From positions 12,324-76,323 of the forward strand of contig JAFDMF010000013.1 of the NCBI GenBank assembly GCA_019306065.1: DNA of 64,000 bases, in the 5' to 3' direction. This document shows, piece after piece, positions 1 to 64,000 of this stretch. Made by a program: the position numbers and the translations under genes. A model generated the notes under the pieces. The model made no database searches. It saw only the letters and a list, made by a program, of their open reading frames with translations, and had not been told where the DNA came from. This stretch comes from Deltaproteobacteria bacterium. GTDB taxonomy: Bacteria; Desulfobacterota; Desulfobacteria; Desulfobacterales; JAFDMD01. Positions within the stretch are counted from its first letter, which is position 1. Every line of letters starts with the position of its first letter.

Positions 1-194
1 GAAAGCAATTTTTTTTACTTGTCATTGCGCGAACAAAGTAAGGAGAAATATCATAATTAAGTTCGAGCATTAAAATTAAATGATAAAACAGGAAGTTAGA
101 CTAAAAACTTACATATATTTCATCAGATTATTACTCTTGACGAATCTAATATAATGATAATTTTTATTATTAATAAATAAGAGAAGAAAGCAAA

Positions 195-548
195 ATGATG
201 ACAATTGACGAAATGAAAAACAATTTGGAATTACTCAACTCAATTGATTGGGACATGACTCCCGAAGAGGCGGTTACTCTCTATTTGGAATGGGGTAATA
301 ATTGGGCGCATGGAAAAGTGGTGCGCTCAAAGAATGACGTAAGCCATTACTTTGTCGTAAACAACTGGAAAGACGAGCCTATTATTTATTTGATAAAAAG
401 AAATTCGGAAGAGGCGGTAGAACTTGCGGCTTTTAAAATGCCGGAACATATAAAACAAAGCTTCCTTAACTCCGTTTCGGGAATAAAAGGAGTTTATCCG
501 GTTACCGGCGAAGTAAAAAAATGGTTGCAAAAACTGCTTAAAAAATAA
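195..548 (+). CDS. hypothetical protein (117 aa)
   Basis: Intact ATG ORF from the track. No family recognised. The overlapping antisense ORF 327..683 is judged a shadow. Confidence 0.45.
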   Translation: MMTIDEMKNNLELLNSIDWDMTPEEAVTLYLEWGNNWAHGKVVRSKNDVSHYFVVNNWKDEPIIYLIKRNSEEAVELAAFKMPEHIKQSFLNSVSGIKGVYPVTGEVKKWLQKLLKK

Positions 549-626
549 AAACCATCCTCGCTCCTTTATAAAAAAAGACGGGGAGATTGAAAACATATTA
601 TTATAACTCAAAAGAAAGGAGGAGCA

Positions 627-782
627 ATGAAAAAATACGAATGCCCTTGCGGATATGTTTATGATCCTGCCGCAGGAGATCACGAAAACGGAGTAGCTCC
701 CGGAACAGCTTTTAAAGACCTACAGGGAGACTGGGTTTGCCCCCTTTGCGGAGCCAATAAAGACGCTTTCGAGGAAGTGTAA
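627..782 (+). CDS. rub: rubredoxin (51 aa, below ORF-track cutoff)
   Basis: Hand translation: [51 protein letters not shown]. Shows the classic GYVYDP and DWVCPxCG rubredoxin motifs. SD aaaggagga lies upstream. The first knuckle is CPC, not CxxC. Confidence 0.8.
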
Positions 783-872
783 TATAACTTTTTAAAAAGG
801 AAACGTCCGAGACTAATTGCAGATGCAAAAAATAATTATTATAAAAAATACAACTAAATAATAAAGAGATTT

Positions 873-941
873 ATCGCTTCGCTCGCCAGGACGGGAAGCA
901 ATTTTTCTTATTTATCATTATCAACAGGCGACGCGAGAAAA
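873..941. repeat. family-3 repeat copy (opposite orientation)
   Basis: atcgcttcgctcgccaggacgggaagcaatttttctt matches the reverse complement of 25080-25116 at roughly 30 of 36 positions by eye. Confidence 0.5.
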
Positions 942-1004
942 AATTGTATAAAATAGGATAGTTTTACTAATATAACCATAAAAAAGTAAGAAAGGAAATA
1001 GATA

Positions 1005-1556
1005 ATGAAAAAACATACATGTTCAATATGCGGTTATGTTCACGAAGGAGATACGTCTCCTGCAAAATGCCCCCAATGCGGAGCAAGTTCCGATAAATTC
1101 AAAGAGCAATCCTGCTGCGGCTGTAGCGAAGGCTGGGCGGACGAACATATAATAGGCGTAGCAAAAGATATAGACCCGGAAGTAAAAGAAGGATTAAAAG
1201 CCAATTTTACAGGAGAATGCACCGAAGTCGGAATGTATCTTGCGATGAGCAGACAAGCAGATAGAGAAGGCTACCCCGAAATAGCCGAAGCTTATAAAAG
1301 AATAGCTTTTGAAGAGGCGGAACATGCCGCAAAATTTGCAGAACTACTCGGAGAAGTGGTTTTATCGGACACCAAAAAGAATTTGGAAATGAGAGTAGCC
1401 GCGGAAAGAGGAGCCTGCAAAGGCAAAAAAGAGATAGCAACAAAAGCAAAACAGCTAAATTATGATGCAATACATGACACCGTCCATGAAATGTGCAAAG
1501 ATGAAGCAAGACACGGACAGGCTTTTGAAGGACTTTTAAAAAGATATTTCAAATAA
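1005..1556 (+). CDS. rbr: rubrerythrin with N-terminal rubredoxin-like Cys4 domain (reverse rubrerythrin arrangement)
   Basis: N-terminus has CSICG...CPQCG. The C-terminal ferritin-like four-helix region carries EEAEHAAKF and DEARHGQAF (ExxH diiron motifs). Confidence 0.85.
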
Positions 1557-1634
1557 AATCTTGCAAAACCGCCTATAAAAAAGAGGAAAACAAAAGAAGG
1601 AGAAAAAGGCGGAGCATCCGAAAAATATCCGGAT

Positions 1635-1751
1635 GTGAGCGTTGATAAAGACTGCCGCTGCTACTGCCAAACATGCAATAAATATGTAGAACTGAAAAAA
1701 GGCGACAGAATACCTCCTTGCTGCGGTAAACTGATGGAGATATTGGATTAA
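1635..1751 (+). CDS. desulforedoxin-like small Cys-rich protein (about 38 aa, putative GTG start)
   Basis: Hand translation: VSVDKDCRCYCQTCNKYVELKKGDRIPPCCGKLMEILD. The CxxC-14 residues-CCGxxM pattern matches the desulforedoxin fold signature. No ATG is in frame, so the start is uncertain. Confidence 0.45.
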   Translation: MSVDKDCRCYCQTCNKYVELKKGDRIPPCCGKLMEILD

Positions 1752-2104
1752 AAATAAAATTTTAATTACTTAATAACTATAAGGGATAAAACTAATGTCA
1801 AGATGACCAAACGACGACCGTAGCGATAGTATGAATCCAAATAGCGACGAGTATAGAGGAGACGACGAAGACGAATAATTTTGTCGACAAAAAAAATTAT
1901 GAAAGGAGATATCCAAAGTTTTTTGCGTAGCGGCTCTTATCGATGAGGAAATAATTTTCGGCAAGTTTTGCGTTAAAAAATGTGAACTGTTTGAAAGCGA
2001 AGCTTGAGTTTTCACATTTTTCGCAAAACGCAGCCGAAAATCCGAAGCGATAAGCAAAAAACGGAGCAAACAACTTGGACATCTCCGAAATAAATATAAA
2101 CAAA

Positions 2105-2166
2105 AGAATGATAAAATTTCGTTGGATAACAAACTACGAAGTTATCCAGCAAAATTTAAACAGAGG
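2105..2166 (+). repeat. family-2 element, minimal copy E (hairpin ggataac-N10-gttatcc plus conserved SD leader)
   Basis: aatgataaaatttcgttggataacaaactacgaagttatccagcaaaatttaaacagagg aligns with both ends of copy C. Confidence 0.65.
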
Positions 2167-2172
2167 GGAAAA

Positions 2173-2649
2173 ATGGCGTTTGAATACAACATCGAAGAAA
2201 TATTAAAAATAGCGGAGCAAATCGAAGAAAACGGCGTTAAATTCTATACAGACGCAGCGGATGCCGCATCCGATTCTGACGCCAAACAACTATTGCTTAA
2301 TTTAGCGGATTTTGAAAAAGAACATAAAAAAGCGTTTGCTTCAATAAGAGAAAACCTTTCCGAAAAAGAAAAACAAAACCTAATATTCGATCCCCAAGAC
2401 GAATCCGCTCAATACCTAAAGGCGCTTGCGGATATGCGCGTATTTTTTAAAAAACAGATCGATATCAAAAACATAGAAGAGATTTTAAAAGAGGCGTTAA
2501 TTGCAGAAAAAGATTCAATACTTTTTTATCAAGCAATGAAACCGCTTATATCCGAGCAATCCGGAAAAGAAAAAATCCAAATCATCATAAAAGAAGAAAT
2601 GAAACACATTAACATACTTACCGAAAAACTAACCGCTTTAAAAAATTAA
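2173..2649 (+). CDS. ferritin-like / rubrerythrin-family diiron protein (158 aa)
   Basis: Contains FEKEHKKAF and KEEMKHI ExxH motifs. The internal ATG at 2173 is preceded by SD cagagggg. The track start at 2122 lies inside a repeat hairpin. Confidence 0.6.
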   Translation: MAFEYNIEEILKIAEQIEENGVKFYTDAADAASDSDAKQLLLNLADFEKEHKKAFASIRENLSEKEKQNLIFDPQDESAQYLKALADMRVFFKKQIDIKNIEEILKEALIAEKDSILFYQAMKPLISEQSGKEKIQIIIKEEMKHINILTEKLTALKN

Positions 2650-2673
2650 TAATCGGCAAATTACGGAGAAAAA

Positions 2674-3204
2674 ATGTTATACTCAAAAACAGTAATGGAT
2701 CATTTTAAAAATCCAAGAAACGTGGGAATAATAGAAAACGCGGATGGAATAGGCGAAGTAGGCAACCCCCTTTGCGGCGATATGATGACAATATATCTGA
2801 AAATAGAAGACCAAAAAATTAAAGAGATAAAATTCCAAACCTTCGGATGCGGTTCCGCAATAGCCGTTTCCAGCATACTCACCGAACTTGCTATACATAA
2901 AACCATAGAAGCGGCTAAAAAAATTACAAATAAAGATGTAGCCAAAGCTTTGGAAGGGCTGCCTAAAAACAAACTCCATTGCTCAAACCTCGGCGCAGAC
3001 GCTCTTCAGCTTGCTATAAAAGACTATGAAGCAAAAAAATCCGGCAAAACAAAACCGGAACCAAGAAGAGAAACCGAAGCCCACATACCAATGCATAAAA
3101 AAGAGGGACAAAAACAATGCTATTGTCCTTATTGCGACGCAAAACTATCCAAAAAAACAACCTTTTGCAAAGCATGTCAATCGGAACTGGATCAGGAGCA
3201 TTAA
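2674..3204 (+). CDS. iscU: IscU/NifU-type Fe-S scaffold with C-terminal zinc-ribbon-like tail
   Basis: Has NPLCGD, FGCGSAIA and LHCSNL, the three scaffold Cys motifs. The tail reads CYCPYCDAKLSKKTTFCKAC. Confidence 0.8.
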   Translation: MLYSKTVMDHFKNPRNVGIIENADGIGEVGNPLCGDMMTIYLKIEDQKIKEIKFQTFGCGSAIAVSSILTELAIHKTIEAAKKITNKDVAKALEGLPKNKLHCSNLGADALQLAIKDYEAKKSGKTKPEPRRETEAHIPMHKKEGQKQCYCPYCDAKLSKKTTFCKACQSELDQEH

Positions 3205-3273
3205 AACTTAATAAAAAATTAATCTGCAATGAGAAATCTCATAAAACGCTATAGGAGTAAAACACAAAACATA

Positions 3274-4434
3274 ATGAAAAAAATCAATCTTGATCATATA
3301 TCTGTAAACCCAATGCCGCCCAAAGTTCAGGATGCGATGATAAAAGCAATAAAACAAAACTACGGAAACCCCTCCAGCTTAAACGCCGGCGGCGAACAAG
3401 CCGCGGAAGTTTTGGAAAACGCCCGCGGACAGGTCGCCAAACTTATAAACTGCAAAAACAATAAAGAGGTGATATTTACATCCGGCGGAACCGAATCGGC
3501 AAACCATGCAATAAAAGGAATAGCCTTTGCAAATGCAGAAAAAGGAAAACATATAGTAACTTCAAACATTGAACACAGCTCCGTAATCAGAAGTATAAAA
3601 CGCTTAACCCAGCTCGGATACAAAGCAACCTCCGTATCCGTAGATAAAAAAGGAAGAGTCAACCCTAAAGACATAAAAAAAGCGCTAACAGACGAAACAA
3701 TACTCGTATCCGTAATGCACGGAAACAATGAAATCGGAACAATACAGCCAATAGAAGAAATAGCCAGAATAACAAAAGAAAAAAAAATACCCTTCCATTC
3801 CGACGCAGCGAATACCGTAGGAGTAATACCGATTGACGTTCAAAAACTCGGAGCGGATATATTAAGTTTTGCTTCAAACCCGTATTACGGACCAACCGGC
3901 GTAGGCGGGCTATATATCCGAAGAGGCTTAAATATATGGCCAATGTTAGACGGAGGCATACAGGAAAAAAACAAACGCGCAGGAACCGAAAATTTAATCG
4001 GAATAATAGGTATGGGAGCCGCCGCAAAACTCGCAATGGAAAAAATGGATAAAAGAAGCGAACATCTTAAAAACCTTAAAAAACTTCTTATATCCGAACT
4101 GCCTTCATACATAGACGAATACATAATAAACGGAGACCCGGAAAACAGCCTTCAGAATCTAATATCTGTAAGCGTAAAATACATCGAAGGGGAAAGCATA
4201 CTATTAATGCTTGAAGATGCAGGCTATATCGTATCTACTCGTTCCGCATGCGCCACAGGTTCTTTGCGCGCATCCCATGTGCTTCTATCCATAGGATTAA
4301 AACATGAAGACGCTCAGGGAACAATCGTGATAACTCCGGGAATCGAAAATAAAAAAGAGGATATAATCGGCTTTCTTAAAGCTTTAAAAAAAATAGTAAC
4401 AACATTAAGGGAAATATCGCCACTTTATAAATAA
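3274..4434 (+). CDS. NifS/IscS-family cysteine desulfurase homologue lacking the PLP-binding lysine
   Basis: Has NNEIGTIQP, HSDAANTVG and the SACATGS active-site Cys loop. The SxSGHKxYGP motif reads SFASNPYYGP instead. The ATG at 3274 has SD taggag; the track start at 3229 is probably too early. Confidence 0.75.
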   Translation: MKKINLDHISVNPMPPKVQDAMIKAIKQNYGNPSSLNAGGEQAAEVLENARGQVAKLINCKNNKEVIFTSGGTESANHAIKGIAFANAEKGKHIVTSNIEHSSVIRSIKRLTQLGYKATSVSVDKKGRVNPKDIKKALTDETILVSVMHGNNEIGTIQPIEEIARITKEKKIPFHSDAANTVGVIPIDVQKLGADILSFASNPYYGPTGVGGLYIRRGLNIWPMLDGGIQEKNKRAGTENLIGIIGMGAAAKLAMEKMDKRSEHLKNLKKLLISELPSYIDEYIINGDPENSLQNLISVSVKYIEGESILLMLEDAGYIVSTRSACATGSLRASHVLLSIGLKHEDAQGTIVITPGIENKKEDIIGFLKALKKIVTTLREISPLYK

Positions 4435-4800
4435 AACTTCGCTTTCTTTTTATAAGCAAGCGAGGTTTTTAATATCGGTTTTTTTAAGATGGTTATTAAA
4501 AAAAAATTTTATTAAGTTTATTTTTCCATTCTCCCTCTTCTACAAATTCCAATTCTATTTTTTTATAATTATTTTGTCCTCCGGGAAGAGCCGTCAATTC
4601 GTTTTGTTCAATAGGAAAGTCAAGGCTTTTGATATATCCGAGACTTTTTCTATCCAGTTTGTTTAATTTATGTTTGCCTCTTCATTTAATATATTCATCT
4701 TCAAGGTTATAACCGTTTGTATTAGCAATATATCTATTTAATGTCGCAAAATTTTTAATAGCAAAATATAAAGGATACAAGGAGGATGCTATTTTTTAAA
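4432..4800 (-). pseudogene. gene fragment without start codon and with an in-frame TGA (4682-4684), unknown family
   Basis: Minus-strand frame reads ...FAIKNFATLNRYIANTNGYNLEDEYIK*RGKHKLNKLDRKSLGYIKSLDFPIEQNELTALPGGQNNYKKIELEFVEEGEWK... It has no ATG and no SD. Confidence 0.3.
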
Positions 4801-4967
4801 TTTTTACGTAAAAAATTAAAAAGTAACGTTCCGATTTAAAAAAATAGCGTTATTTTTAAAAGTTAGCATATAGGCAGAATATTTATACGCAAATAAACTT
4901 TTTACATTTTATAAGCTAACATAAACAGATAAAACGCCCATTATTAAAGATATTTAATCACAAAAAA

Positions 4968-5065
4968 GAATGATTAATTTTGTTGGATAACAAAGAAATT
5001 TGTTCGTTTGCAAGGCAATGCAAAATTTTAGCGCAACGCCGAAAATGAGCAAAATAGAAAATTGC
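4968..5065 (+). repeat. family-2 element, partial copy D, upstream of gajA
   Basis: aatgattaattttgttggataacaaagaaatttgttcg...acgccgaaaatgagcaaa shares the left end and internal blocks with copies B and C. Confidence 0.5.
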
Positions 5066-5131
5066 GCAAAGGTCTTACATTTTTCTTTTAGACTATTTAT
5101 TCTGTTTTTCATTCATTTAAAAGGAAACATA

Positions 5132-7201
5132 ATGAAAATTACAAAAATTAAAGTTAAAAACTACAGGCTATTAAAAAATTTTTCTATTGATCTGGAAGAG
5201 GAGCTGTCTTTAATTGTCGGAAAAAATAATTGCGGAAAAACTTCCTTGTTATCAATAATGAATAAATCTATAAATTCGGATAAATTTTTATTCGATGATT
5301 TTAATTTAGATTTTAAAGCCGAATTAGAAAAACTAATTGAAAAACATATGTCAAAGGAAACAGAGAAAGAATATAAGCCGGTTGGCATAACTTTAAAATT
5401 ATTTATTGAGTATAATGAAAATGACAATCTTGCTAATATTAGCAAATTTATGATGGATTTAGACCCGGATAATAAAACCATAGTTCTTTTATTTGAATAT
5501 ATTTTGACGTTAGATAAGCTTAAACAGTTACGAGAGGATTTTAAGAAATTTAAAAATAGTAATCGCGATTTAGATTACTTTCTTCAAAAAAAACATTCAA
5601 ATTATTTTCGCGTATGTAAAAAAACAATCGAATTTAACATTCAAGATAAGAAAGAAAATGAGGACGTTTTTATTGACTTGAAAAAAGAAGAAAAAGCGCT
5701 CAAAGATGTAATTAATTATCAATGTATTAACGCCGATAGGGATGTTTCCAATAAAGAATCCGGCAAGCCTTTATCTCTGCTATCCTCAAAAATTTATAGA
5801 AAAATAGAAGCCGATGAAAGACAAAAAAAGGGAATTGAAGGTTTTAAAAACGCTTTGAGCAGCACGGATAAAGAATTAGGAAAAATTTATGAAAATATAT
5901 TTCAGGATGTAATAAAAAAAGTTAAAGACTTTGGAGGAATCAAGCCGGATGATACAAAAATTAAAATAACTTCAACATTACAGCATAAAGAACTGTTAGA
6001 GGGGAATACAACTGTTATGTATGAGCATGACGACAAGCATGATTTGCCGGAAAGTTATAATGGATTAGGCTATATGAACCTAATAAGTATGATTTTTGAG
6101 ATAGAAATATTATTGAATGAATTTAAAAAAAAGAAAGACGAAAAACCTGCGGATATTAATATACTTTTTATTGAAGAGCCGGAAGCTCATACGCACCCTC
6201 AAATGCAGTATATATTTATCAACAATATAAAAACGTTATTAAAAGACGGAATAAGTCGAGACGATGGAGAAAAAAGAGATTTGCAGTATATTATTAGCAC
6301 TCATTCTTCTCACATTGTAGCGGAAAGTGATTTTGATGACATCAAATACTTAAAAATAGAAAACAATGGCGTAATAGCTAACAATTTAAAAAATTTGAAA
6401 GAGGAATATAAAGACGAACAACAAAATTATAAATTTTTAAAACAATATCTAACTCTTCATAGGGCGGAATTGTTTTTTGCAGATAAAGCAATCTTTATCG
6501 AAGGAGATACCGAAAGAATTCTACTGCCGGCAATGATGAAAAAAATTGATCAGGATGATCCTAAAAACCCATTGCTTTCTCAAAATATATCAATCATAGA
6601 AGTTGGGAATTACTCTCAAATTTTTGAAAAATTCATTGATTTCATCGGGGTTAAATCTTTAATTATTACTGATATAGATTCAGTGACGGGCGATATAAAA
6701 AAATGTAGGGTGGCGGACAAGGACGCAACAATTACAACTAACGCTTCTTTAAAATTCTTTTACGGATCGAATAAACTTGAAGATTTTAAATGTGTTGCAT
6801 TGGAAAATATGGCGCTCAAAAAAAATTCCAAAAAAAAATGGGTTAAAAATAAAAACGGGCATTTGCTTTGCGTATATCAAACAGAAGAAGAGAATTCAAA
6901 AAAAGAAAAATATCATGCAAGAAGTTTTGAAGATTCTTTTTTTCATATAAATCGTCAATTTATTACTGATAATATTGATAATAAAAATAATTTCAAAAGT
7001 TTAAAAAATAAAAACTGCCTTAAAGACACAAGTAAAGACGCTTACGATCTATCAGAAGAATGTATAAATAAAAAACCGGCGTTTGCTATAGAGATTCTAT
7101 TAAATAGCGAAACTGACGATAAAGGAAAACAATTTACTAACTGGAAAATACCGGATTATATTAAAAAAGGATTATTATGGTTGAAGAAAGATCAAAATTA
7201 G
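5132..7201 (+). CDS. gajA: OLD-family ATP-dependent endonuclease (ABC-type ATPase + TOPRIM), Gabija GajA-like
   Basis: Starts MKITKIKVKNYRLLKNF. Walker A is GKNNCGKTS and Walker B is ILFIEEPEAHTHPQ. TOPRIM motifs are IFIEGDTERILLP and IITDIDS. The track start at 5000 falls in a repeat element; ATG 5132 follows SD aaaggaaa. Confidence 0.8.
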   Translation: MKITKIKVKNYRLLKNFSIDLEEELSLIVGKNNCGKTSLLSIMNKSINSDKFLFDDFNLDFKAELEKLIEKHMSKETEKEYKPVGITLKLFIEYNENDNLANISKFMMDLDPDNKTIVLLFEYILTLDKLKQLREDFKKFKNSNRDLDYFLQKKHSNYFRVCKKTIEFNIQDKKENEDVFIDLKKEEKALKDVINYQCINADRDVSNKESGKPLSLLSSKIYRKIEADERQKKGIEGFKNALSSTDKELGKIYENIFQDVIKKVKDFGGIKPDDTKIKITSTLQHKELLEGNTTVMYEHDDKHDLPESYNGLGYMNLISMIFEIEILLNEFKKKKDEKPADINILFIEEPEAHTHPQMQYIFINNIKTLLKDGISRDDGEKRDLQYIISTHSSHIVAESDFDDIKYLKIENNGVIANNLKNLKEEYKDEQQNYKFLKQYLTLHRAELFFADKAIFIEGDTERILLPAMMKKIDQDDPKNPLLSQNISIIEVGNYSQIFEKFIDFIGVKSLIITDIDSVTGDIKKCRVADKDATITTNASLKFFYGSNKLEDFKCVALENMALKKNSKKKWVKNKNGHLLCVYQTEEENSKKEKYHARSFEDSFFHINRQFITDNIDNKNNFKSLKNKNCLKDTSKDAYDLSEECINKKPAFAIEILLNSETDDKGKQFTNWKIPDYIKKGLLWLKKDQN

Positions 7202-9063
7202 AGCCTGAAGTTCAAAAAATATTTAAACATATAGATAATGGCGATAATTTTTTGCTGAGCGGCGGCGCAGGCAGCGGAAAGACCTATTCATTAGTGCAGG
7301 TTGTCAAACAGGTAATATCGAAAAATCCGACCGATAGAATTGCCTGTATGACCTATACAAATGCCGCTGTAAGAGAGATTGAAGAGAGAGTAACCTATAA
7401 AAACTTATTCGTATCTACCATTCACAATTTTTTGTGGGATAATATAAAACATTTTCAGAAAGTATTAAAAAATTCTTTGATTAATTTAATAAATGACGAG
7501 GAATCTAAAATCAAAAACCCGGAAGATGCGCCTGTGCTGGAATCTTATTTTGATCAATGTAAAGAAGGCATACAATACAAAGAATATTTAAAGTTAAAAG
7601 ATGGAATTATCTCTCATGATGAAATTTTGATATTGGCTAATTATGTCTTTAAAAACTATCCTAAACTTTGCGATATTCTAAAGGATAAATTTAAATTTAT
7701 CTTTATTGATGAATATCAAGATGCCGATAAAAATTTTATCCAAATCCTTCTTATTCATTTAAAACAAAGCAAGAAACAAAATATAATCGGTTTTTTTGGC
7801 GACGCTATGCAATCTATTTATGATAACGGCGTCGGCGATTTGGATCTTTATAAAGGCGAAGTAAAAGAAGTAAAAAAAAAGCAGAATAGGAGAAACCCGG
7901 AATTAATTATTGAGCTTGCTAATAAACTAAGAACCGATGGAATTAAACAAACCAAGTCAGAGGATACCAACGCTCCGAATATGATGAAAAATAGCAGGAT
8001 TAAAAAAGGTAATATTAAATTCTATTACTCTCAAAATAAAGATAAAGATAAAGATATAGAAAGAGTAAAGCAGAAGACAGGTTGGGACTTTGAAGATGCT
8101 AAACAGACAAAAATACTAAATTTAACTCATAATTTAATAGCTCCGAAAGCGGGATTTTCTAATCTCATGGAAATATATGATAAAGATAGAATCATAAAAT
8201 ATAAAAATAGAATAAAAAAATATATTAAAGATAAGGATATTAAAGATGATTTTTCCGAAAAAACTTTTGGAGAAGTAATTGAGATTTTATCAGACAAAGT
8301 TAAACCAACGAAGGCAATGAAAGATTTTATTAATTCTAATCAAGAATTATATAAATCTGCGAAAGGATATAAGTACCAATCTTTTGCTAAAATATATTTA
8401 GATAAAGAATCTTTAATTGACGACAAAAAGCAAGATAAAGACGAGGAGAATAAAAAAGGTTCTAAAAGGGACGATTTAATAAAGCATCTTTTTAAGATCC
8501 AAAATAATATCTCATTTTACAATGCAAAACAATTCAACGACTTTTTAAGAGCAACGGAATATAAAATAACTTCAATTCAAGATAAAAAAGAGTTAAAAGA
8601 CAACATTATTGAATTAACAGAAGTCGGAGATAAAACCATAGAAGAGATTATAAACAAAGCCGATGAATTTGGAATTTGTAAGAAAGACGATAAGCTTGCA
8701 AGATTTATATCCGAAAAAGAATATCTTTATAATCGCGTAAAAAAAATAAAATTTTTCGAGTTTCAAAAACTATACAATTATCTTGAAGGCTACACGCCGT
8801 TTTCTACGCAACATAAAGTTAAAGGGACAGAATTTGATAATGTTTTAGTAATTTTGGATAATGGCGGATGGAATCATTATAACTTTAAAGGATTATTTGA
8901 AAATAATGCTTCCAATAGCGTTAGAAAACGTACCGAAAAAATATTTTATGTTTGTTGCACTCGCGCAAAAAAAAATCTATCCGTATTTTTTAATAGCCCA
9001 TCAGAAGCAGTAATCACAAAAGCGAAAGATTGGTTTAGAGAAAAGAATGTCCGCGAAATATAA
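7177..9063 (+). CDS. gajB: UvrD/Rep-family SF1 helicase, Gabija GajB-like
   Basis: Walker A is SGGAGSGKTYS; motif II is FIFIDEYQDAD. Later helicase motifs are KVKGTEFDNVLVIL and YVCCTRAKKNL. Overlaps the upstream nuclease gene by 25 nt. Confidence 0.8.
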   Translation: MVEERSKLEPEVQKIFKHIDNGDNFLLSGGAGSGKTYSLVQVVKQVISKNPTDRIACMTYTNAAVREIEERVTYKNLFVSTIHNFLWDNIKHFQKVLKNSLINLINDEESKIKNPEDAPVLESYFDQCKEGIQYKEYLKLKDGIISHDEILILANYVFKNYPKLCDILKDKFKFIFIDEYQDADKNFIQILLIHLKQSKKQNIIGFFGDAMQSIYDNGVGDLDLYKGEVKEVKKKQNRRNPELIIELANKLRTDGIKQTKSEDTNAPNMMKNSRIKKGNIKFYYSQNKDKDKDIERVKQKTGWDFEDAKQTKILNLTHNLIAPKAGFSNLMEIYDKDRIIKYKNRIKKYIKDKDIKDDFSEKTFGEVIEILSDKVKPTKAMKDFINSNQELYKSAKGYKYQSFAKIYLDKESLIDDKKQDKDEENKKGSKRDDLIKHLFKIQNNISFYNAKQFNDFLRATEYKITSIQDKKELKDNIIELTEVGDKTIEEIINKADEFGICKKDDKLARFISEKEYLYNRVKKIKFFEFQKLYNYLEGYTPFSTQHKVKGTEFDNVLVILDNGGWNHYNFKGLFENNASNSVRKRTEKIFYVCCTRAKKNLSVFFNSPSEAVITKAKDWFREKNVREI

Positions 9064-9104
9064 TATTTTAAAAAAACAAACTATTTTGTTTTTTTAAAAA
9101 GCTT

Positions 9105-9133
9105 GCTCAAATTTTAATCGCAAAAATTTGAGC
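9105..9133 (+). terminator. stem-loop downstream of the helicase gene (10-bp stem gctcaaattt/aaatttgagc)
   Basis: Perfect inverted repeat read in the sequence. No clear T-tract follows. Confidence 0.35.
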
Positions 9134-9364
9134 ATAACGCCAAAAGTTCGCAGAATATCAATTTATACGAAAGTCTTTTCTATTATATTTTTAATTGCCC
9201 GCGCCTCCTAACTTTTTCTCATAATCTATAGTTATCGGTTTGTAATTTTTTTTATTTTGATTTATAAAAAAATCTTATAAAAAAATACAGGCTGCATAAA
9301 CTCAAACGCAAAAACCGAAATAAAAAATTTTATCCGAAAATATTTTAAAAAAAAGAGGTATATT

Positions 9365-9541
9365 ATGGCATCTTCGGTTGAAGAACAGATTCTTAGAGCT
9401 TCAAAAGAAATAGCCGTAAAATTTATTGAAACAGGGCGTATTTCGCCTACCAATTTTACGGAGCATTTTGAAGTAATATATAATACGATTAACAAAACCG
9501 TTTTGCCGGACGGCAAAAAATTGGATTGTAATATCGAATAG
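9365..9541 (+). CDS. small hypothetical protein (58 aa, below ORF-track cutoff)
   Basis: Translation: MASSVEEQILRASKEIAVKFIETGRISPTNFTEHFEVIYNTINKTVLPDGKKLDCNIE. SD agagg lies 8 nt upstream. Preferred over the antisense track ORF 9262..9516. Confidence 0.4.
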   Translation: MASSVEEQILRASKEIAVKFIETGRISPTNFTEHFEVIYNTINKTVLPDGKKLDCNIE

Positions 9542-9580
9542 ATTGATTTTTTTAACTTTTATAAAAAGAGAGGAATAATA

Positions 9581-11716
9581 ATGAGCGCCCTTTTATTTGA
9601 AATAGGAACCGAAGAGATTCCCGCCGGTTATATAAAACCTGCGCTTGAAACTATGGCGTCTGATCTTATAAAAAGTATGGACGACGTTAGAATCGAGCAT
9701 GGAGATTATAAAGTCTATGCTACTCCGCGAAGACTCGGAATAATAGTAGATAATGTTTCGGCAAAACAGAAACCGCTTGTAACCGAATTAATAGGTCCTC
9801 CGGCTTCCGTAGGATTTGACGAAAAAGGCAAGCCTACGATTGCGGCTGAAAAATTTGCGGAAAAAGCGGGCATAAAAACGGATAAGATCAAAACGGTTAA
9901 TACTGCCAAAGGAGCATATCTTGCGGCGAAAATAACCGAAAAAGGCGGTTTATCCGTCAATATTTTCAAAAAGATACTTCCCGATCTTATTTATAAAATA
10001 CCTTTTCCGAAATCTATGAGATGGTCAGATATGAATATAGAATTTGCAAGACCTATCCAGTCTTTAACCGCTATGTTAGGCGGTGAGAAGATTCCTTTTT
10101 CCATAGAAGGAAGAATAGATTCGGATAGATATATATACGGGCATTTTTTTATGAAGCCTCAAAAAATTAAACTTGCGGATGCAAAGGATTATCCGGACGC
10201 CTTAAAATCGGCTTATGTTATGGCGGATATGAACGATAGAAAAAAATTGGTTTTAAAATCAATTCAAAAAGAAGCTAAAAGCGTAGGCGGCAAAATTATA
10301 GAAGATGAAGAACTTTTAGATATAGTTACAAATTTGGTAGAGATGCCTTTTCCCGTAGTAGGAAGTTTCGATAAAAAGTTTTTAACACTTCCTGACGAAA
10401 TACTTATAACCTCTATGCGCGAACATCAGAAATATTTTGCCGTAGTTGACGAAAAAGGCAAACTTATGCCGCATTTTATAGCGGTTAATAATACCAAAGC
10501 AAAAAATATGAAGCTTGTTGCAAACGGACACGAAAGAGTTATACGGGCTCGTTTGGAAGATGCAATCTTTTTTTATAACGCGGATTTAAATATAAAGAAT
10601 GAGACTCGAATTCAAAAACTTAAAAAGGTTTTATTTCAGGCAAAACTCGGCAGCATGTATGAAAAAACCGAAAGGGTTAAGCAGATCGCCGAATTTCTAT
10701 CCGATACTTTAAAAATTAATTCGGATTCAAAAAAATCTTTATTAAAAGCCGCGCAGTTATGTAAATCTGATTTGGTAAGTAATGTTGTGGGAGAATTTCC
10801 GAAACTTCAAGGAATTATGGGAAGGGTCTATGCAAAAGTTTCAAAAGAAAAGGCGCTTGCGGCAAATGCCATAGAGGAGCATTATATGCCGATATATTCG
10901 GGAGGAAAGCTTCCCAAATCAAAAGTCGGAGCTATCCTTGCAATAGCCGATAAAATCGATTCCATATCCGGAGTATTCGCAGCAGGACTTATACCTACAG
11001 GCGCATCCGATCCGTATTCTTTAAGAAGACAGGGAATTGGAATATTACAGATTATATTAGATAAAAAATTCTCATTTTCGTTGAAAAAACTGATAGCCGA
11101 AAGTTTAAGCAAATATAAAGGCGGACCGGAACTTGATACGAAAGAGCAAACTTTAGAAAAGATATATGCTTTTTTAATCGTTAGAATGGAAAATATTCTG
11201 ATTGAAAAAGGTTTATCCAAAGATGTTGTTTATGCGGTTACCTCCGCTGCAAGCGACGATATACTTGCAGTTTTTAATAGAACAAAAGCATTGGAAGATT
11301 TTAAATTAAAACCGGATTTTTCATCATTTGTGGAAACCTTCAAACGCGTGGCAAACATCATAAAAAAGGCGAATTCGGATAAAATACCGTCCGAAGTTGA
11401 CAAATCCTTATTTGAAAAAAAAGCGGAAGCGGATCTTTTTGACGCCTATAATAAAACCTTTGCAAAAACCGACAAAAATTTTAAAGCTGGAAATTATTCA
11501 AAAGGGCTTGCCGAAATATCCTTATTAAAGCCGAATATCGATTTTTTATTTGACAAAGTAATGGTGATGACTGATAAAAAAGGGTTGAAATTAAACAGAC
11601 TCGCTCTTTTAAAATCAATAGCCGTTCTATTTGAACGGGTAGGAGATTTCTCAAAACTAGAAAAATTTCATAATCAAAATATAAACAGAGGAAACGTCCA
11701 TTATCACAAAAAATAA
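9581..11716 (+). CDS. glyS: glycine--tRNA ligase beta subunit
   Basis: N-terminus LLFEIGTEEIPAGY and overall length are typical of GlyS. No glyQ lies upstream in this window. Confidence 0.9.
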   Translation: MSALLFEIGTEEIPAGYIKPALETMASDLIKSMDDVRIEHGDYKVYATPRRLGIIVDNVSAKQKPLVTELIGPPASVGFDEKGKPTIAAEKFAEKAGIKTDKIKTVNTAKGAYLAAKITEKGGLSVNIFKKILPDLIYKIPFPKSMRWSDMNIEFARPIQSLTAMLGGEKIPFSIEGRIDSDRYIYGHFFMKPQKIKLADAKDYPDALKSAYVMADMNDRKKLVLKSIQKEAKSVGGKIIEDEELLDIVTNLVEMPFPVVGSFDKKFLTLPDEILITSMREHQKYFAVVDEKGKLMPHFIAVNNTKAKNMKLVANGHERVIRARLEDAIFFYNADLNIKNETRIQKLKKVLFQAKLGSMYEKTERVKQIAEFLSDTLKINSDSKKSLLKAAQLCKSDLVSNVVGEFPKLQGIMGRVYAKVSKEKALAANAIEEHYMPIYSGGKLPKSKVGAILAIADKIDSISGVFAAGLIPTGASDPYSLRRQGIGILQIILDKKFSFSLKKLIAESLSKYKGGPELDTKEQTLEKIYAFLIVRMENILIEKGLSKDVVYAVTSAASDDILAVFNRTKALEDFKLKPDFSSFVETFKRVANIIKKANSDKIPSEVDKSLFEKKAEADLFDAYNKTFAKTDKNFKAGNYSKGLAEISLLKPNIDFLFDKVMVMTDKKGLKLNRLALLKSIAVLFERVGDFSKLEKFHNQNINRGNVHYHKK

Positions 11717-11868
11717 TAATGAAATTTTAGCGGATAATAAAATAACTTGTTCAAGGCGAATCAAAATTTTAACCGCGAGACTACTCATATATTTAGAGGA
11801 TTAAAATTTTGATCCAATGCAGAAATCGGGCAAATTGTAAAGTTATCTAACGAAATTTAAATAGAGGA
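11717..11868 (+). repeat. family-2 element, copy A, forming the hdrA 5' leader
   Basis: aatgaaattttagcggataa...atcaaaattttaacc...ggattaaaattttgat...gttatctaacgaaatttaaatagagg ends 12 nt before ATG 11881. Confidence 0.65.
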
Positions 11869-11880
11869 AATTAATTAATT

Positions 11881-14800
11881 ATGTCTAAAGATATAATAGG
11901 CTCCGTAGTAGTTGTAGGAGGCGGAATAGCCGGCATGCGTTCCGCTTTGGATTTGGCAAATTCCGGATATTATGTTTATCTTGTAGAAAAGTCTTCGTCA
12001 ATCGGCGGAGTAATGTCTCAACTTGACAAAACTTTTCCTACTAACGACTGCGCTATGTGAATTATCTCGCCTGTACTGGTCGAGGTCGGCCGGCATTTAA
12101 ACATAGAGTTATTAACTTTAAGCAAGATAAAAAACATAAAAGGAGAAGCGGGGAATTTTGACGTAGAAGTTATAAAAAAACCTAGATATGTAGATGAATC
12201 AAAATGCGTAGGCTGCGGATTATGCGCTGAAAAATGCCCAAAAAAAGTAACAGATACATACAACATGGGGCTTCAAAAAAGAAAAGCCATATATGTTGAG
12301 TATGCTCAGGCAGTCCCTTTAAAATATGCAATAGATGCAGATAATTGTATATATTTTCAAAAAGGGAAATGCGGAGCATGTAAAAAATTATGTCCTGCCG
12401 AAGCTATTGATTTCGAGCAAAAAGAAGAAACGATTACCATCAACGCAGGAGCGATTATATTTTCAAGCGGCTTTAATCCTTTGAATCCTGCCGATCTGGA
12501 TTTATATCAATATAATGACCGTCCCAATGTTATTACTTCTATGGAAATGGAAAGAATATTATCTGCATCTGGCCCTACAGGCGGGCATCTTGTAAGACTT
12601 TCGGACAAAAAAGAGCCTAAAAAAATAGCGTGGCTACAATGCGTAGGCTCAAGAGACATGAATAGATGCGGCAACCTTTATTGTTCCTCCGTATGTTGCA
12701 TGTATGCCATTAAAGAAGCGGTAATAGCAAAAGAGCACTCAGAAGAAGGGTTAGACTGCGCTATATTCTATATGGACATCAGAACCCCTGGCAAAGAATT
12801 TGAAAAATTCTATAATAATGCAAAGGAAAAAGAGGGCGTCCGCTTTATAAAAAGTAGAATCCATTCTATAGAACATGTGGTAAATACGGATGATCTTAAA
12901 GTTCGTTATTTGGATGAAGATAATAATCTGCAAGGCGAAATTTTTGATATGATCGTTTTGTCCGTAGGTATGGAGACGCCTAAAGATATTGTAAAACTTT
13001 CTCAAAAGCTTGGAATCGAACTTTCCAAAGGAAACTTTTGCAAAACTTCTACATTCAATCCTTTGGAAACATCTATTGAAGGCATATTGGTAAGCGGCGC
13101 GTTCGGCGGCCCAAAAGATATACCTCAATCGGTAGTATATGCTTCAGGAGCGGCTTGCGCTGCAGGCGAAATTTTAAATTCCGCGCGAAATACTCTTACC
13201 AAAACAGTCGAACCTGTTCCGGAAACAAATGTAATAGGCGAAAGACCCAGCATAGGGGTTTTTGTTTGCAAATGCGGCAGCAATATAGCCGGCGTAGTTG
13301 ATGTTAGCAAAGTTGTGGAATATGCGGCAAAACTTCCTTTTGTAGATTATGCGGCGGAAAATATCTATTCCTGCTCTCAGGATAATCAGGATGGTATGGC
13401 GCAGCTTATAAAGGAGAAAGGATTAAACAGAGTTGTAGTCGCAGCCTGCACCCCAAAAACTCATGAGCCTCTATTTCAGGAAACCCTTATATCCGCAGGT
13501 TTAAATAAATACCTATTTGAAATGGCAAATATAAGAAATCATAATTCTTGGGTTCATAAAGACAGTCCCGAACTTGCCACCCTAAAAGCTATGGACCTTG
13601 TTCGTATGGCGGTTGAAAAAATTTCTATTGCAAAACCGTTGTCCGAAGCGGAGCTTGAAGTAAATCAGAACGCAATGATTATAGGCGGCGGCGTAGCCGG
13701 AATAAGCGCGGCTTTAGGGCTTGCCAATCAGGGCTACGATACATATCTGATAGAGAAAAGCGGCGAGTTGGGCGGAGAAGCAAAAAAAATATTTAAAAGC
13801 GCAAATAACGAAAACATTCAAAAAGAGCTTTTATCTCTTATTGAGGCGGCTCAAAACAATAATAAGCTTCATATCAGGCTTAACAGCAGTATCGTAAATG
13901 TGGAGGGCTTTGTAGGAAACTTTAAAACCGTAATAGCTTCCGATAATAAAGAGGAAAGCATAGAACACGGCGTATCTGTAATAGCTACAGGCGGAACCGC
14001 TTTAAAGCCTACCGAATATCTATACGGAGAGGATAAAAGAATAATAACAAGCTTAGATCTTGATAAAAAATTTATTAATAACGATAACTCTTTAAAAGGT
14101 CTGAAATCTGCGGTTTTTATTCAATGCGTAGGATCAAGAGAGCCGAATCGCCCTTACTGTTCCGGAGTATGCTGCACGCATTCTATAACTAACGCATTAG
14201 AGCTTAAAAAAATAAACCCTGATATGAATATATTTATCCTATACAGAGATATAAGAACTTACGGAGAAAAAGAATATTTATATCATCAGGCAAGAGAAGC
14301 CGGAATTATCTTTATAAGATACCTTGCAAGCGACAAGCCGAATATTAAAATCGAAAACGGAAAAATTTCGGTGACCGTCCAGGACACCTCTTTAAATCAA
14401 TATCTTGAAATGGAAGCCGATCTTGTAACTCTTGCTTCCGCCATAGTTGCAAATAAAGATCAGAAGCTTGCGAAATTCTTTAAAATCCAGGTTAATGAAG
14501 ACGGATTTTATATAGAAAAACATGCAAAGTTAGGTCCCTGCGAGTTTGCTACGGACGGGGTATTTTTATGCGGTTTGGCTCATTATCCGAAACCCATAGA
14601 CGAATCTATAGCTCATGGCAAGGGAGCCGCCGCAAAAGCTTTAACCCTTCTTGCTAAAAAGAAAATACGCACGTCAGGAACAATAGCGGATGTCGAGCCT
14701 CTTAAATGCAGTTCTTGCGGAGTATGCGTTTCTATATGTCCTTATTCAGCGCCCTCTTTTATACCGGACGACGCAAGATTCTTTGCCGGAAAGGCTCAGA

Positions 14801-14931
14801 TTAACCCCGTATTATGCAAAGGATGCGGATTATGCGTGGCATCTTGCAGATCCGGCGCATTACGATTAAAAGGATTTGATAATGATCAGATATTTGCCCA
14901 AATAAACGCCGCATTTGAAGAGGCGGCATAA
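11881..14931 (+). CDS. hdrA: large tandem HdrA-like flavoprotein, selenocysteine-containing (UGA at 12058-12060)
   Basis: ATG 11881 gives [19 protein letters not shown]...[19 protein letters not shown], in frame with track ORF 12265..14931. A second GxGxxG ([15 protein letters not shown]) lies mid-protein. There are multiple Cys clusters and a C-terminal 2x[4Fe-4S] motif. Confidence 0.85.
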
Positions 14932-14975
14932 AAAAAAATTTTTGCGGGAAAAAATTAAATTAAAAGGAGAATAAT

Positions 14976-15404
14976 ATGTCTGACTGGGAGCCGAAAATTT
15001 TGGCTTTTTTATGTAACTGGTGCAGTTACGGCGCAGCGGATCTTGCGGGAGTAAGCAGAATGCAGTATCCTCCTAACTTTCGGATAATAAGAATACCTTG
15101 TACCGGACGAATGAGCCCTAAATTTATTTTGTCCGCTTTTAAGCAGGGGGTGGACGGGATATGGGTATCAGGCTGACATCCCGGAGAATGTCATTACCTG
15201 GAAGGTAATTATTATGCGCGTCGTAAATTTACTTTATTTAAAGGACTTTTGGAACATATAGGCATTGAAGAGGAACGGCTGCATTTTTCGTGGGTATCTT
15301 CGGCAGAATCCACCAAATTTATTAAAGTAGTAAATGAAGTAATTTCCTCGGTAAAAAGTTTAGGACCTAATCAAAGATTTATAAATAGAATTAAGGCAGC
15401 GTAA
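14976..15404 (+). CDS. mvhD: MvhD/FlxD-type [2Fe-2S] subunit, selenocysteine-containing (UGA at 15174-15176)
   Basis: Track ORF ends ...GIWVSG then UGA. The frame continues HPGECHYLEGNYYARRKF...WVSSAES to TAA at 15402. The UGA aligns with the Cys of the conserved SGCHxGxCHY motif. Confidence 0.85.
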
Positions 15405-16355
15405 ATGGTAGAATATATTAGTAAAATACAAAAAATATCAAAAAAAATACTCCAAGATGGCAAGGTTGATATAATAATAGGTTTTTCAAGCGGAAGCTTG
15501 CCTATGGCAAGCAGACCTTCTTTTATAAAAAGCCCCGAAGATGCAGACAAATTAATATTTGACGGCAATTGCGGAATCAATCTTGCAAATTATTTGGCAG
15601 GCAGAAAAGAGAAAATAGGTATAATAGCAAAAGGCTGCGATTCTAGAAACATAGCGCAGCTTATAGTTGAAAATAAAATAAAAAGAGAGCAACTTTTTAT
15701 TATAGGCGTTCCATGCTTTAAAATGATAGATAAAAGAAAAATCTCTCTGTTATTTGAAGATGAGATTACCCAAGTAACCGAAGTAGGCGATAAGGTTATA
15801 GTAAAAGGAAAAGCTAAAGAAAAAACATTTAACCGAGAAGATCTGTTGCAGGCAAACTGCATTACCTGCACACATCATAATCCAGTTATATATGACGAAT
15901 TGGCGGGCGAGCTAATAAAAGAGCCTGATCAAAAAGACGGGTATGAGGACGTTAAAAAAATAGAGGCTATGAGCTCGGATAAGCGCTGGAGCCATTTTAG
16001 CGAAATGTTATCCGCATGTATCAGATGTTATGCATGCAGAGATGCATGCCCTTTATGCTATTGCCCCACATGCTTTGTTGACGAAGCTGCGCCGCAATGG
16101 GTTGGAAAAAGCGCGGATAATCAAATAGACGTAAAAACGTTCCATATATTGCGGGCGTTCCACTGCGCGGGAAGGTGTACCGATTGCGGAGCATGCGAAA
16201 GAGCCTGTCCTATGAGTATAAAAGTAAGGGAATTTACAAGAAAACTCAATTCCGACGCTATGCGGCATTACGAATGGGAAGCGGGATTAACTACCGATAA
16301 ACGTCCCTTATTGGATAATTTTAGAGTAAACGACTATCAAGATTTTATAAAATAA
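15405..16355 (+). CDS. Fe-S cluster protein (FrhB/FlxC-like, 2x CxxCxxCxxxCP)
   Basis: Motifs CIRCYACRDACP and CTDCGACERACP. The start abuts the mvhD stop. Confidence 0.7.
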   Translation: MVEYISKIQKISKKILQDGKVDIIIGFSSGSLPMASRPSFIKSPEDADKLIFDGNCGINLANYLAGRKEKIGIIAKGCDSRNIAQLIVENKIKREQLFIIGVPCFKMIDKRKISLLFEDEITQVTEVGDKVIVKGKAKEKTFNREDLLQANCITCTHHNPVIYDELAGELIKEPDQKDGYEDVKKIEAMSSDKRWSHFSEMLSACIRCYACRDACPLCYCPTCFVDEAAPQWVGKSADNQIDVKTFHILRAFHCAGRCTDCGACERACPMSIKVREFTRKLNSDAMRHYEWEAGLTTDKRPLLDNFRVNDYQDFIK

Positions 16356-16370
16356 AAGGCAAAACCAATT

Positions 16371-17329
16371 ATGAAGCTCGTAAGTATAAATAAAGAACTT
16401 TTAAAAATTCGGATAAAATAGACATAAATAATCTGACGTTTTTAAATACCCGTCTTTCGCCCAAATCTTTAGTTTTTCCTCAAACCGAAAAAATGTTCTC
16501 TTATACTACCGATACAAACAGCGAAGACTGCAATATAATCAAACCTATAAATAAAAAAAATGTAAAACAGGCTATTCTCGGCATAAGACCATGCGACTCC
16601 GCATCTTTCGGAATAGTTGAAAAAAATTTTGATACCGAAGAGTATAAAGATCCCTTTTGGATAAATTCTTATAAGGCTACAACATTTATAGGGCTTGCAT
16701 GCGATAATCCGGATTCTACATGCTTTTGCACAACCGCAAATTCCGGTCCTTTTGACGAAAAAGGGCTTGATATACTTTTGATAACTTCAGGCGATTCCTT
16801 TATCGGCAAAATTCTTACCGAAAAAGGAGAGGAAGCCGCAAAGATTGCGGGCTGGACAACAGAAGCGCCCGCCAATTCTGTTTCGGCGATAGAAAAACAA
16901 AAAAAAGAGGCAGAATCTAAAATAAGCTCCTCTATTTCGACGGATAAAATAAAAAATAAAGATACGTTAGAACTATATAACGCATCTTTTTGGGAAGAAG
17001 AGGCGTTTGCCTGTATCAACTGCGGAACATGCGCTTATGTATGTCCGACATGCTGGTGTTTCGACATACAGGATGAAATTTCCGATAAAAAAGGAATCCG
17101 TATGAGAAACTGGGATAGCTGCATGTTTCCCCTTTTTACTCTGCACGGTTCCGGGCATAACCCCAGAGATTTAAAATATCAGAGAGTCCGACAAAGATTT
17201 ATGCACAAGCTTAAATATTATCAGGATAAATATAAAAGCGGAATCCAATGCGTAGGATGCGGTCGATGCATACGTCTTTGCCCTGTAAATATAGATATAC
17301 GCAGCATATGCGATATAATGAATTCGTAA
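16371..17329 (+). CDS. AsrA / sulfhydrogenase-beta-like 4Fe-4S protein, apparently frameshifted near its 5' end
   Basis: Has SPKSLVFPQTEKMF, GIRPCD, CINCGTCAYVCPTC and CVGCGRCIRLCP. The conserved N-terminal region (16394-16492) has no start codon. ATG 16371 is in another frame and stops at 16419 after the A-run. Confidence 0.65.
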
Positions 17330-17392
17330 TAACAATTAGAAACAAAATAAAAAAGATCAGATATAATAAAACAATTAAGATGGAGTACAAAA

Positions 17393-18238
17393 GTGCAGAA
17401 TCCATATTTACCATACCCTGTTCGTATAGACGACATAGTAACCGAAACAGAAGATAAAAACTTAAAAACATTTAAATTCGTATTTATAAACCCCGAAGAG
17501 GAAAAAAAATTTTCTTATAAAGCAGGTCAATTTGCGGAACTTTCTGTTACGGGAAAAGGGGAGATACCCATAGGAATAGCCTCTTCTCCTACGGAAAAAG
17601 GATTCGTAAAATTTACGGTTAATAAAGTAGGACTTATTACAACCCATCTCCATTCTATGAAAAAAGGGGATATCATGGGAATTCGAGGTCCTTTGGGCAA
17701 TTATTACCCATGGGAGCTTCTCGAAGGAAAAAATATTGTTATAATAGGCGGAGGATTCGCTTTTACAACCCTTAGATCCTCCATAATATATATGCTTGAG
17801 CCCTCAAACCGAGACAAGTTTAAAGAGATTAATGTAGTATATGGCGCAAGAGTCCCCGGTATGCTTTTATACAAAGACGAGCTTAGCGCGTGGAAAAAGC
17901 GGGATGATATTAATATGCACATAACCGTAGATTCTACCGATGATCCGAATTGGAAATATAACGTAGGATTTGTTCCCGCCATAGTAGGCGAAAAAGTTCC
18001 CAAAGGAAACAAAGATACTTATGCCATAGTATGCGGGCCTCCGGCTATGATTAAATTTACCCAGCCCGTATTAGACCAGCTCGGTTACAGCCACGACAAC
18101 ATAATAATGTCTTTGGAAAATAGAATGAAATGCGGAATTGGAATGTGCGGCAGATGCAACATAGGCGAAAAATTCGTATGCAAAGACGGACCCGTATTTA
18201 CCCTTTCTCAGCTTAATAAAATGCCGAAAGAGTATTAA
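17393..18238 (+). CDS. FAD/NAD(P)-binding oxidoreductase with C-terminal [2Fe-2S] (AsrB / sulfhydrogenase-gamma / FlxA-like)
   Basis: Ferredoxin-reductase-like layout with a CGIGMCGRCNIG...CKDGPVF tail. GTG start preceded by ggag. Confidence 0.75.
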   Translation: MQNPYLPYPVRIDDIVTETEDKNLKTFKFVFINPEEEKKFSYKAGQFAELSVTGKGEIPIGIASSPTEKGFVKFTVNKVGLITTHLHSMKKGDIMGIRGPLGNYYPWELLEGKNIVIIGGGFAFTTLRSSIIYMLEPSNRDKFKEINVVYGARVPGMLLYKDELSAWKKRDDINMHITVDSTDDPNWKYNVGFVPAIVGEKVPKGNKDTYAIVCGPPAMIKFTQPVLDQLGYSHDNIIMSLENRMKCGIGMCGRCNIGEKFVCKDGPVFTLSQLNKMPKEY

Positions 18239-18274
18239 TATGTCATATAGAGTAAAAGTTATTAGAGATATTTT

Positions 18275-18595
18275 ATGTCTCCTGCCGATAATAATATAAA
18301 ATTAATATTACTCGGTTTCGGAGTTGCTTTGTTTAGCGCGTGTATAGGCATTGGAGGCGGAACCCTGCTAGTATCGTTGCTCATGTCTATATTCAATTTC
18401 GATTTCAAAAAAGCGGCGGCTACATCTTTGGCTACTATAATACCAATAAGCTTTACCGGAGCGGTTGTCGGTTCCATAATATCGGGGAATCTTCCGGGTC
18501 CGATAATAAAAAAAATATTCGGTATTTTTTTATTTTTAATAGCATTAAATTATATAATCGAAGCTTTTTACCGAAAACACGGGTCAGTTATTTAA
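18275..18595 (+). CDS. short TSUP (TauE/SafE)-like membrane protein, about half normal length
   Basis: Motif GIGGGTLLVSLL, typical of the TSUP family. Only 106 aa. Confidence 0.45.
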   Translation: MSPADNNIKLILLGFGVALFSACIGIGGGTLLVSLLMSIFNFDFKKAAATSLATIIPISFTGAVVGSIISGNLPGPIIKKIFGIFLFLIALNYIIEAFYRKHGSVI

Positions 18596-18660
18596 CTCCC
18601 GTAGAAAAAAGCCGTATTCTATTTAATTATAGCATTGGATTAAAAAAAGGCGTAACAATT

Positions 18661-19377
18661 ATGGATTTATATAACAGATTAAAAAAAGCTTTGGAAGATA
18701 AGATAAAAGAATATAATCTTTCCGGGCAAAATATCAGCATTCGATGCAAAATTCTTTCGGCTTCAGAGGCTATAGGAAAGCCGTCGGATGAAGATTATCC
18801 CATAATAAAAGGAAAAGAGGTAATGGTAGAAGCCGTTTTTAAAGGCGCAAAAGGACAGGCTTTTACCGAAGAGTTTGAAAATACCGATTACTCCGTAGAA
18901 GATTTACTAAAAATAAGCTTAAATTCAAATAAAAAAAGAGCAAGCTTTATAGCCGCATTAAACGCCATTTTCAGACATCTTAAACTTTGCGATAAAACGG
19001 TTCATTGTAAAGATAATGAACCTAAAGAATGCGCGTGCGGTTTATCCGATATTGGACGCGGTTATAATAATATTTTACTTATAGGGTATCAGCCCAGATT
19101 TCTTGAAGCGCTTATAGCGGATCATAATGTAAGAGTTTTGGATATGGATAATGATAACATAGGCTCAAAGCGTTTCGGCATATTAATCGAATCCCCTGAT
19201 ATAACGAAGGATGCCGTAAAATGGTCTGATTTAATATTTGCCACAGGTTCTACCATAGTAAACGGCACAATCGACAATTTTATCAATAAAAACAAGCCTG
19301 TTACATTCTACGGAGTTACAATTTCGGCTGCCGCAAAAATATTGAATTTAAAAACATATTGTTATTGCGGGCATTAA
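18661..19377 (+). CDS. DUF364-like Rossmann-domain protein (putative metal-chelation family)
   Basis: Internal ATG of track ORF 18340..19377. The upstream part of that ORF overlaps the TSUP gene in another frame. Confidence 0.5.
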   Translation: MDLYNRLKKALEDKIKEYNLSGQNISIRCKILSASEAIGKPSDEDYPIIKGKEVMVEAVFKGAKGQAFTEEFENTDYSVEDLLKISLNSNKKRASFIAALNAIFRHLKLCDKTVHCKDNEPKECACGLSDIGRGYNNILLIGYQPRFLEALIADHNVRVLDMDNDNIGSKRFGILIESPDITKDAVKWSDLIFATGSTIVNGTIDNFINKNKPVTFYGVTISAAAKILNLKTYCYCGH

Positions 19378-19418
19378 TAATTTGATTTTCAGGCTTTAGA
19401 CGCCGGCGGGTTAATTCT

Positions 19419-19619
19419 CTAATCCTTTTCTCGGTTATAAAATTTTATGCGCGTAATAGCCTTTTTCCCAATAACGTTTAAGATTCCCCTGCGTCCATTC
19501 AAAAACCGAATGAATATAAACGTTAGATTCGTAAATTTGGCATATAATACGATACGGCTTAAATAGAGTTCAATAATATCTTGTTTAGCATCGTCAATAA
19601 GATAAACTTTGCAATTCAC
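19419..19619 (-). pseudogene. RelE/ParE-type toxin remnant
   Basis: N-terminus VNCKVYLIDDAKQDIIELY resembles ParE/RelE. The rest does not stay in a plausible frame; YESNVYIHSVFEWTQGNLKRYWEKGYYAHKIL appears in an alternative frame. Confidence 0.4.
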
Positions 19620-19857
19620 ATCGAATGCCTCTTATTAATTTTGGCTCCATTTCTTTAAAAGCTTCGGATACAGGTTTGAATTTTCCTTGATTTAAACTTT
19701 TGTTACTAATAGCTAATATTTTTAACAAAGTAATGCTCTCTTGTAATTGTTCATAAGAACGGACTTATGCCTCGCCGTTTTAAGTTATAATCATTGTTTT
19801 ATTATTATCGACTACATCTTTAATTACTTACGAGGCATAAGTTTTAAAGTCACTCAT
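19594..19857 (-). pseudogene. Phd/YefM-type antitoxin with three in-frame TAA codons
   Basis: Reads MSDFKTYAS*VIKDVVDNNKTMIIT*NGEA*VRSYEQLQESITLLKILAISNKSLNQGKF... Stops lie at 19828-30, 19780-82 and 19765-67. The 3' end overlaps the toxin start. Confidence 0.55.
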
Positions 19858-19918
19858 CGATTTTACTGTTTCGCTATCATTCATTTTACAAAAAGCAAGA
19901 ATAAAAAGTTTAATTCGC

Positions 19919-20617
19919 TTAATTTTTATATCCTGTAAAAAGAGTGGCAACCCCTAAGCTTAATTTTTTAATCCTGATATTTTTAAAACCGAATTTTTCC
20001 ATCATTTTAACGAATTCAGAAGTTTTTGGAAATTTCATAACAGAGTCCGGCAGATATTTATAAGCCTGAAAATTTTTTGAAAACAGCCCGCCTATTAAAG
20101 GAAGAATCTTTTTAAAATACAACATGTAAAGCTCCATAAAAAAACGGTTTTCCGGAGCCGTAAGTTCTAAGATCAAAACCGATCCGCCCGGTTTTAATAC
20201 CCTTATAAACTCCGTTAAAACTCGCTTTTTATCCTCTATATTTCTTATTCCGAAAGCTATTGTTACGACATCGAAATGGTTATTTTCAAAAGGAAGCAAA
20301 AGAGCGTCTGCGGCAACAAAAAATAGGTTTGTATAATCTGTTATATCCTTTTTTTTTTGCGCTATAAGAAGCATCTCTTCCGAAAAATCGGTTCCGTAAA
20401 TTTTAATTTTTTTATACCTCTTTGCAATTTCAAAGGCTACGTCTCCGGTTCCGCAGGCTGTATCAAGAAGATTTTTTACGCCGCCAACAGAAGCCGCCAT
20501 TATTTTACGCCAGTATATATCTTGACCCAAACTTAAAAGCCTATTTAAAAAATCGTATTTCGGAGCTATCGCGTTAAACATTTTTCTTATAAATATATTG
20601 GTATTATTCATTGACAA
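19919..20617 (-). CDS. ubiE: demethylmenaquinone/ubiquinone-type SAM methyltransferase
   Basis: Has YDFLNRLLSLGQDIYWR and LDTACGTGD motifs. Confidence 0.85.
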   Translation of the reverse strand: MSMNNTNIFIRKMFNAIAPKYDFLNRLLSLGQDIYWRKIMAASVGGVKNLLDTACGTGDVAFEIAKRYKKIKIYGTDFSEEMLLIAQKKKDITDYTNLFFVAADALLLPFENNHFDVVTIAFGIRNIEDKKRVLTEFIRVLKPGGSVLILELTAPENRFFMELYMLYFKKILPLIGGLFSKNFQAYKYLPDSVMKFPKTSEFVKMMEKFGFKNIRIKKLSLGVATLFTGYKN

Positions 20618-20806
20618 CCTTCTATTAAGTATTAATGTTAAATAATTTATATGTGTTTTATTGAAGTTGTCAATAACAACACTTTTAAAAAAAACGGATT
20701 ATATTAAAAAGTGAGGAAACTTTTAATTATTTAATTTTAATTACTCCTTTTAAAAGGAGAAGAAATAATCCTTTATTATGATTTTAAAAAAGTCGGGAAG
20801 GCATAA

Positions 20807-21913
20807 ATGACAGATAAACGTTGCTATTATGATATTTTAGAGGTGGGAAAAGAGGCGTCTGCAGATGAAATAAAAACCGCTTACAGAAAAAAAGCGTTTA
20901 AGTTTCATCCTGATAAAAATCCGGGTAATAAAGAGGCGGAAGAAAAATTTAAAGAAGCCTCCAAAGCTTACGAAGTTCTTAGAGATACTGAAAAAAGAAG
21001 AAGATATAATCAATTCGGGCATGAAGGATTAAACAGAACCGGGTTTTCCGATTTTAAAGGATTTGAAGATATTGTTTCCGGTTTCGGAGATATATTCGAA
21101 GATTTTTTCGGATTCTCTTCGCAAAGAGGAGGTAAAAGAAACGCTCCCCGAATAAAAAGAGGAGCGGATATTCGTTATGATTTAACCTTAACATTTCAAC
21201 AAGCCGCATTTGGAACAAATACCGAAATTAATATAACTAAAGATGAAACATGTTCCGGATGTTACGGTTCCGGATGTAAGCCCGGAGCTCAGCCGAAAGT
21301 ATGTTTTAAATGCGGCGGAACAGGACAGGTTGATCAAAGACAAGGGTTTTTTACTCTGCGGATGGAATGTTCCGAATGCGCAGGTCATGGGGTTATAATA
21401 GATTCTCCTTGCGGAAAGTGTAGGGGAAGAGGTAAAAAGCGAATTGATAAAACAGTATCTTTAAAAATACCCGCCGGAGTTTACAGCGGCGCTCGTCTAA
21501 AATTAAGCGGAGAAGGAGAACCCGGAGAAAACGGCGGATCAGACGGAGTTCTGTATGTATTTATAAATGTTGAGCCTCATCAATATTTTAAAAGAGAAAA
21601 CAACGATATTATCTGTAGCGTCGCTATAAGTTTTGTTCAGGCATCCTTGGGAGATACCATTAAAGTTGAAACTCTAAAAGGAGAAAAAGAGTTAAAAATA
21701 CCGGAAGGGATACAGAGCGGAGATATTTTACGTTTTGAACAGGATGGTATTCCTGATATTAGAAATAGGAATATAAAAGGGGATCAAATAATGATAATAG
21801 AGGTAAAAACCCCTACAAAACTTAATGCTAAACAGAAAAAACTGCTTAAAGAATTTGAAAAGTTAGAATCGAAAAAGCTTTCCAATAAAATAAAAAAATT
21901 TTTAAATAAATAA
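20807..21913 (+). CDS. dnaJ: molecular chaperone DnaJ
   Basis: J domain with HPDKN, a G/F region and four CxxCxGxG zinc-finger repeats. Confidence 0.9.
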
Positions 21914-21924
21914 GGATGTAATCA

Positions 21925-22308
21925 ATGTTTGAGTTAAAGGTTGTTACAAATTTTGCAGCCGCGCATCAGCTTGATTTAACTGGTAGAAAATGCGAAAATC
22001 TGCATGGTCATAATTGGAAAATAGAGGTTTTTACAACAGGTAAAAAGCTTGATAACAGCGGTGTTTTGTTAGATTTCGGAATAATAAAACAAAATCTTAA
22101 AAACGTTATAAACAATTTAGATCATAAATTTTTAAACGAACTTCCGCTTTTTACAGAAAAATTCCCCCCTTCTTCCGAAAATATAGCCCGTTATATAGGC
22201 TTGGAAATAGAAAAGCTTTTAAATAAAGAAGCAGCAGGGGTAAAAATATCGAAAGTGACCGCTTGGGAGTCCGACACCTCTGCCGCATCTTGGATTAATC
22301 CAGTTTAA
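21925..22308 (+). CDS. queD: 6-carboxy-5,6,7,8-tetrahydropterin synthase
   Basis: FAAAHQL...CENLHGHNW motif of the PTPS/QueD family. Confidence 0.8.
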   Translation: MFELKVVTNFAAAHQLDLTGRKCENLHGHNWKIEVFTTGKKLDNSGVLLDFGIIKQNLKNVINNLDHKFLNELPLFTEKFPPSSENIARYIGLEIEKLLNKEAAGVKISKVTAWESDTSAASWINPV

Positions 22309-22390
22309 ATTTGTTAGAAGATTTTCCAAATTGTTTGCTCCGCTTCTTGCTTATTCGCTTCGGAACGCAGAAAATAGGCAAAATACTTTG

Positions 22391-24985
22391 TTATACGGGG
22401 CGTATCTTACAATATACTTCATTATAATCTTTTATTTGCTCCGATACTTTCAGCAGATCATTTCTTACGGAAATGCCAAATAGTTTTTCATTTTCTTTAA
22501 GATATGGCAATATTAAATTCCAGTCCGCATCGGTTAATTGAGCTATTTCTCCTCTGTTTAACTGCTCTTTTTGAATTGTTTTGTAAAAATCTCTTATATA
22601 AACTGCGCCTCCTGATGCCAGAGAAAAAAGATTCGACCCTGAATAAGGGTTTTTTAAAGAGACAACTTTTCCTTCTTCGTTGAATTCAACTCCGTTTAAT
22701 ATAACAAAACCTCCGCCGTTTAAAGGATCTCCAGCCATAAAAGATTCCGCAAGATAATCAAGACATGTTCCGTTAATAACAACTTTAGGGCTGCCTGTGG
22801 CATTGATAAGGGGGCGTCCGGCAAGATTTCCCATTACAAAAACATCTCCGCCTTTTGCGCCATACATAAAAGTCTGCCCAGCGTCTCCGTATATTACAAG
22901 TTTGCCGCTTTTCATAATTTGCCCTAGCTGATCCTGAGCGTTATTATGAACATAAATTTCAAGCCCGTCTATTCCGGAAGCAAGATAATCTCCCGAGCTT
23001 CCGTAAACATCTATTCTTACTCCGTTTGAGTTTTTTAAAAAACCGCATCCGCAAAATCTTTGCCCTTTATATCCGTAACATATAAAACGTTTCCAGCCTA
23101 ATCTATAAGCTCTGCAAATAAAGGTAGCGTCGCAATCGTCTCCCTCTGGCGGAAAATCTACAGCGCTTATTACCAAAAGCCTCTCTTTTTCTTTCGGCGC
23201 TCTTATATCGGCAGCGTTTTTTTTATCTATATAAGCGTAGATAGATTCTCCATTGTTAATTTTTAAAAGCGCGGTTGAGGCAAAAATCTTATCAAGCCTT
23301 TTTCTTACTGCCGCAAGAATCAAACTTCTTTTTTTATCTCCGATATAATAGTGCATATCATTAAGGTAAGTTAAAATCTCTATTGCTTTTTCTTTAGGTT
23401 CATCTCCTTTTTTTGCATAAGATAGAAGCTTGTCTAATAAAGAGTCTGTTTCTTTATAATCGGAAACCTCCATATAAGCTTTGCATAAGTCTTTTAAAAT
23501 TTTTAAAGGTTCGGTTTCTATCTTTTTATCAATTATATTAAAAAGGTTATCCGCATCTTTATTTTTTGCGTTTTTTGTCTCTTTTTCAAAATTTTTTTGT
23601 TTATAAGGAGCGGTTATTATATCTCCGAATTTATTTGAGCATACAAGAGTCTTCTTGCCTTTATTCTCTTTGTCATCTTTTACCGTAAAGATAAAGGCGC
23701 CGCCGTCTGTAGCGCTTCCGCCTCTTGCGTTCCAGTAAATATCGGCTACAGGGCAAAATCTGTTATCTTCTTCGGCAAGGCTTTCTAATGTTGCGTCAAT
23801 CGCCTGCTTTTCAGAACAGATTAAACCGATTTTAACCTCTGAATCCTGCAAAGCAAAAACCTGCGGTCTTAACATAGAAGTATCTGTAATTCCTATAAGC
23901 TTAAAAGTTTTTTCGGACGGATTGTTTTCTGCTATTATAAAAAACCAAGGACCATCTGGCGAAGAGTTTATATGAGACGATTGAATATATCTGTATATCT
24001 CCTTTTTTTTGGCGGGCAAAAGATCAAAATCGTATTCCGTAGTGGGCGCGATAGCTTCTATTACATATTCGGTAGGATATTGGTAAGTTCTTTTAAGAAG
24101 ATCTATCATCAAAACCGCCACTTCAGTATCTGTTAAAAACTGAGGAAAAATATTATGCTGTTTAAGATATTCGCTTACTGCATGATAATTTGCAAAATCG
24201 CCGTTATGAACCAAAGCTTCATGCATCCCTATAAAAGGGTGAGCGCCTCCTGGATGCCACACTTTTCCTTTGGTAGGGTATCTTTGATGAGCAATCCAGC
24301 CATGAGCTTTAAAATCTTCTAACTTATAATATAAAACCGCGTTTTCGGCGTATCCGACAATCTTTAAGATCATCATATTTTTTCCATGAGACAAAACAAA
24401 TGCTTTTTGCTCGCCAAGAGAAGAATAGAAATTTTTATTTAAGCGGATCGAATTTTGATAAACAAATTCATCTTCCGCTTTTTCACGTTCAAGTTTCTGA
24501 AGCCTGTTTTGCCTGATAAATTGTTCCAAAACTTCTTCTTTTACCCTTACAAAATAGCGCAGCGCATCAGGAGGTTGAACTTCAAGCCCGTCAATTTTTC
24601 TATAATCTTTTACCGAAGGAATAATTCCGCCGTCATAAATATCAAAAAAAGGGTCTATATTTGCGGCTTCCACATCCTTTCGGAATTTTTTATCAAGAAG
24701 CGCTACGTTAAGCAGATAATGAGAATCAAGAATTTTTTGAGGAACTCCCAAATCTTCGGCGCAAAGCCCTACCGCGGCTATTCCGCCGCCTTTGCCGTTG
24801 CCTCTGTTGTGCATCTGAACCGAAGGTTTATAAATATGTTTTCCTTTTACCGGAATCGAGCAGATAAAGCCGGTTACTCCGCAGCCGCCTTCATCCGCGT
24901 TTTTTGAAATTATTTTTTGATCTTTATCAAACAGTTTAGCTCTTGAATCTGTTAAAGTTTTTGCAATGGTATTTTGGGAAGTCAT
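22391..24985 (-). CDS. glutamate-synthase-related fusion protein (class-II glutamine amidotransferase domain + GXGXG domain)
   Basis: N-terminal GCGVTGF Ntn-type motif. C-terminal YGSSGDYLASG...YGDAGQTFMYGAKGG repeats are typical of the GltB C-terminal domain. Confidence 0.7.
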   Translation of the reverse strand: MTSQNTIAKTLTDSRAKLFDKDQKIISKNADEGGCGVTGFICSIPVKGKHIYKPSVQMHNRGNGKGGGIAAVGLCAEDLGVPQKILDSHYLLNVALLDKKFRKDVEAANIDPFFDIYDGGIIPSVKDYRKIDGLEVQPPDALRYFVRVKEEVLEQFIRQNRLQKLEREKAEDEFVYQNSIRLNKNFYSSLGEQKAFVLSHGKNMMILKIVGYAENAVLYYKLEDFKAHGWIAHQRYPTKGKVWHPGGAHPFIGMHEALVHNGDFANYHAVSEYLKQHNIFPQFLTDTEVAVLMIDLLKRTYQYPTEYVIEAIAPTTEYDFDLLPAKKKEIYRYIQSSHINSSPDGPWFFIIAENNPSEKTFKLIGITDTSMLRPQVFALQDSEVKIGLICSEKQAIDATLESLAEEDNRFCPVADIYWNARGGSATDGGAFIFTVKDDKENKGKKTLVCSNKFGDIITAPYKQKNFEKETKNAKNKDADNLFNIIDKKIETEPLKILKDLCKAYMEVSDYKETDSLLDKLLSYAKKGDEPKEKAIEILTYLNDMHYYIGDKKRSLILAAVRKRLDKIFASTALLKINNGESIYAYIDKKNAADIRAPKEKERLLVISAVDFPPEGDDCDATFICRAYRLGWKRFICYGYKGQRFCGCGFLKNSNGVRIDVYGSSGDYLASGIDGLEIYVHNNAQDQLGQIMKSGKLVIYGDAGQTFMYGAKGGDVFVMGNLAGRPLINATGSPKVVINGTCLDYLAESFMAGDPLNGGGFVILNGVEFNEEGKVVSLKNPYSGSNLFSLASGGAVYIRDFYKTIQKEQLNRGEIAQLTDADWNLILPYLKENEKLFGISVRNDLLKVSEQIKDYNEVYCKIRPV

Positions 24986-25021
24986 TTTTTTCCTCTGTTT
25001 ATATTTTAATTAAGGGATTTC

Positions 25022-25116
25022 TTCTCGCTGCGCTCGTCGAAATGACAGGCAAAAATAACAGACGGGCATTACAGGGCAAAAAAAAATCCTTCCCGTCTTG
25101 TCGAGCGAAGCGAGAA
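25022..25116. repeat. imperfect long inverted repeat (family 3: TTCTCGCT[G/T]CGCTCG... arms)
   Basis: The left arm ttctcgctgcgctcgtcgaaatgacagg is imperfectly complementary to the right arm cccgtcttgtcgagcgaagcgagaa. Related copies lie at 873-941 and 1-40. Confidence 0.6.
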
Positions 25117-25499
25117 ATCACTTTATTGTTTCCTTTACCTTTTTATAATCGTCCTTTTCTGTGTCTACAATTTTTTCAGTTACGGGGCTTTCCTCTGTTT
25201 GTATTTTTATTATGATTTTTTTTTTATACAATGCTTTAAATCAAGCGACCGAGGATATTTTACTACCGCAACTTATCAGAAGGCATATATTATTAAAAAA
25301 AGGTTTATTCAAGCAAAAGATATAAGGAACAAGAGGAATAAGATTAAGCCTGCTTATTTGAGACGATTTTTTGAGCGGACATAATTTTTTGTTTGCTAAT
25401 CGCCGATTTTTTGATATTAATTCTACGATTAACACGTAAAATTTTTGCCTGAAGCGTAGAATTATTTTATATTTTGTATCTTAATTTAAGGAAACAATT

Positions 25500-26609
25500 A
25501 TGGCATACCCATTGAATAAGATTACCATAAAAGGTTTTAAGTCTATAAAGTCTCTTGAGAAATTTGAGCTTAAAAGCATAAATGTTCTTATAGGAGCAAA
25601 CGGAGCGGGAAAAAGTAATTTTATAGATTTTTTTCGTATGATTCGCGCTATGATGGAACTTCCTTTGCCCGGGCTGAAAAGCCCGAGTTTACAAACTTAT
25701 GTGGCGGACGGAGGAGGAAGCGACGATTTTTTGTTTAACGGACCTAAAATAACGGAAAATATTGAAACGGAGCTGATGTTCGGAGCTAACGGCTACCGTT
25801 TTAAACTTGCTCCTACCTCGGATGAAACCTTTATGATAAATGATGAGGCGAATCATTATATACATTATTCTCAAGGTTGGTATAATTTGGGAAGCGGGCA
25901 TTATCGTCCCAAATTGCTTGAAAATATGAAGAGTAAATCTGAAGTTCCGCGTCATATTTATAACGCTATTGATTCATGGAGAATTTATCATTTTCACGAT
26001 ACAAGCAAATTTTCTCCTATGCGCCGTTCCGAATCTGTTTATGATAATGATTATTTTAGGTTTGACGCTGCCAATATTGCCCCTTTTTTACTTTATTTGA
26101 AAGCTAGAAAAAAGGATGTTTATGACCGTATTATAGATACAATCCGTTTGACTGCCCCTTTTTTCGAAAATTTTATTTTAAAGCCGGATTTAAACGAAAA
26201 AGCGCGTCTTCTTTGGCATCATAAAGGTTTCGATTATCCGCTTAAACCGAGTCATTTATCAGACGGAACTCTTAGGTTTATTTGTTTGGCGGTTGCATTA
26301 TTGCAGCCTTATTTGCCTTCTACTATGATTATTGACGAGCCGGAATTGGGGCTTCATCCTTATGCGATTGAAATTTTGGCGGAACTTATTAAGTCTGCCG
26401 CAAACAAAACTCAGCTTATAATATCTACTCAATCTCCGGCTCTTGTAGATTTTTTTGAGCCGCAAGATATTGTTGTGGTTGATAGAAATAAGGGAGAATC
26501 TATTTTAAAACGGCTTGATAAGGCAGATTTTAATTTGTGGCTTGAGGATTATTCGCTCGGAGAGCTCTGGCGAAAAAATATTATTGAGGGAACGCCGGGT
26601 TATGAATAG
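25500..26609 (+). CDS. ABC/SMC-like AAA ATPase (AAA_21/COG4637-like), first gene of a two-gene cassette
   Basis: Starts ITIKGFKSIKS. Walker A is GANGAGKSN, signature-like LSDGTLRF, Walker B MIIDEPELGLHP, then IISTQSP. Confidence 0.8.
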   Translation: MAYPLNKITIKGFKSIKSLEKFELKSINVLIGANGAGKSNFIDFFRMIRAMMELPLPGLKSPSLQTYVADGGGSDDFLFNGPKITENIETELMFGANGYRFKLAPTSDETFMINDEANHYIHYSQGWYNLGSGHYRPKLLENMKSKSEVPRHIYNAIDSWRIYHFHDTSKFSPMRRSESVYDNDYFRFDAANIAPFLLYLKARKKDVYDRIIDTIRLTAPFFENFILKPDLNEKARLLWHHKGFDYPLKPSHLSDGTLRFICLAVALLQPYLPSTMIIDEPELGLHPYAIEILAELIKSAANKTQLIISTQSPALVDFFEPQDIVVVDRNKGESILKRLDKADFNLWLEDYSLGELWRKNIIEGTPGYE

Positions 26610-27300
26610 AATTACGATTAATATTATTGTAGAAGGGCAGACGGAACAACATTTTGTAAAAACTGTGCTTGCGCCTTATATGTCTGCAAAAGGAATTGAT
26701 TTGTATGCTTCAATACTCGGAAAACCCGGTCATAAAGGGGGTAATGTTTCTTTTAAAAGGGTAAAAAAGCATATAGAAATTTTTTTAAAACAGCGGCAAG
26801 ATACTTATATATCTACTATGCTTGATTATTTTAAAATCGATTCGGATTGGACCGGAAAAGCGGAAGCGGAAGATCGGATAAAAGGCGGTTTGTCTGTTAC
26901 CGCCGAGGATAAAGCAAATATTTTGGAAAATGCAACTTTTAAGGAGATTGAAAAGGATTTATCGGACTATAATGTAAAAAAACGTTTTATTCCTTATTTT
27001 TCGATGTATGAGTTTGAGGCTCTTCTTTTTAGCGATGCAAATATATTGGCTGAAAAAACAAATATAAAGGTATCCGAAATTAGTAAAATACTTAAAGATT
27101 ATAAAGATAATCCTGAAGAGATAGACGAAGAACCTGCAAAGGCTCCGGGAAAACGACTTATTGCGTTAATGCCCGGATACCGAAAAATTGCTATGGGCAA
27201 GACTGTTGCCGAAGCCATAGGCATTGAAGATATAAGAAAAAAATGCTTCCATTTTAACGGATGGTTACAAAAATTGGAGGATATTAAAGTTAATAATTGA
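26602..27300 (+). CDS. DUF4276-like protein (possible TOPRIM-like fold), second gene of the cassette
   Basis: ATG at 26602 overlaps the ATPase stop (ATGAATAG). N-terminus MNRITINIIVEGQTEQHFVK...YFSMYEFEALLF resembles the DUF4276 family as I recall it. The track start at 26515 is inside the upstream gene. Confidence 0.65.
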   Translation: MNRITINIIVEGQTEQHFVKTVLAPYMSAKGIDLYASILGKPGHKGGNVSFKRVKKHIEIFLKQRQDTYISTMLDYFKIDSDWTGKAEAEDRIKGGLSVTAEDKANILENATFKEIEKDLSDYNVKKRFIPYFSMYEFEALLFSDANILAEKTNIKVSEISKILKDYKDNPEEIDEEPAKAPGKRLIALMPGYRKIAMGKTVAEAIGIEDIRKKCFHFNGWLQKLEDIKVNN

Positions 27301-28471
27301 TAAATACTCTTTCGCCGTTAAATTGTTTGGTTACCGCCGCTTTTAGAGCGGCTTTTTTGTCTGCCTCTTTTACGGGCAGGTATAAAAAAGATGCTTTTTT
27401 CCCTTTTTCTATTGTTCCGTAGTATTTTTCTATTCCAAGGGCTTTTGCTCCGTTTATTGTAGCCATAGCAAGCAGGTTTTCGGCGGATATTGCCGAATAT
27501 TTTTTGGCGATAAAAGCGGTTTCGTCTAATATGTCCAGAGTGTCCACGCTTGCCAAACTGTCTGTCCCAAGGGATGCGTTTATGCCGAGTTGTGTTATTT
27601 TTTCTATATTCGGCAGCCTGCCGTGCAGGTTTTGATTACTACGCGGACATAAACAGATGTTTGCGCCGCTGTTTTTTATTATGCACAAGTCTTCTTCGGT
27701 TGCAAAGGTAAGATGGACAAGTATTGTACGCGGATTTAATATGTTCAGGTTGTAAAGATATTGAACCGGGCTTTTTGCAGGAATTCCCCAGTTTTTATAA
27801 TCTATTTTTCTTTCTGTAAGAAAATCCGCCCATTTTCCTTTTGCGGTTGTTATAAATTCTATTTCTTCGGCAGATTCTGCTGTATGAATCGAAAAGGGAA
27901 GAGAGGCTTTTTCGGTCTGTTTTTTTAATTGGGCAAGTAGAAGCGGAGATGTTGTATGCGGAGCATGCCCTGCATAAGAATAGTATTTGTTTTTTTGCGC
28001 TTCTGTTTTATCTATTTTGAAGTCCGAAAGGTTGTTTTTAAGTTTTTCTTCAAACCATACTCCTGCGAGAGGCGACTTTGTAAAGATTTGTTTTGTAATT
28101 TTTAATGTGGATACTTCAGCGCATGCGGCGCATCCTGTATTTAAAAGTCGTGTTGCTGTAGTTTTTGCAGCGTTTATAAGGTTTTTTTTATCTGTATTTT
28201 CTCTTTTTTCAAGCAGGGTTTTTACCCATTTTTTAAATCCGTAGTTATATGGTATTTTGTTTTTAAAGGCAGAAAGTTCAAGATGGGTATGGGTATTTAT
28301 CAAAGCCGGTATTATTATGCCGTCTCCGAGGTTTATTATTCGCGCTGTTTGGGGAAGGATGCGCGTCGAAATCTCTATAACGGCTCCGGCTTTGATGTTT
28401 ATGTATCTGTTTTCAAGTATGTTTTGCGGGCTTACGGCTATAAAGCGAGCTTTATATGCTGTTATGCTCAT
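27290..28471 (-). CDS. amidohydrolase-family deaminase (chlorohydrolase / aminodeoxyfutalosine-deaminase-like)
   Basis: INTHTHLE metal-binding motif and HLTFATEED. 393 aa. Confidence 0.7.
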   Translation of the reverse strand: MSITAYKARFIAVSPQNILENRYINIKAGAVIEISTRILPQTARIINLGDGIIIPALINTHTHLELSAFKNKIPYNYGFKKWVKTLLEKRENTDKKNLINAAKTTATRLLNTGCAACAEVSTLKITKQIFTKSPLAGVWFEEKLKNNLSDFKIDKTEAQKNKYYSYAGHAPHTTSPLLLAQLKKQTEKASLPFSIHTAESAEEIEFITTAKGKWADFLTERKIDYKNWGIPAKSPVQYLYNLNILNPRTILVHLTFATEEDLCIIKNSGANICLCPRSNQNLHGRLPNIEKITQLGINASLGTDSLASVDTLDILDETAFIAKKYSAISAENLLAMATINGAKALGIEKYYGTIEKGKKASFLYLPVKEADKKAALKAAVTKQFNGERVFINY

Positions 28472-28480
28472 TATGTTGTT

Positions 28481-29668
28481 TTAAGCCGCTTTTACGGCTT
28501 CGCCGATTTTTTTGCCGTATTCAAAAGCTTTGTTTTGCCCTTCTTCGTCCGGTATGTATAAAAGTCTTAATCCTTCGTCTATAGGTTTTATTCCGATTGT
28601 TTCAAGCTGTTGGTTTATCTGTTTTACAGCTTCTCCGCTCCAGCCGTAAGATCCGAAAGCCGCGCCTATTTTGTTTTGGGGTTTTAATCCTTTTATGTAG
28701 GTTAGAATGTCTGCAACTGTAGGAAACATGTTGTTGTTCATTGTAGGAGAGCCTACGACTACGGCTTTTGCATCGAAAAGTTCGGCTATTATGTCGCTTC
28801 TGTGCGTGTCTCTTAATTTTAGCGGTTTTACCGCAACTCCTGATTCTGCTATGCCTTCGGCTATTTTTTCTGCAATTATTTTTGTGCTTTTCCACATTGT
28901 ATCGTATATTATTACGGCTTTTTTTTCAGGTATTTGATCGCACCATTTTATATATGCTTCTATTATTTTTTCGGGATTTTTTCTCCATAACAGCCCATGA
29001 TCGGGACATATTGTTTTTATGTTCAGATTTAAACCGATTATATCAGATATTAGTTTTTTAATTTTCGGCGAGTACAATAATAGTATGTTTGCAAAATATT
29101 TTTTTGCATGCTCAAATATATCTTCTTCACTTTTATCCGCATATTTTTCAAAACCCGCATAATGCTGTCCGAAACCGTCGCTGGAAAATAGTATGCCGTC
29201 CTCTTTAATGTATGTAAACATGCTATCCGGCCAATGTATCATTCTTGTTTCCAAAAATATCAGGTTTTTTTTGCCTATGTTAAGCTCCCCGTAGTTTTCA
29301 ACCTCTTTAAAGTTCCAGTTTTGTTTAAAATGAAGATATAGATTTTTTTTGCCCATTTTAGAACAGTATAGCGGTTTGTCATTCCCTATTTTTATCATTA
29401 TGTGAGGCAGCGCGCCGGAATGATCCATTTCTGTATGGTTGCTTACAACTATGTCTATTTTTTTCGGATCTATTATTTCGGATATGTTATCTATAAATTT
29501 ACTTGTAAATTCTTTTTTGACAGTGTCTATTAAAACCGTTTTTTCATCTAATATTAAAAAAGCGTTATACGACGTTCCGTCAGGGACGGTGTATCCGTGA
29601 AAATCTCTTATGTTCCAATCTATTACTCCTACGCTATATACCTTGTCTGCTATTTGATACGGTTTCAT
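28481..29668 (-). CDS. fprA: FprA-type flavodiiron protein (rubredoxin:oxygen/NO oxidoreductase)
   Basis: Metallo-beta-lactamase-like HTEMDHSG motif plus a C-terminal flavodoxin domain (VVVGSPTMNN). Confidence 0.85.
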   Translation of the reverse strand: MKPYQIADKVYSVGVIDWNIRDFHGYTVPDGTSYNAFLILDEKTVLIDTVKKEFTSKFIDNISEIIDPKKIDIVVSNHTEMDHSGALPHIMIKIGNDKPLYCSKMGKKNLYLHFKQNWNFKEVENYGELNIGKKNLIFLETRMIHWPDSMFTYIKEDGILFSSDGFGQHYAGFEKYADKSEEDIFEHAKKYFANILLLYSPKIKKLISDIIGLNLNIKTICPDHGLLWRKNPEKIIEAYIKWCDQIPEKKAVIIYDTMWKSTKIIAEKIAEGIAESGVAVKPLKLRDTHRSDIIAELFDAKAVVVGSPTMNNNMFPTVADILTYIKGLKPQNKIGAAFGSYGWSGEAVKQINQQLETIGIKPIDEGLRLLYIPDEEGQNKAFEYGKKIGEAVKAA

Positions 29669-29910
29669 TTTTATCCTTTCTTCCGGTTGATATTCAGATT
29701 TTAATATTTTGTCTCTACAGGACTTTTAAATTAGCCTAATATTCCAAATTCTGTCAGGGACTAAATATTTATAGAAAAAATTCTTCATTCCGTTAAATAC
29801 GAAATATCGTAATAATCATTCTTTTTTGTGTCTATAATATAATCATGAACGTTTCCTCTGTTTATATTCAGATTAGATAGCAAATTTGTTGGTTTTTACA
29901 GCTTACAAAA

Positions 29911-29953
29911 ATTTCAATCCTCGGCTTATTAAAAATAAGCCGAGGATTGAAAT
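29911..29953 (-). terminator. Rho-independent terminator after secF
   Basis: 19-bp stem tttcaatcctcggcttatt/aataagccgaggattgaaa, followed by TTTTT on the minus strand. Confidence 0.65.
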
Positions 29954-29988
29954 TAAAATATGATGCCGAAAATAGACAAAGGACGAAG

Positions 29989-31023
29989 TTATGCAACACT
30001 CTTTTTGCCATACATAATTAGTATGGGACTCGCCACAAATATTGAAGAATATGTTCCTACTAACACTCCGATAATCATAGCAAAAGCAAAATCGTGAATA
30101 ATTCCTCCGCCAAATATAAACAAGGAGGTTAAAACAAGCAGGGTCGTAAAAGATGTAAGAATCGTTCTGCTTAATGTTTCGTTAACGCTTTTGTTAATTA
30201 TATTTTCAAAGCTTTCTTTATGATTTTTTTTTAAATTTTCTCTTATTCGGTCAAATACTATTATGGTATCGTTAAGAGAATATCCTATTATTGTAAGAAG
30301 CGCGGCAATAATAGGAAGGGTAAAATCTTTATCTAATATCGAAAATATGCCTACGGTTATAATAACATCGTGTATTAACGCGGCTACAGCTCCCATCGCA
30401 TATTTTAAGCGCAGCAGCCAAAATAGCGTTAAGCTAATGATAAATGCGGCAAGTATAAGAATCGGTATGCCTGTTTTAAAAAGGGATAATCCGTAAACCG
30501 CCCCCATCAAAGCGCCGGCTACAACTCCGCTTAATATCCATTTCAATTCAAATCTACCGGAAATATATACTGTAATAAACAAAATCACAAAAAATATCGC
30601 AAAAAGCGCTTTTTCTCTTAATTCTTTTCCTATCTGAGGACCTACCGCCTCTACCCGCCTTATTTCGGCTTTATTATCGGAAAAGGTTTTTAAAGCATTC
30701 TGAAAATTTGTTCCGAATTCTTCATCTGTTATTTCAGTATTTGCTCTTATTAAAAATTCTTTATCTTTTTTATCTCCGAATTCCTGCACAGAAGATTTAT
30801 CAAAATTTATAGCCTCAAAGACATCATTTATCTCTTGTAGGGTTATGCTTTTTTCAAACTTTATTTGTATGACTGTTCCGCCCGCAAAATCGATTCCCAG
30901 TCTAGGTCCTCCCTTGATAATTAAAGAGGCTATGCCTAATAGTATCATTATACAAGAAACCGCAAAGCCTATTTTTCTTTTTGCTATAAATCCAATATTT
31001 ATATCAGGCTTTATAAACCGCAT
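29989..31023 (-). CDS. secF: protein translocase subunit SecF
   Basis: Multi-pass membrane protein with GIDFAGGT and the conserved SecF C-terminal half. Confidence 0.9.
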   Translation of the reverse strand: MRFIKPDINIGFIAKRKIGFAVSCIMILLGIASLIIKGGPRLGIDFAGGTVIQIKFEKSITLQEINDVFEAINFDKSSVQEFGDKKDKEFLIRANTEITDEEFGTNFQNALKTFSDNKAEIRRVEAVGPQIGKELREKALFAIFFVILFITVYISGRFELKWILSGVVAGALMGAVYGLSLFKTGIPILILAAFIISLTLFWLLRLKYAMGAVAALIHDVIITVGIFSILDKDFTLPIIAALLTIIGYSLNDTIIVFDRIRENLKKNHKESFENIINKSVNETLSRTILTSFTTLLVLTSLFIFGGGIIHDFAFAMIIGVLVGTYSSIFVASPILIMYGKKSVA

Positions 31024-31118
31024 TTACTGTTCCCTTCCTTTTTTTAGTATTTTTTATTTTATAAAGCGGATAAAAAATCCGCTTTATAAACCATCATAAG
31101 ATACTGCAAAAAGTTTGA

Positions 31119-32702
31119 CTATCCTATGCTGAATTTTTTTACTTTAAATTTTACAAACATATAATCGAATACAAGTCTAGAAAAAATAAGAGCGGTAAAC
31201 ATACTTGATAAAACTCCCAAACTTAAAGTAACCGCAAACCCTTTAACAGGGCCTGTTCCAAATTGAAATAACACTAACGCCGCAATAAGCGTTGTAATAT
31301 TTGCATCTAAAATAGTAAGCGCGGATCTGTCAAACCCTGCTTTTAAAGCCGCGCTCGGAGGTTTGCCTATTCCAATCTCTTCTCTTATTCTTTCATAAAT
31401 TATTACGTTGGCATCCACCGCCATACCTATTGTAAGTATGATTCCGGCTATGCCCGGCAATGTTAAGGTAGCTTCAAAAGCCGCAAGTCCGGCGGCTATT
31501 AAAAGCATATTGAACATAAGAACAACATCGGCAACCAAACCTGCAACTCCGTAATATACAAACATAAAAACTATTACTATTAATCCGCCTATATATATGG
31601 ATAAAAGCCCCTGTTTAACCGAATCCGAACCCAAAGAAGGCCCTACTGTTCTTTCTTCTATTATTTTAACCGGAGCGGGAAGCGCTCCGGCTCTAAGGGC
31701 TATAGCAAGATCGTGGGCGCCTTCTGTAGTAAAAGAACCTGTAATTCTTGCGGCACCGCCGCTTATTTTTTCCTGAATTACGGGCGCAGAATAGATTTTA
31801 TTATCCAATACTATTGCAAGACGTTTTCCAACATTCGCTTCGGTTATTTTGGCAAATATTTCTCCGCCTTTTCTATCAAAATCTATAGAAACGTAAGGTT
31901 CGTTATATTGAGAATCTATTTGAACCTTTGCGTCCGTAAGATACGCGCCTGTAAGAAGCGTTCTTTTTTTAACAAGATACGGAGTTTTAATAATTCTGTT
32001 GGTATCCGGATTTTCTTCTATCTGATATAACACTTCCGAATTCGGAGGTATATTTCCGGTTAATGCGGAAGTTATATCGGCTGTTTCGTTAAGAAGTTTA
32101 AACTCCAAAAGCGCGGTTTTGCCTATAAGCTTTTTTGCTCGTTTGGTATCTTTTACTCCAGGCAGCTGGATTAAAATATTTTTTTTGCCCTGCATGCGTA
32201 TATCAGGCTCGCTGACTCCGAATTGATCTATTCTGTTGCGTATTGTCTCTAATACCTGACGAACCGCCATACTTTTTATATATTGAGCCTCTTTTTCCGG
32301 AAAATCTATATCAAGATAAATAAATCCGTTTTCGGTTTTTTTATCAAGCAGCCTCATGTTTCTATAATTGTTATCTAAAAGCTCCTGAAGCTTTTTAAAA
32401 TGCTCACCCTCTTCTTTCATTTTAAAAGATATTTTTTTATTATCCGTTATACTGATATTTGCAGGATATATTTTTTCGGCTCTAATATCGTCTCTTATTT
32501 GATTATATATATTTTCTAATGCGCTTTCCAAACTTTTATCTGTATCTACTGACAGAATAAGATGCATTCCGCCTTGCAGATCAAGCCCCAAATTAATCTT
32601 TTTATAAGGCCATAAGCCGTTTTTAAAGGTAGGAATTACATATAACAAAGCTGCCAAAAAAACAGCGGAAACAAGAACGGTTCTTGATAAAAGTCTATTC
32701 AA
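31119..32702 (-). CDS. secD: protein translocase subunit SecD
   Basis: Has LGLDLQGG and the SecD periplasmic domain. Sits next to secF and yajC. Confidence 0.9.
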   Translation of the reverse strand: MNRLLSRTVLVSAVFLAALLYVIPTFKNGLWPYKKINLGLDLQGGMHLILSVDTDKSLESALENIYNQIRDDIRAEKIYPANISITDNKKISFKMKEEGEHFKKLQELLDNNYRNMRLLDKKTENGFIYLDIDFPEKEAQYIKSMAVRQVLETIRNRIDQFGVSEPDIRMQGKKNILIQLPGVKDTKRAKKLIGKTALLEFKLLNETADITSALTGNIPPNSEVLYQIEENPDTNRIIKTPYLVKKRTLLTGAYLTDAKVQIDSQYNEPYVSIDFDRKGGEIFAKITEANVGKRLAIVLDNKIYSAPVIQEKISGGAARITGSFTTEGAHDLAIALRAGALPAPVKIIEERTVGPSLGSDSVKQGLLSIYIGGLIVIVFMFVYYGVAGLVADVVLMFNMLLIAAGLAAFEATLTLPGIAGIILTIGMAVDANVIIYERIREEIGIGKPPSAALKAGFDRSALTILDANITTLIAALVLFQFGTGPVKGFAVTLSLGVLSSMFTALIFSRLVFDYMFVKFKVKKFSIG

Positions 32703-32714
32703 TCTACGATACCT

Positions 32715-33077
32715 CTATTCTTTCTTCTTTTTATCCTTATGCGGCAAAGCACTATCATTTCCGCCTATCAAAGCCGCGATGCTGCCTCTGTTTATCTTTA
32801 TATTTACCTCTTTGGAAATTTCTACCGTAGCAAAAGACTCGTCTATTGCCATAATTTCGCCGTAAATTCCGCCGCCTGTTATAATCTTATCCCCTACTCT
32901 AAGTCCTGCTATCATACTTTTATGCTCTTTTGCCTTTTTTTGTTGCGGTCTTATTAAAAGAAAATAAAAAACCACAAACATAAGTATAAGCGGTATAAAA
33001 GCCGTAAATCCGCCGCCGGATCCGGATGCGGCGCCTCCTCCAGCCTGTCCCATTGCATAAGCCGTATCTATAAACAA
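32715..33077 (-). CDS. yajC: preprotein translocase subunit YajC
   Basis: LLIRPQQKKAKEH motif. Has a Gly-rich N-terminal extension. Confidence 0.85.
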   Translation of the reverse strand: MFIDTAYAMGQAGGGAASGSGGGFTAFIPLILMFVVFYFLLIRPQQKKAKEHKSMIAGLRVGDKIITGGGIYGEIMAIDESFATVEISKEVNIKINRGSIAALIGGNDSALPHKDKKKKE

Positions 33078-33200
33078 AATTTACCTCCCTAAAAATTTCT
33101 CTGTTTCGATTTATACGATTATCAGGCTATATTCTTACCCTACAACCGATTTTTAAAAAAAATATTCTGATACTCTATTTATATTTAAGTGTCAAATTGT

Positions 33201-34721
33201 TTAAAACCCGCTGTCCGACTTCGTCCTTTGTTCCTCCTTTAAATTATTCAATTCTTCATAAACTATTTTAAAATCCGAGCAATTCATCGTATCATCGCAT
33301 TCGATATTAATTGATATATTTCTTATATCCTCTAACTCAATAATCTCTTTTCTTTTTTTATTAAGCAGATACAGCGCCGTTTCTTTTGGAAGAATACATT
33401 TTACAACTCCGCTTTGCTTTTTAAGGGTATCTAAATTAAGCCTTCTTAAAAAACTTAATCCCAACGTCTCTTTTGAAGGAACAAGCCCTTTGCCGTTGCA
33501 GCGTCTGCATGTTACAAGACTACCAAATTCAATTGAAGGTCTTATTCTTTGTCTGGACATCTCCATTAATCCGAACATAGAGATATTTCCGACTTTTGTT
33601 TTTGCTTTATCCTTTTTAAGATGCTTTCTTATCTCTTTTTCTACTGCGGATTTATTGCTTTTTTCTCTCATGTCTATAAAATCTATTACTATCAATCCGC
33701 CCAAATCTCTTATTCTAATCTGTTTTGCTATCTCTTCTGCAGCTTCTAAATTTGTCTGCGCTGCTGTCCCTTCAACCGTATATTTCCGAATCGCTTTGCC
33801 TGAGTTTACGTCAATAGCCACTAAAGCTTCGGTCTGAGCAATTACGATTGAACCGCCGGATTTTAATTTTACGCGGCTTCTGTAAATGGAAGCTATCTGG
33901 TCTTCAAGCTGGTATTTGGTAAATATAGGTTTTAATCCTGTATATAACTTTACTATTTTATTATGATTAGGAGAGATAAGATTAATAAAACCTTTGATTT
34001 CTTCAAAAATAATAGAATCGTCTATAAGTATTTCCGAAACGTCATCCGTAAAGGAATCCCGTATAACTCTTAAAGCAATATTGCTCTCTTCGTAAAGAAG
34101 ACATGGAGCGTTATTTTTTTTTATTCCGGCTTTAATGTCGCGCCAAATACGCATAAGATAACGAATATCTTTTTCTATCTTTGTTTTGGTGTAATTTATG
34201 GCGGCGGTTCTTATAATTGCTCCGATATCTTTAGGAAGTTTTATATTCTTTACAATATCTTTTAAACGTTTCCGCTCCTTTTCATCTTCGATTTTACGGG
34301 ATATGGAACAATTATTGCTGCCTGGCATAATAACTACATAACGCCCGGCAAGGCTTATAAAGGTAGTAAGAGCCGCTCCTTTTTTCATAATTCTATCTTT
34401 TACTATCTGAACTATAACATCCTGCCCCGGTTTTAAAAGCTTTTCAATCGTTTTTTTTCCGGCATCTACATCCGCAAAATAATCTTTATGAATCTCGTCC
34501 ATCTGCAAAAAGCCGTGTCTTGCGCCTCCGTATTCTACAAACGCCGCCTGAAGCCCCGGCTCTATTCTTACTATAGTCCCTTTATATATATTACCCTGCG
34601 TTATTTTTTTTGCGGTGGTCTCTATATTAAACTCTTCCAATAATCTGTCCGCAATCTTTGCAACTCTGCATTCTTCCGGATCAATGGCATTTATTAAAAT
34701 TTTTGTATCCATATTAGGCAT
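33201..34721 (-). CDS. rng: ribonuclease E/G family protein
   Basis: S1 domain (GNIYKGTIVRIEPGLQAAFVEYG) and IVIDFIDM catalytic-core motifs. Confidence 0.85.
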   Translation of the reverse strand: MPNMDTKILINAIDPEECRVAKIADRLLEEFNIETTAKKITQGNIYKGTIVRIEPGLQAAFVEYGGARHGFLQMDEIHKDYFADVDAGKKTIEKLLKPGQDVIVQIVKDRIMKKGAALTTFISLAGRYVVIMPGSNNCSISRKIEDEKERKRLKDIVKNIKLPKDIGAIIRTAAINYTKTKIEKDIRYLMRIWRDIKAGIKKNNAPCLLYEESNIALRVIRDSFTDDVSEILIDDSIIFEEIKGFINLISPNHNKIVKLYTGLKPIFTKYQLEDQIASIYRSRVKLKSGGSIVIAQTEALVAIDVNSGKAIRKYTVEGTAAQTNLEAAEEIAKQIRIRDLGGLIVIDFIDMREKSNKSAVEKEIRKHLKKDKAKTKVGNISMFGLMEMSRQRIRPSIEFGSLVTCRRCNGKGLVPSKETLGLSFLRRLNLDTLKKQSGVVKCILPKETALYLLNKKRKEIIELEDIRNISINIECDDTMNCSDFKIVYEELNNLKEEQRTKSDSGF

Positions 34722-34948
34722 ATTTCCTATTCATACAATATAATCCTCCCTTTTCATAAATCTTATATTAATTTCAGTAAAAAAGTTGCTTATAGTCATT
34801 TTTTTGTATCTTAATTTTATTTGCGAGAGTTTTGCAATCTGAAATTTACAATTATTTTAACAAAAAATATAAGTCAATTTCTTGCAACTTAAAACAAAAA
34901 AGAATCAAAAAACATTTTTGTAAACGTCAATACTCTATAATCTTTAAC

Positions 34949-34976
34949 TTGACAATATATTAAAAATTCATATAAA
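34949..34976 (+). promoter_or_regulatory. candidate sigma70 promoter (TTGACA-16 nt-TATAAA) upstream of tRNA-Leu
   Basis: Motif read in the sequence, about 110 nt upstream of the tRNA. Confidence 0.3.
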
Positions 34977-35085
34977 GATATACCTTAAATATTAAACTTT
35001 GCTATTGTTAGATTTAGCTTTTTCTCCTTTTTATCTCTTATCTCGGGACGCAAGCCGAGTTAACCCGCTTGCGTCAAAAATTTTA

Positions 35086-35172
35086 GCCGAAGTGGCGGAA
35101 CTGGTAGACGCGCTAGGTTCAGGGTCTAGTCGGAGTATTTCGGTGGGAGTTCGAGTCTCCCCTTCGGCACCA
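35086..35172 (+). tRNA. tRNA-Leu (anticodon CAG), class II with long variable arm, encoded CCA
   Basis: Acceptor gccgaag/cttcggc, anticodon loop ttCAGgg, T-loop ttcgagt. Confidence 0.9.
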
Positions 35173-35258
35173 GCTTTAAAATAAAAGACTTGTATATTTT
35201 TTGATATGATTATTAAGATAAGAAATAAAAAGACTCTTAAAAATTTATATTAATATTT

Positions 35259-35564
35259 TTAATAATTATCCTGTTTTTTAATAATCTTTTTAAAAGTTTT
35301 TATAATGTGTTGTAATGCCAAACCAATACTAACTATACCTGCAATACTTAAATGAATTCGCCATGCTTCAGGCAGGTTAATCGGGTCGCCTTCTAAAGCC
35401 GCTTTAATAAGTTCATATCCGGCAAAAGATCCGTAAAAAGCTAATGCAATAATTACATTGTGAATCGGTTTAATACTCTTTTGTATTGTAATCTCAATTA
35501 GTAAAAAAATAGATACGCCGACCAAAGCAAAGATAATAGCGCATGCCGTAGAATCAAAGGACAT
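35259..35564 (-). CDS. small integral membrane protein (3 predicted TM helices)
   Basis: Hydrophobic segments. Start overlaps the upstream gene stop (TAATG). Confidence 0.5.
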   Translation of the reverse strand: MSFDSTACAIIFALVGVSIFLLIEITIQKSIKPIHNVIIALAFYGSFAGYELIKAALEGDPINLPEAWRIHLSIAGIVSIGLALQHIIKTFKKIIKKQDNY

Positions 35565-35815
35565 TACCCGACTCCCTTAGCTTCGTTTCCTATAAACCCG
35601 CCGAGAATACCGCCGATTATAGCTCCTACGGGACCGCCAATAGAAGCCCCCAGAGCCGCGCCCCCTATTAATCCTACAGCCGCGCTTGTAGAACCGTCCG
35701 ATTCTGAATTTCGGGAGGTAAGAGGCGCTTTACAAGAATTGCAAACAACCTCGTTTAAATTCTTATCTTGCGGAATATCATTAACAGCGCCGCATTTTAA
35801 ACATTTATATGTCAT
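35564..35815 (-). CDS. zinc-ribbon + glycine-zipper small protein
   Basis: CLKCG...CNSCK N-terminus. C-terminal GLIGGAALGASIGGPVGAIIGGILGGFIG. Confidence 0.55.
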   Translation of the reverse strand: MTYKCLKCGAVNDIPQDKNLNEVVCNSCKAPLTSRNSESDGSTSAAVGLIGGAALGASIGGPVGAIIGGILGGFIGNEAKGVG

Positions 35816-36221
35816 TTTTTTACCTCGTTTTTGTTATAATATAGCCTTAACTAAAATTATAGTTAAATAAATAACATAAAAAAAGATTTAAAAAAAGACT
35901 TTAATCTCTCTTAAAGCAAAAATACAAAAAAATCAATTTAAAACAATGAGTTATTTGCTTGTTAAAAAGTTTTCAATATATTATATTCATACCCTCAATT
36001 AGCAAGTATTGTTTAAAAATAAAAAAAATGAGATTGACAAATTTATTATATATCCAGCGTTATCCTTTTTAGAAAACGCCATAATATAAGAGAAAAAAAT
36101 GACACCTGTAAAGTATGCCAAGAAGGAAAATTGCTAAAACGGGAAGAGCGCTTTCTCCCCTTATAAAACCCGCAATATTTTATCTGTAAAGAATAAATAA
36201 CGCAATATAATCGAAACTCGG

Positions 36222-36250
36222 TTGACTAAATAGTAAGCCTGTGTTATATT
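36222..36250 (+). promoter_or_regulatory. candidate sigma70 promoter (TTGACT-17 nt-TATATT) for the atp genes
   Basis: Motif read in the sequence, 28 nt upstream of the atpZ start. Confidence 0.4.
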
Positions 36251-36277
36251 GCCGTTAGAATTAAAAGGTCTGTATAT

Positions 36278-36499
36278 ATGAAAAAAGAAACGCTTCGGAC
36301 AATGAAAGAATTGGGTTATTACAGTAGCCTCGGGTTATCCGTTGCGCTTGCTATTTTTATAGGATTGGGAGTAGGAGTTTACCTTGACAGATATGTTTTT
36401 AATACGGCTCCTATATTAACTTTTATTTTTTTAGGACTTGGAATAGCGGCGGGTTTCAGAAATATATGGCTCGCTATGAAAAAATTAAAAAATCAATAG
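36278..36499 (+). CDS. atpZ: AtpZ/AtpI-family small membrane protein
   Basis: Two TM helices and GFRNIW. Sits at the head of the atp genes. Confidence 0.7.
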   Translation: MKKETLRTMKELGYYSSLGLSVALAIFIGLGVGVYLDRYVFNTAPILTFIFLGLGIAAGFRNIWLAMKKLKNQ

Positions 36500-36512
36500 C
36501 ATATAATCAATT

Positions 36513-36899
36513 ATGAACATTTCGGAACGCCTTTTAAAATTCGTTACAAGATCAAACTGGTTTCTGTTTGTTATAGCGGTTCTTTTTGGTTTTGCAATTA
36601 TGCCTTCCGGCTTTGCCCGCGGCATTCTTTTTGGCGGACTGATTGTAACGATAAATTTTCATCTGCTTTACAAAACCTTAAAAAAAGCGTTTACTCCCCC
36701 TAATATTTCAAATCATAGATTAGTTTTGTTTAAATACTATGTCCGATTTACAATAAGCGGTATTATTATATTTTTTCTTATTTCAACAAAATATGTAGAT
36801 CCGCTGGGTCTTATTGCCGGTTTATCGGTGGTTGTGGCAAGTATAATGCTTGCGGTATTATGCGAGCTTAAAAAAATTATTTTCAAGGAGGCAACGTAA
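36513..36899 (+). CDS. atpI: ATP synthase subunit I-like membrane protein
   Basis: Four TM helices, positioned before atpB. Confidence 0.55.
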   Translation: MNISERLLKFVTRSNWFLFVIAVLFGFAIMPSGFARGILFGGLIVTINFHLLYKTLKKAFTPPNISNHRLVLFKYYVRFTISGIIIFFLISTKYVDPLGLIAGLSVVVASIMLAVLCELKKIIFKEAT

Positions 36900-36900
36900 G

Positions 36901-37590
36901 GTGGTACATCCATATCTTTTTTTAGTAAAACTGTTTGAATTGTTTGGTCTCGGAGATTTTGCCAGTAATTATCCTCATGTGGTTTATATGTGGATAGTTA
37001 TGATTCTTCTTATAGTATTCGGGATAATAGCTACTAAAAGTATCAACATTGTTCCTGGAAAAGCGCAAAACCTGTTTGAAATACTAATATCCGGAATTGA
37101 AGAATTTATGGTCGGCGTAACAGGAGAGGAAGGTAGATGGCTTTTTCCATTAGCCGGAACGGTATTTATCTTTATTTTTATAAGTAACCTTATAGGACTT
37201 GTGCCAGGTTTCTTTCCTCCTACGGCAAGCATTAACACTACGCTTGCATGCGCTTTAACGGTTGTAGTATTTACTCATGTTCTGGGCGTTAAATATCATG
37301 GAGCAAAATATATCAAACATTTTTTAGGACCTGTCTGGTGGATGGTTCCTATTATTTTTCCGATTGAAATAATAGGACATCTTGCAAGAATTTTATCTCT
37401 TACGTTCCGTCTTTTCGGAAACATGATGGGACACGAGCTTGTTCTCGGTATTCTTTTCGGACTTGCGGGTCTGTTTTTCGCTCCTCTGCCAATTATGGCT
37501 TTGGGTATTTTTGTAGCGCTGGTACAGGCTTTTGTTTTCTTTTTGCTCTCTATTATGTATTTTACAAGCGCTATGGAGCATGCGCATTAA
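36901..37590 (+). CDS. atpB: F0F1 ATP synthase subunit a
   Basis: LSLTFRLFGNM motif with the essential Arg. GTG 36901 follows SD aaggagg. The track start at 36850 overlaps atpI. Confidence 0.85.
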   Translation: MVHPYLFLVKLFELFGLGDFASNYPHVVYMWIVMILLIVFGIIATKSINIVPGKAQNLFEILISGIEEFMVGVTGEEGRWLFPLAGTVFIFIFISNLIGLVPGFFPPTASINTTLACALTVVVFTHVLGVKYHGAKYIKHFLGPVWWMVPIIFPIEIIGHLARILSLTFRLFGNMMGHELVLGILFGLAGLFFAPLPIMALGIFVALVQAFVFFLLSIMYFTSAMEHAH

Positions 37591-37676
37591 TTTGTTGTTT
37601 ATAACTCTCTTATGGGGTTTTATTGGAAATAGGAAGAAGTGATTTTTAATTTTATTTATTTAAGGAGGATTATTTA

Positions 37677-37961
37677 ATGGAAGCAGATGCATTGAAATTT
37701 TTTATTGCTTGCGTAACTGCGGCAGGTTTATGTATTGCAGTAGCGGCTTTTGGCTGCGGTATTGCTCAGGGATTAGGCCTTAAATCGGCGGTTGAAGGTA
37801 TTGCCAGAAACCCGGAATCTTCCGGCAAAGTAACCGTTACCCTACTTATCGGTCTTGCTATGATTGAGTCTTTGTGTATTTATGCTTTGGTAGTCTCATT
37901 AATACTCATTTATGCTCATCCGCAGGCTGCGGCAATCGCCAGCCTGCTCGGCGCTCATTAA
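37677..37961 (+). CDS. atpE: F0F1 ATP synthase subunit c
   Basis: Two-helix proteolipid with ARNPE loop and LAMIESL carboxylate. Confidence 0.9.
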
Positions 37962-37983
37962 TAAGCTGCCGATAAAGCAAAAT

Positions 37984-38025
37984 AGTAAGGCGCTTGAAAG
38001 TTTTTCAAGCGCCTTACTATTTTTG
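37984..38025 (+). terminator. Rho-independent terminator after atpE
   Basis: Stem agtaaggcgcttgaaa/tttcaagcgccttact followed by ATTTTT. Confidence 0.7.
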
Positions 38026-38106
38026 GAATAATAAAGCCCGGCGTTTATTGTCTGCGTTATGCTGAAATTTTAATACTTGATTTATGTTTAATACAGACTT
38101 TGTTGT

Positions 38107-40929
38107 TCAAGGAGCAATAGGGTTAAATAGTTTTTTTAAAAACTGCCCTGTATAAGAATTACGGTTTTTTGCTATATCTTCAGGCGCTCCGAAAGCTACG
38201 ACGCTTCCTCCTTCGTCTCCTCCTTCCGGACCCAGATCAATTATATAATCCGCAGATTTTATAACTTCAAGATTATGCTCTATAACTATAACGGTATTTC
38301 CTGCATCCGTAAGCCTGTTTAATACTTCCAAAAGTTTTGCAATATCTTCTATATGCAGCCCAGTAGTAGGCTCGTCTAACATATACAAGGTTTTTCCGGT
38401 AGATCGTTTGGAAAGCTCTTTTGAAAGTTTTATTCTCTGAGCCTCTCCGCCAGATAAAGTTGTGGCGGGCTGCCCTATTTTAATATAACCAAGCCCTACA
38501 TCTTGTAATGTTTCTAATTTGGAACGTATATTCAATATGTTTTCAAAAAAAAATTTTGCCTGATTAACGGTCATATTTAAAACGTCGTCTATGTTTTTTC
38601 CTTTGTATTTTATTTCAAGGGTTTCTTGGTTATACCTTTTTCCGTTACATATGTCGCATGCCACATAAACATCCGGCAAAAAGTGCATCTCTATTTTTAT
38701 TATGCCGTCTCCAAAGCAGGATTCGCACCTGCCTCCTTTTATGTTAAAACTGAAACGTCCGGGCTTATACCCGCGCATTCTTGCCTCTGGGGTCTTTGCA
38801 AAAAGCTCTCTTATATATGTAAATAATCCCGTATATGTTCCGGCATTGGATCGCGGGGTTCTTCCTATTGGAGACTGGTCTATATTTATGATTTTATCTA
38901 CATATTCTAACCCCTGTATCTCCTCTAAATTAATGCCCGAAGCGGTTTTTTTATTCCCCAATCCGTTTTCCAAAGCTTTATGTAATGTTTGAATAAGGGT
39001 AGATTTTCCGGAACCTGATACTCCTGTAATGGTTATGAAGCATCCTAACGGCAGATTTACATTTATATTTTTTAAATTATGCGCCGAAGCTTTTATTAAT
39101 CGAAGCTTTGCACCGTTTCCTTTGCGTCTTTTTTCAGGAATTTTGATCTCTTTTTTTCTTGAAAGATATAAACCTGTCAAAGATTTTTCATCTTTTATCA
39201 ATTCTTGGGGCGAGCCTGTAAATATAACTTTACCCCCGTTTATTCCTGCTCCGGGTCCCATATCTATTATATGATCTGCTGCAAGCATTGTTTCTTCGTC
39301 ATGTTCTACTACAAGAACCGTATTTCCCAAATCGCGCATTTTAAAAAGGGTTGATAAAAGTCTTCTGTTATCCCGCTGATGAAGTCCTATACTCGGCTCG
39401 TCTAATACATAAAGAACTCCTGTAAGTTTTGAACCTATTTGCGTGGCAAGCCTAATTCTTTGGCTTTCTCCGCCGGAAAGGGTGGAAGCGGAGCGCGATA
39501 AGGTAAGATAACCAAGCCCTACATCTTTTAAAAAACCGAGTCTTTCTTTAATCTCTTTTATTATTTTTTCCGCTATAATTTTTTTTTTACCCTCTAATTG
39601 AAAATTTTCTACAAAATTTATTTCTTTTTCAACGCTTAAATTTGTAAATTGATATATGTTTAATCCGCCTATTTTAACCGAAAGGCTTTGTTTGCTTAAT
39701 CTTGCTCCTAAACATTTGGGACAAGGAGTAATGTTCATAAATTTTTCCATTTCTCTTCGAGACCAGCCGGAATCGGTCTCTTTATAGCGTCTTTTAAAAT
39801 TCGGAATGATTCCTTCGTAAGTTTTATAATATGTATAAACCCTTGAGCCTTTTTCGTATTTAAAGGGTATTTTATCAGCATTTGAGCCATAAAGCAGAAT
39901 ATTTTTAAATTTTTCCGGCAAATCTTTAAACGGAGTATATATATCTGTTTTATAAAAGGCGGTTAAAGCCTCCAAAAATTCAACAAAATATACCGAATTT
40001 CTGCTTTTCCATAAGTTTACAGCGCCATCTCTTAAAGATAATCTTTCATCAGGGATTATAAGGTCGGGGTCGAATTCGCTTGCAGCGCCTAATCCGCCGC
40101 ATTCGGAGCATGCTCCCTGCGGAGAATTGAATGAAAAGGATGCCGGCTCAAACGGTTTATAGCCGACTCCGCATTCGATACATGCGGCTTTTTCGCTGAA
40201 AAAAAGGGATGTTTCTTTCGGTATCTCTATAATAACCGTTCCGCCGGATCTATCAATTGCAAGCTCTAAAGAATCGGCAAGCCTTTTTTTTATTTCGTCT
40301 TTTATAACAAGTCTGTCTATAACAACCTGTATCCGATGTTTTTTATTTTTATCAAGCGCAGGCGTCTCCTCTATATTGTATAACTCCCCGTTTATTTTCA
40401 CTCTGGCAAAGCCTTCTTTTTTAAGTTTATTTAAAAGGGCTTTATGCGTTCCTTTTTGTCCTTCTAATAACGGAGCCAAAACTATTATTTTTGTTCCCGT
40501 TTCAAGGCTCATTACGCTTTCTAGTATCTGATCTATGCTTTGAGAGGTGATTTCTTTTCCGCATTTATAACAATGAATCGAGCCTGCTCTGGCGTAAAGT
40601 AACCGTAGATAATCGTATATTTCCGTAACTGTTCCTACGGTTGATCTGGGATTATGACTTGCCGTTTTCTGTTCTATTGCTATAGCCGGCGATAATCCTT
40701 CTATAAGATCAACATCTGGCTTATCCATTTTGCCGAGAAATTGTCTTGCATAAGTTGAAAGGGATTCCACATACCGCCTTTGTCCTTCAGCATAAAGGGT
40801 ATCAAAAGCAAGGGTAGATTTTCCGGAGCCCGAAAGTCCAGTAATAACTACAAGTTTTTTCGCAGGAATTTCTATGTCTACGTTTTTAAGATTATGCTGT
40901 CTTGCCCCTTTTACTACAATTTTATTCAT
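38107..40929 (-). CDS. uvrA: excinuclease ABC subunit A
   Basis: Two ABC modules ([18 protein letters not shown]) and zinc-finger Cys pairs. 940 aa. Confidence 0.95.
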
Positions 40930-41003
40930 TATCCTTATTTATCCGTTTTTATTTCCAAATTTATATAATATTTTTAAATAGTTATAATTTTAATTTCGAC
41001 GTT

Positions 41004-42011
41004 CTATGCAACGTCTCTACTTTGAAGAGCCGCAAGCTTAATCGCAGCCAATAAACTTCTATGATTTGCCTTGCCTTTTCCTGCAATATCATAAGCGGTT
41101 CCGTGAGCAACGGAGGTTCTTATTATCGGAAGCCCTAATGTAGTATTTACTCCGTCTTGAAAATGTATCATTTTAAAAGGAATAAGCCCCTGATCATGAT
41201 ATATTGATATAACGGCGTCATACTCTTTTTTTATCGCGCGGTAAAAAACCGTATCTCCGGAAATTGGTCCAAAAAGTTTGTATTGTTTTGATTCGGCAGC
41301 CTTTATCCCCGGTATTATTATTCTTTCCTCTTCGTCTCCGAACATATTATTTTCGCCGGAATGCGGATTAAAAGCCGCAATCGCAATTTTCGGCTTTTTT
41401 ATTCCGAATCTTTCAATTAAAGCTTTACCTGTTATCCTGATTGTTTTTTCTATTTTATTTTTTGTAATTAAAAACGGAACATCTTTTAAAGGAACATGTA
41501 TTGTAACAAGAGCTGTTTTTAACTTGTCTCCGTAAAACATCATTACATAATCTTTTGTTTTTGTTTTTTCGGCAAAAATTTCGGTATGCCCGTTATAATT
41601 ATATCCGGCAAAATTCATCGCCTCTTTATTTATGGGGCAGGTTGCAACTCCATCTACTTTTTTTTGCATAGTTAGTTTTATAGCCTCTACTATATATTTT
41701 ACCATAGCGTTAGAGGTTTTATTATTCGGCTTTCCGTAAACTGTTTTTTCATATATAAGTTCAGACAAATGTATAATGTCCATAGTTCCGAATTGATATT
41801 TGCCTTGAGCGGGGTCTTTTATAGGATTGATTTTTATTCCGCTTGATACGATTTTTTTTGTTCCTTCAATTATGTCCGCATCTCCTATGACAAGCGGACG
41901 GCATTTTTTATATATCGATTCCTCTTGAGCGGCTTTTAATATTATTTCCGGTCCTATTCCGGTAGGGTCTCCCATTGTAACGGCTATTATATGAAGGTTT
42001 TTTTTATTCAT
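41004..42011 (-). CDS. pdxA: 4-hydroxythreonine-4-phosphate dehydrogenase
   Basis: Has GDPTGIGPEI and HGTAYDIAGKGKAN motifs. The last 6 codons and the stop lie in a repeat copy. Confidence 0.9.
   Translation of the reverse strand: MNKKNLHIIAVTMGDPTGIGPEIILKAAQEESIYKKCRPLVIGDADIIEGTKKIVSSGIKINPIKDPAQGKYQFGTMDIIHLSELIYEKTVYGKPNNKTSNAMVKYIVEAIKLTMQKKVDGVATCPINKEAMNFAGYNYNGHTEIFAEKTKTKDYVMMFYGDKLKTALVTIHVPLKDVPFLITKNKIEKTIRITGKALIERFGIKKPKIAIAAFNPHSGENNMFGDEEERIIIPGIKAAESKQYKLFGPISGDTVFYRAIKKEYDAVISIYHDQGLIPFKMIHFQDGVNTTLGLPIIRTSVAHGTAYDIAGKGKANHRSLLAAIKLAALQSRDVA
41008..41024. repeat. truncated copy of palindromic repeat family 1
   Basis: gcaacgtctctactttg matches one arm of the full palindromes at 56247 and 60917. 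Confidence 0.55.
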
Positions 42012-42047
42012 TGTTTATCTGTTTTATTTTTGTAATATTACCCGCAA

Positions 42048-42296
42048 TTAAAATGCAACCTGAAACGAATGCCCTATCATATTGAAACTTCGAGTCTCTT
42101 CCCATTCCAGTTCCGATTCAATTTTTTCAAACCGCCGAATAACTTCGGGAGAATAAAAACGTTCTCCACAGATAAGACATATTTCTGCCGTAACATTTAA
42201 AGAAGCTATATTTCTTCCGCCCTTTAGGAGTTTTTCAACATTTTTTTCGATAAGCTCTCCGCCGCAAATAGCGCATTTTTAATCTATGTATCTCAT
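42048..42296 (-). pseudogene. YgiT/MqsA-type zinc-finger protein with in-frame TAA at codon 6
   Basis: Reads MRYID*KCAICGGELIEKNVEKLLKGGRNIASLNVTAEICLICGERFYSPEVIRRFEKIE... The stop is at 42279-42281. Confidence 0.5.
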
Positions 42297-42347
42297 CTGT
42301 TTCTATTTTTAAAAAATATACTATCATTTCAGAATTCTAACGCTAAT

Positions 42348-42862
42348 TCAAGAATTAGGCTTGACCAATTTGCTTGTAAAACTATTTTCATTTTTTTTTA
42401 ATTGAAATTCTATTTTATCAATTGCGAGCATAGTTCCTATCAAAAATTGAGATTCAGATATTGATTCTGACCTCTGTTTTGCACGATAGATTTCTAATTC
42501 TGGTATTCCTTCATATCTTGCTCTTTTACATAAACCTAACATATAAAAACGATTAAACTGACCTTCCGCTACAGTTGCAGCAGCAGTAACTAGAACGTGT
42601 TTAATTGTATATCCGCCAAAAGGTTTTCTATCCCCTTCAATACCTTTCATTAAGTTATTAGCTTCCAATTCGTAAGCAAGCCAATGTTCATTGTATTCAT
42701 TTGCAGCCCCCGTTTTAACAAAGAGACCCATTTTTGATTACCAGCCTCATTAAAACGAGCGCTATAATAAATATTCTCTGTTTGCTCTGCTTCTTCAATT
42801 GCTTCAATCATATATCCCCTTGTATTTTTTTCCATATCTTCAAAATTAACAGTTATATTCAT
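42348..42862 (-). pseudogene. unknown-family gene split by a frameshift (track ORFs 42650..42862 and 42348..42731)
   Basis: The frames join around caaaaatggg (about 42725-42735): ...ARFNEAGNQKW / GLFVKTGAANEYNEHW... Confidence 0.5.
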
Positions 42863-42891
42863 ATTAGTTTGATACTAATAATATTATATTA

Positions 42892-43836
42892 TCATATAGA
42901 TAAGCTTTTTTGACGCAGCTTATCAAAAAAAATTTGTATATCCGGATAAAGCTCCGCCTCAAAGCAAACGTATTTTTCGGTTTTCGGATGTATAAAGCCG
43001 AGAGAATGAGAATGAAGCATTTGACGGGTTACTTCAAACGGCTTTTCTTTTTCTTTTGATTTGCGCGTATTATATATGGCATCTCCGGCTATAGGATGTT
43101 TTATAGCCAATAGATGAACTCTTATTTGATGTGTTCTGCCTGTTTTTATTTGAACTTCAAGAAGCGAAAAATCACCAAATTTTTCTTTAACTCTGTAATT
43201 GGTTTCCGCTGGCTTTGAATGTTTTGTATTTGAAGCGATAAATTTTTTTCTATCTGTAGGGTGTCTTGTTATAGGGATGTTGATTTTGCACGAAGGCATA
43301 ATAGGCTCACCGTGAACTATGGCAAGATACTTTTTTTTAACTGTTCTGTTTTTAAACTGCAAAGCAAGTATGTTATGGGCGTTGTCATTCTTTGCAATTA
43401 CCATAATTCCGGAAGTATCTTTATCAAGCCTGTGAACAATACCTGGTCTTAATTCTCCGCCTATTCCTTTTAGATCCGGACAATGATATAATATAGCGTT
43501 CGCCAATGTGTTTGAAGGGTTGCCGCAAGCGGGATGGACTACCAGATTCGGCTGTTTGTTTATAATTATAATGTCTTTGTCTTCAAAGATAATTTTGATT
43601 TCTATGGGCTGGGGTTCCAATACGCTTTTTATAGGAGGAGGAATATTAATTGATATTATATCATCTCGTAAAACTTTATAGCTAGGCTTTTTTATTTGTC
43701 CGGAAACTTTTATATTTCCGCTTTTTATAAGGTTTGCTATAAAGCTTCTTGAATATTGATAAGCTGCCGAGGCTATAAAGGCATCAAGACGAACTCCTGC
43801 ATCTTTGGGTAAAACCGTAATTATCTGTCCGGACAT
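42892..43836 (-). CDS. rluD: RluA-family 23S rRNA pseudouridine synthase
   Basis: S4 domain plus HRLDKDTSG and GRTHQIR motifs. Confidence 0.9.
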   Translation of the reverse strand: MSGQIITVLPKDAGVRLDAFIASAAYQYSRSFIANLIKSGNIKVSGQIKKPSYKVLRDDIISINIPPPIKSVLEPQPIEIKIIFEDKDIIIINKQPNLVVHPACGNPSNTLANAILYHCPDLKGIGGELRPGIVHRLDKDTSGIMVIAKNDNAHNILALQFKNRTVKKKYLAIVHGEPIMPSCKINIPITRHPTDRKKFIASNTKHSKPAETNYRVKEKFGDFSLLEVQIKTGRTHQIRVHLLAIKHPIAGDAIYNTRKSKEKEKPFEVTRQMLHSHSLGFIHPKTEKYVCFEAELYPDIQIFFDKLRQKSLSI

Positions 43837-43841
43837 ATCAT

Positions 43842-44429
43842 TTATACAACGGCTTCCTTATTGCTTTGCGGGTTATTATTATCCTCTTTAAGCTTATCTA
43901 ACGGCAGATCCGCAAATAAGGCTTCGATTTCAAATAACACCTTTTTTTCATCCGTATTTTTAGCTATGGCAATCTCTTTTATAAGAAGGGAGTTTGCGGT
44001 ATCAAACAGTTTTCGCTCTCCAAAAGAAAGGGTTTTGGTTAGTTTTAATATGTAAAGGTCTCTGAAAACTTCGGCCACGCTCAAAATAGAACCTGCTTTT
44101 AATTTGTCTGTATATTCTTTGTATCTTCTATTCCATGTTTGACGGTCTATATAAAAATCTTCTATATTTCTAAGAACTTTATAAACTTCCGGGATGTAAT
44201 CGGCTTTTATAACTTTTCTTACGCCTATGTTGCGGACATTATCGACAGGTATCATAATTTTTATATTGTTTTCGATAATATTCATTATATAAAAATTCTG
44301 TTGCTTGCCGTTTATTTTTTTGCTCTCAATTTTTTTTATAATACCGACTCCATGAGCAGGATAAACCGCCATATCATTTACTTTAAATGTTTTTACAGAG
44401 CCTGTATGCTTCTGATTTTCAGCAACCAT
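43842..44429 (-). CDS. carD: CarD-family transcriptional regulator
   Basis: FKVNDMAVYPAHGVG Tudor-like N-terminal domain. Confidence 0.8.
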   Translation of the reverse strand: MVAENQKHTGSVKTFKVNDMAVYPAHGVGIIKKIESKKINGKQQNFYIMNIIENNIKIMIPVDNVRNIGVRKVIKADYIPEVYKVLRNIEDFYIDRQTWNRRYKEYTDKLKAGSILSVAEVFRDLYILKLTKTLSFGERKLFDTANSLLIKEIAIAKNTDEKKVLFEIEALFADLPLDKLKEDNNNPQSNKEAVV

Positions 44430-44546
44430 ATATTATTTTACCTCTTCCAAATTATTTTTTATACCATTATTTGTAATAGTAATCAATCAATAAAAAAGGA
44501 TTGACGTAAAAACGCCAATCCTTTTTTATTGAAAAGTTCTAACCTA

Positions 44547-46568
44547 TTATAAAAACGGTATAAGAAGCAACGCTACAACGTTTAATATTTTTATCATAGG
44601 ATTGATAGCGGGTCCTGCCGTATCTTTGTAGGGGTCGCCTACGGTGTCGCCTGTAACCGCAGCTTTATGAGCTTCGCTGCCTTTTCCGCCATGATGACCG
44701 TCTTCGATGTATTTTTTAGCATTATCCCATGCCGCGCCGCCTGTAGTCATAGAGATGGCTACAAACAGCCCTGTTGTAATGCTTCCTATAAGAAGTCCGC
44801 CGAGAGCTTGGGGACCAAGTATAAAACCTACCAAAACAGGAGCTAAAACAGGAAGGAGTGCAGGAACCATCATTTTGGACAAAGCAAACTTGGTTACTAT
44901 GTCAACGCATGCCGCATAGTCCGGTTTTGCTTTCCCTTCCATGATTCCTTTTATCTCTTTAAACTGTCTTCTTACCTCTTTAACAACCGCATGTCCGGCT
45001 TCGCCTACCGCAGTCATTGCCATAGCGCCGAATAAGAAAGGAAGCAGTCCGCCTAGAAAGAGCCCGATTAACACGTTAACATCGGAAAGATCGAAAGTGA
45101 GTTCTCTTCCGAGATGCGCGAATTCCTGAGTATATGCCGAAAACAGAACAAGCGCCGCAAGTCCGGCAGACCCTATTGCATAACCTTTTGTTACGGCTTT
45201 TGTTGTATTTCCCACAGCATCAAGAGGATCGGTAACAGCTCGGACGCTGTCGTCCATTTCAGCCATTTCCGCAATTCCGCCGGCATTATCGGTAATAGGA
45301 CCGTAAGCGTCAATTGCAATAACCATGCCTGTCATAGAAAGCATTGAAACCGCCGCGGTGGCAATTCCGTAAAGCCCGCCAAGAGCGTTTGCCGCAAATA
45401 TAGCGGCGCAGATGGCAAGAACAGGCAGAGCGGTTGACTGCATACTTACCGCAAGCCCTCGAATGATATTTGTGCCATGCCCTGTAGTAGAAGCTTCCGC
45501 TATGTCTTTAACAGGTTTTTTTATTCCGGTATAATATTCGGTAATAACAACTATAATAACGGTTAATATAAGTCCGACTAAAGCCGAAAAATATATTGAG
45601 GTCGGATTGATTCCTTCAAGACCCGCCAAAAGTTTATTAGTTGCAGGATAAAATAATATACCTGCAATAATGGCGGAACCGAACATTCCTTTATAAAGAG
45701 CGCCCATTATATAAGAGCTACCTTCTTTCAATCTTACGAAAAATATCGCTATCATTGAAGCCACAATTGATATAGCTCCTAAAACAAGCGGGAATATTAT
45801 AACGGCAGGCGAGCCTTTGAAAAGAATCTCTGCAAGAACCATTGCGGCAACGGTAGTAATCGCATAGGTTTCAAAAAGGTCTGCAGCCATACCAGCGCAA
45901 TCTCCTACGTTATCTCCTACGTTATCGGCAATAGTAGCAGGGTTTCTGGGATCATCTTCCGGAATGCCCGCTTCTACTTTGCCAACCAAGTCTGCCCCTA
46001 CGTCCGCGCCTTTTGTAAATATGCCTCCTCCTAATCTTGCGAAAATAGATATAAGGCTTCCTCCGAAACCGAGAGCTATAAGCGCTACCGATATTTCTTT
46101 GGAACTTAAACCTAAAACCGTAAGAAGAGCAAAAAGTCCCGCGCATACGGTAAGAGCAAGAGACGCTACTATCATTCCGGTAACGGAACCGCCTTTAAAC
46201 GCCATTCTAAGCCCTGCATTCAATCCGCTTCTTGCGGCTTCGGCAGTTCGGACGTTAGCAATAACCGAAACTCTCATTCCTATATAGCCCGCACAGAATG
46301 AGGCTATCGCGCCCACAGCAAACCCCAAACAGGCGTATCCGCCGTATCCGGGCGCAAATAAGATGATTATAGCAAGAACAACTCCTACTATTAGCATGCT
46401 CTTCATCTGACGATTAAGATATGCTATCGCTCCAGCTTTTATGGCATCTGCGATTTCATTCATTCTTTCATTGCCGGCAGGAGCTTTTTTTACGCTCGCC
46501 GCCTGAATGACAGAAAAAATCACGCCTACAATGCCCACAAGTGTACAAATCCACGCTAAATTTTCCAT
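44547..46568 (-). CDS. hppA: membrane-bound proton-translocating pyrophosphatase (K+-independent type, GNTTKA)
   Basis: Has DNVGDNVGD and [12 protein letters not shown] motifs. 673 aa, polytopic. Confidence 0.9.
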
Positions 46569-46604
46569 TTTACCTCCATTTTTGAAAAATCAACATAATA
46601 CATA

Positions 46605-47186
46605 TTACTTCCTATTAAAATAGTTCATACTATCTTTAACGCCTTTTAAAAGTATTGATATTACCGCCTCTTTTGCTTTATTTATTGAATCTTTTATATT
46701 TTTTTTTTCAAAATAGTCGTAAGATTTAAGAACATAATCGGATATTTCGATTCTTTCTTCGGTTTTCGGTCTTCCTACCCCAAAACGGACTCTTATAAAA
46801 TTAGTATCTCCGAACGCCTCTATTATTGATCGGACGCCTTTATGCCCTCCGTCTCCTCCTTTTTCTTTTATTTTTATTCTGCCTAATAAGAGGTCTATAT
46901 CATCATGAATAACTATTATATTTATATGGTCTATATTATAATACTCAGAAAATTTTTTAATCGCAAAACCGCTTAAATTCATGTATGTCATCGGCTTTAC
47001 AAGTATAACTCTATTATTTTCAATTATATCTTTTGAATATAAAGAATTAAATTTTTTTTTATCAATATTTATAGAATAGGCTTGAGCAACCGCCTCTATT
47101 ATATCTAATCCCGCATTATGGCGGGTATGCCTGTATTTTTTATCCGGATTACCCAGCCCCGCTATTATTTTTATTTTTTCATTCAT
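46605..47186 (-). CDS. pth: peptidyl-tRNA hydrolase
   Basis: Has GLGNPDKKY...TRHNAG motifs. Confidence 0.9.
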   Translation of the reverse strand: MNEKIKIIAGLGNPDKKYRHTRHNAGLDIIEAVAQAYSINIDKKKFNSLYSKDIIENNRVILVKPMTYMNLSGFAIKKFSEYYNIDHINIIVIHDDIDLLLGRIKIKEKGGDGGHKGVRSIIEAFGDTNFIRVRFGVGRPKTEERIEISDYVLKSYDYFEKKNIKDSINKAKEAVISILLKGVKDSMNYFNRK

Positions 47187-47202
47187 TTATAAGCGGAAAC
47201 CG

Positions 47203-47841
47203 CTATTTTTTTTCTTTATCTTCGGTCTCTGCTTCTGCTTCTGCTTCTGATTCTGATTCAGCCTCTTCTTCCATAGCTTTATCCGTAGTAGGACTTGATA
47301 CTGTTAATACGGTAAATCTTTGCTCAAAGGGTATTTCGATATTTGCGCCCAAATCCACTTCGTCTATATGGATCGAATCGCCTATATCAAGCCTGCTTAT
47401 ATCCAGTTCAACCGTTTCCGGTATTTCGGAAGGAAGGCAAAAAATTTCGATTTCGCGTCTTATTATCTGTAATATTCCGCCGTCTTCAACCCCTTTTGCT
47501 TCCCCTTTTGTTTTAACCGGAATTGTTGTTTTTATTTTTCTATTCATGTCTATTTCATAAAGATCTGCATGCAGATAAGCCGAACTTACGGAATGGCGCT
47601 GCAATTCTTTAAGCATAACCGCTTTTTTTGAGCCTTCCTCTAATATAAGATTAAAAAAGGCTTGACTGCCCGCGCTCTTATTAAAAGCGGTTTGAAACTC
47701 TTTGGCATTAAGCGACAATAAGATGTTTTCGGTTTTATTTCCATATAAAATCGCTGGTATTCTTCCCTCTTTGCGAAGTCTTTTTGCCGGACAATTGCCT
47801 GTCGCTTTTCTTGTATTTGCTTTAAGTTCAAGTAGTTCCAA
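47203..47841 (-). CDS. rplY: 50S ribosomal protein L25/Ctc with acidic C-terminal tail
   Basis: RKEGRIPAILYG motif. Tail reads ESESEAEAEAETEDKEKK. Confidence 0.85.
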   Translation of the reverse strand: MELLELKANTRKATGNCPAKRLRKEGRIPAILYGNKTENILLSLNAKEFQTAFNKSAGSQAFFNLILEEGSKKAVMLKELQRHSVSSAYLHADLYEIDMNRKIKTTIPVKTKGEAKGVEDGGILQIIRREIEIFCLPSEIPETVELDISRLDIGDSIHIDEVDLGANIEIPFEQRFTVLTVSSPTTDKAMEEEAESESEAEAEAETEDKEKK

Positions 47842-47863
47842 AAACTTTTCCTCCTTTTAAAAA

Positions 47864-48808
47864 TTATACGAATAGCGAATTCACCGAATCGCCTGTATGG
47901 CTTCTGATAATCGCTTCTCCAAGAAGTTCCGAAATGGAAAGAACTTTTATTTTACCGCATTCAATGGCATTTTCGGATAACGGTATTGTATCGGTAACTA
48001 TAAGGCTTTCTAACTTTGAATCCGATATTTTTTTAACCGCGGAACCGGATAAAACAGGATGAGAGCAGCATGCATATATTTTTTTTGCTCCTTTGCTTAA
48101 CAATAGATTTACCGCTTGAGTTAAAGTTCCTGCGGTATCTACCATGTCATCTAATATCATTGCGGTTTTGTTATTAACGTCTCCTATAACCTCCATAGCC
48201 TCTACTTTATTAGGCTCGTCTCTGCGCTTGTTTATAATTGCAAGCCCCGCGTTATCAAGACGTTTTGAAAATGCCCGCGCTCTTTCTACGCCTCCAGCAT
48301 CAGGAGACACTATAACAAGCGACTCTTTAAAATACTCTTTCATATATTTTAATAATACGGGAGCGGCAAAGAGGTTGTCGACCGGAATGTTAAAAAAGCC
48401 TTGAATCTGCCCTGTATGCAGATCCATTGTAATAACTCGATTTGCGCCTGCCGTAGTAATAATATCCGCTACAAGCTTTGCGCTTATCGGAACTCTGGGC
48501 GCCACTTTTTTATCCTGACGCGCATAACCGTAATACGGTATAACCGCCGTTATTCTTCTTGCCGAAGATCGTTTAAAAGCGTCTAACATCATTAGAAGCT
48601 CTATTAAGTTGTCATTTACAGGCGGAGATACGGATTGAATGATAAAAATATCTTTAAGTCTTACGTTTTCGTTGATTTCTATTCTAATTTCTCCGTCGCT
48701 GAATCTATCCACTTTTGCGCTGCCAAGAGGCAGTTTTATGTATTGGCATACTGCTTGAGCAAGCTTGCAATTTGAGTTTCCGCTAAAAAGCATTATATCG
48801 TTATTCAT
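47864..48808 (-). CDS. prs: ribose-phosphate pyrophosphokinase
   Basis: Has [10 protein letters not shown] and VDTAGT motifs. Confidence 0.95.
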
Positions 48809-48864
48809 AAATTTTCTCTGCCGCTTTTATATAAAATCGGAAAAATATTATTTCCGAATATATT

Positions 48865-48939
48865 TGGCTGGGGCGGGAGGACTCGAACCCCCAAATGCAA
48901 GGACCAAAACCTTGTGTCTTACCGTTTGACGACGCCCCA
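48865..48939 (-). tRNA. tRNA-Gln (anticodon UUG), encoded CCA
   Basis: The reverse complement folds with acceptor tggggcg/cgcccca, anticodon loop ttTTGgt and T-loop ttcgagt. Confidence 0.85.
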
Positions 48940-48989
48940 TTATAAATCATTATAAATCATTTTTTTTACTCCGATAATCAAAATTATTA

Positions 48990-49862
48990 TTAAACGATTA
49001 ATTTTGTATTAAAAACAATTAACCTTCTATTTGTTAAAAAATATTCAAAAGCTTTTTTTGCCGTTTTAAAATCTTTAAAAATACCGAATACCGCAGAACC
49101 GCTTCCTGTCATTAAAGTTTTATCCGCTTTGTTTTGAATAAAAGCCTTTTTTATATCCGATATTTGCGGATAACACGGCTCAATAGCCTCTTCAAGATCA
49201 TTTTCAATGTAGATTCTATTCTTTTGATCTGTAAAAAATGGATATTTATTTCTCTTTTTAATATTTGTCAATCCTAAATTATTTTTAACCTCGTCAAATT
49301 TTCTATATGCCCATAGAGTTGAAACTTCAAAACCCGGATAAACCACAACAATATAAAAAGGATAAAGCCCTTTATATTCGTAAAGCTTTTCGCCTATGCC
49401 TTTTGCAATCGCAGGTTTTAAACGAATAAAAAAAGGAACGTCCGCTCCGAGTTTTAAGCCTATTTTTTCCAATTTTTCAATTGAAACAGCCTGATAATAT
49501 TTGTTTAAAGCCGAAAGAACAGCGGCGGCATTACTGCTGCCCCCGCCCAGCCCGGCTCCCGCAGGTATTTTTTTATTTATGACTATTTTTACTCCCGCTT
49601 TTATTTTTGCTTCTTTAAAAAAAAGATTAGCCGCTTTAAAAGCAAGATTATCTTTTTGAGCGCATATTTCGGGATTAGATTCTACCGAAACTTTTTTTTG
49701 GCCAAAAATAAAAGAAAGGGTATCAAATATTTCTATGGGGCAGATAAGGGTCTCTATATTATGATAACCATCCGCTCTTTTATCCTTTATTTTAAGATAT
49801 AGGTTTATCTTTGCGGGAGAAAAAATTTTCATTTGTTTATAACTAATTAGGCGTGCAGACAA
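48990..49862 (-). CDS. ispE: 4-diphosphocytidyl-2-C-methyl-D-erythritol kinase
   Basis: Has PAKINLYL and PAGAGLGGGSSNAAA motifs. The true start may be the internal MKIFSPAKIN (about 49832). Confidence 0.85.
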   Translation of the reverse strand: MSARLISYKQMKIFSPAKINLYLKIKDKRADGYHNIETLICPIEIFDTLSFIFGQKKVSVESNPEICAQKDNLAFKAANLFFKEAKIKAGVKIVINKKIPAGAGLGGGSSNAAAVLSALNKYYQAVSIEKLEKIGLKLGADVPFFIRLKPAIAKGIGEKLYEYKGLYPFYIVVVYPGFEVSTLWAYRKFDEVKNNLGLTNIKKRNKYPFFTDQKNRIYIENDLEEAIEPCYPQISDIKKAFIQNKADKTLMTGSGSAVFGIFKDFKTAKKAFEYFLTNRRLIVFNTKLIV

Positions 49863-50015
49863 TAATTTCCTTATTAAGCCGAAGTGTCAATTTCGTATCC
49901 ATTTTTTCCCTCCCTGACGCAAATAAAGCCAATGATATTAAAAGACAACTTATATATTAGCGGATTATATCAATATACATTAAAATAGAATGCAAACCTA
50001 GTTTTTGTCTCAATG

Positions 50016-50195
50016 TCATTTACTATCTTCGTACCATGTGGAAAGCAGAGAATAAAACATATCACCTTTATTATCACATGCATAATTTTGTTTAATATGT
50101 TTTATTTCAATGTTATTGTTGTTATCAAGCCAGTCATTTATCTCCGTTTCTAATTTCGGAGCATCTCCCATATTTGTGAACATCTTCACTTTCAT
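50016..50195 (-). CDS. small Cse60-like protein (59 aa, below ORF-track cutoff)
   Basis: Translation: MKVKMFTNMGDAPKLETEINDWLDNNNNIEIKHIKQNYACDNKGDMFYSLLSTWYEDSK. The pattern resembles the Cse60 family as I recall it. Confidence 0.4.
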   Translation of the reverse strand: MKVKMFTNMGDAPKLETEINDWLDNNNNIEIKHIKQNYACDNKGDMFYSLLSTWYEDSK

Positions 50196-50222
50196 TGATA
50201 AAGCCCCTTTAATGATAATCAG

Positions 50223-50669
50223 TTAAAATAAAAGCCTCAATCCAACATTACGCAACTCATCAATAACAGATTGAAAATTTACAATTATTCCTTTTTCTTT
50301 GGCTTTTTGTGATACCGCTGCGGTTCCGATAACAGGCAGTCCTAATTCTTCCGCCTCCCGACGAGCCTTTCTGTCGTCAAGTATAATAAAATCAGCATTA
50401 AATTCATAGGCTAATATAATCGCCTCTAATTCTCCGAAACCCAAATTAATTCTCAATGCTCGAACTGCCAATTTATTCTTAATTTTTTCATTTTTAATCT
50501 AATCGGCATTTTTCACTTCTTCCACGCCGGCTCTATCTTTTCCTAACATTACTACTTCATTATAAACAGCTGCAGGAATTATTATTTTACCAAAGATTTC
50601 ACGCAGAACTTCTAATTTACCGATTTTACTTAAACCGATTAAACAAAAAGAATCGCGGAAACAACTGTT
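50223..50669 (-). pseudogene. DUF3368 (PIN-like) toxin-type gene with in-frame TAG (50499-50501) and no start codon
   Basis: Reads ...LIGLSKIGKLEVLREIFGKIIIPAAVYNEVVMLGKDRAGVEEVKNAD*IKNEKIKNKLAVRALRINLGFGELEAIILA... The stop sits where this family usually has Trp. Confidence 0.55.
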
Positions 50670-50676
50670 TTATGTC

Positions 50677-50757
50677 TTAGTCTATGTTATTTAAATCTAA
50701 TCCCGCTTGAAAAGCAATCATTGCAGGTAGTTCAAATTTTATGCTTAATGTATGCAT
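50677..50757 (-). pseudogene. truncated UPF0175-like antitoxin remnant (26 codons)
   Basis: MHTLSIKFELPAMIAFQAGLDLNNID* resembles the N-terminus of UPF0175 partners of DUF3368. Confidence 0.35.
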
Positions 50758-50834
50758 ATTAGTTTACCTTTTTTTGCCATCTCATTTCGACGAACTAATC
50801 GAAAATAAATCTCATAATAAAAATAGAAAAAACC

Positions 50835-50862
50835 GTAGAGAGGTTGCATGCAACGTCTCTAC
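50835..50862 (-). terminator. palindromic repeat family 1 copy acting as the htrA terminator
   Basis: gtagagaggttgcatgcaacgtctctac, followed on the minus strand by GGTTTTTTCTATTTTT. Lies 15 nt past the htrA stop. Confidence 0.6.
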
Positions 50863-50876
50863 TTTGTATCTGTATA

Positions 50877-52322
50877 TTACTTCGTTAACTTAACAACCAT
50901 ATAGCCTCTGCCTGCTCTTTTAATGTAGAATTTTATTGTTTCCCCCGCTTTAATATTTTTAATTGCCGCCGTATAATCGACTTTCGATTTCATAACTTTA
51001 CGATTTATCTCTTTTATAATATCTAATTTTGCCAAACCTGATTCCGAACCTTTTTTATCCGAATCTATATCAATTATAATAATGCCTTCTTTGTCTGTTA
51101 TACCGAGTCTTTCCATTATTGCCAGGGTAATATCGGCAACGCTTATTCCGAGTTCGTCTGTTTCCGCATCTTTTTCGTTATATTCGGAAGAAGATAGTTT
51201 TTCGCTTTCCCGTTTTGCTATTCCAACTTTAAAGGCTTTTTTATCTCCATCTCGCAATACCGTTACGTTAATTGCTTTGCCAACTTCAATTCCTGCTATT
51301 GTAGCGGATAAATCTCTTGCGGTTTCTATTTTTTTACCATCTACTTCTATAATTATATCATTGGCTTTTATACCCGCCTTATCTGCAGGATCGCCTGGGA
51401 ATACTTTACTGATAAGAACCCCTTTTTTATTTTTTAAGCCTCTATATTCGGCAAGCTCTTCGGTTAAATCCTGTATCTGAACGCCGAGCCAGCCTCTGGT
51501 GTATTCTCCATGTTTTTTTAATTGCTGAATTATATCGCCGGCAAGATTCATCGGTATCGCAAAACCTATGCCGTTTCCGCCAGCTATAATTGCGGTATTT
51601 ATGCCTACTACTTCGCCGTCCATATTTATTAGGGGACCGCCGCTGTTTCCGAAATTAATGGAAGCGTCCGTTTGAATAAAGTCATCATAAGGGCCAGATC
51701 CTATTACTCTTCCTTTTGCGCTTACAATACCGGCTGTTACTGTATGTTCTAACCCGAAAGGGCTGCCTATCGCAACTACCCACTCGCCTACTTTTAATTG
51801 TTTGGAATTGCCTATTTTTACCGCATTAAGCTTCTCTTTTGTTTTTACTTTAATAAGGGCTATATCGGTTTCCGGATCCCGCCCTACTATTTCAGCTTCA
51901 AACTCCTTGCCGTCTTGTATTTTTACTTTTATTTCGTCTGCATCTTTTATAACGTGATTATTGGTAACTATATAACCATCCTCGTCTATTATAAAACCGG
52001 AGCCAAGGCTTGTTTCTTTATGCTCTTTTTGATTATCTTCTTGAAAAAATCTTTCAAAAAACCGATTCATAGGGTCATTTTTATCAAACGGACTATTAAA
52101 AAAATAATGTTTCGATAAGGGACCTCCTCCTTTTATAATTTTAACGGTGCTAATATTTACCACGCAGGGCATAACCGTCTCGGAAAGATTAGAAAAGTTT
52201 CGAGGTATCATTTGAACGGCTTTTTCTTCTTCCGCATAACTGAAAGAGAAAAAAGATGTTGTTAATAAGATAAAAAATAAAGCAAAAATAGCCAAAATTA
52301 ACTTATTTGAATTTTTTCTCAT
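50877..52322 (-). CDS. htrA: DegP/HtrA-family periplasmic serine protease with two PDZ domains
   Basis: Signal peptide, TNNHV, DIALIK and GNSGGPL catalytic-triad motifs. Confidence 0.9.
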   Translation of the reverse strand: MRKNSNKLILAIFALFFILLTTSFFSFSYAEEEKAVQMIPRNFSNLSETVMPCVVNISTVKIIKGGGPLSKHYFFNSPFDKNDPMNRFFERFFQEDNQKEHKETSLGSGFIIDEDGYIVTNNHVIKDADEIKVKIQDGKEFEAEIVGRDPETDIALIKVKTKEKLNAVKIGNSKQLKVGEWVVAIGSPFGLEHTVTAGIVSAKGRVIGSGPYDDFIQTDASINFGNSGGPLINMDGEVVGINTAIIAGGNGIGFAIPMNLAGDIIQQLKKHGEYTRGWLGVQIQDLTEELAEYRGLKNKKGVLISKVFPGDPADKAGIKANDIIIEVDGKKIETARDLSATIAGIEVGKAINVTVLRDGDKKAFKVGIAKRESEKLSSSEYNEKDAETDELGISVADITLAIMERLGITDKEGIIIIDIDSDKKGSESGLAKLDIIKEINRKVMKSKVDYTAAIKNIKAGETIKFYIKRAGRGYMVVKLTK

Positions 52323-52348
52323 TGATTTTTCCTATATTTATATTTTAA

Positions 52349-52624
52349 TTATGAATCTTTGCCAGCTTTTACATAAGCAAGCCTTAAATCATGCAAGAGG
52401 TTTATTAAAAGGTTGTTTTCATCATCGGTAAGATTATTTTTTGTTTTCTCTTCTATAATACCGAGTATATCAATTGTCTGTTTTGCCAAAGACAGATTTT
52501 TTCCGCTTTCTCCCGCAGTATCCTGCATTATTCCCAAATTAACCAAAGCCGAAGCTACAAGAGAATTTATAAAGGTGGAAAAATCAATCTTAGGCAAAGC
52601 CTCTTTTTTATTATTATCAGACAT
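52349..52624 (-). CDS. DUF1844 domain protein
   Basis: FSTFINSLVASALVNLG motif, typical of DUF1844 as I recall it. Confidence 0.6.
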   Translation of the reverse strand: MSDNNKKEALPKIDFSTFINSLVASALVNLGIMQDTAGESGKNLSLAKQTIDILGIIEEKTKNNLTDDENNLLINLLHDLRLAYVKAGKDS

Positions 52625-53130
52625 TTAAAAACCCCTAATTATTTATTAATATTATTTTGCCTTTTTGTATCTTTGCCGGTTTTATTAAAAAGGAAATGTC
52701 CGTTTTTTTTAAATTGCACCTTTACGGCAAGAGGTAATCAAAAAACAAAAAAAACTTGGCAGAATCTTTCGGACATATCCGCCTAAAAAAGAAAGGCATA
52801 AAATTAATAATACTATAGAGTAGGTTAGTCAATAATGATTTAAATTATATTGAATTATCGCAAGCGGTTTTTTTTGTTTTTATAACGGTTTTTATGTTTT
52901 GGAAGCAGATTTTTAAAACTTGTCTCGCTTCCCTTTTGAAAAACCATATTCTTTTTTCATAATATTACTTTAATATCTCTTGATGTATCTTTGCTTCTTG
53001 CAAATTCAATCTCTTCTCAGGCAAGAGGAGAATTTCCGATTATTATTTTATTCTTTTTTTAATCTTTATTTTCAAATTATATTGCCTTAAATAACAAGAT
53101 TAATTTAAAATAAAAAGTTTATCAAACTTT

Positions 53131-53159
53131 TTGACTTTTTAATTATCAAAGTATAATAA
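53131..53159 (+). promoter_or_regulatory. candidate sigma70 promoter (TTGACT ... TATAAT/TAATAA)
   Basis: Motif read in the sequence, about 45 nt upstream of ATG 53201. Spacer is 15-17 nt depending on the -10 choice. Confidence 0.3.
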
Positions 53160-53200
53160 AAGAATAAAAATACAAAAAACGAATAATAAGGATTTTATCT

Positions 53201-53443
53201 ATGACTTGCAATAATTGCCATACCCATAACGATAACCATCAGTTATCGTTTAAAGAAAAACTTGCCAAAATTTTAAAGCATTGGAGCGCTCATAATAAGG
53301 AGCATAATGAAAGTTATAAAAAGTGGAGCGCGGAAGCAAAAGAACGCGGATATACCGATATATCCGCGTTAATCGAAGAGGCAGCGGCAATTTCGCTTAA
53401 AATTAACAAATACTTTGAAAAAGCGGAAGATTTGATTAAATAA
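53201..53443 (+). CDS. small helical protein with N-terminal CNNCHTHNDNH motif (possible metal binding)
   Basis: Intact ORF. Family not recognised. Confidence 0.45.
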   Translation: MTCNNCHTHNDNHQLSFKEKLAKILKHWSAHNKEHNESYKKWSAEAKERGYTDISALIEEAAAISLKINKYFEKAEDLIK

Positions 53444-53479
53444 TTATAAGAGATATTTTTAAGTTTTTTGCAAAAAACG

Positions 53480-53507
53480 GTAGAGACGTTGTATGCGGCG
53501 TCTCTAC
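53480..53507 (-). terminator. palindromic repeat family 1 copy acting as the acd terminator
   Basis: gtagagacgttgtatgcggcgtctctac, followed on the minus strand by CGTTTTTTG. Confidence 0.6.
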
Positions 53508-53558
53508 TTTGCAACTCTGTATCTCTGTATCTTTAACAAAATTATGCAACCGACTTTT

Positions 53559-54716
53559 TTATACTCTTTTATCCTGTAGTATATTGTTTGAAATAACTAT
53601 CCGCTGTATTTCGGATGTGCCTTCGTATATTGTAAATACTCTGGCGTCCCGATAAAATCGCTCTATAGGATATTCTTTTGTAAAGCCGTAGCCTCCGTAT
53701 ATTTGAAGCGCACAAGCTGTAACCCGATTAACCATCTCAGATGCAAAGAGCTTTGCTATGGAGGCTTGCATTGTATATTTTTCGCCTCTGTCTTTTGCCG
53801 CCGCAGCGGAAAACATTAACTGGGTTGCGGCTTCAATCTCTGTTGCCATATCTGCAATCATCCACCTGATTCCTTGAAATTTGGATATCTTCTGCCCGAA
53901 TTGCTCTCTTTCTTTTATATAATTTACGGAAGCATCAAAAGCCGCGTTCGCAACTCCTATAGACTGAGCGGCTATTCCTATTCTTCCTCCGTCAAGCCCT
54001 GTCATAGCTATTTTAAAGCCCTCCCCTTCTGCCCCGAGAATGTTTGAAGCGGGTATTTTACAATCTTCAAATATAAGATCGGTTGTATCGGATGCGCATA
54101 AACCGAGTTTTTCTTCTCTTCTTCCGACTATAAAGCCGGATGTTCCTTTTTCTACTACAAACGCGCTTATTCCTTTATGCTTTTGGCTTTTATCGGTTTT
54201 TACGGTTACTATTACAAGCTCGCAGTTTTCTCCGGTGGTTATAAATCGTTTTGTTCCGTTTAGTATGTAATAATCGCCGTCTTTTACTGCGGTCATATTT
54301 TGAGATAATGGATCGGAGCCTGCCTGAGGTTCGGTAAGCGCAAACGCGCCTATGTATTTGCCTGCCGCAAGCGGTTTTAAAAATTTTTCTTTCTGCTCGT
54401 CTGTTCCGTATTTTAATATGCTTTCGCATACTATTGAATTGTGAACAGACATAACTACAGCCGTAGAAGCGCAGGAATAAGCGATTTCGGAAAGAGCTAA
54501 TACATAAGATACGGTATCCGAGCCGGAACCGCCGTATTCTGGAGGAACCATCATTCCCATAAGTCCAAGCTCTGCCATCTGATTAAGATTATCTATAGGA
54601 AACTCTTTTGTTTTATCTCTTTCAGCAGCTTTTACGGCAACAACTTCTCTTGAAAAATCTCTGACCATAGTCCAGATCATGTTTTGCTCTTCGGTAAGTT
54701 TGTATAACATATTCAC
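53559..54716 (-). CDS. acd: acyl-CoA dehydrogenase (butyryl-CoA dehydrogenase-like)
   Basis: Has GAFALTEPQAGSD and YEGTSEIQR motifs. Confidence 0.9.
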   Translation of the reverse strand: MNMLYKLTEEQNMIWTMVRDFSREVVAVKAAERDKTKEFPIDNLNQMAELGLMGMMVPPEYGGSGSDTVSYVLALSEIAYSCASTAVVMSVHNSIVCESILKYGTDEQKEKFLKPLAAGKYIGAFALTEPQAGSDPLSQNMTAVKDGDYYILNGTKRFITTGENCELVIVTVKTDKSQKHKGISAFVVEKGTSGFIVGRREEKLGLCASDTTDLIFEDCKIPASNILGAEGEGFKIAMTGLDGGRIGIAAQSIGVANAAFDASVNYIKEREQFGQKISKFQGIRWMIADMATEIEAATQLMFSAAAAKDRGEKYTMQASIAKLFASEMVNRVTACALQIYGGYGFTKEYPIERFYRDARVFTIYEGTSEIQRIVISNNILQDKRV

Positions 54717-54750
54717 CTCTTATTTATTATGCATGTGCGTTCTTTCGAGT

Positions 54751-55302
54751 TTAAGCGCCGTATATTATCACTATCAGTTCCGCCTTTGTTTTTCCTACGT
54801 TTTTCAAACCGTGTTTTATCCCTGAATTAAAATGAAGGCTGTCCCCTTTGCTAATCCTGTTTATATGGGCGCCAACGTTTACCTCTACGGTTCCGGATAA
54901 TACATATACAAATTCTTCCCCCTGATGCTCATACTCAACTCCTTCTATATGCTCTTCTTTAGGGTCTATCTGAACTTTGAAAGCTTTTAGGCAGGTATTT
55001 TCAGCAAATGAGGGAAACTGGGTATAATCATAATTATCGGTGCGGGTTCCTACCGCTCTGGTAGCGCTCTTTGTTTGTTTCGGCTTTTCCTCTTTTTTAA
55101 AAAAATTTACCTGTAATGCTTTTGAAAGCTGTAATAATGTTCCCACCGAAGGGGTTATGTCGCCGTTTTCAACTTTTTTAAGTCTTTGGACGGCAAGCCC
55201 TGTTTGATTTGCAATATCTTCGTAAGATATTTTCTTTTCCAATCTTATTTTTTTTATTACTTTTCCTATGGAATCGGGTTCAGCCTTTTTTTTAACCGGC
55301 AT
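54751..55302 (-). CDS. XRE-family HTH regulator with C-terminal cupin domain
   Basis: N-terminal HTH (ISYEDIANQTGLAVQRLKKVENG) plus a cupin (GEEFVYVLSG...HFNSGIKHGL). Confidence 0.75.
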   Translation of the reverse strand: MPVKKKAEPDSIGKVIKKIRLEKKISYEDIANQTGLAVQRLKKVENGDITPSVGTLLQLSKALQVNFFKKEEKPKQTKSATRAVGTRTDNYDYTQFPSFAENTCLKAFKVQIDPKEEHIEGVEYEHQGEEFVYVLSGTVEVNVGAHINRISKGDSLHFNSGIKHGLKNVGKTKAELIVIIYGA

Positions 55303-55316
55303 AACGCCTCCTTTTT

Positions 55317-56168
55317 TTATTTATAATCGTAAAATCCTTTCCCTGTTTTTCTTCCGAGCCATCCGGCTTCAACATATTTTCTTAAAAGCGGGCATGGACG
55401 ATATTTGGAATCTTTAAACCCGTTGTATAGAGTTTCCATTACTGCAAGGCAGGTATCAAGCCCTATTAAATCTGCAAGCGCCAATGGCCCCATAGGATGA
55501 TTCATTCCGAGTTTCATTACGGTATCTATAGCCTCTTTTGTTCCTACTCCGTGATACAGAGCATAAACCGCCTCGTTTATCATTGGCAGTAGTATTCTGT
55601 TTGCTATAAATCCGGGGAAATCTTCGGATAATGCAGGAGTCTTTCCGAATTTTACGGACAGATCCCATGTGGCGTTAAATGTTTCCTCGGATGTAGCGAT
55701 TCCTTTTATTATTTCTACAAGTTTCATTACGGGAACCGGATTCATAAAGTGCATTCCTATCACTTTTTCGGGACGTTTTGTTTGAGAGGCTATTCTTCCG
55801 ATCGGTATGGAAGATGTGTTTGTTGCAAGGATTGCGCCTTCCGGCATTATTTGATCAAGTTCTTTAAATATGTTAAATTTTAACCGCTCGTTTTCGGTTG
55901 CCGCTTCCACTACAAAATCTGCGGATGCCATATCTTTTATATCTACGCTTGTTGTAATTCTTTGAAGTATCCCCTGTTTTTCTTCTTCGGTTATTCTGTT
56001 TTTCTCAATATTTTTTGTAAGAATTTTTTTTATGTTATTAAGTCCGTTTTGAATAAATTCCTCTTTTATATCGCTCATTATTACGTTAAGTCCGCTTGTT
56101 GCGGCAATCTGCGCTATTCCGTTTCCCATTTGCCCGGCTCCGATAACGCCGAATGTTTTTATTTCCAT
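55317..56168 (-). CDS. hbd: 3-hydroxybutyryl-CoA dehydrogenase
   Basis: VIGAGQMGNGIA NAD motif. 283 aa. Confidence 0.9.
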   Translation of the reverse strand: MEIKTFGVIGAGQMGNGIAQIAATSGLNVIMSDIKEEFIQNGLNNIKKILTKNIEKNRITEEEKQGILQRITTSVDIKDMASADFVVEAATENERLKFNIFKELDQIMPEGAILATNTSSIPIGRIASQTKRPEKVIGMHFMNPVPVMKLVEIIKGIATSEETFNATWDLSVKFGKTPALSEDFPGFIANRILLPMINEAVYALYHGVGTKEAIDTVMKLGMNHPMGPLALADLIGLDTCLAVMETLYNGFKDSKYRPCPLLRKYVEAGWLGRKTGKGFYDYK

Positions 56169-56246
56169 TTTTTATTCTCCTTTATTATTTATCATTCTTT
56201 CTTGCATCTAATTCTATTTATGGGTGTTTCCTCTGTTTATAATTAA

Positions 56247-56291
56247 GATACAAAGTAGAGATGTTGCAATGCAACGTCTCTACTTTGTATC
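56247..56291. repeat. palindromic repeat family 1, longest copy (45-bp near-perfect palindrome)
   Basis: gatacaaagtagagatgttgcaatgcaacgtctctactttgtatc. Confidence 0.8.
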
Positions 56292-56387
56292 TTACAATTA
56301 AAAAATTAAAAATCGATTCCTTTGTCCTCTTGCTTCTTTGTATCTTATTAAAAGAAATCCATTGATATTTGGTTTCATATCTGCGCT

Positions 56388-57566
56388 CTACCGGCTCCGT
56401 TTTATAATCATTGCAACCGCTTCTCCTCCTCCGAGGCAAAGAGAAGCTATGCCTGTTTTATTGTTTCTTTTTATCATTTCGTATAAAAGGGTAATTAAAA
56501 CTCTGCATCCGCTTGCCCCTATTGGGTGTCCTAACGCAACGCTTCCGCCGTTTACATTTGTTTTATTAATATCAAGTTTCAGCTCTTTTATAACCGCTGC
56601 CGTAGAACCGCTAAAAGCTTCGTTTATTTCAAAAAGATCTACGTCGTTTATATTTATCCCTTCTTTTTTCAAGCATTTTGGAACCGCCCAAATAGGCGCC
56701 ACTAAAACATATTTCGGGTCTATAGCATAAGATGCTTGCGCCCCTATATACGCCATTATTTCGCATCCGAGCTCTTTTGCTTTTTCTTCCGCCATAACTG
56801 TTACCGCTGCGGCTCCGTCGCTTATTATAGAAGCGTTTCCGGCTGTTCCTACTCCCTCTTTTTTAAAAGCGGGTCTCATTTTTGCAAGGATTTCATAATT
56901 CGTGTCAATAGGACACTCGTCCGTGTCGAGTATTGTCTCTTTTCTGCGTTTAAGAACGGTAAGAGGAAATATCTGATCTTTGAATTTTCCGGCGGATATG
57001 GAAGAAATCGCTCTTTTGTATGATTCCGCCGCATACTTATCCTGATCTTCTCGCGTTATATTATATTTTTCGGAGCATAGCTCGTTTGATATTCCCATAT
57101 GAAAATCGTTTATAATATCCCATAGCCCGTCGTTTATCATATGATCTTTTAAAGTCCCATGCCCCATTCTATAACCTGTTCTTGCTTTTTCAAGATAATA
57201 GGGCGCCATGCTCATATTCTCCATTCCGCCCGCTACAACAACGTCTGCGTCTCCTGTTTGTATTGCCTGCGCCGCAAGCATTACCGATTTTAATGCGGAA
57301 CCGCATACTTTATTAATCGTAAAGCATTCTACGCTAAAAGGCATCCCCGCTTTTAATGCCGCTTGTCTTGCCGGATTTTGTCCGTATCCGCATGGAAGCA
57401 CTTGCCCCATTATTACTTCGTCAACTTTATCATTTTCTATTTTCGCTCTTTTTACCGCCTCTTTAATTGCCGCCGCTCCCAAATCGGTGGCTCCGGTATT
57501 TGCAAGAGAGCCTCCGAAGTTTCCCAAAGCGGTTCTTGCAGCGCTTACTATTACTGCTTTACGCAT
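56388..57566 (-). CDS. acetyl-CoA C-acetyltransferase (thiolase)
   Basis: Has NKVCGSALK, NVNGGSVALGHPIGASG and CLGGGEAVA motifs. Confidence 0.95.
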   Translation of the reverse strand: MRKAVIVSAARTALGNFGGSLANTGATDLGAAAIKEAVKRAKIENDKVDEVIMGQVLPCGYGQNPARQAALKAGMPFSVECFTINKVCGSALKSVMLAAQAIQTGDADVVVAGGMENMSMAPYYLEKARTGYRMGHGTLKDHMINDGLWDIINDFHMGISNELCSEKYNITREDQDKYAAESYKRAISSISAGKFKDQIFPLTVLKRRKETILDTDECPIDTNYEILAKMRPAFKKEGVGTAGNASIISDGAAAVTVMAEEKAKELGCEIMAYIGAQASYAIDPKYVLVAPIWAVPKCLKKEGININDVDLFEINEAFSGSTAAVIKELKLDINKTNVNGGSVALGHPIGASGCRVLITLLYEMIKRNNKTGIASLCLGGGEAVAMIIKRSR

Positions 57567-57837
57567 ATTTTTTTCCTCCGTTTTTTATTTTTTATTTGCA
57601 ATTTGCAATTTTATAAATCAGATTTAAAGCTAAAAATCAAATAAAAGTATTTTAGGCTTTATGAAAAATCTTATAATTTGATAAATTAAAAAAAAATCAA
57701 CCTTTATAAAAGTTATTAACTTATTAATATCTTATACTATAATAATATCCTTGATTAACCGTCTTTTTTATATATATTAATATAAAAGTTTATAATCGGT
57801 TAAGCATATAATTCATTGTGAGGACTGCAAGAAGCAT

Positions 57838-58668
57838 ATGGAAAATTTTTATTTTAAATTAGAAGGTCCAATTTTTCAAAATGGCGTCCCTATCCATGTC
57901 GCAATAAAAGCATGGGAAAATTTCCTTGCGATTATTGATAATACCTATCTCATTGCAACAAATTTACAAAAAATCAGTAACAAAGAGCGTGAAAAATATT
58001 ATTTAAAAGCCTTAACTTTCAAACATTCCTCATTTCATACAAATTTTGAAATAGTTTGTAGCGGTTCACAATTAGTGCTTCCTTTGATTGGATTTCTCGG
58101 TCCTCAAAATTTATGGGAATATACTAAAGAGGCATTCAATTTGCTTAAATTAATGAGTATATCAAATAAAAATGCGAAAATTGTCATTAAAAACAATCAA
58201 AATACTGTAGTTAATACTGGCGATACCACCATTCACTATCATGGTCCTGTTTATCAAATAGCTGAGAAATCACTGCCTAAATATAAAAAGCTTGCCCATA
58301 TGCTTGATCCGGGTAAAATAGAAACTATATCTGCTGGTGAAAAGCATAATCCCGAAATGGTTTTTAAATTAGAAGATAAAAATCTGTTTGATTTACCAAC
58401 CGAAATTCAGAAAAATTCAATTGAAGTTAAATGTGAAATATTTACTTTTAACAAATTCAAAAATGATGGAAAATTGAGAATACCGGATGGACAAGCTATT
58501 CCAAGAAACGATTACAGTTTTTCTATCTTCGGAAATCAGGATAATATAAACTATATTCATTCAATGTTAAAAAATCTTGTTACAATAGAATGCCGACTCG
58601 AATTTGCTATAAGCCCATTAGGATCCAAACTAATATCAAAATTACATATTATAGGCATTATATCTTAA
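57838..58668 (+). CDS. hypothetical protein (276 aa), no recognisable family
   Basis: Intact ORF in a very AT-rich patch. Confidence 0.5.
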   Translation: MENFYFKLEGPIFQNGVPIHVAIKAWENFLAIIDNTYLIATNLQKISNKEREKYYLKALTFKHSSFHTNFEIVCSGSQLVLPLIGFLGPQNLWEYTKEAFNLLKLMSISNKNAKIVIKNNQNTVVNTGDTTIHYHGPVYQIAEKSLPKYKKLAHMLDPGKIETISAGEKHNPEMVFKLEDKNLFDLPTEIQKNSIEVKCEIFTFNKFKNDGKLRIPDGQAIPRNDYSFSIFGNQDNINYIHSMLKNLVTIECRLEFAISPLGSKLISKLHIIGIIS

Positions 58669-58745
58669 TCCATCACTACCTTGGGCTCAAAAAAAAGGTG
58701 AAAAAAAGATTATTTATAATCTTAATTTATAAGGAGATAATAAAG

Positions 58746-59078
58746 ATGATAGGATATTGCGGATTAAATTGTTCCGAATGCGAAGCTTATATCGCTACGC
58801 AAAATAATGACGACGCTAAAAGAACGGATACGGCAAAACAATGGTCTAATCGCTATAATGCGGATATTAAACCGGAAGATATAAATTGTAACGGCTGTTT
58901 ATCCGAGAATAAAAAGCGTTTTTTTTATTGCGAAAACCGTTGCGAAATAAGAAAGTGTTGCGTATCGAAAAAAATAACCTCCTGCGCGGTATGCCCGGAT
59001 TATAAATGTAAGCTTCTTATGGATTTTATTAAGCAGGCTCCGGAATGCGGCGAAGCGCTTGAAAGGCTTCGAGCTTAA
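58746..59078 (+). CDS. DUF3795-like Cys-rich protein
   Basis: MIGYCGLNCSECEAY...CNGC...CxxxC pattern. ATG 58746 follows SD aaggag. The track start at 58590 is too early. Confidence 0.6.
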   Translation: MIGYCGLNCSECEAYIATQNNDDAKRTDTAKQWSNRYNADIKPEDINCNGCLSENKKRFFYCENRCEIRKCCVSKKITSCAVCPDYKCKLLMDFIKQAPECGEALERLRA

Positions 59079-59097
59079 AATGAATTTTAAAACCGTT

Positions 59098-59221
59098 GCA
59101 TAACAAAGTGGTTTGTTCAAGTTCAAAGCGGATAAAGATTTTAACCGCAGGAATACTTATAGTATTTCGAGGATTAAAATTTTTATCCAACGCCGAAATT
59201 GGGCAAACTACTTTGTTATGC
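59098..59221 (+). repeat. family-2 long hairpin element, copy B (12-bp perfect termini gcataacaaagt/actttgttatgc)
   Basis: Read in the sequence. Related to copies at 2105, 4968, 11717 and 63341. Confidence 0.7.
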
Positions 59222-59235
59222 AGAAGTCTTAAAAT

Positions 59236-60048
59236 TTATTCGCCCGCATAAACTTTTGTAGCTTTATTCGTGGAGGCTTCGACTTTTTTTAATATTTTGT
59301 CTGTTTTCTCCAAAGGAAGCCACTTAACTTTGCCTGTTCCCACGTCATATATTGCGCCGATAACTTTTGCTTTTCCATCTTTTACAATGTTTCTGACTGC
59401 GGGGCTTTTCATAAAAAGGTCTTCTATGCTTGTCCATACGTTTTCTTCGATAGCGTAAGGTATTATGGCGTCTCCTTTTATATCTTTATGCTGTTCCATC
59501 GCTTTTTTAACCGCCGGCACTATGTTATCCACAAGCGGCGGGATGTTGGCTTCCAATTTACTCCCTTTGCCGGTAAGGGAATGGGTTACCGCTGTAACGG
59601 CTCCGCATTGGGTATGCCCTAATACTACTAAAAGCGGAGTATTAACATGAGCTAATCCGTATTCTATGGAGCCTACTTCGTCTGTGTCGCATACGTTGCC
59701 AGCAACTCTTATTACAAATATGTCCATTATTCCGGCGTCAAAGATTAATTCTACAGGAACGCGAGAATCGGAGCATGTAATAACCGTAGCGTAAGCGTAA
59801 TCTCCCTGATTTGCTTTGCCCGCAAGAGCTATGCGCTCGGCATCTTTATGGGGGTCAGAGGATTTGCCTGTATAAAAGCGTTTATTGCCATCTGTCATCA
59901 TTTTTATAACTTCGTCGGGGCTCGGCTTTTTTACAGCGCCTTCGCCTGCGTTTGCAATAACGGGAAACCAGATTAACATCGCTGAAAAGATTAGGATGAA
60001 AAAAATGTTTTTGATTTTTTTAAATTTCATTATGCAATTTCCTTTCAT
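59236..60048 (-). CDS. beta-class carbonic anhydrase with signal peptide
   Basis: Has CSDSRVP and GHTQCGAV zinc-ligand motifs. The start may be the second ATG (60030), which follows aaaggaaa. Confidence 0.85.
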   Translation of the reverse strand: MKGNCIMKFKKIKNIFFILIFSAMLIWFPVIANAGEGAVKKPSPDEVIKMMTDGNKRFYTGKSSDPHKDAERIALAGKANQGDYAYATVITCSDSRVPVELIFDAGIMDIFVIRVAGNVCDTDEVGSIEYGLAHVNTPLLVVLGHTQCGAVTAVTHSLTGKGSKLEANIPPLVDNIVPAVKKAMEQHKDIKGDAIIPYAIEENVWTSIEDLFMKSPAVRNIVKDGKAKVIGAIYDVGTGKVKWLPLEKTDKILKKVEASTNKATKVYAGE

Positions 60049-60119
60049 TATGAGTTGTTTGATTACAGTATCCGTATATAGATTATTTATTATGTAAAAA
60101 TCAATAAAAGAAGTTGTAT

Positions 60120-60354
60120 CTATTTTTTTAATTTATCGCTTGATATTATTATCTCGTCTCCGGCTATGTTTCTTGTTTTTATTTTGAATTTATCGGTATT
60201 AAGAAGATATTCCCCTTTTATTTTCTCTTTTATTCCGGCTTTATCTTCCAAAGTAGAATCGCTTTTCCAAACATCTGCAAGAGTCGTTTATGTTGTATTG
60301 TTTGTATTCTTTCATTTGTTTTTTTATATTGATTTTAACGTTGCTTTTACCCAT
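60120..60354 (-). pseudogene. small frameshifted ORF remnant
   Basis: MGKSNVKINIKKQMKEYKQYNINDSCR... continues in another frame as DVWKSDSTLEDKAGIKEKIKGEYLLNTDKFKIKTRNIAGDEIIISSDKLKK*. Confidence 0.3.
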
Positions 60355-60397
60355 GTCATCGTTTACCTTACATAAGGCAAGGTTGCTTTGGACTATG

Positions 60398-60860
60398 TTA
60401 AGCTTGCTTTTGTCCGAAGTTTCTTAATATTTCCCTAAATCTATTAAGATGTTTTTTAAAATTGTTTGTTCCGTTGTCTATAAAGGATTTATAGCTTATG
60501 TGGAGGTTTTCTTTTAAAAACTCCTCTTTTATAAATTTCTCTTTTGCCCGAAACAGATCGTTATAATAGATTTGATCTTTGGTTTCTATTATAAGCGCCT
60601 TTTGTATGAGGATGTTTTTTTCTTTAATATATCTTTTGTCGCCTTTTCTTTTTAATATTAAAAAATGGGGCATGTATTTTCCTCTTGGGATTTGTATGTA
60701 AAGGGGTTGGAGGCTGTCCTTGTCGTTTAATAGTTTTTTATGAAGGTTTTTTAAATTATTGTCTTGAAAAAATTGATTTAAAAAAGAGGTTACGGGATTG
60801 TTTGAAAATAGCCGGTTAAAGTGTAGATTGTATTCATTCTTGAACCGATTATATAAATAT
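60398..60860 (-). pseudogene. unknown-family gene apparently frameshifted (track ORF 60398..60673 plus an upstream frame)
   Basis: The upstream frame NEYNLHFNRLFSNNPVTSFLNQFFQDNNLKNLHKKLLNDKDSLQPPLHTNPKRKIHAPFF overlaps MPHFLILKRKGDKRY... and has no start codon. Confidence 0.35.
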
Positions 60861-60916
60861 ATATAAATAAAACTTTCTATTTTTTAAGCGGGTATTCCTC
60901 TGTTTATAATTAAGTT

Positions 60917-60950
60917 GCAAAGTAGAGACGTTGCAATGCAACGTCTCTAC
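60917..60950. repeat. palindromic repeat family 1 copy
   Basis: gcaaagtagagacgttgcaatgcaacgtctctac. The flanking 60893-60916 matches 56222-56246. Confidence 0.75.
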
Positions 60951-61008
60951 CTGTTTTATTTATATCCGACGCAAATGTTGAACGAAAGAGGACTTTTTTA
61001 TACGGAAA

Positions 61009-63003
61009 TTATCCGATAACGCAAAGCACATCCCCCTTCGCAACGTTATCTCCGCTTTCGTATTTTATCTCTTTTATTACTCCGTCGGTATGAGCGCCAA
61101 GGGTGTTTTCCATTTTCATTGCTTCAAGTATAACTACGGTATCCCCTTTTTTAACGCTGTCTCCTTCCTTTACTTTATAATCTATTATTAATCCTGGTAA
61201 AGGAGCTGCAAGAGGAGAGCCGCCGGAAGCGGACGCTGCAGCCGGAGCCGCGGCAGGTTTTTCAGCCGCGGGAGCGGCAGGAGCCGGAGCTGGTTTCGGA
61301 GCGGCTGCCGGTACCGGAGCCAAAGGGGCGGCAGGCTGAACGTAGCTTACAACTGGAGCGCCTCCTATTTCTTCAACTCCTACTTTGAAGTAATCGTCAT
61401 CCACAAATACTTTGAATTCGCGCAGGTTTTCGCATTCTTCCTGATATTCTTTCATTTCTTTCTTTTCTACCAAAAGCCCTGCTTTTGCTTTTGTTATAAG
61501 TTCAAGTTCCGCTTTTGCATCCTCTAATGTTTTGGGAAGCATTTCTTTGGGAACTTTTTCTTTTCCGTATTTGTATTTTAAGTATTTTTTGCCTGTTACA
61601 GGAAATATTGCATAAAGTATCTCATCGTCTATATCTACGGCAAGCTCTTTTATTTCCTCTTGTGCTTTTTTAAGTTCCGGAGTAAGAACCTCTGCGGGTC
61701 TGCAGGTAATAGGCTCTTCGCCCCTCGGATATCCTTTAAGGGCTTTTTTGATTACTTCGGGATTTATAGGAACTGCCGTTTTGCCGTAAAGTCCGTAACA
61801 TAGGTCTTTTACTTGCCCTGTAATCATTTTGTATCGCTCTTTGTCTTCGTCGAACAAAACGTTATTTACCGTTTGGATGCCTACTATCTGGCTTGTAGGA
61901 GTTACAAGCGGTATTTGCCCCAAATCTTTTCTAACTCTCGGAAGCTCTTTATATACTTCGTCTATTTTATCTAATGCATCCATTTCTCTTAACTGATTTA
62001 TAAGGTTGGAAAGCATACCTCCGGGGGTTTGATGAAGTAGAACATTTATATCTATAATAGACATTTTTGTATCGTCTAGCAGGTGCCTATATTTGGGCAT
62101 GATCTCTTTTTCGAGTATTGCGTTTATCTCCGCCAATGCTTTTATGTCAAACCCTGTATCTCTGTCTGTGCCAAGAAGGGTCATAACCAAAGGCTCTATA
62201 GCCGGATGAGATGTTCTGTAAGCGTAAGGAGACATACAGGTATCTATTATGTCAACTCCTGCTTCAATTGCTTTAAGATGAGACATTGACGCCATTCCCG
62301 AAGTAAAATGGCTGTGTAGATGTATCGGAATTGATACTGCTTCTTTAAGAGCCTTTATAAGAGCATAAGCATCATAAGGGGCTATAAGCCCTGCCATGTC
62401 TTTGATACATATTGTATCGGCTCCCATTTTTGCCAGCTCTTTTGCTTTGTTTACATAATAGTCGATGTTATAAACTTCGCCGCCCATTCTCGGCTCGGTC
62501 ATTGTATAGCAGATGCAGCCCTGAAAATGTTTGCCGCATTTTTTTATTATGGGAACTACGGTTTCAAAGTTTCGATAATCGTTTAACGCATCGAATGTTC
62601 TGAATACGTCTATGCCGTTTATAGCGGATCTTTCTACAAAAGCTTCGGCAAGGTCGTCTGCGTAATTTCTGTATCCTACAAGGTTTTGGGCTCTTAAAAG
62701 CATGGAAAAAGGGGTATTTTTTATGTATCGTTTTAATGTTCTTATTCTTTCCCATGGATCTTCGTTTAGGTAGCGATGGGTTGTGTCAAAGGTTGCTCCG
62801 CCCCATGTTTCTACGGCCCAAAATCCTATTTGATCTATTTTTTCGGCAATAGGTATCATGTCTTCGGTTCTTCCTCTTGTGGCAAATAAGGATTGATGCC
62901 CGTCTCTTAATGTTAAATCCATTATTTTAAGAGGATTTTCCGCTTTTGGTCTGTCTTTATCGTAGTTCATTTTTGTCGTTTTTAATTTGTTATGCTCGCT
63001 CAT
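61009..63003 (-). CDS. oxaloacetate decarboxylase alpha / transcarboxylase 5S-type carboxyltransferase fused to a biotinyl carrier domain
   Basis: HMGL-like TIM barrel (LRDGHQS), a Pro/Ala-rich linker, and EAMKMEN biotinylation motif at the C-terminus. Confidence 0.9.
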   Translation of the reverse strand: MSEHNKLKTTKMNYDKDRPKAENPLKIMDLTLRDGHQSLFATRGRTEDMIPIAEKIDQIGFWAVETWGGATFDTTHRYLNEDPWERIRTLKRYIKNTPFSMLLRAQNLVGYRNYADDLAEAFVERSAINGIDVFRTFDALNDYRNFETVVPIIKKCGKHFQGCICYTMTEPRMGGEVYNIDYYVNKAKELAKMGADTICIKDMAGLIAPYDAYALIKALKEAVSIPIHLHSHFTSGMASMSHLKAIEAGVDIIDTCMSPYAYRTSHPAIEPLVMTLLGTDRDTGFDIKALAEINAILEKEIMPKYRHLLDDTKMSIIDINVLLHQTPGGMLSNLINQLREMDALDKIDEVYKELPRVRKDLGQIPLVTPTSQIVGIQTVNNVLFDEDKERYKMITGQVKDLCYGLYGKTAVPINPEVIKKALKGYPRGEEPITCRPAEVLTPELKKAQEEIKELAVDIDDEILYAIFPVTGKKYLKYKYGKEKVPKEMLPKTLEDAKAELELITKAKAGLLVEKKEMKEYQEECENLREFKVFVDDDYFKVGVEEIGGAPVVSYVQPAAPLAPVPAAAPKPAPAPAAPAAEKPAAAPAAASASGGSPLAAPLPGLIIDYKVKEGDSVKKGDTVVILEAMKMENTLGAHTDGVIKEIKYESGDNVAKGDVLCVIG

Positions 63004-63127
63004 GTTTATATTCTCCTTTTGACTATACGGCTTTTTTATCGCATAGTCTCCGATTATATTTTAAAACTATAGGTTACTGTTTTATTATTTAGTTCTCTAT
63101 AGAAAAATGTTCGATTTTCTACGAAAC

Positions 63128-63337
63128 TTATCTGAGTGCTTTTAACTGCATCATCAAACGCATGTTCATCATATCTGCTCTTCCGCCTGCTCCCCATAGA
63201 TTTAAGCCGAAATTTTTCTGATCAGGTTTAACATCATCGATCGCGGCGCAACTCGCCATAGCATCTTCGTTTTGTCTTATGTATGCTATAACCCCAGCTA
63301 TTGCCGCCGCTATTTTCTCTTTTTGATTATTAATCAT
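63128..63337 (-). CDS. small subunit-like protein associated with biotin carboxyltransferase/decarboxylase genes
   Basis: KIAAAIAGVIAYI motif, reminiscent of the small gamma/delta subunits of these complexes. Sits between the 12S-like and 5S-like genes. Confidence 0.5.
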   Translation of the reverse strand: MINNQKEKIAAAIAGVIAYIRQNEDAMASCAAIDDVKPDQKNFGLNLWGAGGRADMMNMRLMMQLKALR

Positions 63338-63340
63338 TTT

Positions 63341-63458
63341 TTGTCCTCTGTTTAAATTTTACCGGATAACTTTGTAGTTTGTCCGATTTCGGCGTCGGAT
63401 AAAAATTTTTATCCGCATTGAACTTGAATAAACTTCTTTGTTATCCGACGAAATTTCA
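63341..63458 (-). repeat. family-2 element, copy C, forming the 5' leader of gene 63128..63337
   Basis: The reverse complement reads gatgaaatttcgtcggataacaaagaag...ctacaaagttatccggtaaaatttaaacagaggacaaaaaATG. Confidence 0.7.
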
Positions 63459-63510
63459 TCATCATTTTTTGTGATTAAATATTTTTCATAATGGATATTT
63501 CAAAAGAGTT

Positions 63511-64000
63511 TTAAACGGGAATGTTTCCATGCTTTTTAGGCGGTCTTATTTCCCGTTTAAAGCATACTGTTTCAAGCGACTCTATAAGTCTTTGTCTTGT
63601 TTCGCTGGGAATTATTACCGCATCTATGTAACCTCTGCTTGCAGCGCAATACGGATTTGAAAATAAGCGGTTGTATTCCTCTATTTTCTCCTCTCTTTTG
63701 CTTTTCGGATCATCGGCTCCTTTTATCTCTTTTCTATGTATTATGTTTGCCGCTCCCGCAGCGCCCATTACCGCAATCTCTGCCGTAGGCCAAGCAAATG
63801 CCATATCTGCCCCAAGGTCTTTGGAACACATCGCAAGATATGATCCGCCGTAATCTTTACGGGTTACAAGTAAAAGCTTGGGAACTGTGGCTTCGGAGTA
63901 GCACCACAAAAGTTTCGCTCCGTGTCTGATGATTCCTCCCCATTCCTGATTGCTTCCTGGCAAATACCCGGGAACGTCTGCAATAGTAAGCATGGGTATG
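63511..64000 (-). CDS. acyl-CoA carboxyltransferase beta / methylmalonyl-CoA carboxyltransferase 12S-type subunit (C-terminal part, continues beyond the window)
   Basis: Has LPGSNQEWGGIIRHGAKLL and PTAEIAVMGAAGAANI motifs. The frame is open to the window edge. Confidence 0.85.
   Translation of the reverse strand, partial: IPMLTIADVPGYLPGSNQEWGGIIRHGAKLLWCYSEATVPKLLLVTRKDYGGSYLAMCSKDLGADMAFAWPTAEIAVMGAAGAANIIHRKEIKGADDPKSKREEKIEEYNRLFSNPYCAASRGYIDAVIIPSETRQRLIESLETVCFKREIRPPKKHGNIPV

Follow-up and report, generated by a model that had tools for sequence, protein, structure and literature searches.

Class 2 OLD nucleases are those encoded with a UvrD-like helicase directly downstream, an arrangement that by definition constitutes Gabija (PMC10568477; PMC10781630). 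Hetero-oligomer formation, nucleotide-regulated DNA nicking and phage protection have been described for this system (PMC8136825; PMC10781630; PMC12407980). In the two-gene operon of Bacillus cereus VD045 (PDB 8SM3, 8U7I, 8X5I; PMC10781630), GajA, which combines an ABC-ATPase with a TOPRIM nuclease, is followed by GajB, an SF1 helicase-family protein. Studies of the Pseudomonas aeruginosa PA14 system led to the current model, in which Gabija targets linear DNA ends that are unprotected by RecBCD (PMC12407980). The class 2 OLD genes of Burkholderia pseudomallei and Xanthomonas campestris likewise have a helicase downstream, and the roles of the catalytic residues of the Burkholderia enzyme (BpOLD), including T506, E508 and K562 of its helical domain, have been defined (PMC6755086).

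The cassette described here lies upstream of glyS in a 64,000-nucleotide stretch of Desulfobacterales DNA, the whole of which is referred to as the window. It has the domain content and gene order of the B. cereus operon and the gene context of the Burkholderia and Xanthomonas enzymes, and by type it can be likened to the PA14 system. It is concluded, with a probability of roughly 0.88, that the cassette is a two-gene Gabija anti-phage system (class 2 OLD nuclease GajA plus SF1 helicase-family GajB), that both of its genes are intact, and that it was acquired by a narrow lineage of sulfate-reducer-like Desulfobacterales. The genes are as follows.

5132-7201, plus strand: gajA, 689 aa, from the open reading frame, the PADLOC GajA profile PDLC00079 and Pfam AAA_15 and OLD-like_TOPRIM
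7177-9063, plus strand: gajB, UvrD/PcrA/Rep-like SF1 helicase-family protein, 628 aa, from the open reading frame, PADLOC and Pfam

The ATG of gajA at 5132 is nested within a longer TTG-started frame that ends with the stop at 7201, and is preceded by the ribosome-binding site AAGGA (5121-5125). The helicase gene follows directly on the same strand with an overlap of 25 nt, and an AGGA 8 nt 5' of its ATG provides gajB with its own ribosome-binding site. The 689- and 628-aa frames, the overlap and the GajA and GajB motifs quoted in the initial annotation were all found in the frames it had assigned, and its reading of the pair as Gabija architecture is borne out by profile matches that run end to end. 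For GajA the top PADLOC profile is PDLC00079 (E 1.2e-291, profile positions 1-701 of 702), the runner-up is also GajA, and eight GajA profiles stand above every other family; for GajB, PDLC00135 leads (E 6.5e-237, positions 5-602 of 603), with another GajB profile second.

The N-terminus of GajA is an ABC-type ATPase (Pfam AAA_15, E 1.4e-65, residues 1-396) with a Walker A motif (GKNNCGKTS, 30-38), a Walker B-like motif (ILFIEEPEAHTHPQ, 344-357) and an H-loop (ISTHSSH, 388-394), none of which varies among 33 clade members. The C-terminus matches OLD-like_TOPRIM (PF20469, E 3.2e-15) and carries IFIEGDTER (454-462) and IITDIDS (511-517). Its catalytic Glu/Glu pair and DxD align with those of the Burkholderia class 2 OLD, E457/E461 with BpOLD E400/E404 and D514/D516 with D455/D457, and all four residues are invariant in clade alignment A3. 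The Burkholderia and Xanthomonas structures (PDB 6NK8, 6NJV) are the best class 2 PDB sequence matches for this region: in 6NK8 the strings 'FFAxxxIFxEGDxER' and 'TDxD' match GajA residue by residue, with only about 85 residues of either class 2 OLD alignable by sequence. The class 1 OLD of Thermus scotoductus (6P74) outscores both overall, chiefly through the ATPase region. Farther downstream, the invariant residues S598-F-E600 and K648 may correspond to BpOLD T506, E508 and K562 and are plausible helical-domain catalytic residues, as judged from sequence, the 6NK8 alignment ending before this region.

Structural comparison links GajA to the prototype itself. Foldseek ranks 1-4 for an AlphaFold2 model (pLDDT 78) are B. 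cereus GajA chains (8x5i, 8u7i, 8sm3; E 3e-17 to 3e-15), despite an identity of 17-19% in the structural alignment; the TM score is only about 0.4-0.5, which is common for a multi-domain model. The two pairs have in common the TOPRIM Glu and DxD of GajA and the Walker A and DExQD box of GajB. By sequence, neither B. cereus protein was retrieved from the PDB with phmmer or hmmsearch, whether the query was the single sequence or a 33-sequence family profile.

Several other systems are built around OLD or related ABC-ATPases, namely class 1 Old, PARIS (AriA/AriB), Septu (PtuA/PtuB) and the class 3 OLD of retron Eco8 type, and each shares something with GajA. The AriA profile matches it with an E-value of 5.9e-62, but within residues 1-396 only, the TOPRIM lying in the same polypeptide as the ATPase with no separate AriB. 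The Foldseek list includes retron Eco8 and PtuA structures, and there is a weak NCBIfam match to the Eco8 model (NF038234), which at 52 bits falls well below the 250-bit cut-off. The class 1 PADLOC Old profile scores E 1.9e-30 against 1e-291 for GajA, P2 Old aligns to 44% of GajA at 27% identity, and the helicase gene overlaps the 3' end of gajA, so the latter is not a stand-alone gene. The partner is an SF1 helicase rather than an HNH protein or a reverse transcriptase, and neither a reverse transcriptase frame nor an Rfam RNA family was found within 4300-9700, nor a T-box 5' of glyS. With the profiles of other OLD classes so far below those of GajA, that the pair belongs to one of these systems is scarcely credible.

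GajB matches Pfam UvrD-helicase (E 2.1e-20) and AAA_19, and carries GAGSGKTYS (30-38), FIDEYQDAD (176-184) and YVCCTRAKKNL (591-601). All of the SF1 motifs I, Ia, II, III, IV, V and VI were found (GAGSGKT, TYTNAA, DEYQD, GDAMQSIY, QNRRNP, STQHKVKGTEFDNV and VCCTRAKKNL, respectively), and they are invariant in four clade members. A single-sequence structure model has a pLDDT of 37, too low for fold comparison. By sequence, the nearest solved relatives of GajB are PcrA, UvrD and Rep, and the neighbours on both sides of the cassette are housekeeping genes, features that could point to a housekeeping role in DNA repair, as a nuclease with a UvrD/PcrA-type helicase, rather than to defence. Against the NCBIfam housekeeping models, however, GajB scores only 63 bits for PcrA (cut-off 911) and 56 bits for UvrD (cut-off 1144). 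The pair is also dispensable, because it is broken in sister lineages, as discussed below. Moreover, its composition is foreign, 80 glyS loci of related Desulfobacterales lack it, and its homologues reside in defence islands and on plasmids. A housekeeping role is therefore very improbable.

The composition of the cassette sets it apart from its surroundings. Its GC content is 0.288, as compared with a mean of 0.363 (sd 0.016, minimum 0.327) in 1,025 equal-sized windows elsewhere (z = -4.6), and among the long frames of the window none is poorer in GC or richer in Lys than gajA and gajB (Lys fractions 0.146 and 0.153), in agreement with the AT- and Lys-rich character noted initially. Homologues at 55-71% identity occur in Patescibacteria, Saccharibacteria, Sulfurimonas and Bacteroidota. 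One homologous locus adjoins type I restriction-modification, resolvase and PIN genes; a second, on a mobilizable plasmid, lies between an AbiE toxin-antitoxin pair, Fic and a TaqI-like restriction-modification gene; another adjoins an IS3 element, and one homologue sits in a Pf prophage. Of 75 informative loci in Desulfobacterales, 71 carry glyQ rather than Gabija directly 5' of glyS. Horizontal acquisition, as first proposed, is thus supported by the non-native composition, by homologues in unrelated phyla, by plasmid and defence-island copies, and by the absence of the pair from the wider Desulfobacterales. None of the findings that the initial annotation had listed as contradicting its reading was obtained: the TOPRIM catalytic residues are there, the profiles favour no other OLD class, and the pair is neither native in composition nor conserved in place throughout the clade.

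The cassette belongs to a clade with GajA of about 700 aa and GajB of about 630 aa, which comprises more than 5,000 database homologues. Members of the PDLC00079/PDLC00135 subfamily (for example, locus L083, Pontibacter plasmid pls1 and C. butyricum plasmid pCBU1) have lengths of 688-700 and 637-645 aa and a similarly short gene overlap, and their GajB proteins are 54-70% identical to that of the present copy, including a K/D/E-rich region; the gajA-gajB pairing is retained in loci L083, L094 and L095. There is no structural difference between these members and the present copy, which is set apart solely by its host, a Desulfobacterales metagenome-assembled genome, and by its chromosomal position. 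The GajA and GajB proteins are presumably about 110 and 130 aa longer than the B. cereus prototypes. Both the additional length and the K/D/E-rich stretch of the helicase pointed out initially are present, but they are common to the clade; the stretch is conserved clade-wide and is not an insertion particular to this copy. Similarly, the suggestion of a divergent subtype holds insofar as the B. cereus prototype is undetectable by sequence, but the clade is large and already catalogued in PADLOC profiles, and is therefore no oddity. The cassette is in that sense a routine find; Gabija is among the commonest defence systems, and one further example carries little weight alone.

By analogy with the systems of B. 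cereus and P. aeruginosa, the two proteins would form a hetero-oligomer (4:4 in B. cereus), in which the GajA ATPase domain would bind nucleotides and keep the TOPRIM nuclease off at normal NTP/dNTP levels. Upon infection the complex would nick or cleave the invading DNA, the proposed triggers being depletion of nucleotides and phage DNA ends left unprotected by RecBCD. GajB would then sense the resulting DNA ends and hydrolyse (d)ATP and (d)GTP, thereby reinforcing the response. Given the 17-19% identity to B. cereus GajA and the failure of sequence searches to detect either prototype protein, mechanistic details may not transfer, possibly including sequence-specific nicking, lack of ATP hydrolysis and the 4:4 stoichiometry. 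Two parts are specific to the clade: a beta-rich stretch, about 33 residues longer, that links the TOPRIM DxD strand of GajA to its helical domain, and a conserved K/D/E-rich block in the 2B-like region of GajB. The former, as measured against BpOLD from the DxD strand to the putative SxE motif, accounts for part of the extra GajA length. That these parts form a distinct sensing or regulatory module, so that the clade acts differently from the prototype, is a doubtful proposition. A literature search found no experimental work on any member of the clade. Being intact, well delimited and from a very large clade remote from the B. cereus system, the present copy is a reasonable candidate with which to test the generality of the B. 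cereus mechanism.

The surroundings of the cassette, including the distal end of a rearranged segment, contain the following features.

4541-4771, minus strand: DNA methyltransferase relic, startless, with about 78 codons left of some 450 and an in-frame stop at 4682-4684
4922-5016, no strand assigned: spacer element that accompanies nifS in both sister lineages
5022-5131, plus strand: conserved upstream leader of the cassette, 96-98.6% identical to a sister lineage (loci L081 and L093)
9066-9134, plus strand: two stem-loops right after the gajB stop, at 9066-9099 (A/U only) and 9104-9134 (12 bp)
9365-9541, plus strand: conserved 58-codon open reading frame between the cassette and glyS, with 90% protein identity in sister locus L086
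29681-30002, no strand assigned: other end of a segment of about 25 kb (5022-30001) that is inverted relative to a sister lineage

The left spacer (4435-5131) is non-coding, with a GC content of 0.264. The startless gene fragment reported there is real and stop-interrupted, and can now be named as a relic of a DNA methyltransferase: a 61-codon part matches protein P0369 with a library-wide E of 1e-4, and in tblastn 78 codons align at 45% identity to P0369 residues 189-266, the alignment crossing the stop. P0369 itself is a Pfam N6_N4_Mtase protein (E 1.1e-32); the relic has no match of its own in Pfam, PADLOC, NCBIfam or PHROGs. The left repeat copy was also recovered, as a partial member (4996-5079; nhmmer E 2.6e-4) of an intergenic repeat family of about 135 nt, its right half (5023-5079) falling inside the leader. 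A sigma-54 promoter within this repeat was rejected, since the spacing is unfit.

The element at 4922-5016 matches L087 10953-11049 (81%) and L092 2856-2941 (77%), both 3' of nifS, whereas the leader in L081 and L093 follows secF rather than nifS, with homology starting exactly at 5022. Locus L092 joins nifS to window positions 29681 to 27071, and in L093 and L081 the junction is between secF (window 30002) and gajA (window 5022); L092 and L093 belong to the same assembly. It might be supposed from the secF/gajA junction in L081 that the cassette had moved to a new site, a possibility that was rejected because the same assembly has the reciprocal nifS/ODP junction, which points to a single 25-kb inversion. 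The distal end region holds a full palindromic copy of the repeat (29881-30018), and one arm of an 18-nt exact inverted repeat lies at 4959-4976, with the other at 29813-29830 on the minus strand. By these sequence comparisons, the nifS/gajA junction is one end of a 25-kb inversion and not an insertion scar. Hence, of the initial description of an islet inserted between nifS-like and glyS, the position upstream of glyS stands, but the nifS side is an inversion breakpoint. The cassette is, in addition, common to sister lineages and so is not a strain-specific insertion; its linkage to glyS is found in one of them, and a second shows the inverted arrangement.

The ancestor shared by a narrow group of Desulfobacterales would accordingly have acquired the cassette just 5' of glyS, alongside a methylase gene of restriction-modification type that is now decayed. 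An inversion of 25 kb, with its ends in repeat-bearing intergenic spacers, would then separate the nifS/gajA order seen here from the secF/gajA order of the sister lineage. Through an inversion of this kind, an older acquisition can look as if it had only recently been inserted between two housekeeping genes.

Among three sister lineages, only the present copy of the cassette is intact. In sister lineage B, gajA has a 92-nt frameshifting deletion just 3' of the Walker A codons, found in three independent assemblies, and in sister lineage C, gajB is split across two frames near residue 317. The cassette dN/dS is 0.48-0.64, compared with 0.08-0.16 for the flanking genes. These lesions, the raised ratio and the adjoining methylase relic raise the question of whether the cassette is itself a decaying remnant, acquired in an ancestor, no longer under selection and, while Gabija-like, now inactive. 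Yet both frames in the window are of full length and match their profiles end to end, every catalytic and motor motif tested is retained, and the raised dN/dS was obtained against partner copies that are themselves broken. Decay of the present copy is therefore unlikely, albeit less so than the housekeeping alternative, and an intact Gabija system is the favoured reading. Gabija may be under weak selection in this lineage. At synonymous sites the cassette has diverged 2- to 3-fold less than its flanks, a difference that could reflect continuing exchange among sister lineages by recombination. Together the three lineages form a small, clean case of defence-gene turnover, with an intact copy, a gajA deletion, a gajB frameshift and a decayed methylase adjoining.

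To the right, the absence of glyQ beside glyS that had been remarked upon extends to the entire 64-kb window, and the 58-codon frame at 9365-9541 intervenes between the cassette and glyS. This frame was not found in other Gabija loci or other glyS loci, and its product has no family match in Pfam, NCBIfam, PHROGs or PADLOC; it is regarded as locus context and is not evidenced as part of Gabija. Flanking of the cassette by att-like direct repeats was considered and is unsupported, since the left copy is truncated and the nhmmer family model does not pick up the right-flank hairpin. The right-flank stem-loops of the initial annotation are themselves present, although the hairpin is no clear member of the repeat family. 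A terminator-like scan flagged 9134-9104 on the minus strand, and the RNA fold of 9066-9134 has a minimum free energy of -30.1 kcal/mol, against -14.9±2.9 for shuffled sequences (z = -5.25).

The cassette formed by gajA and gajB is an intact Gabija system that entered the ancestor of a narrow lineage by horizontal transfer, next to glyS. The window proteins are MBW1650269/70, from a Desulfobacterales-type MAG, and the ORF listing delimits the two genes as follows:

5132 (ATG) to 7201 (stop), + strand: gajA, nuclease GajA, 689 codons
7177-9063, + strand: gajB, helicase GajB, 628 codons, with a 25-nt overlap with gajA

The gajA start was placed at the ATG at 5132, where the profile alignments start; the ORF listing also gives a longer, TTG-started version. 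Both genes are preceded by purine-rich ribosome-binding sites, AAGGA at 5121-5125 for gajA and AGGA 8 nt before 7177 for gajB.

In the profile check suggested by the initial annotation, both proteins matched PADLOC models end to end, GajA with PDLC00079 (positions 1-701 of 702, E 1.2e-291) and GajB with PDLC00135 (positions 5-602 of 603, E 6.5e-237), and the next matches of each are further GajA or GajB profiles. On GajA, the AriA profile (E 5.9e-62, ATPase part only) and the class 1 Old profile (E 1.9e-30) fall far behind. Pfam assigns AAA_15 and OLD-like_TOPRIM domains to GajA, and UvrD-helicase and AAA_19 to GajB. Neither protein receives a housekeeping equivalog assignment in NCBIfam, where the PcrA model (cut-off 911 bits) gives 63 bits and the retron Eco8 OLD model (cut-off 250 bits) gives 52. 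Class 2 OLD, a synonym of Gabija, is defined by a UvrD-like helicase directly following the OLD nuclease (PMC10568477). The Gabija architecture recognized in the initial annotation is borne out by PADLOC, by the Pfam domains and by TOPRIM residues that align to BpOLD, the Burkholderia pseudomallei class 2 OLD nuclease (PDB 6NK8).

HMMER aligns GajA 'FFADKAIFIEGDTERILLPA' to 'FFARGIIFVEGDAERFLIPA' in the C-terminal region of BpOLD, and 'IITDIDS' to 'VLTDLDP'. Because of this pairing, GajA E457, E461, D514 and D516 are the counterparts of E400, E404, D455 and D457, the BpOLD metal ligands defined by Schiltz et al. (PMC6755086). These four residues are invariant across 33 clade members, as are S598-F-E600 and K648; S598, E600 and K648, in a region outside the alignment, are likely counterparts of BpOLD T506, E508 and K562. 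The SF1 motifs of GajB were all found [I GAGSGKT, Ia TYTNAA, II DEYQD, III GDAMQSIY, IV QNRRNP, V STQHKVKGTEFDNV and VI VCCTRAKKNL] and are unchanged in four clade members from three phyla. Every peptide motif quoted in the initial annotation was found where it had been placed.

A divergent subtype had also been proposed. PDB sequence searches, run both with each protein alone (E up to 10) and with a 33-sequence profile, did not retrieve the Bacillus cereus prototypes of GajA and GajB; the nuclease matched best to class 1 OLD from Thermus and to the class 2 TOPRIM regions from Burkholderia and Xanthomonas, and the helicase to PcrA, UvrD and Rep. The top four PDB matches of an AlphaFold2 model of GajA (pLDDT 78, pTM 0.70), however, are B. 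cereus GajA (8x5i, 8u7i, 8sm3), with E values between 3e-17 and 3e-15 and 17-19% identity in the structural match; retron Eco8 OLD, PtuA and Rad50 come below it. Since sequence searches miss the prototype whereas the fold search finds it, the pair is a genuine but remote relative. The proposed divergence thus holds with respect to the prototype, but the pair is no oddity: more than 5,697 proteins are homologous to GajA at E ≤ 1e-10, and the clade is large and catalogued. The best 120 of these homologues are all about 680-720 aa long, and paired helicases in the examined loci are 637-645 aa. The K/D/E-rich helicase segment, e.g. 'IYLDKESLIDDKKQDK...KKGSKRDDLIKHLFKIQ', is not the special insertion that it had seemed, since all four helicases in the alignment have it in partly conserved form. 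By these comparisons the extra protein length is a clade trait, already contained within the PADLOC profiles. A search for experimental work on the clade found none.

In Gabija systems described in the literature, GajA and GajB assemble into a 4:4 complex that is blocked by the phage protein Gad1 (PMC10781630); DNA termini are sensed by GajB, which also hydrolyses (d)ATP and (d)GTP (bioRxiv 10.1101/2023.05.02.539174); and in P. aeruginosa the targets of Gabija are linear DNA ends without RecBCD protection (PMC12407980). By analogy, the same logic would be expected here, although the class 2 enzyme of Burkholderia, nearer in TOPRIM sequence, is a non-specific nuclease.

The cassette has a GC fraction of 0.288, versus 0.363±0.016 (minimum 0.327) in 1,025 equal-sized windows elsewhere. 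No other long coding stretch of the window is as AT-rich, and the AT- and Lys-rich character previously remarked upon is evident both from this deviation (z = -4.6) and from gajA and gajB having the lowest GC and highest Lys fractions among all long ORFs there. Homologues at 55-71% identity occur in Patescibacteria, Gracilibacteria, Saccharibacteria, Sulfurimonas and Bacteroidota. A 71%-identical pair adjoins a type I R-M operon and resolvase and PIN genes; an AbiE toxin-antitoxin pair, a Fic gene and a TaqI-like R-M gene flank the pair of Pontibacter plasmid pls1; the pair on a Clostridium butyricum megaplasmid adjoins an IS3 element; a 36%-identical pair resides inside a Pseudomonas Pf phage; and plasmid-borne relatives number 432 records. 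The foreign GC, the homologues in other phyla and the plasmid and defence-island copies support the initial view of a horizontally acquired defence islet.

Three close Desulfobacterales-type lineages were compared at the locus. Lineage A comprises the window and database locus L091 (99.87% identical), and lineage B comprises L081, L082, L092 and L093 (GCA_029939135.1, GCA_029940505.1), of which L081 and L093 are 99.8% identical. Over window 7061-21086, lineage C, represented by L086 and L087 (JGI 3300033146), is collinear at 84-86% identity and contains the gajA end, gajB, a small ORF, glyS and hdrA; elsewhere it carries nifU-nifS and, after them, a spacer terminating in a ~135-nt repeat. In lineage B, the gajA leader adjoins secF, the join falling exactly at window 5022, and the same assembly (GCA_029940505.1) has nifS connected, in reverse, to window 29681->27071 (ODP-flavodoxin). 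A single inversion of window 5022-30001 (~25 kb, reaching from the gajA leader to the spacer ahead of secF), relative to lineage B, yields both reciprocal junctions. Because both fit one inversion, the nifS/gajA junction is an inversion breakpoint rather than an insertion scar. The insertion between nifS-like and glyS that had been envisaged is therefore too simple a picture on the nifS side. Gabija-glyS linkage is common to lineages A and C; lineage B contigs end inside gajB. Both breakpoints lie in repeat-bearing spacers, with an 18-nt exact inverted repeat (4959-4976, 29813-29830) near them, and recombination between these elements may have caused the inversion.

On the right, glyS (9581-11716) had been observed to lack an adjacent glyQ, and it is indeed unlinked, with neither glyQ nor recO in the whole 64-kb window. 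The usual order in relatives is recO, kinase, glyQ, glyS, and of 75 informative Desulfobacterales loci, 71 have glyQ upstream of glyS at a distance of no more than 400 nt. In a contig with a 59%-identical GlyS, glyQ and glyS are separated by four small accessory genes, of which one is CopG-like. Given this insert and the unlinked glyS here, the glyQ/glyS junction may be an insertion hot spot. Directly upstream of glyS lies a 58-codon ORF (MASSVEEQILRASKEIAVKFIETGR...; 9365-9541, + strand) whose protein is 90% conserved in sister locus L086; none of 80 other Desulfobacterales loci has it near glyS, nor do other Gabija loci have it, and no family matches it.

The sister copies carry the following lesions:

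L081 7817-7824, also in L093 and L082 (equivalent to window 5243-5334): lineage B, 92-nt slippage deletion between GAAAAACT repeats
L086 about 1048-1135: lineage C, gajB split into two frames near residue 317

The lineage B deletion, seen in three independent assemblies, falls just after the gajA Walker A codons and gives 'GKTN*', with a P-loop-less remainder of 621 aa; the lineage C split may be an assembly error. Cassette dN/dS is 0.48 for gajA versus lineage B and 0.64 for the C-terminal part of gajB versus lineage C, whereas flanking genes give 0.08-0.16. Synonymous divergence of the cassette (window 5339-9060), at 0.15-0.19 versus lineage B and 0.27-0.34 versus lineage C, is two- to three-fold below that of the adjacent housekeeping genes (0.40-0.44 and 0.52-0.68, respectively). 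The lower values may stem from later recombinational exchange of the cassette or from a composition effect.

The startless, stop-interrupted gene fragment reported in the left spacer is real and can now be identified. On the minus strand, its 61-codon downstream part matches P0369, a 448-aa database protein (library-wide HMMER, E 1e-4), and tblastn extends the alignment to 78 codons (4541-4771; 45% identity, P0369 residues 189-266), continuing across the in-frame stop at 4682-4684. As P0369 is an N6_N4 DNA methylase (PF01555, E 1.1e-32), the fragment is an internal remnant of a restriction-modification-type methyltransferase, and with it a second, dead defence gene adjoins Gabija.

Two intergenic repeat families were mapped, a ~135-nt family in which 'AACGCCGAAA..GGCAAA' comes after a long palindromic core, and a GC-rich palindrome (GTAGAGACGTTGCA-TGCAACGTCTCTAC) that is probably a terminator- or REP-like hairpin:

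11746-11879, + strand: ~135-nt repeat, full copy
29881-30018, + strand: ~135-nt repeat, full copy
59112-59252, + strand: ~135-nt repeat, full copy
63343-63417, - strand: ~135-nt repeat, further copy
22364-22416: ~135-nt repeat, partial copy
4996-5079: ~135-nt repeat, partial copy directly upstream of gajA
2130-2168: ~135-nt repeat, partial copy
50827-50877: GC-rich palindrome
53472-53522: GC-rich palindrome
56228-56298: GC-rich palindrome
60895-60950: GC-rich palindrome

The copy at 4996-5079 accounts for the repeat (there called family-2) that the initial annotation had placed on the left; the right-flank hairpin is no clear member of the ~135-nt family. This family has no Rfam match and might conceivably be REP- or MITE-like. 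Contigs of relatives break within its copies, and L087 ends in one.

Inside the invertible segment lies a second candidate defence pair (window 25500-27300, + strand), consisting of a 369-aa ATPase (AAA_21/AAA_15; PADLOC HEC-01A, E 8e-139) and, overlapping it, a DUF4276 protein of 232 aa (HEC-01B, E 7e-68). Upstream of this HEC-01 pair, a short repeat ('...AATTAAGGGATTTCT...') is present twice (window 24989-25223); it recurs at L087 10736-10847, in the nifS-distal spacer, in place of the methylase relic. A low-GC ORF at 57838-58668 (+ strand; GC 0.295, 276 aa) adjoins a full repeat copy and has a weak PADLOC candidate match (PDC-S42, E 6e-5).

Follow-up and report, generated by a model that had tools for sequence, protein, structure and literature searches.

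The repeats scattered through the window (the whole 64,000-nucleotide stretch of DNA analysed here) are likely decaying copies of a non-autonomous palindromic MITE, about 142-150 bp in length, that has spread through an uncultured Desulfobacterota-like clade and of which a subset, fused to a ribosome-binding box, serves as gene leaders. The family is a previously undescribed and abundant MITE of uncultured sulfate-reducer-like MAGs; the kind of element is fairly ordinary but the twist is unusual. Two features go beyond the usual description of a MITE: a strand-specific fold kept by compensatory changes, and a repeated Shine-Dalgarno (SD) box, fused to some copies, that in at least one case has, judged from outgroup spacers, taken the place of a gene's own ribosome-binding site. 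A 2024 review of what prokaryotic MITEs do names promoters, IHF sites, RNase processing, gene inactivation, sRNAs and terminators; SD donation is not among the functions it lists (PMC10969869). The family explains the puzzling near-identical leaders in the window's genome.

Extent, boundaries and mobility of the family

The core motif AACGCCGAAAWTGGGCAAA, with up to 3 mismatches allowed, occurs five times in the window against 0.07 expected, and the core is common to at least 100 sites in about 20 Desulfobacterota-like MAGs. A core-pattern scan of genome contigs gave, among the matches listed, at least 105 loci from about 20 MAGs, and nhmmer gave 107 non-overlapping matches (638 kb of loci, again about 20 MAGs). 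Two subfamilies are distinguishable. One, in hosts of 43-47% GC, is young and sharply bounded at 142 bp, with 12-bp terminal inverted repeats (TIRs) and 5-bp target-site duplications. The other, found at 36% GC in the window and in the two relatives nearest to it, combines the same conserved core with diverged outer arms and is the older one.

The evidence for mobility is strongest in the young subfamily. The consensus of 66 full-length copies ends abruptly (GAGACCTTTGCA…TGCAAAGGTCTC), conservation outside being at background at once. Of 111 strand-hits to 142-bp copies, 60 have identical flanking 5-mers and 83 have 5-mers with no more than one difference (the copies are near-identical, so that counts of copies, like those of paired cells below, are of non-independent observations), as against identity in 1.3% of random pairs and at most 2 of 111 in a shifted comparison. 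These duplications are of 5 bp and varied in sequence. TIRs of 12 bp together with 5-bp target-site duplications make the element a MITE, as one of the two readings in the initial annotation had it, and transposition of this sister subfamily is thereby shown. Of the features by which MITEs are recognized, the following were found: short, non-coding elements in many dispersed copies (seven and a fragment per 64 kb in the window), sharp TIR boundaries, duplications in the 142-bp subfamily, and filled versus empty sites or copy-number variation.

In the window's own subfamily no target-site duplications are recognisable, so mobility there has to be argued from the sister subfamily, from tandem duplications and from filled versus empty sites. 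For example, the site orthologous to copy B in GMC8_bin_28 holds two tandem copies, the hdrA leader of the orthologous locus L135 consists of two tandem units, and the position orthologous to the minimal copy E is occupied in WB1_Bin_16 (L076) by a full-length copy. Contigs often break inside the element, and because many of them end there the family fragments MAG assemblies; the covariance model described next can be used for masking or annotating it. No pair of the same termini 0.2-4 kb apart, as an autonomous IS would have, was found in the 638 kb of loci, which are MAG fragments, and plasmid and phage collections gave no similarity to the element.

The covariance model was built from 28 family members and the window scanned with filters off, and in every window copy the forward score is far over the reverse (Table 1). 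The five related copies originally reported, A to E, are all present at about the positions first given (23.2-147.8 bits), to which copies F and H and the right-arm fragment G, overlooked at that stage, have to be added. They form a decay series: B and H are intact, A is eroded, C, D and F have lost the centre, E retains arms only, and G is a fragment. B, paired over its whole length (MFE -71.4 kcal/mol, z -12), does have the perfect 12-bp termini ascribed to it (59098-59109 and 59210-59221), though its hairpin extends well beyond them; its termini are intermediate between the two subfamilies. It lies between convergent genes, for a DUF3795 protein and a beta-carbonic anhydrase, with its right terminus overlapping the stop codon of the latter. 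H is antisense to both neighbours and its right end overlaps the secF stop codon (29989). The description of E as C with the inner hairpin deleted is borne out by 88-89% identity to both ends of C. The claim that the arms form long hairpins needs correction for A and D, whose folds are now no better than those of shuffled sequence (z -0.6 and -1.2). C is inside an operon, with a carboxyltransferase gene on one side and a gene of 69 aa (small carboxylase) on the other. D, 49 nt upstream of gajA, which retains its own SD, has a right terminus (GCAAAGGTCTT) resembling that of the 142-bp subfamily, and in F the inner hairpin differs in sequence with its pairing kept, the right terminus being ACGAAAGTCTT.

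Table 1. Copies of the element, SD boxes and upstream modules in the window.
Feature	Position	Strand	Description
Copy A	11722..11861	+	Full length, eroded; between glyS stop and hdrA; 93 bits forward, 16.6 reverse
Copy B	59079..59240	+	Near-perfect 162-nt hairpin, most intact; model match 59088-59234, 147.8 bits, E 1e-30, reverse 70
Copy C	63351..63456	-	Centre deleted; 80 bits; fold z -3.9
Copy D	4975..5083	+	Centre deleted, eroded; model match 4975-5080, 49.6 bits
Copy E	2114..2160	+	Minimal, outer arms only, ggataac-N10-gttatcc; 23.2 bits, E 0.015; fold z -4.4
Copy F (new)	9061..9181	+	Degenerate, directly 3' of gajB; 31.2 bits, E 2e-4
Fragment G	22364..22409	+	Right arm only (AACGCAGAAAATAGGCAAAATACTTTGTTATAC); 16.9 bits
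Copy H (new)	29868..30007	+	Full length, perfect GC-rich apical hairpin; 71 bits; z -6.4
hdrA SD box	11862..11880	+	Tail of GAAATTTAAATAGAGG, overlapping right end of A, and 13-nt spacer, then ATG 11881
69-aa gene SD box	63338..63350	-	Tail of AAAATTTAAACAGAGG, overlapping right end of C, and spacer ACAAAAA, then ATG 63337
Rubrerythrin-like gene SD box	2158..2172	+	AAACAGAGGGGAAAA, then ATG 2173
Hairpin-free box	24986..25012	-	TTAATTAAAATATAAACAGAGGAAAAAA and ATG, upstream of 864-aa GXGXG-domain gene
Hairpin-free variant box	52323..52350	-	ATAATTAAAATATAAATATAGGAAAAATCA and ATG, upstream of DegP-like protease gene
Upstream module of A	11676..11721	+	ATATAAACAGAGGAAACGTCCATTATCACAAAAAATAATAATG; opens with direct repeat of SD box
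Upstream module of C	63457..63510	-	Degenerate, CCATTATGAAAAATATTTAATCACAAAAAATGATGATG; fills remainder of 173-nt spacer
Upstream module of D	4916..4974	+	CATAAACAGATAAAACGCCCATTATTAAAGATATTTAATCACAAAAAAGAATGATT

The Shine-Dalgarno box and the leaders

In a subset of copies the right end, …GTTATCC-N5-AAATTT, is joined to the AAACAGAGG box, which an A-rich spacer follows. The hairpin of A, C and E, like that in front of relatives' aspS-, mtnA-like and ychF-like genes (identities from N-terminal sequence only), is followed by AAATTTAAAYAGAGG and then the start codon, while the outgroups compared for the small carboxylase gene and for hdrA are repeat-free, so that the co-option as leader envisaged in the initial annotation is upheld. 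Its spacing of 6-12 nt from AGAGG to the start codon applies to C (7 nt) and E (6 nt); in A the distance is 13 nt. In the predicted folds the SD is unpaired just 3' of the helix in all 10 leaders folded, the box of A, C, E and the relatives' leaders being single-stranded 3-6 nt past the helix base.

The most secure case of replacement is the small carboxylase gene. Its spacer from the carboxyltransferase gene is 173 nt in the window, and in two outgroups, L106 and L107, which have no repeat there, 39 nt (with AAGGGAG) and 12 nt (with AGGAG). These short outgroup spacers with AGGAG-type sites show that the gene has gained the repeat block upstream by insertion, in place of its native SD, and that the block now supplies what is, by sequence, its SD. 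For hdrA the outgroups L136 and L137 have CAGGAGAA-type (AGGAG-type) leaders and no repeat; they lack glyS upstream, and only the type of SD is comparable, not an empty insertion site. Here too the repeat block probably supplies the SD in place of an AGGAG-type site, less securely than for the small carboxylase gene.

The box does not belong to the element proper, contrary to the initial proposal that the element itself carries an outward SD. It is outside the inverted-repeat boundaries; the sequence AAATTTAAACAGAGG is in none of the 142-bp copies and is missing from many copies of the window subfamily (B, F, H and others), and the box is found without a hairpin at 24992 and 52340. The core element thus does not include the box, which is a repeated module in its own right that has become joined to a number of copies. 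Nor is AAACAGAGG specific to the repeat, since its 11 occurrences in the window (0.5 expected) include hairpin-free sites. As an initiation site a box of this type is used by only 5 of the window's 52 genes, the others mostly having ordinary purine-rich (AGGAG-like) sites. It also opens a separate upstream repeat at 11683, 25192, 29855 and 56230. The exact SD-tail pattern has no match in the 105 listed loci of relatives, and TAAACAGAGG is in only three of these, which marks the tail as particular to a single clade and a single subfamily. Of 26 loci from a metagenome scan for hairpin end plus SD box, 24 are chance matches in AT-rich DNA and two, L112 and L113, are genuine. For the outward promoter that had been suggested alongside the SD there is no evidence: sigma-70 consensus sites around A, C and D are no commoner than in shuffled sequence and inconsistent in position.

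The left flank (…CACAAAAAAGAATGATT) is conserved too and resembles a degenerate direct repeat of the SD-to-ATG region, which simple transposition with a 5-bp target-site duplication does not predict. That insertion of the long form leaves a 5-bp duplication of AGAGG, or some longer direct repeat, is suggested by A and L135 and does not hold generally. The glyS reading frame extends through the upstream module of A, because the window has lost a stop codon that L135 retains, and GlyS thus has a read-through extension; such extensions, and such leaders, are to be expected by gene callers. A conserved leader peptide in the upstream module was considered and rejected, the mini-ORFs being mostly ATT-started and varied in length and frame.

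As to how the element probably works, on forward transcription it would fold as one long hairpin. The fold is retained via compensatory substitutions and G·U pairs, copies are preferentially sense relative to neighbouring genes, and in the leaders the fused box would be the SD of the gene downstream. At the RNA level the hairpin would most likely stabilise the transcript or serve in its processing, at the 5' end or between cistrons, and act as a terminator-like structure where genes converge. The attached box may be what retains copies beside start codons, by keeping the gene that follows translated.

An extension of this, conceivable though on the whole unlikely, is that hairpin and AAACAGAGG box constitute a portable translation-initiation cassette, a domesticated MITE standardising leaders rather than an insertion that is simply tolerated. 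The unit would move or recombine whole, perhaps via a 14-16-nt T(A/T)TAAACAGAGGAAA box duplicated on both sides; native ribosome-binding sites of hdrA, aspS, the ychF-like and mtnA-like genes and the carboxylase subunit gene would have been overwritten across the clade, and purifying selection would maintain the RNA hairpin for stabilising or processing transcripts, at the 5' end or between cistrons. A functional hairpin would make this a naturally occurring case of a 5' leader that is modular and transplantable. Strong selection on leader hairpins is argued against by the eroded leaders A, D and L025, in which most pairing is lost, and by the C orthologues, whose internal deletions differ and whose divergence outpaces that of the genes on either side.

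Fold, strand asymmetry and alternative readings

The check for compensatory changes in the arms, proposed at the outset, gave a clear result. RNAalifold yields 47 pairs, 29 of them with changes on both sides; paired cells amount to 93.7% (shuffles 81.4%, slid controls 29-51%), and the covariation score of 0.401, against 0.185, is reached by none of 500 shuffles. The fold is also strand-specific. Mean MFE in the 142-bp subfamily is -58.1 forward and -35.4 reverse, the forward strand being the more stable in 57 of 57, and in the window subfamily -49.5 and -42.6 (16 of 18). There are far more G·U than A·C cells (51 against 9, and 61 against 28). Of the neighbouring genes 71 are sense and 36 antisense (18 and 5 in tandem gene contexts), and the median distance to a facing start codon is 74 nt at the right end and 207 nt at the left, about half of sense downstream genes starting within 75 nt of the element. 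Compensatory changes and strong strand specificity point to selection on the transcript, and compensatory variation in the outer arms is not expected if these are transposase-binding TIRs alone. (The conserved apical internal loop, CC-GCA-GG / GA-GG, was considered as a K-turn and rejected, the required A being G in 25 of 28 sequences.)

Covariation, strand asymmetry with its G·U bias, the sense-orientation bias, the internal-loop sequences UUCAAGG and AACGCMGAAA conserved in both subfamilies, and the consistent placement of the SD just 3' of the helix would all suit a dedicated cis-regulatory RNA leader, vertically inherited rather than mobile, whose hairpin binds a protein or ligand to control downstream translation. 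That was the other reading of the initial annotation, and, while covariation and strand asymmetry are real, as an account of the family it is improbable. The sister subfamily has 5-bp target-site duplications and near-identical dispersed copies. Riboswitches and cis-regulatory leaders stand upstream of functionally related genes, whereas here no such relation links the genes downstream (hdrA, rubrerythrin-like, small carboxylase subunit, aspS, ychF-like, mtnA-like, gajA), and copies B, F and H are in 3', convergent or antisense contexts. Leader copies A and D are eroded, and C and its orthologue differ in their internal deletions. Rfam 15 at gathering thresholds gives two tRNAs as sole matches in the window and no family for the hairpin, in agreement with the earlier failure to assign one; at permissive E-values plant miRNA-precursor hairpin models alone appear, at 25-30 bits against thresholds of 90-117, and these, generic long hairpins far under threshold, were rejected.

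More improbable still is that the family consists primarily of repeated intrinsic terminators or mRNA 3'-end hairpins, in the manner of SPRITE, with leader copies accidental. Several copies in relatives do have a T run after a GC-rich outer stem (L071 GCGCCCCGTTTTTTT, L070 GCAAAGTTTTTTTT, L050 CCCCCGAATTTTT), B has convergent genes on its two sides, right ends in many cases overlap an opposite-strand gene's stop codon, and a second, unrelated repeated terminator hairpin is present in the window. However, neither the 142-bp copies nor A, C, D and E have a T run, C sits within a conserved carboxylase operon, and where sense genes start as close as 75 nt or less, as about half do, a terminator would silence the operon.

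Integron attC sites are imperfect palindromes of 57-141 nt with short cores (…AAC / GTT…) flanking variable complementary sequence; one strand is the functional folded strand, the next gene's start codon is often close, and the R''/R' sites read RYYYAAC and GTTRRRY. The least probable reading makes the window repeats recombination sites or cassettes, either attC-like folded hairpins with ATAAC…GTTAT cores or 14-16-nt T(A/T)TAAACAGAGGAAA att cores where the integration of a circular unit, module plus hairpin, would give a copy of the box on either side: GCATAAC/GTTATGC and GGATAAC/GTTATCC resemble R''/R', the sequence outside is variable but complementary, one strand folds far better, AAACAGAGG direct repeats flank module and hairpin at A, L135 and 25200/24992, tandem units are found in L135, L070, L112 and L057, and Gabija is bracketed by D and F in the same orientation, but the cores depart from the attC consensus by one position on each side, the genes scanned include no intI, integrase or other recombinase domain near any window copy, the upstream box has no downstream partner at 29855 and 56230, the copies, on either strand and spaced by 2-30 kb, are scattered among housekeeping genes (glyS, hdrA, secF and carboxylase genes) rather than in a one-directional cassette array, and, unlike attC, the sister subfamily shows TIRs of the classical kind with target-site duplications of 5 bp.

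Relation to known repeat families

For the MITE reading a close parallel is with the Correia elements (CREE/NEMIS) of Neisseria, palindromic MITEs of about 100-155 bp with TIRs, a conserved core and many intergenic copies, often directly upstream of genes; they are co-transcribed, the RNA hairpin being an RNase III substrate and expression of the adjacent gene being changed (PMC2649163; PMC10969869). In palindrome, size, TIRs, conserved core and position upstream of genes the window element is like them, though there is no sequence similarity, and what Correia elements donate is promoters and an IHF site, not an SD. Correia elements duplicate TA, in contrast to 5 bp of varied sequence here, and the consensus sequences are unrelated. 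Also different are the strong strand asymmetry of the fold here, with its compensatory substitutions, and the host, an uncultured Desulfobacterota-like clade.

The ERIC/IRU elements of enterobacteria and Yersinia, imperfect palindromes of about 127 bp, are co-transcribed and have an orientation-dependent effect on mRNA level via RNase E (PMC10969869). Like the window family they are often very near gene ends; sequence and host are unrelated, and supply of a ribosome-binding site has not been among their reported effects. The ERIC duplication is TA, again different in length from the 5 bp here. The RAYT-associated REP/BIME repeats are palindromes of 20-40 nt with a conserved 5' GTAG and an associated tnpA-REP gene, and do not correspond, the element here being about 145 nt with other termini and the window genes scanned including no Y1 transposase.

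In pneumococci the small repeat families BOX, RUP and SPRITE share intergenic regions and insert into one another, one being terminator-like (PMC10969869; PMC3049150). The window likewise holds an unrelated repeated terminator hairpin and a TTAAGGGATTTCTC… element, nested with the hairpin family and the AAACAGAGG module. The sequences are unrelated to the pneumococcal ones, and here one module is the translation-initiation box of real genes.

Copies in the window and the wider family

A covariance model derived from 28 members of the family, applied to the whole window with filters off, recovers all five copies (A to E) of the initial annotation at the positions it had given and adds copies H and F; a right-arm fragment, G, is also present (table). 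The earlier observation is thus confirmed and extended. The conserved core AACGCCGAAAWTGGGCAAA occurs five times with up to 3 mismatches, against 0.07 expected. The perfect 12-bp termini ascribed to B are correct. Hairpin-forming arms had been claimed throughout; B, whose hairpin extends over 59079-59240, bears this out (MFE -71.4 kcal/mol, z -12), but A (z -0.6) and D (z -1.2) fold no better than shuffled sequence. E is indeed C minus its interior, and the gene assignments hold. A start codon 6-12 nt past AGAGG does not apply to A, where the distance is 13 nt. B is flanked by two genes converging on it, one a DUF3795 gene, the other encoding a beta-carbonic anhydrase.

Repeat copies, other repeated features and adjoining genes in the window
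Feature	Position	Strand	Detail
Copy B	59088-59234	+	147.8 bits
Copy A	11722-11861	+	93 bits
Copy C	63351-63456	-	80 bits
Copy H (new)	29868-30007	+	71 bits
Copy D	4975-5080	+	49.6 bits
Copy F (new)	9061-9181	+	31.2 bits
Copy E	2114-2160	+	23.2 bits, E 0.015
Fragment G	22364-22409		right arm only
Upstream module	4916-4974, 11676-11721		
Upstream module	25135-25207, 29812-29870, 56185-56245, 60860-60905, 63457-63510	-	
Second repeat family	50827-50877, 53472-53522, 56248-56298, 60911-60963	-	just past stop codons
Third repeat family (~95 nt)	815-909, 25078-25172		mutually inverted; also in related loci L071, L014
Rubrerythrin-like gene	start 2173		
GajA gene	start 5132		GajB with it
GlyS gene	end 11716		
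HdrA gene	start 11881		
69-aa gene (small carboxylase gene)	63337		flanked by carboxyltransferase gene and OadA-like biotin carboxylase subunit

A core-pattern scan of genome contigs gave at least 105 loci, from about 20 MAGs among the matches listed; these MAGs are labelled Syntrophaceae, Desulfobacterales, Desulfobacteraceae or Deltaproteobacteria, and many of the listed matches lie at contig ends. With B as query, nhmmer returned 107 non-overlapping hits among the listed loci. The consensus of 66 full-length copies is GAGACCTTTGCAGAATGTTCAATTTTGTTCAAGTTCAAGGAAGGCGAAAATTTTAACCACAGGAATATATTGGATATTTCGAGGATTAAAATTTGAGCCTGACGCAGAAATTGGGCAAAAGGGGACGTTATGCAAAGGTCTC, outside whose ends conservation drops at once to background; no Rfam entry matches the family. 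Two subfamilies are distinguished. A 142-bp form, its copies almost identical, occurs in MAGs with 43-47% GC. The window's form is that of the window itself and of its closest two relatives, GMC8_bin_28 (JAOZTP01), which shares 85-96% nucleotide identity with it over syntenic stretches, and WB1_Bin_16 (JAFDMD01); all three have about 36% GC. The forms share the core and differ in the outer arms (…NNNN-ATAACAAAG…GAAGTTAT-NNNN…), with right termini of the 142-bp type retained in B (GCAGAAGTCTT), D (GCAAAGGTCTT) and F (ACGAAAGTCTT). Two GMC8_bin_28 contigs end or begin within tandem copies (L057 2400-2753 and L048 1-140), and in the AUK013 (JAGGSD01) and SRP178699 MAGs many contigs have an end some 55 nt inside a copy; the family systematically breaks the assemblies of these MAGs.

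A mobile element with a strand-specific hairpin

In the 142-bp subfamily, the flanking 5-mers agree fully in 60 of 111 strand-hits and to within one base in 83; full agreement is seen in 1.3% of random pairs and, after a shift of 1-3 bases, in at most 2 of 111. Duplication lengths other than 5 bp gave no signal there. Such identity, together with the perfect 12-bp terminal inverted repeats, shows the family to be a MITE making 5-bp target-site duplications, and the suggestion of a MITE-like element is thereby upheld. No full-length IS with the element's ends was found in the fetched loci, plasmid and phage collections hold nothing similar, and target-site duplications looked for in the window's subfamily were not recognised. 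Judged by sequence comparison, the latter nonetheless shows itself to be dynamic, by tandem copies, doubled units, full-length versus minimal copies and differing deletions. In GMC8_bin_28 the site orthologous to B has a tandem pair of copies and an additional terminator-like hairpin; the glyS-hdrA spacer has two units there versus one in the window; at E's position WB1_Bin_16 has a copy of full length, with another gene after it; and C and its orthologue, some 60-65% identical by an estimate made by eye with flanking genes about 90% identical, differ in which central parts are missing.

The compensatory changes in the arms, proposed as a check in the initial annotation, are present: in a structure alignment of 28 sequences (16 of the window's subfamily and 12 varied 142-bp copies), folded by RNAalifold into one long hairpin, 29 of 47 pairs have changed on both sides. 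Paired cells amount to 93.7%, versus 81.4% in column shuffles and 29-51% once partners are slid by 1-3 columns, and the covariation score is 0.401 versus 0.185, with none of 500 shuffles reaching any of five measures. The outermost helix varies in sequence between copies and keeps its complementarity (AAAACGGGGCGC-ATAAC…GTTAT-GCGCCCCGTTTTT, AAATTTCGGGGGC-TAAC…GTTAT-CCCCCGAATTT and AGTCTGTTGC-ATAAC…GTTAT-GTAACAGACT). As RNA, the forward strand is the stabler in 57 of 57 142-bp copies (mean MFE -58.1 versus -35.4), which are closely related, so that their structure and strand counts are not independent, and in 16 of 18 of the window's subfamily (-49.5 versus -42.6). G·U cells exceed A·C cells (51 versus 9, and 61 versus 28), and certain wobble pairs recur across copies, the G·U at columns 65:82 being conserved in 25 of the 28. 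The hairpin's structure is conserved, and strand-specifically.

Placement is also asymmetric. Copies are intergenic, and those of the 142-bp subfamily have 71 neighbouring genes in sense and 36 in antisense (18 versus 5 in tandem gene contexts). From the right end to a facing start codon the median is 74 nt (at most 75 nt in 19 of 37), and from the left end 207 nt (at most 75 nt in 1 of 17). The window's subfamily has a gene boundary very close against its right end, which either adjoins a start codon in sense or overlaps an opposite-strand gene's stop codon, the latter in B, H and the related loci L010, L014 and L025. Six of the window's seven copies are in sense with the adjacent gene; H is antisense.

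The hairpin would act in the transcript. Correia and ERIC elements (PMC2649163; PMC10969869), taken as analogues, suggest as its likeliest role a structure at a 5′ end or between cistrons that is stabilising or is processed by RNase III/E. Copies that have a GC-rich outer stem and a T run, or that lie between convergent genes, are likely to act like terminators. Against a strong hairpin function in leaders are the erosion of A, D and the ychF copy and the independent decay of C orthologues. Action in RNA and a strand-specific intermediate of single-stranded DNA would leave identical strand signatures. That the palindrome is an attC-like or att-core recombination site is improbable, as no integrase was found among the genes scanned, the copies form no array and the context is wrong. 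A transcript-borne MITE hairpin would work like the palindromic MITEs of Correia, ERIC and RUP type, though the element is unrelated to them in sequence and has its own, different duplication length. It is less usual in its structure-preserving covariation and strand asymmetry and in donating a ribosome-binding site, which is absent from the functions listed in a 2024 review of MITE functions (PMC10969869).

The Shine-Dalgarno box and its upstream module

In leader copies a Shine-Dalgarno (SD) box directly follows the right end (…GTTATCC-N5-AAATTT|AAACAGAGG). Such a box precedes only 5 of 52 window genes, the others having mostly ordinary purine-rich (AGGAG-like) sites. It is unpaired, 3-6 nt past the helix, in all ten leaders folded (A, C, E and orthologues, relatives' aspS-, mtnA-like and ychF-like copies, and two metagenome contigs). 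The spacer between the carboxyltransferase and small carboxylase genes is 173 nt in the window, versus 39 nt (AAGGGAG) and 12 nt (AGGAG) in the outgroup loci L106 and L107, showing that the composite block is a derived insertion whose repeated sequence supplies the small gene's SD in place of the native one. The hdrA SD is likely a similar replacement, outgroup loci L136 and L137 having a CAGGAGAA-type site, no repeat and different upstream genes; the remaining leader genes very probably also have SDs carried by the inserted block. Copies beside start codons probably persist since their attached box, A-rich and unstructured, allows translation of the gene to continue.

The proposal of a co-opted MITE carrying its own SD therefore holds for the element's presence in leaders; the SD itself is a distinct module, fused to some copies and outside the transposable core. 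The box is absent from all 142-bp copies and many of the window's subfamily, and stands before genes without any hairpin (24992, 52340). A consensus scan around A, C and D found no sigma-70 promoter. With a regulatory function unproven, the original interpretation is supported in part.

The box also opens a separate repeated module, ATAAACAGAGGAAAC-G-YCCATTAT…TTAATCACAAAAAAGAATGAT, situated 60-220 nt 5′ of seven unrelated window genes, always in the sense direction; these include gajA, hdrA, the small carboxylase gene and genes for a GXGXG-domain protein, a flavodiiron protein and a 3-hydroxyacyl-CoA dehydrogenase. L010 has two modules in tandem. The module looks like an SD plus pseudo-start and is unexplained, candidates being a promoter, a remnant gene start or a recombination core. 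Its box and that at the SD form a direct repeat around inserted material in A, in L135 (glyS-hdrA of GMC8_bin_28) and at 25200/24992. The sequence immediately to the hairpin's left, …CAAAAAAGAATGATT, resembles the right-hand SD-to-ATG region in degenerate form; C has ACAAAAAATGAT on both sides, and L070 and L112 contain hairpin-repeat-hairpin-repeat-ATG arrays. The flanking repeats may have come from long insertion duplications, slippage tandem duplication, shared-leader recombination or site-specific box integration. At 11672-11716 the glyS stop codon of GMC8_bin_28 is lost (CATAATTAA there, CATAATCAA in the window) and the frame runs 14 extra codons through the AAACAGAGG module, which probably explains the absence of this exact GlyS protein from the databases.

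Neighbouring genes and other repeats

The hdrA gene (11881-14931) has an in-frame TGA at codon 60 (12058-12060; TNDCAM*IISP), where the ORF list splits it. Since L135-L137 have the same 59-aa HdrA N-terminal fragment with the same end point, the TGA very probably encodes selenocysteine. L136 and L137 show a split in the downstream FlpD/MvhD genes as well.

The second repeat family consists of a perfect 14-16-bp hairpin, GTAGAGACGTTGCA(T)TGCAACGTCTCTAC, with a T run afterwards at two sites, and resembles an intrinsic terminator present in several copies; TTAATTATAAACAGAGGAA follows it at 56248 and 60911. A third has ends TTAAGGGATTTCTC…GAGAAGAAATCCCTTAA and internal CGCTCG(T/A)CGAAATGACAGG. Its copy at 25078 has a AAACAGAGG module on one side and, on the other, an 864-aa gene's AAACAGAGG SD box, the place that the hairpin element has upstream of hdrA. 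Some 200 nt of non-coding sequence upstream of E (1887-2090) are 87% identical to WB1_Bin_16 (L076 1524-1730), the downstream genes differing, and a 30-nt piece, ATAAGCAAAAAACGGAGCAAACAACTTGGA, recurs inverted beside fragment G (22325-22354); the covariance model gave this stretch only 16 bits, and it may be an RNA gene or a further repeat.

The Gabija pair (gajA 5132-7201, gajB 7177-9063), between nifS (3229-4434) and glyS, is bracketed by same-orientation copies D upstream and F downstream (span 4975-9181), and recombination at the repeats may have brought this defence island in or framed it. An AAA_21/AAA_15 (AbiEii/OLD-like) ATPase gene (25500-26609), adjoining the repeat-rich 24985-25260, may be a further defence gene beside repeats.

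Follow-up and report, generated by a model that had tools for sequence, protein, structure and literature searches.

In-frame UGA codons of neighboring hdrA- and mvhD-like genes in a Desulfobacterota-like organism: re-annotation as probable selenoprotein genes

Introduction

HdrA is a known selenoprotein in the Methanococcales and in the Deltaproteobacteria (PMC1794560, PMC2702500, PMC5109826). In Methanococcus maripaludis, Sec197 of HdrA makes a Cys-Sec bridge close to the FAD (PMC13518236). A Sec-encoding hdrA followed by a Sec-encoding mvhD was described for Desulfobacterium autotrophicum HRM2 (hdrA1/A2), Desulfococcus multivorans (dmul_C02770/80 and C28840/50) and Syntrophobacter fumaroxidans (PMC2702500, PMC5109826, PMC1794560).

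The locus analyzed here lies on the plus strand of a 64-kb stretch of DNA, referred to as the window, and contains an hdrA-like and an mvhD-like gene, each with one in-frame UGA.

Two further systems are of use for the comparison. A FlxABCD-HdrABC NADH dehydrogenase/heterodisulfide reductase of Desulfovibrio vulgaris was reportedly described by Ramos et al. in 2015. The SECIS of the E. coli fdhF type is characterized by a bulged U in the upper stem and a GU in the apical loop, and the archaeal SECIS is located in the 3′-UTR.

Results

The hdrA reading frame and its product

The frame opened by the ATG at position 11881 runs to position 14931 of the plus strand and comprises 1016 codons followed by TAA. 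By translation, its sole interruption is the TGA at 12058-12060. The ORF 12265..14931 lies in frame with this ATG, and the number of hidden codons is (12265-11881)/3 = 128. A preliminary description of this DNA had already given the ATG, the shared frame, the lone TGA and the 128 hidden codons, all of which were found again when the sequence was rechecked. Its estimate of the product, about 1016 aa and two flavin-binding modules, also held, since module 2 was recognized as a second HdrA-like unit by PDB alignment. The features are:

11881..14931, plus strand: hdrA-like CDS, 1016 aa, predicted Sec at codon 60 (translation, Pfam, PDB, NCBIfam)
approximately residues 1-440: hdrA module 1, with an FAD domain, an inserted ferredoxin domain and the predicted C57-x-x-U60 motif
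approximately residues 455-1016: hdrA module 2, a complete HdrA-like unit without a C-x-x-U motif
12058..12060, plus strand: UGA, predicted to be read as Sec (U60; alignment to a Cys/Sec column, TGA at related sites)

The PDB alignment of the C-terminal half to an HdrA-like unit has an E-value of 1.6e-120. The whole protein matches the NCBIfam model NF040770 (methanogen-type CoB-CoM HdrA2) with E = 7e-285 and 947 bits, which is below the curated cutoff of 1100 bits, so that the product is to be regarded as HdrA-like and not as an equivalog of the methanogen enzyme.

The start at ATG 11881 agrees with the starts of full-length Cys homologs, and a GAGGA motif is located upstream of it at 11864-68. 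Public assemblies split the gene into calls of 59 and 888 aa, as would be expected if the TGA were a true stop, in a pseudogene or in a split gene encoding a 59-aa peptide and an 888-aa protein from ATG 12265. We consider this very unlikely. The ATG at 12265 has no Shine-Dalgarno sequence, initiation there would remove the Rossmann GxGxxG motif together with the first ferredoxin cluster, and the 888-aa product would thus have no FAD-binding GxGxxG fold. HdrA conservation is moreover found on either side of the UGA. Among the 120 database proteins nearest to hdrA, 110 begin downstream of the UGA position and are N-terminally truncated alike, while all of the 10 full-length entries have a Cys at the UGA position.

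The UGA at 12058-12060

Residues 4-428 of the hdrA product align unbroken across the UGA with 9sfi_A (E = 1e-119) and 5odc_A (E = 1e-117). In the PDB alignment, the UGA falls on Cys197 of 5odc_A and on the X of 9sfi_A. The aligned motifs are FPTNDCSIC-I in 5odc_A and FPTDDCAM-X-I in 9sfi_A, and the UGA corresponds to the second Cys of the D-C-x-x-C motif (residue 197 in the numbering of the methanogen enzyme). We take the X of 9sfi_A for Sec197, since its residue number agrees with that of the Sec197 in M. maripaludis HdrA (PMC13518236).

Related genomic loci carry TGA as the homologous codon at 72 distinct sites, with TGC or TGT at a further 28. The placement of the UGA is above chance, given that it occupies a conserved catalytic Cys/Sec column and that TGA is found in 72 distinct related genes. 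The recurrence of TGA at this codon in many Desulfobacterota genomes also speaks against a true stop. The in-frame UGA of hdrA almost certainly encodes selenocysteine. The preliminary description had proposed the same, and the alignment check, in which the HdrA homology crosses the UGA on the Cys197/Sec197 column, bears it out. Its remark that HdrA is a selenoprotein in Methanococcales and deltaproteobacteria agrees with the literature (PMC1794560, PMC2702500, PMC5109826).

A sequencing or assembly error would be conceivable for a metagenome-derived contig, particularly as a 79-nt indel relative to a sister assembly is present elsewhere in the operon. The TGA and its flanks are, however, identical in three assemblies, namely the window and two further public assemblies of this population, L001 (ENA; 99.85% identity to the window over the aligned stretch containing hdrA) and L002 (NCBI; 100% identity). 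As the TGA is common to L001 and L002, it does not represent a read or assembly error. With TGA at this codon in dozens of unrelated genomes as well, the probability of such an error is practically negligible.

A hairpin downstream of the hdrA UGA

The following structure was found downstream of the UGA:

12076..12093, plus strand: predicted hdrA SECIS hairpin (CUGGUCG 12076-82, loop AGGU 12083-86, CGGCCGG 12087-93)

Its loop begins 25 nt past the U of the UGA. The hairpin is the minimum-free-energy fold and has a free energy of -10.2 kcal/mol in isolation (z = -2.6). The stretch 12076-12095 is GC-rich, compared to an average GC content of 35.8% for the window. Folding of contexts of 43-91 nt after either UGA of the locus was no better than that of shuffled sequences (z between -1.0 and +0.3). 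Single-sequence folding in these contexts is uninformative alone, and comparative data were therefore used. A search of Rfam yielded no SECIS or other relevant family, neither at the gathering thresholds nor at E-values up to 10.

The hairpin core is almost invariant among UGA-type relatives. The 18-mer CUGGUCGAGGUCGGCCGG is identical in 56 of the 72 UGA-type hdrA sites; these belong to several Desulfobacterota families and include paralogous copies, and the adjacent synonymous sites are saturated. The identical core occurs in Desulfosudis oleivorans, Desulfoluna spongiiphila, Desulfospira joergensenii and the Olavius Delta4 symbiont. At codons +5 to +11, UGA-type hdrA had a third-position entropy 1.00 bit below that of Cys-type hdrA, a difference reached by none of 5000 label permutations. 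In control windows of the same hdrA sequences, the difference was at most 0.13 bit. This freeze of synonymous sites is confined to UGA-type hdrA genes and coincides with the hairpin at 12076-12093, a constraint downstream of the codon that would not be expected for a true stop.

The 7-bp helix 12076-82/12087-93 is paired in 97.2% of the cells in an alignment of 71 UGA-type sequences. The only changes that keep the pairing are one-sided C-to-U substitutions resulting in G-U, and no double-sided compensatory change was found among the 71 sequences. The support for the predicted hairpin is conservation together with one-sided wobble changes, with no classical covariation. On this comparative basis, the hairpin at 12076-12093 is the predicted SECIS element of hdrA.

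The preliminary description had rightly located the candidate SECIS in the GC-rich stretch downstream of the UGA. It had assigned it to a different pairing, namely atctcg (12064-69) with cgaggt (12081-86) around an 11-nt loop. Both arms are present and six pairs are possible, but the resulting structure differs from the minimum-free-energy fold. Only 76.8% of its cells pair in the 71 UGA-type relatives, which is below all 500 column shuffles, and the closing G-C pair is broken in 48 of the 71, as the 5′ arm is free to vary at the third positions of Ser and Ile codons. The pairing is also mutually exclusive with the helix that is paired in 97.2% of cells. It has very little probability of being the SECIS and was rejected on the pairing test in the 71 relatives.

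A second in-frame UGA in mvhD

The gene following hdrA is interrupted by a UGA as well. Its features are:

14976..15404, plus strand: mvhD/flxD-like gene (FlpD family), 142 aa, predicted Sec at codon 67 (translation)
15174..15176, plus strand: second in-frame UGA, predicted U67 of MvhD, in the context VSG-U-HPGECHY
15193..15209, plus strand: predicted mvhD SECIS hairpin (AUUACCU, loop GGA 15200-02, AGGUAAU; fold and conservation)

The product matches Pfam PF02662 over residues 8-130, across the UGA, with E = 4e-54 and 182.2 bits (cutoff 22.3). Its PDB matches comprise 5odc_D (E = 2e-50) and 9sfi_K, a solved Sec-containing VhuD. The score against the VhuD model NF045873 is 147 bits, compared to a cutoff of 215. 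Public assemblies list only a fragment of 66 aa for mvhD.

In the alignment, the UGA matches the first Cys of GGCHLGDCHY in the solved MvhD, and of the distinct neighboring mvhD sites, 32 have TGA at this codon and 13 have TGC or TGT. The synonymous-site freeze of codons +6 to +11 amounts to 0.57 bit (reached in 1 of 5000 permutations), and the arms AUUACC/GGUAAU are retained in 29 of the 32 UGA-type sites. Judged by these data, the second in-frame UGA likewise almost certainly encodes selenocysteine.

The hdrA and mvhD hairpins share the same register, as each of them ends 36 nt from the U of its UGA. The mvhD gene represents an independent second UGA case, 3 kb downstream of the hdrA UGA and with the same hairpin spacing.

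Downstream genes

Three further genes follow on the same strand:

15405..16355, plus strand: FlxC-like Fe-S protein, 316 aa (Pfam Fer4 families), whose start abuts the mvhD stop
16371..17329, plus strand: HydB/AsrA-like Fer4_22 protein, FlxB-like (Pfam, NCBIfam)
17393..18238, plus strand: HydG/AsrB-like protein, FlxA-like (FAD_binding_6, NAD_binding_1 and DHODB_Fe-S_bind in Pfam; NCBIfam)

No NCBIfam match was obtained for the 316-aa protein. Compared to L001, the window has a deletion of 79 nt that shifts the frame at the 5′ end of the FlxB-like gene. Thus, FlxA-, FlxB- and FlxC-like genes together with flxD (mvhD) adjoin hdrA, as far as matches at the domain level indicate. Pfam and NCBIfam searches detected no hdrB or hdrC (CCG-domain) genes in 15405-19377 or in the rest of the 64-kb window. 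HdrA, MvhD and the FlxC/B/A-like products are probably the subunits of an NAD(P)H-linked complex of the Flx/Hdr type that carries out flavin-based electron bifurcation or confurcation. The FlxA-like protein is presumed to be its NAD(P)H entry point.

Selenocysteine machinery and genetic code

Neither selA, selB and selD nor tRNA-Sec was found in the window (ARAGORN, Rfam; NCBIfam on about 40 ORFs) or in the flanking scaffolds L083 and L086, both from the same population. While this would fit a true stop, the result is uninformative, since less than 100 kb of a multi-Mb genome were searched. From the genes themselves, and hence indirectly, we infer that the uncultured low-GC Desulfobacterota-like organism uses selenocysteine.

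The stop codons of 44 genes of this genome are TAA (34), TAG (7) and TGA (3). This rarity of TGA stops would be in line with a reading of UGA as Trp, Gly or Cys without Sec, by an altered code or near-cognate suppression, which we nevertheless regard as very improbable. The uvrA and rluD genes have their terminal TGA exactly at the ends of their family models, and UGA hence terminates translation in the host genome. A scan of the window for further UGA-interrupted ORFs returned hdrA and mvhD as the only credible cases, and in each of them the UGA coincides with a Cys/Sec column of a known selenoprotein family. A hairpin specific for the UGA form would, in addition, be unexpected under a simple code reassignment. 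An altered genetic code was rejected by the stop-codon usage and the uvrA and rluD termini.

Discussion

Proposed mechanism

The continuity of the frame, the position of both UGAs on Cys/Sec columns, the conservation of TGA and the UGA-specific synonymous constraint at the hairpins were demonstrated directly. Very probably, hdrA is one gene of 1016 aa whose UGA is decoded as Sec by means of the hairpin, and mvhD is decoded likewise. During translation, SelB with Sec-tRNA(Sec) would decode the UGA at codon 60 of hdrA as selenocysteine. The mRNA hairpin inside the CDS (12076-12093, loop AGGU), 16 nt past the UGA, would recruit SelB through a predicted binding. As in the HdrA of methanogens, Sec60 and Cys57 may form a C-x-x-U redox pair beside the FAD of module 1. 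Codon 67 of mvhD would be recoded in the same way via its own hairpin at 15193-15209.

Further readings, which we consider unlikely, are that the conservation of the 18-nt core CUGGUCGAGGUCGGCCGG has causes beyond SelB binding, such as repeated lateral spread or gene conversion of an N-terminal Sec-hdrA cassette, or a selenium-sensing attenuation, in which low selenium would lead to only the 59-aa hdrA product. Similarly doubtful is a selenium-ligated Fe-S cluster in MvhD. The Sec of MvhD would take the place of the first Cys of the CHxGxCHY motif, which is presumably part of the [2Fe-2S] site; in that case, a bacterial Flx-type complex might carry such a cluster.

Implications for annotation

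The practical value of these results lies in annotation quality. The public gene calls of 59 and 888 aa for hdrA and 66 aa for mvhD are wrong and are annotation artefacts. As 110 of the 120 nearest entries are truncated, inferences on Flx/Hdr domains and pathways in sulfate reducers rest on clipped proteins, the clipped HdrA entries being devoid of the FAD-binding N-terminus and of the presumed catalytic Sec. Sec-HdrA and Sec-MvhD pairs are already well documented in Deltaproteobacteria, and the observation is real and known. The re-annotation leaves the knowledge of HdrA, MvhD or Sec decoding unchanged.

Comparison with known systems

Sec-HdrA of M. maripaludis (9sfi, Sec197) and Cys-HdrA of Methanothermococcus thermolithotrophicus (5odc, Cys197) align with module 1 over about 425 residues. 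Methanogen HdrA has about 655 aa, in contrast to the 1016 aa of the protein described here, a bacterial fusion of two modules. Its module 1 has no N-terminal cluster domain, and hdrBC are not adjacent to hdrA. The predicted SECIS also differs in being a bacterial in-frame hairpin.

Like the E. coli fdhF-type SECIS, the predicted hairpins are located inside the ORF soon after the UGA and have a G among the first two loop bases. They differ by a short 7-bp stem, a loop of 3-4 nt and the absence of the bulged U, while the AGGU loop does contain GU. The distance between UGA and loop is 22-23 nt, which is in the range of 16-37 nt of the bSECISearch model.

With FlxABCD-HdrABC of D. vulgaris, the locus shares an FlxD (MvhD)-like protein, two Fe-S proteins and an FlxA-like FAD/NAD/2Fe-2S protein beside hdrA. 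The gene order is different (hdrA-flxD-C-B-A), and HdrB and HdrC genes were not found in the cluster or the window.

The Sec pairs of Desulfobacteraceae and syntrophs belong to the same lineage-level group, and they have the hdrA-mvhD order, a Sec in both genes and split gene calls in common with the present locus. Compared by description to the published loci of D. autotrophicum, D. multivorans and S. fumaroxidans, it differs in the organism, a low-GC MAG, and in the exact downstream partners. Sec-type HdrA and MvhD are well-known selenoprotein families, and the locus is a routine re-annotation of an arrangement that is already known.

Reading frame and split annotation of hdrA

The note-bearing frame and the gene following it are:

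11881..14931, forward strand, hdrA; UGA at 12058-12060 (codon 60)
14976..15404, mvhD/FlpD; UGA at 15174-15176; ORF 14976..15176 (66 aa) plus the frame up to 15404, in total 142 aa

Translation from the ATG at 11881 to 14931 yielded 1,016 codons and a terminal TAA. As stated in the preliminary description, TGA 12058-12060 is the single internal stop. In the ORF list it appears as two pieces, 11881..12060 (59 aa) and 12265..14931 (888 aa), which bears out the claim of 128 hidden codons. Identical fragments were called in L001 and L002, two public assemblies of the same population (99.85% identity to the window over the aligned stretch with hdrA and 100%, respectively). The TGA and its surroundings are unchanged in both, which makes an assembly error at this codon unlikely.

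A pseudogene or a gene split at the TGA is likewise improbable, since the ATG at 12265 has no Shine-Dalgarno sequence whereas GAGGA is located 13-17 nt upstream of the ATG at 11881 and AGGAG upstream of the mvhD ATG at 14976. Reassignment of UGA to a sense codon is also unlikely because UGA remains a stop codon in this genome, ending 3 of 44 genes, including uvrA and rluD, whose TGA stops fall where the family models end. Apart from hdrA and mvhD, no credible UGA-interrupted frame emerged from a scan for such frames. The genes selA, selB, selD and tRNA-Sec were absent from the window and two flanking scaffolds, which is uninformative for less than 100 kb of genome.

Among the best 120 matches in 5.8 billion proteins (P0001-P0120), 110 start downstream of position 60, at varied start codons (ATG, TTG or GTG); the other 10 are full-length and all carry Cys at position 60. 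The N-terminal truncation of long HdrA entries after the Sec site is a systematic, family-wide annotation artefact.

Protein identity and conservation of the predicted Sec codon

With Cys put for the stop, HdrA residues 4-428 align unbroken to the HdrA chains of Methanococcus maripaludis (9sfi_A, E = 1e-119) and Methanothermococcus thermolithotrophicus (5odc_A, E = 1e-117). In this alignment to Sec- and Cys-type HdrA, the UGA falls on the "X" of 9sfi_A (FPTDDCAMX) and on Cys197 of 5odc_A (FPTNDCSIC). The X is read as Sec197 of M. maripaludis HdrA, since residue number and enzyme match the published description of the Hdr-Vhu-Fwd complex, where cryo-EM density between Sec197 and a cysteine was consistent with a selenylsulfide located between the FAD and cluster A3 (PMC13518236).

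Relatives were compared at 80 genomic loci, mostly from Desulfobacterota, including Desulfosudis oleivorans, Desulfoluna spongiiphila, Desulfospira joergensenii, Desulfonema and the Olavius Delta4 symbiont. After de-duplication, the homologous hdrA codon was TGA at 72 sites and TGC or TGT at 28. Together with the Cys197/X column, the 72 TGA sites support the proposal that UGA 12058-12060 is a selenocysteine codon, and it is predicted as such here with high confidence.

The C-terminal half (441-1016) forms a second complete HdrA-like unit (8rvu_a 9-243 and 323-656, E = 1.6e-120). As both halves align to HdrA structures, the expectation of about 1016 aa with two flavin modules was right. The second unit has no Sec/Cys motif, with other residues at the site of the methanogen KTFPTLDCSMC, and the C57-x-x-U60 pair occurs in module 1 only. 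The nearest NCBIfam family for the full protein was HdrA2 (NF040770, E = 7e-285), with 947 bits vs. a curated cutoff of 1100. By these matches the predicted protein counts as HdrA-like, but not as an equivalog of the methanogen enzyme.

In many relatives (L006, L018, L021, L032, L040, L048, L058 and L075), Sec-hdrA and Sec-mvhD stand in tandem with a second Sec-hdrA, and all three genes have TGA. Both hdrA paralogs of these eight loci carry the same 18-nt SECIS core.

Predicted SECIS element of hdrA

The preliminary description had named the GC-rich stretch after the UGA as a SECIS candidate, with 12064-69 paired to 12081-86; the window has a GC content of 35.8%. RNAfold did not select this helix and folded CUGGUCG-AGGU-CGGCCGG (12076-12093) instead. 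Alone, this hairpin has a folding energy of -10.2 kcal/mol (z = -2.6; 1 of 200 shuffles as stable); within longer contexts the energy is unremarkable. Across UGA-type relatives, standard pairs were found in 97.2% of the cells of helix 12076-12093, compared to 76.8% for the helix proposed before, in which the closing pair cannot form in 48 of the 71 sequences. Since the comparative data choose between the two helices, the candidate stands with a different pairing, and the stretch is a predicted SECIS pairing at 12076-12093. Pair-keeping changes in this helix were only one-sided (C to U, giving G-U), with no double compensatory changes among the UGA-type relatives compared. No Rfam family covers the hairpin.

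The 18-mer hairpin core recurs unchanged in 56 of the 72 UGA-type sites; in Cys-type genes the encoded peptide (LVEVGR or LVECGR) is the same, but its codons vary. The mean third-position entropy of codons +5 to +11 was about 0.4 bit for UGA-type and about 1.4 bit for Cys-type hdrA, a gap of 1.00 bit that none of 5000 label permutations reached. The gap stayed at or below 0.13 bit in control windows of equal width on the same sequences, evidence against an artefact of relatedness.

A Cys-type (TGC) hdrA of a Candidatus Adiutrix MAG (L025, 4436-4495) contains CTGGTCGAGGTCGGGCGG, the SECIS core with one stem-breaking C-to-G change; it appears to be what a recent change from Sec to Cys has left of a SECIS. 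Three other SECIS forms were observed in relatives at the same hdrA/mvhD sites: UGAGUGC-GGUCG-GCACUUA, shifted about 5 nt in 3' direction (-12.2 kcal/mol over the entire 57-nt fold); GGAUGUC-GGUC-GGCAUCC; and, in some mvhD genes, a long CCGGGCGA...UCGCCCGG stem (-25.5 kcal/mol, z = -2.2). The loci concerned are L050, L052, L054, L056, L060, L063-L065, L072 and L079 (Desulfocapsa/Desulfopila group), L009, L024, L036 and L081 (second hdrA type, motif CAI-U-I or CSI-U-I) and L014, L016 and L023 (mvhD).

mvhD as a predicted second selenoprotein gene

The adjacent mvhD is interrupted by UGA in the context VSG-U-HPGECHY and was called as a 66-aa fragment in the public assemblies. The 142-aa product matches PF02662 (E = 4e-54) and the MvhD chain 5odc_D (E = 2e-50), with the UGA on the first Cys column of GGCHLGDCHY. 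In relatives, the codon in the neighbouring mvhD is TGA at 32 distinct sites and encodes Cys at 13. The UGA is followed by a conserved hairpin, AUUACCU-GGA-AGGUAAU (15193-15209), as the predicted SECIS of this gene; it coincides with a synonymous freeze specific to UGA-type genes (0.57 bit, equalled in 1 of 5000 permutations). The hdrA and mvhD hairpins lie in one register, each with its end exactly 36 nt from the U of its UGA, as expected if a single SelB reads both. On this comparative evidence, mvhD is predicted to be a second selenoprotein gene next to hdrA.

Genomic context

Downstream of mvhD lie genes for an Fe-S protein of 316 aa, a Fer4_22 protein similar to HydB/AsrA, and a HydG/AsrB-like protein carrying FAD, NAD(P) and 2Fe-2S domains; no hdrBC genes were found in the window. 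The domain content suggests a Flx-like module with electron flow from NAD(P)H via Fe-S clusters and MvhD to the FAD of HdrA.

The sister assembly L001 (99.85% identical) contains 79 nt (7386-7464) that are missing from the window at 16397/16398. Without them, the HydB/AsrA-like (FlxB-like) gene is out of frame at its 5' end: it encodes 345 aa in L001 and is represented in the window by a short ORF at 16371 and by 16493-17329. The difference reflects either strain variation or an error of assembly.

Immediately upstream of glyS, a complete Gabija anti-phage pair (5000-9063) comprises GajA (OLD-type AAA_15 and TOPRIM; PADLOC E = 1.6e-291) and GajB (UvrD helicase; E = 6.5e-237). The region 25500-27300 encodes an AAA ATPase and a 261-aa protein with matches to HEC-01, a candidate defence system in PADLOC (HEC-01A, E = 8e-139; HEC-01B, E = 3e-68). 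An oxygen/iron stress cluster, typical of anaerobic sulfate reducers, is located at 195-4434 (DVU0772-family protein, rubredoxin, rubrerythrin-like proteins, NifU/NifS); upstream of it, the flanking scaffold L083 encodes cytochrome bd, a flavin reductase-rubredoxin fusion and Fur.

Comparison with known systems

The observation is confirmed and gives a useful annotation fix for the split hdrA and mvhD calls, but the case is an instance of a phenomenon already known. Of the bacterial selenoprotein families, HdrA and FrhD/MvhD belong to the largest and occur mostly in Deltaproteobacteria; fusions of two hdrA genes were noted previously (PMC1794560). In D. autotrophicum HRM2, Sec was described in hdrA1/A2, hdrL1/L3 and mvhD1/2/3/5, and mvhD follows every hdrA/hdrL locus except hdrA4 (PMC2702500). 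Sec-hdrA and Sec-mvhD of D. multivorans appear as split locus tags (PMC5109826). The preliminary description of HdrA as a known deltaproteobacterial selenoprotein agrees with these three reports, and both families are listed with the CxxU motif in a review from 2026 (PMC13188914).
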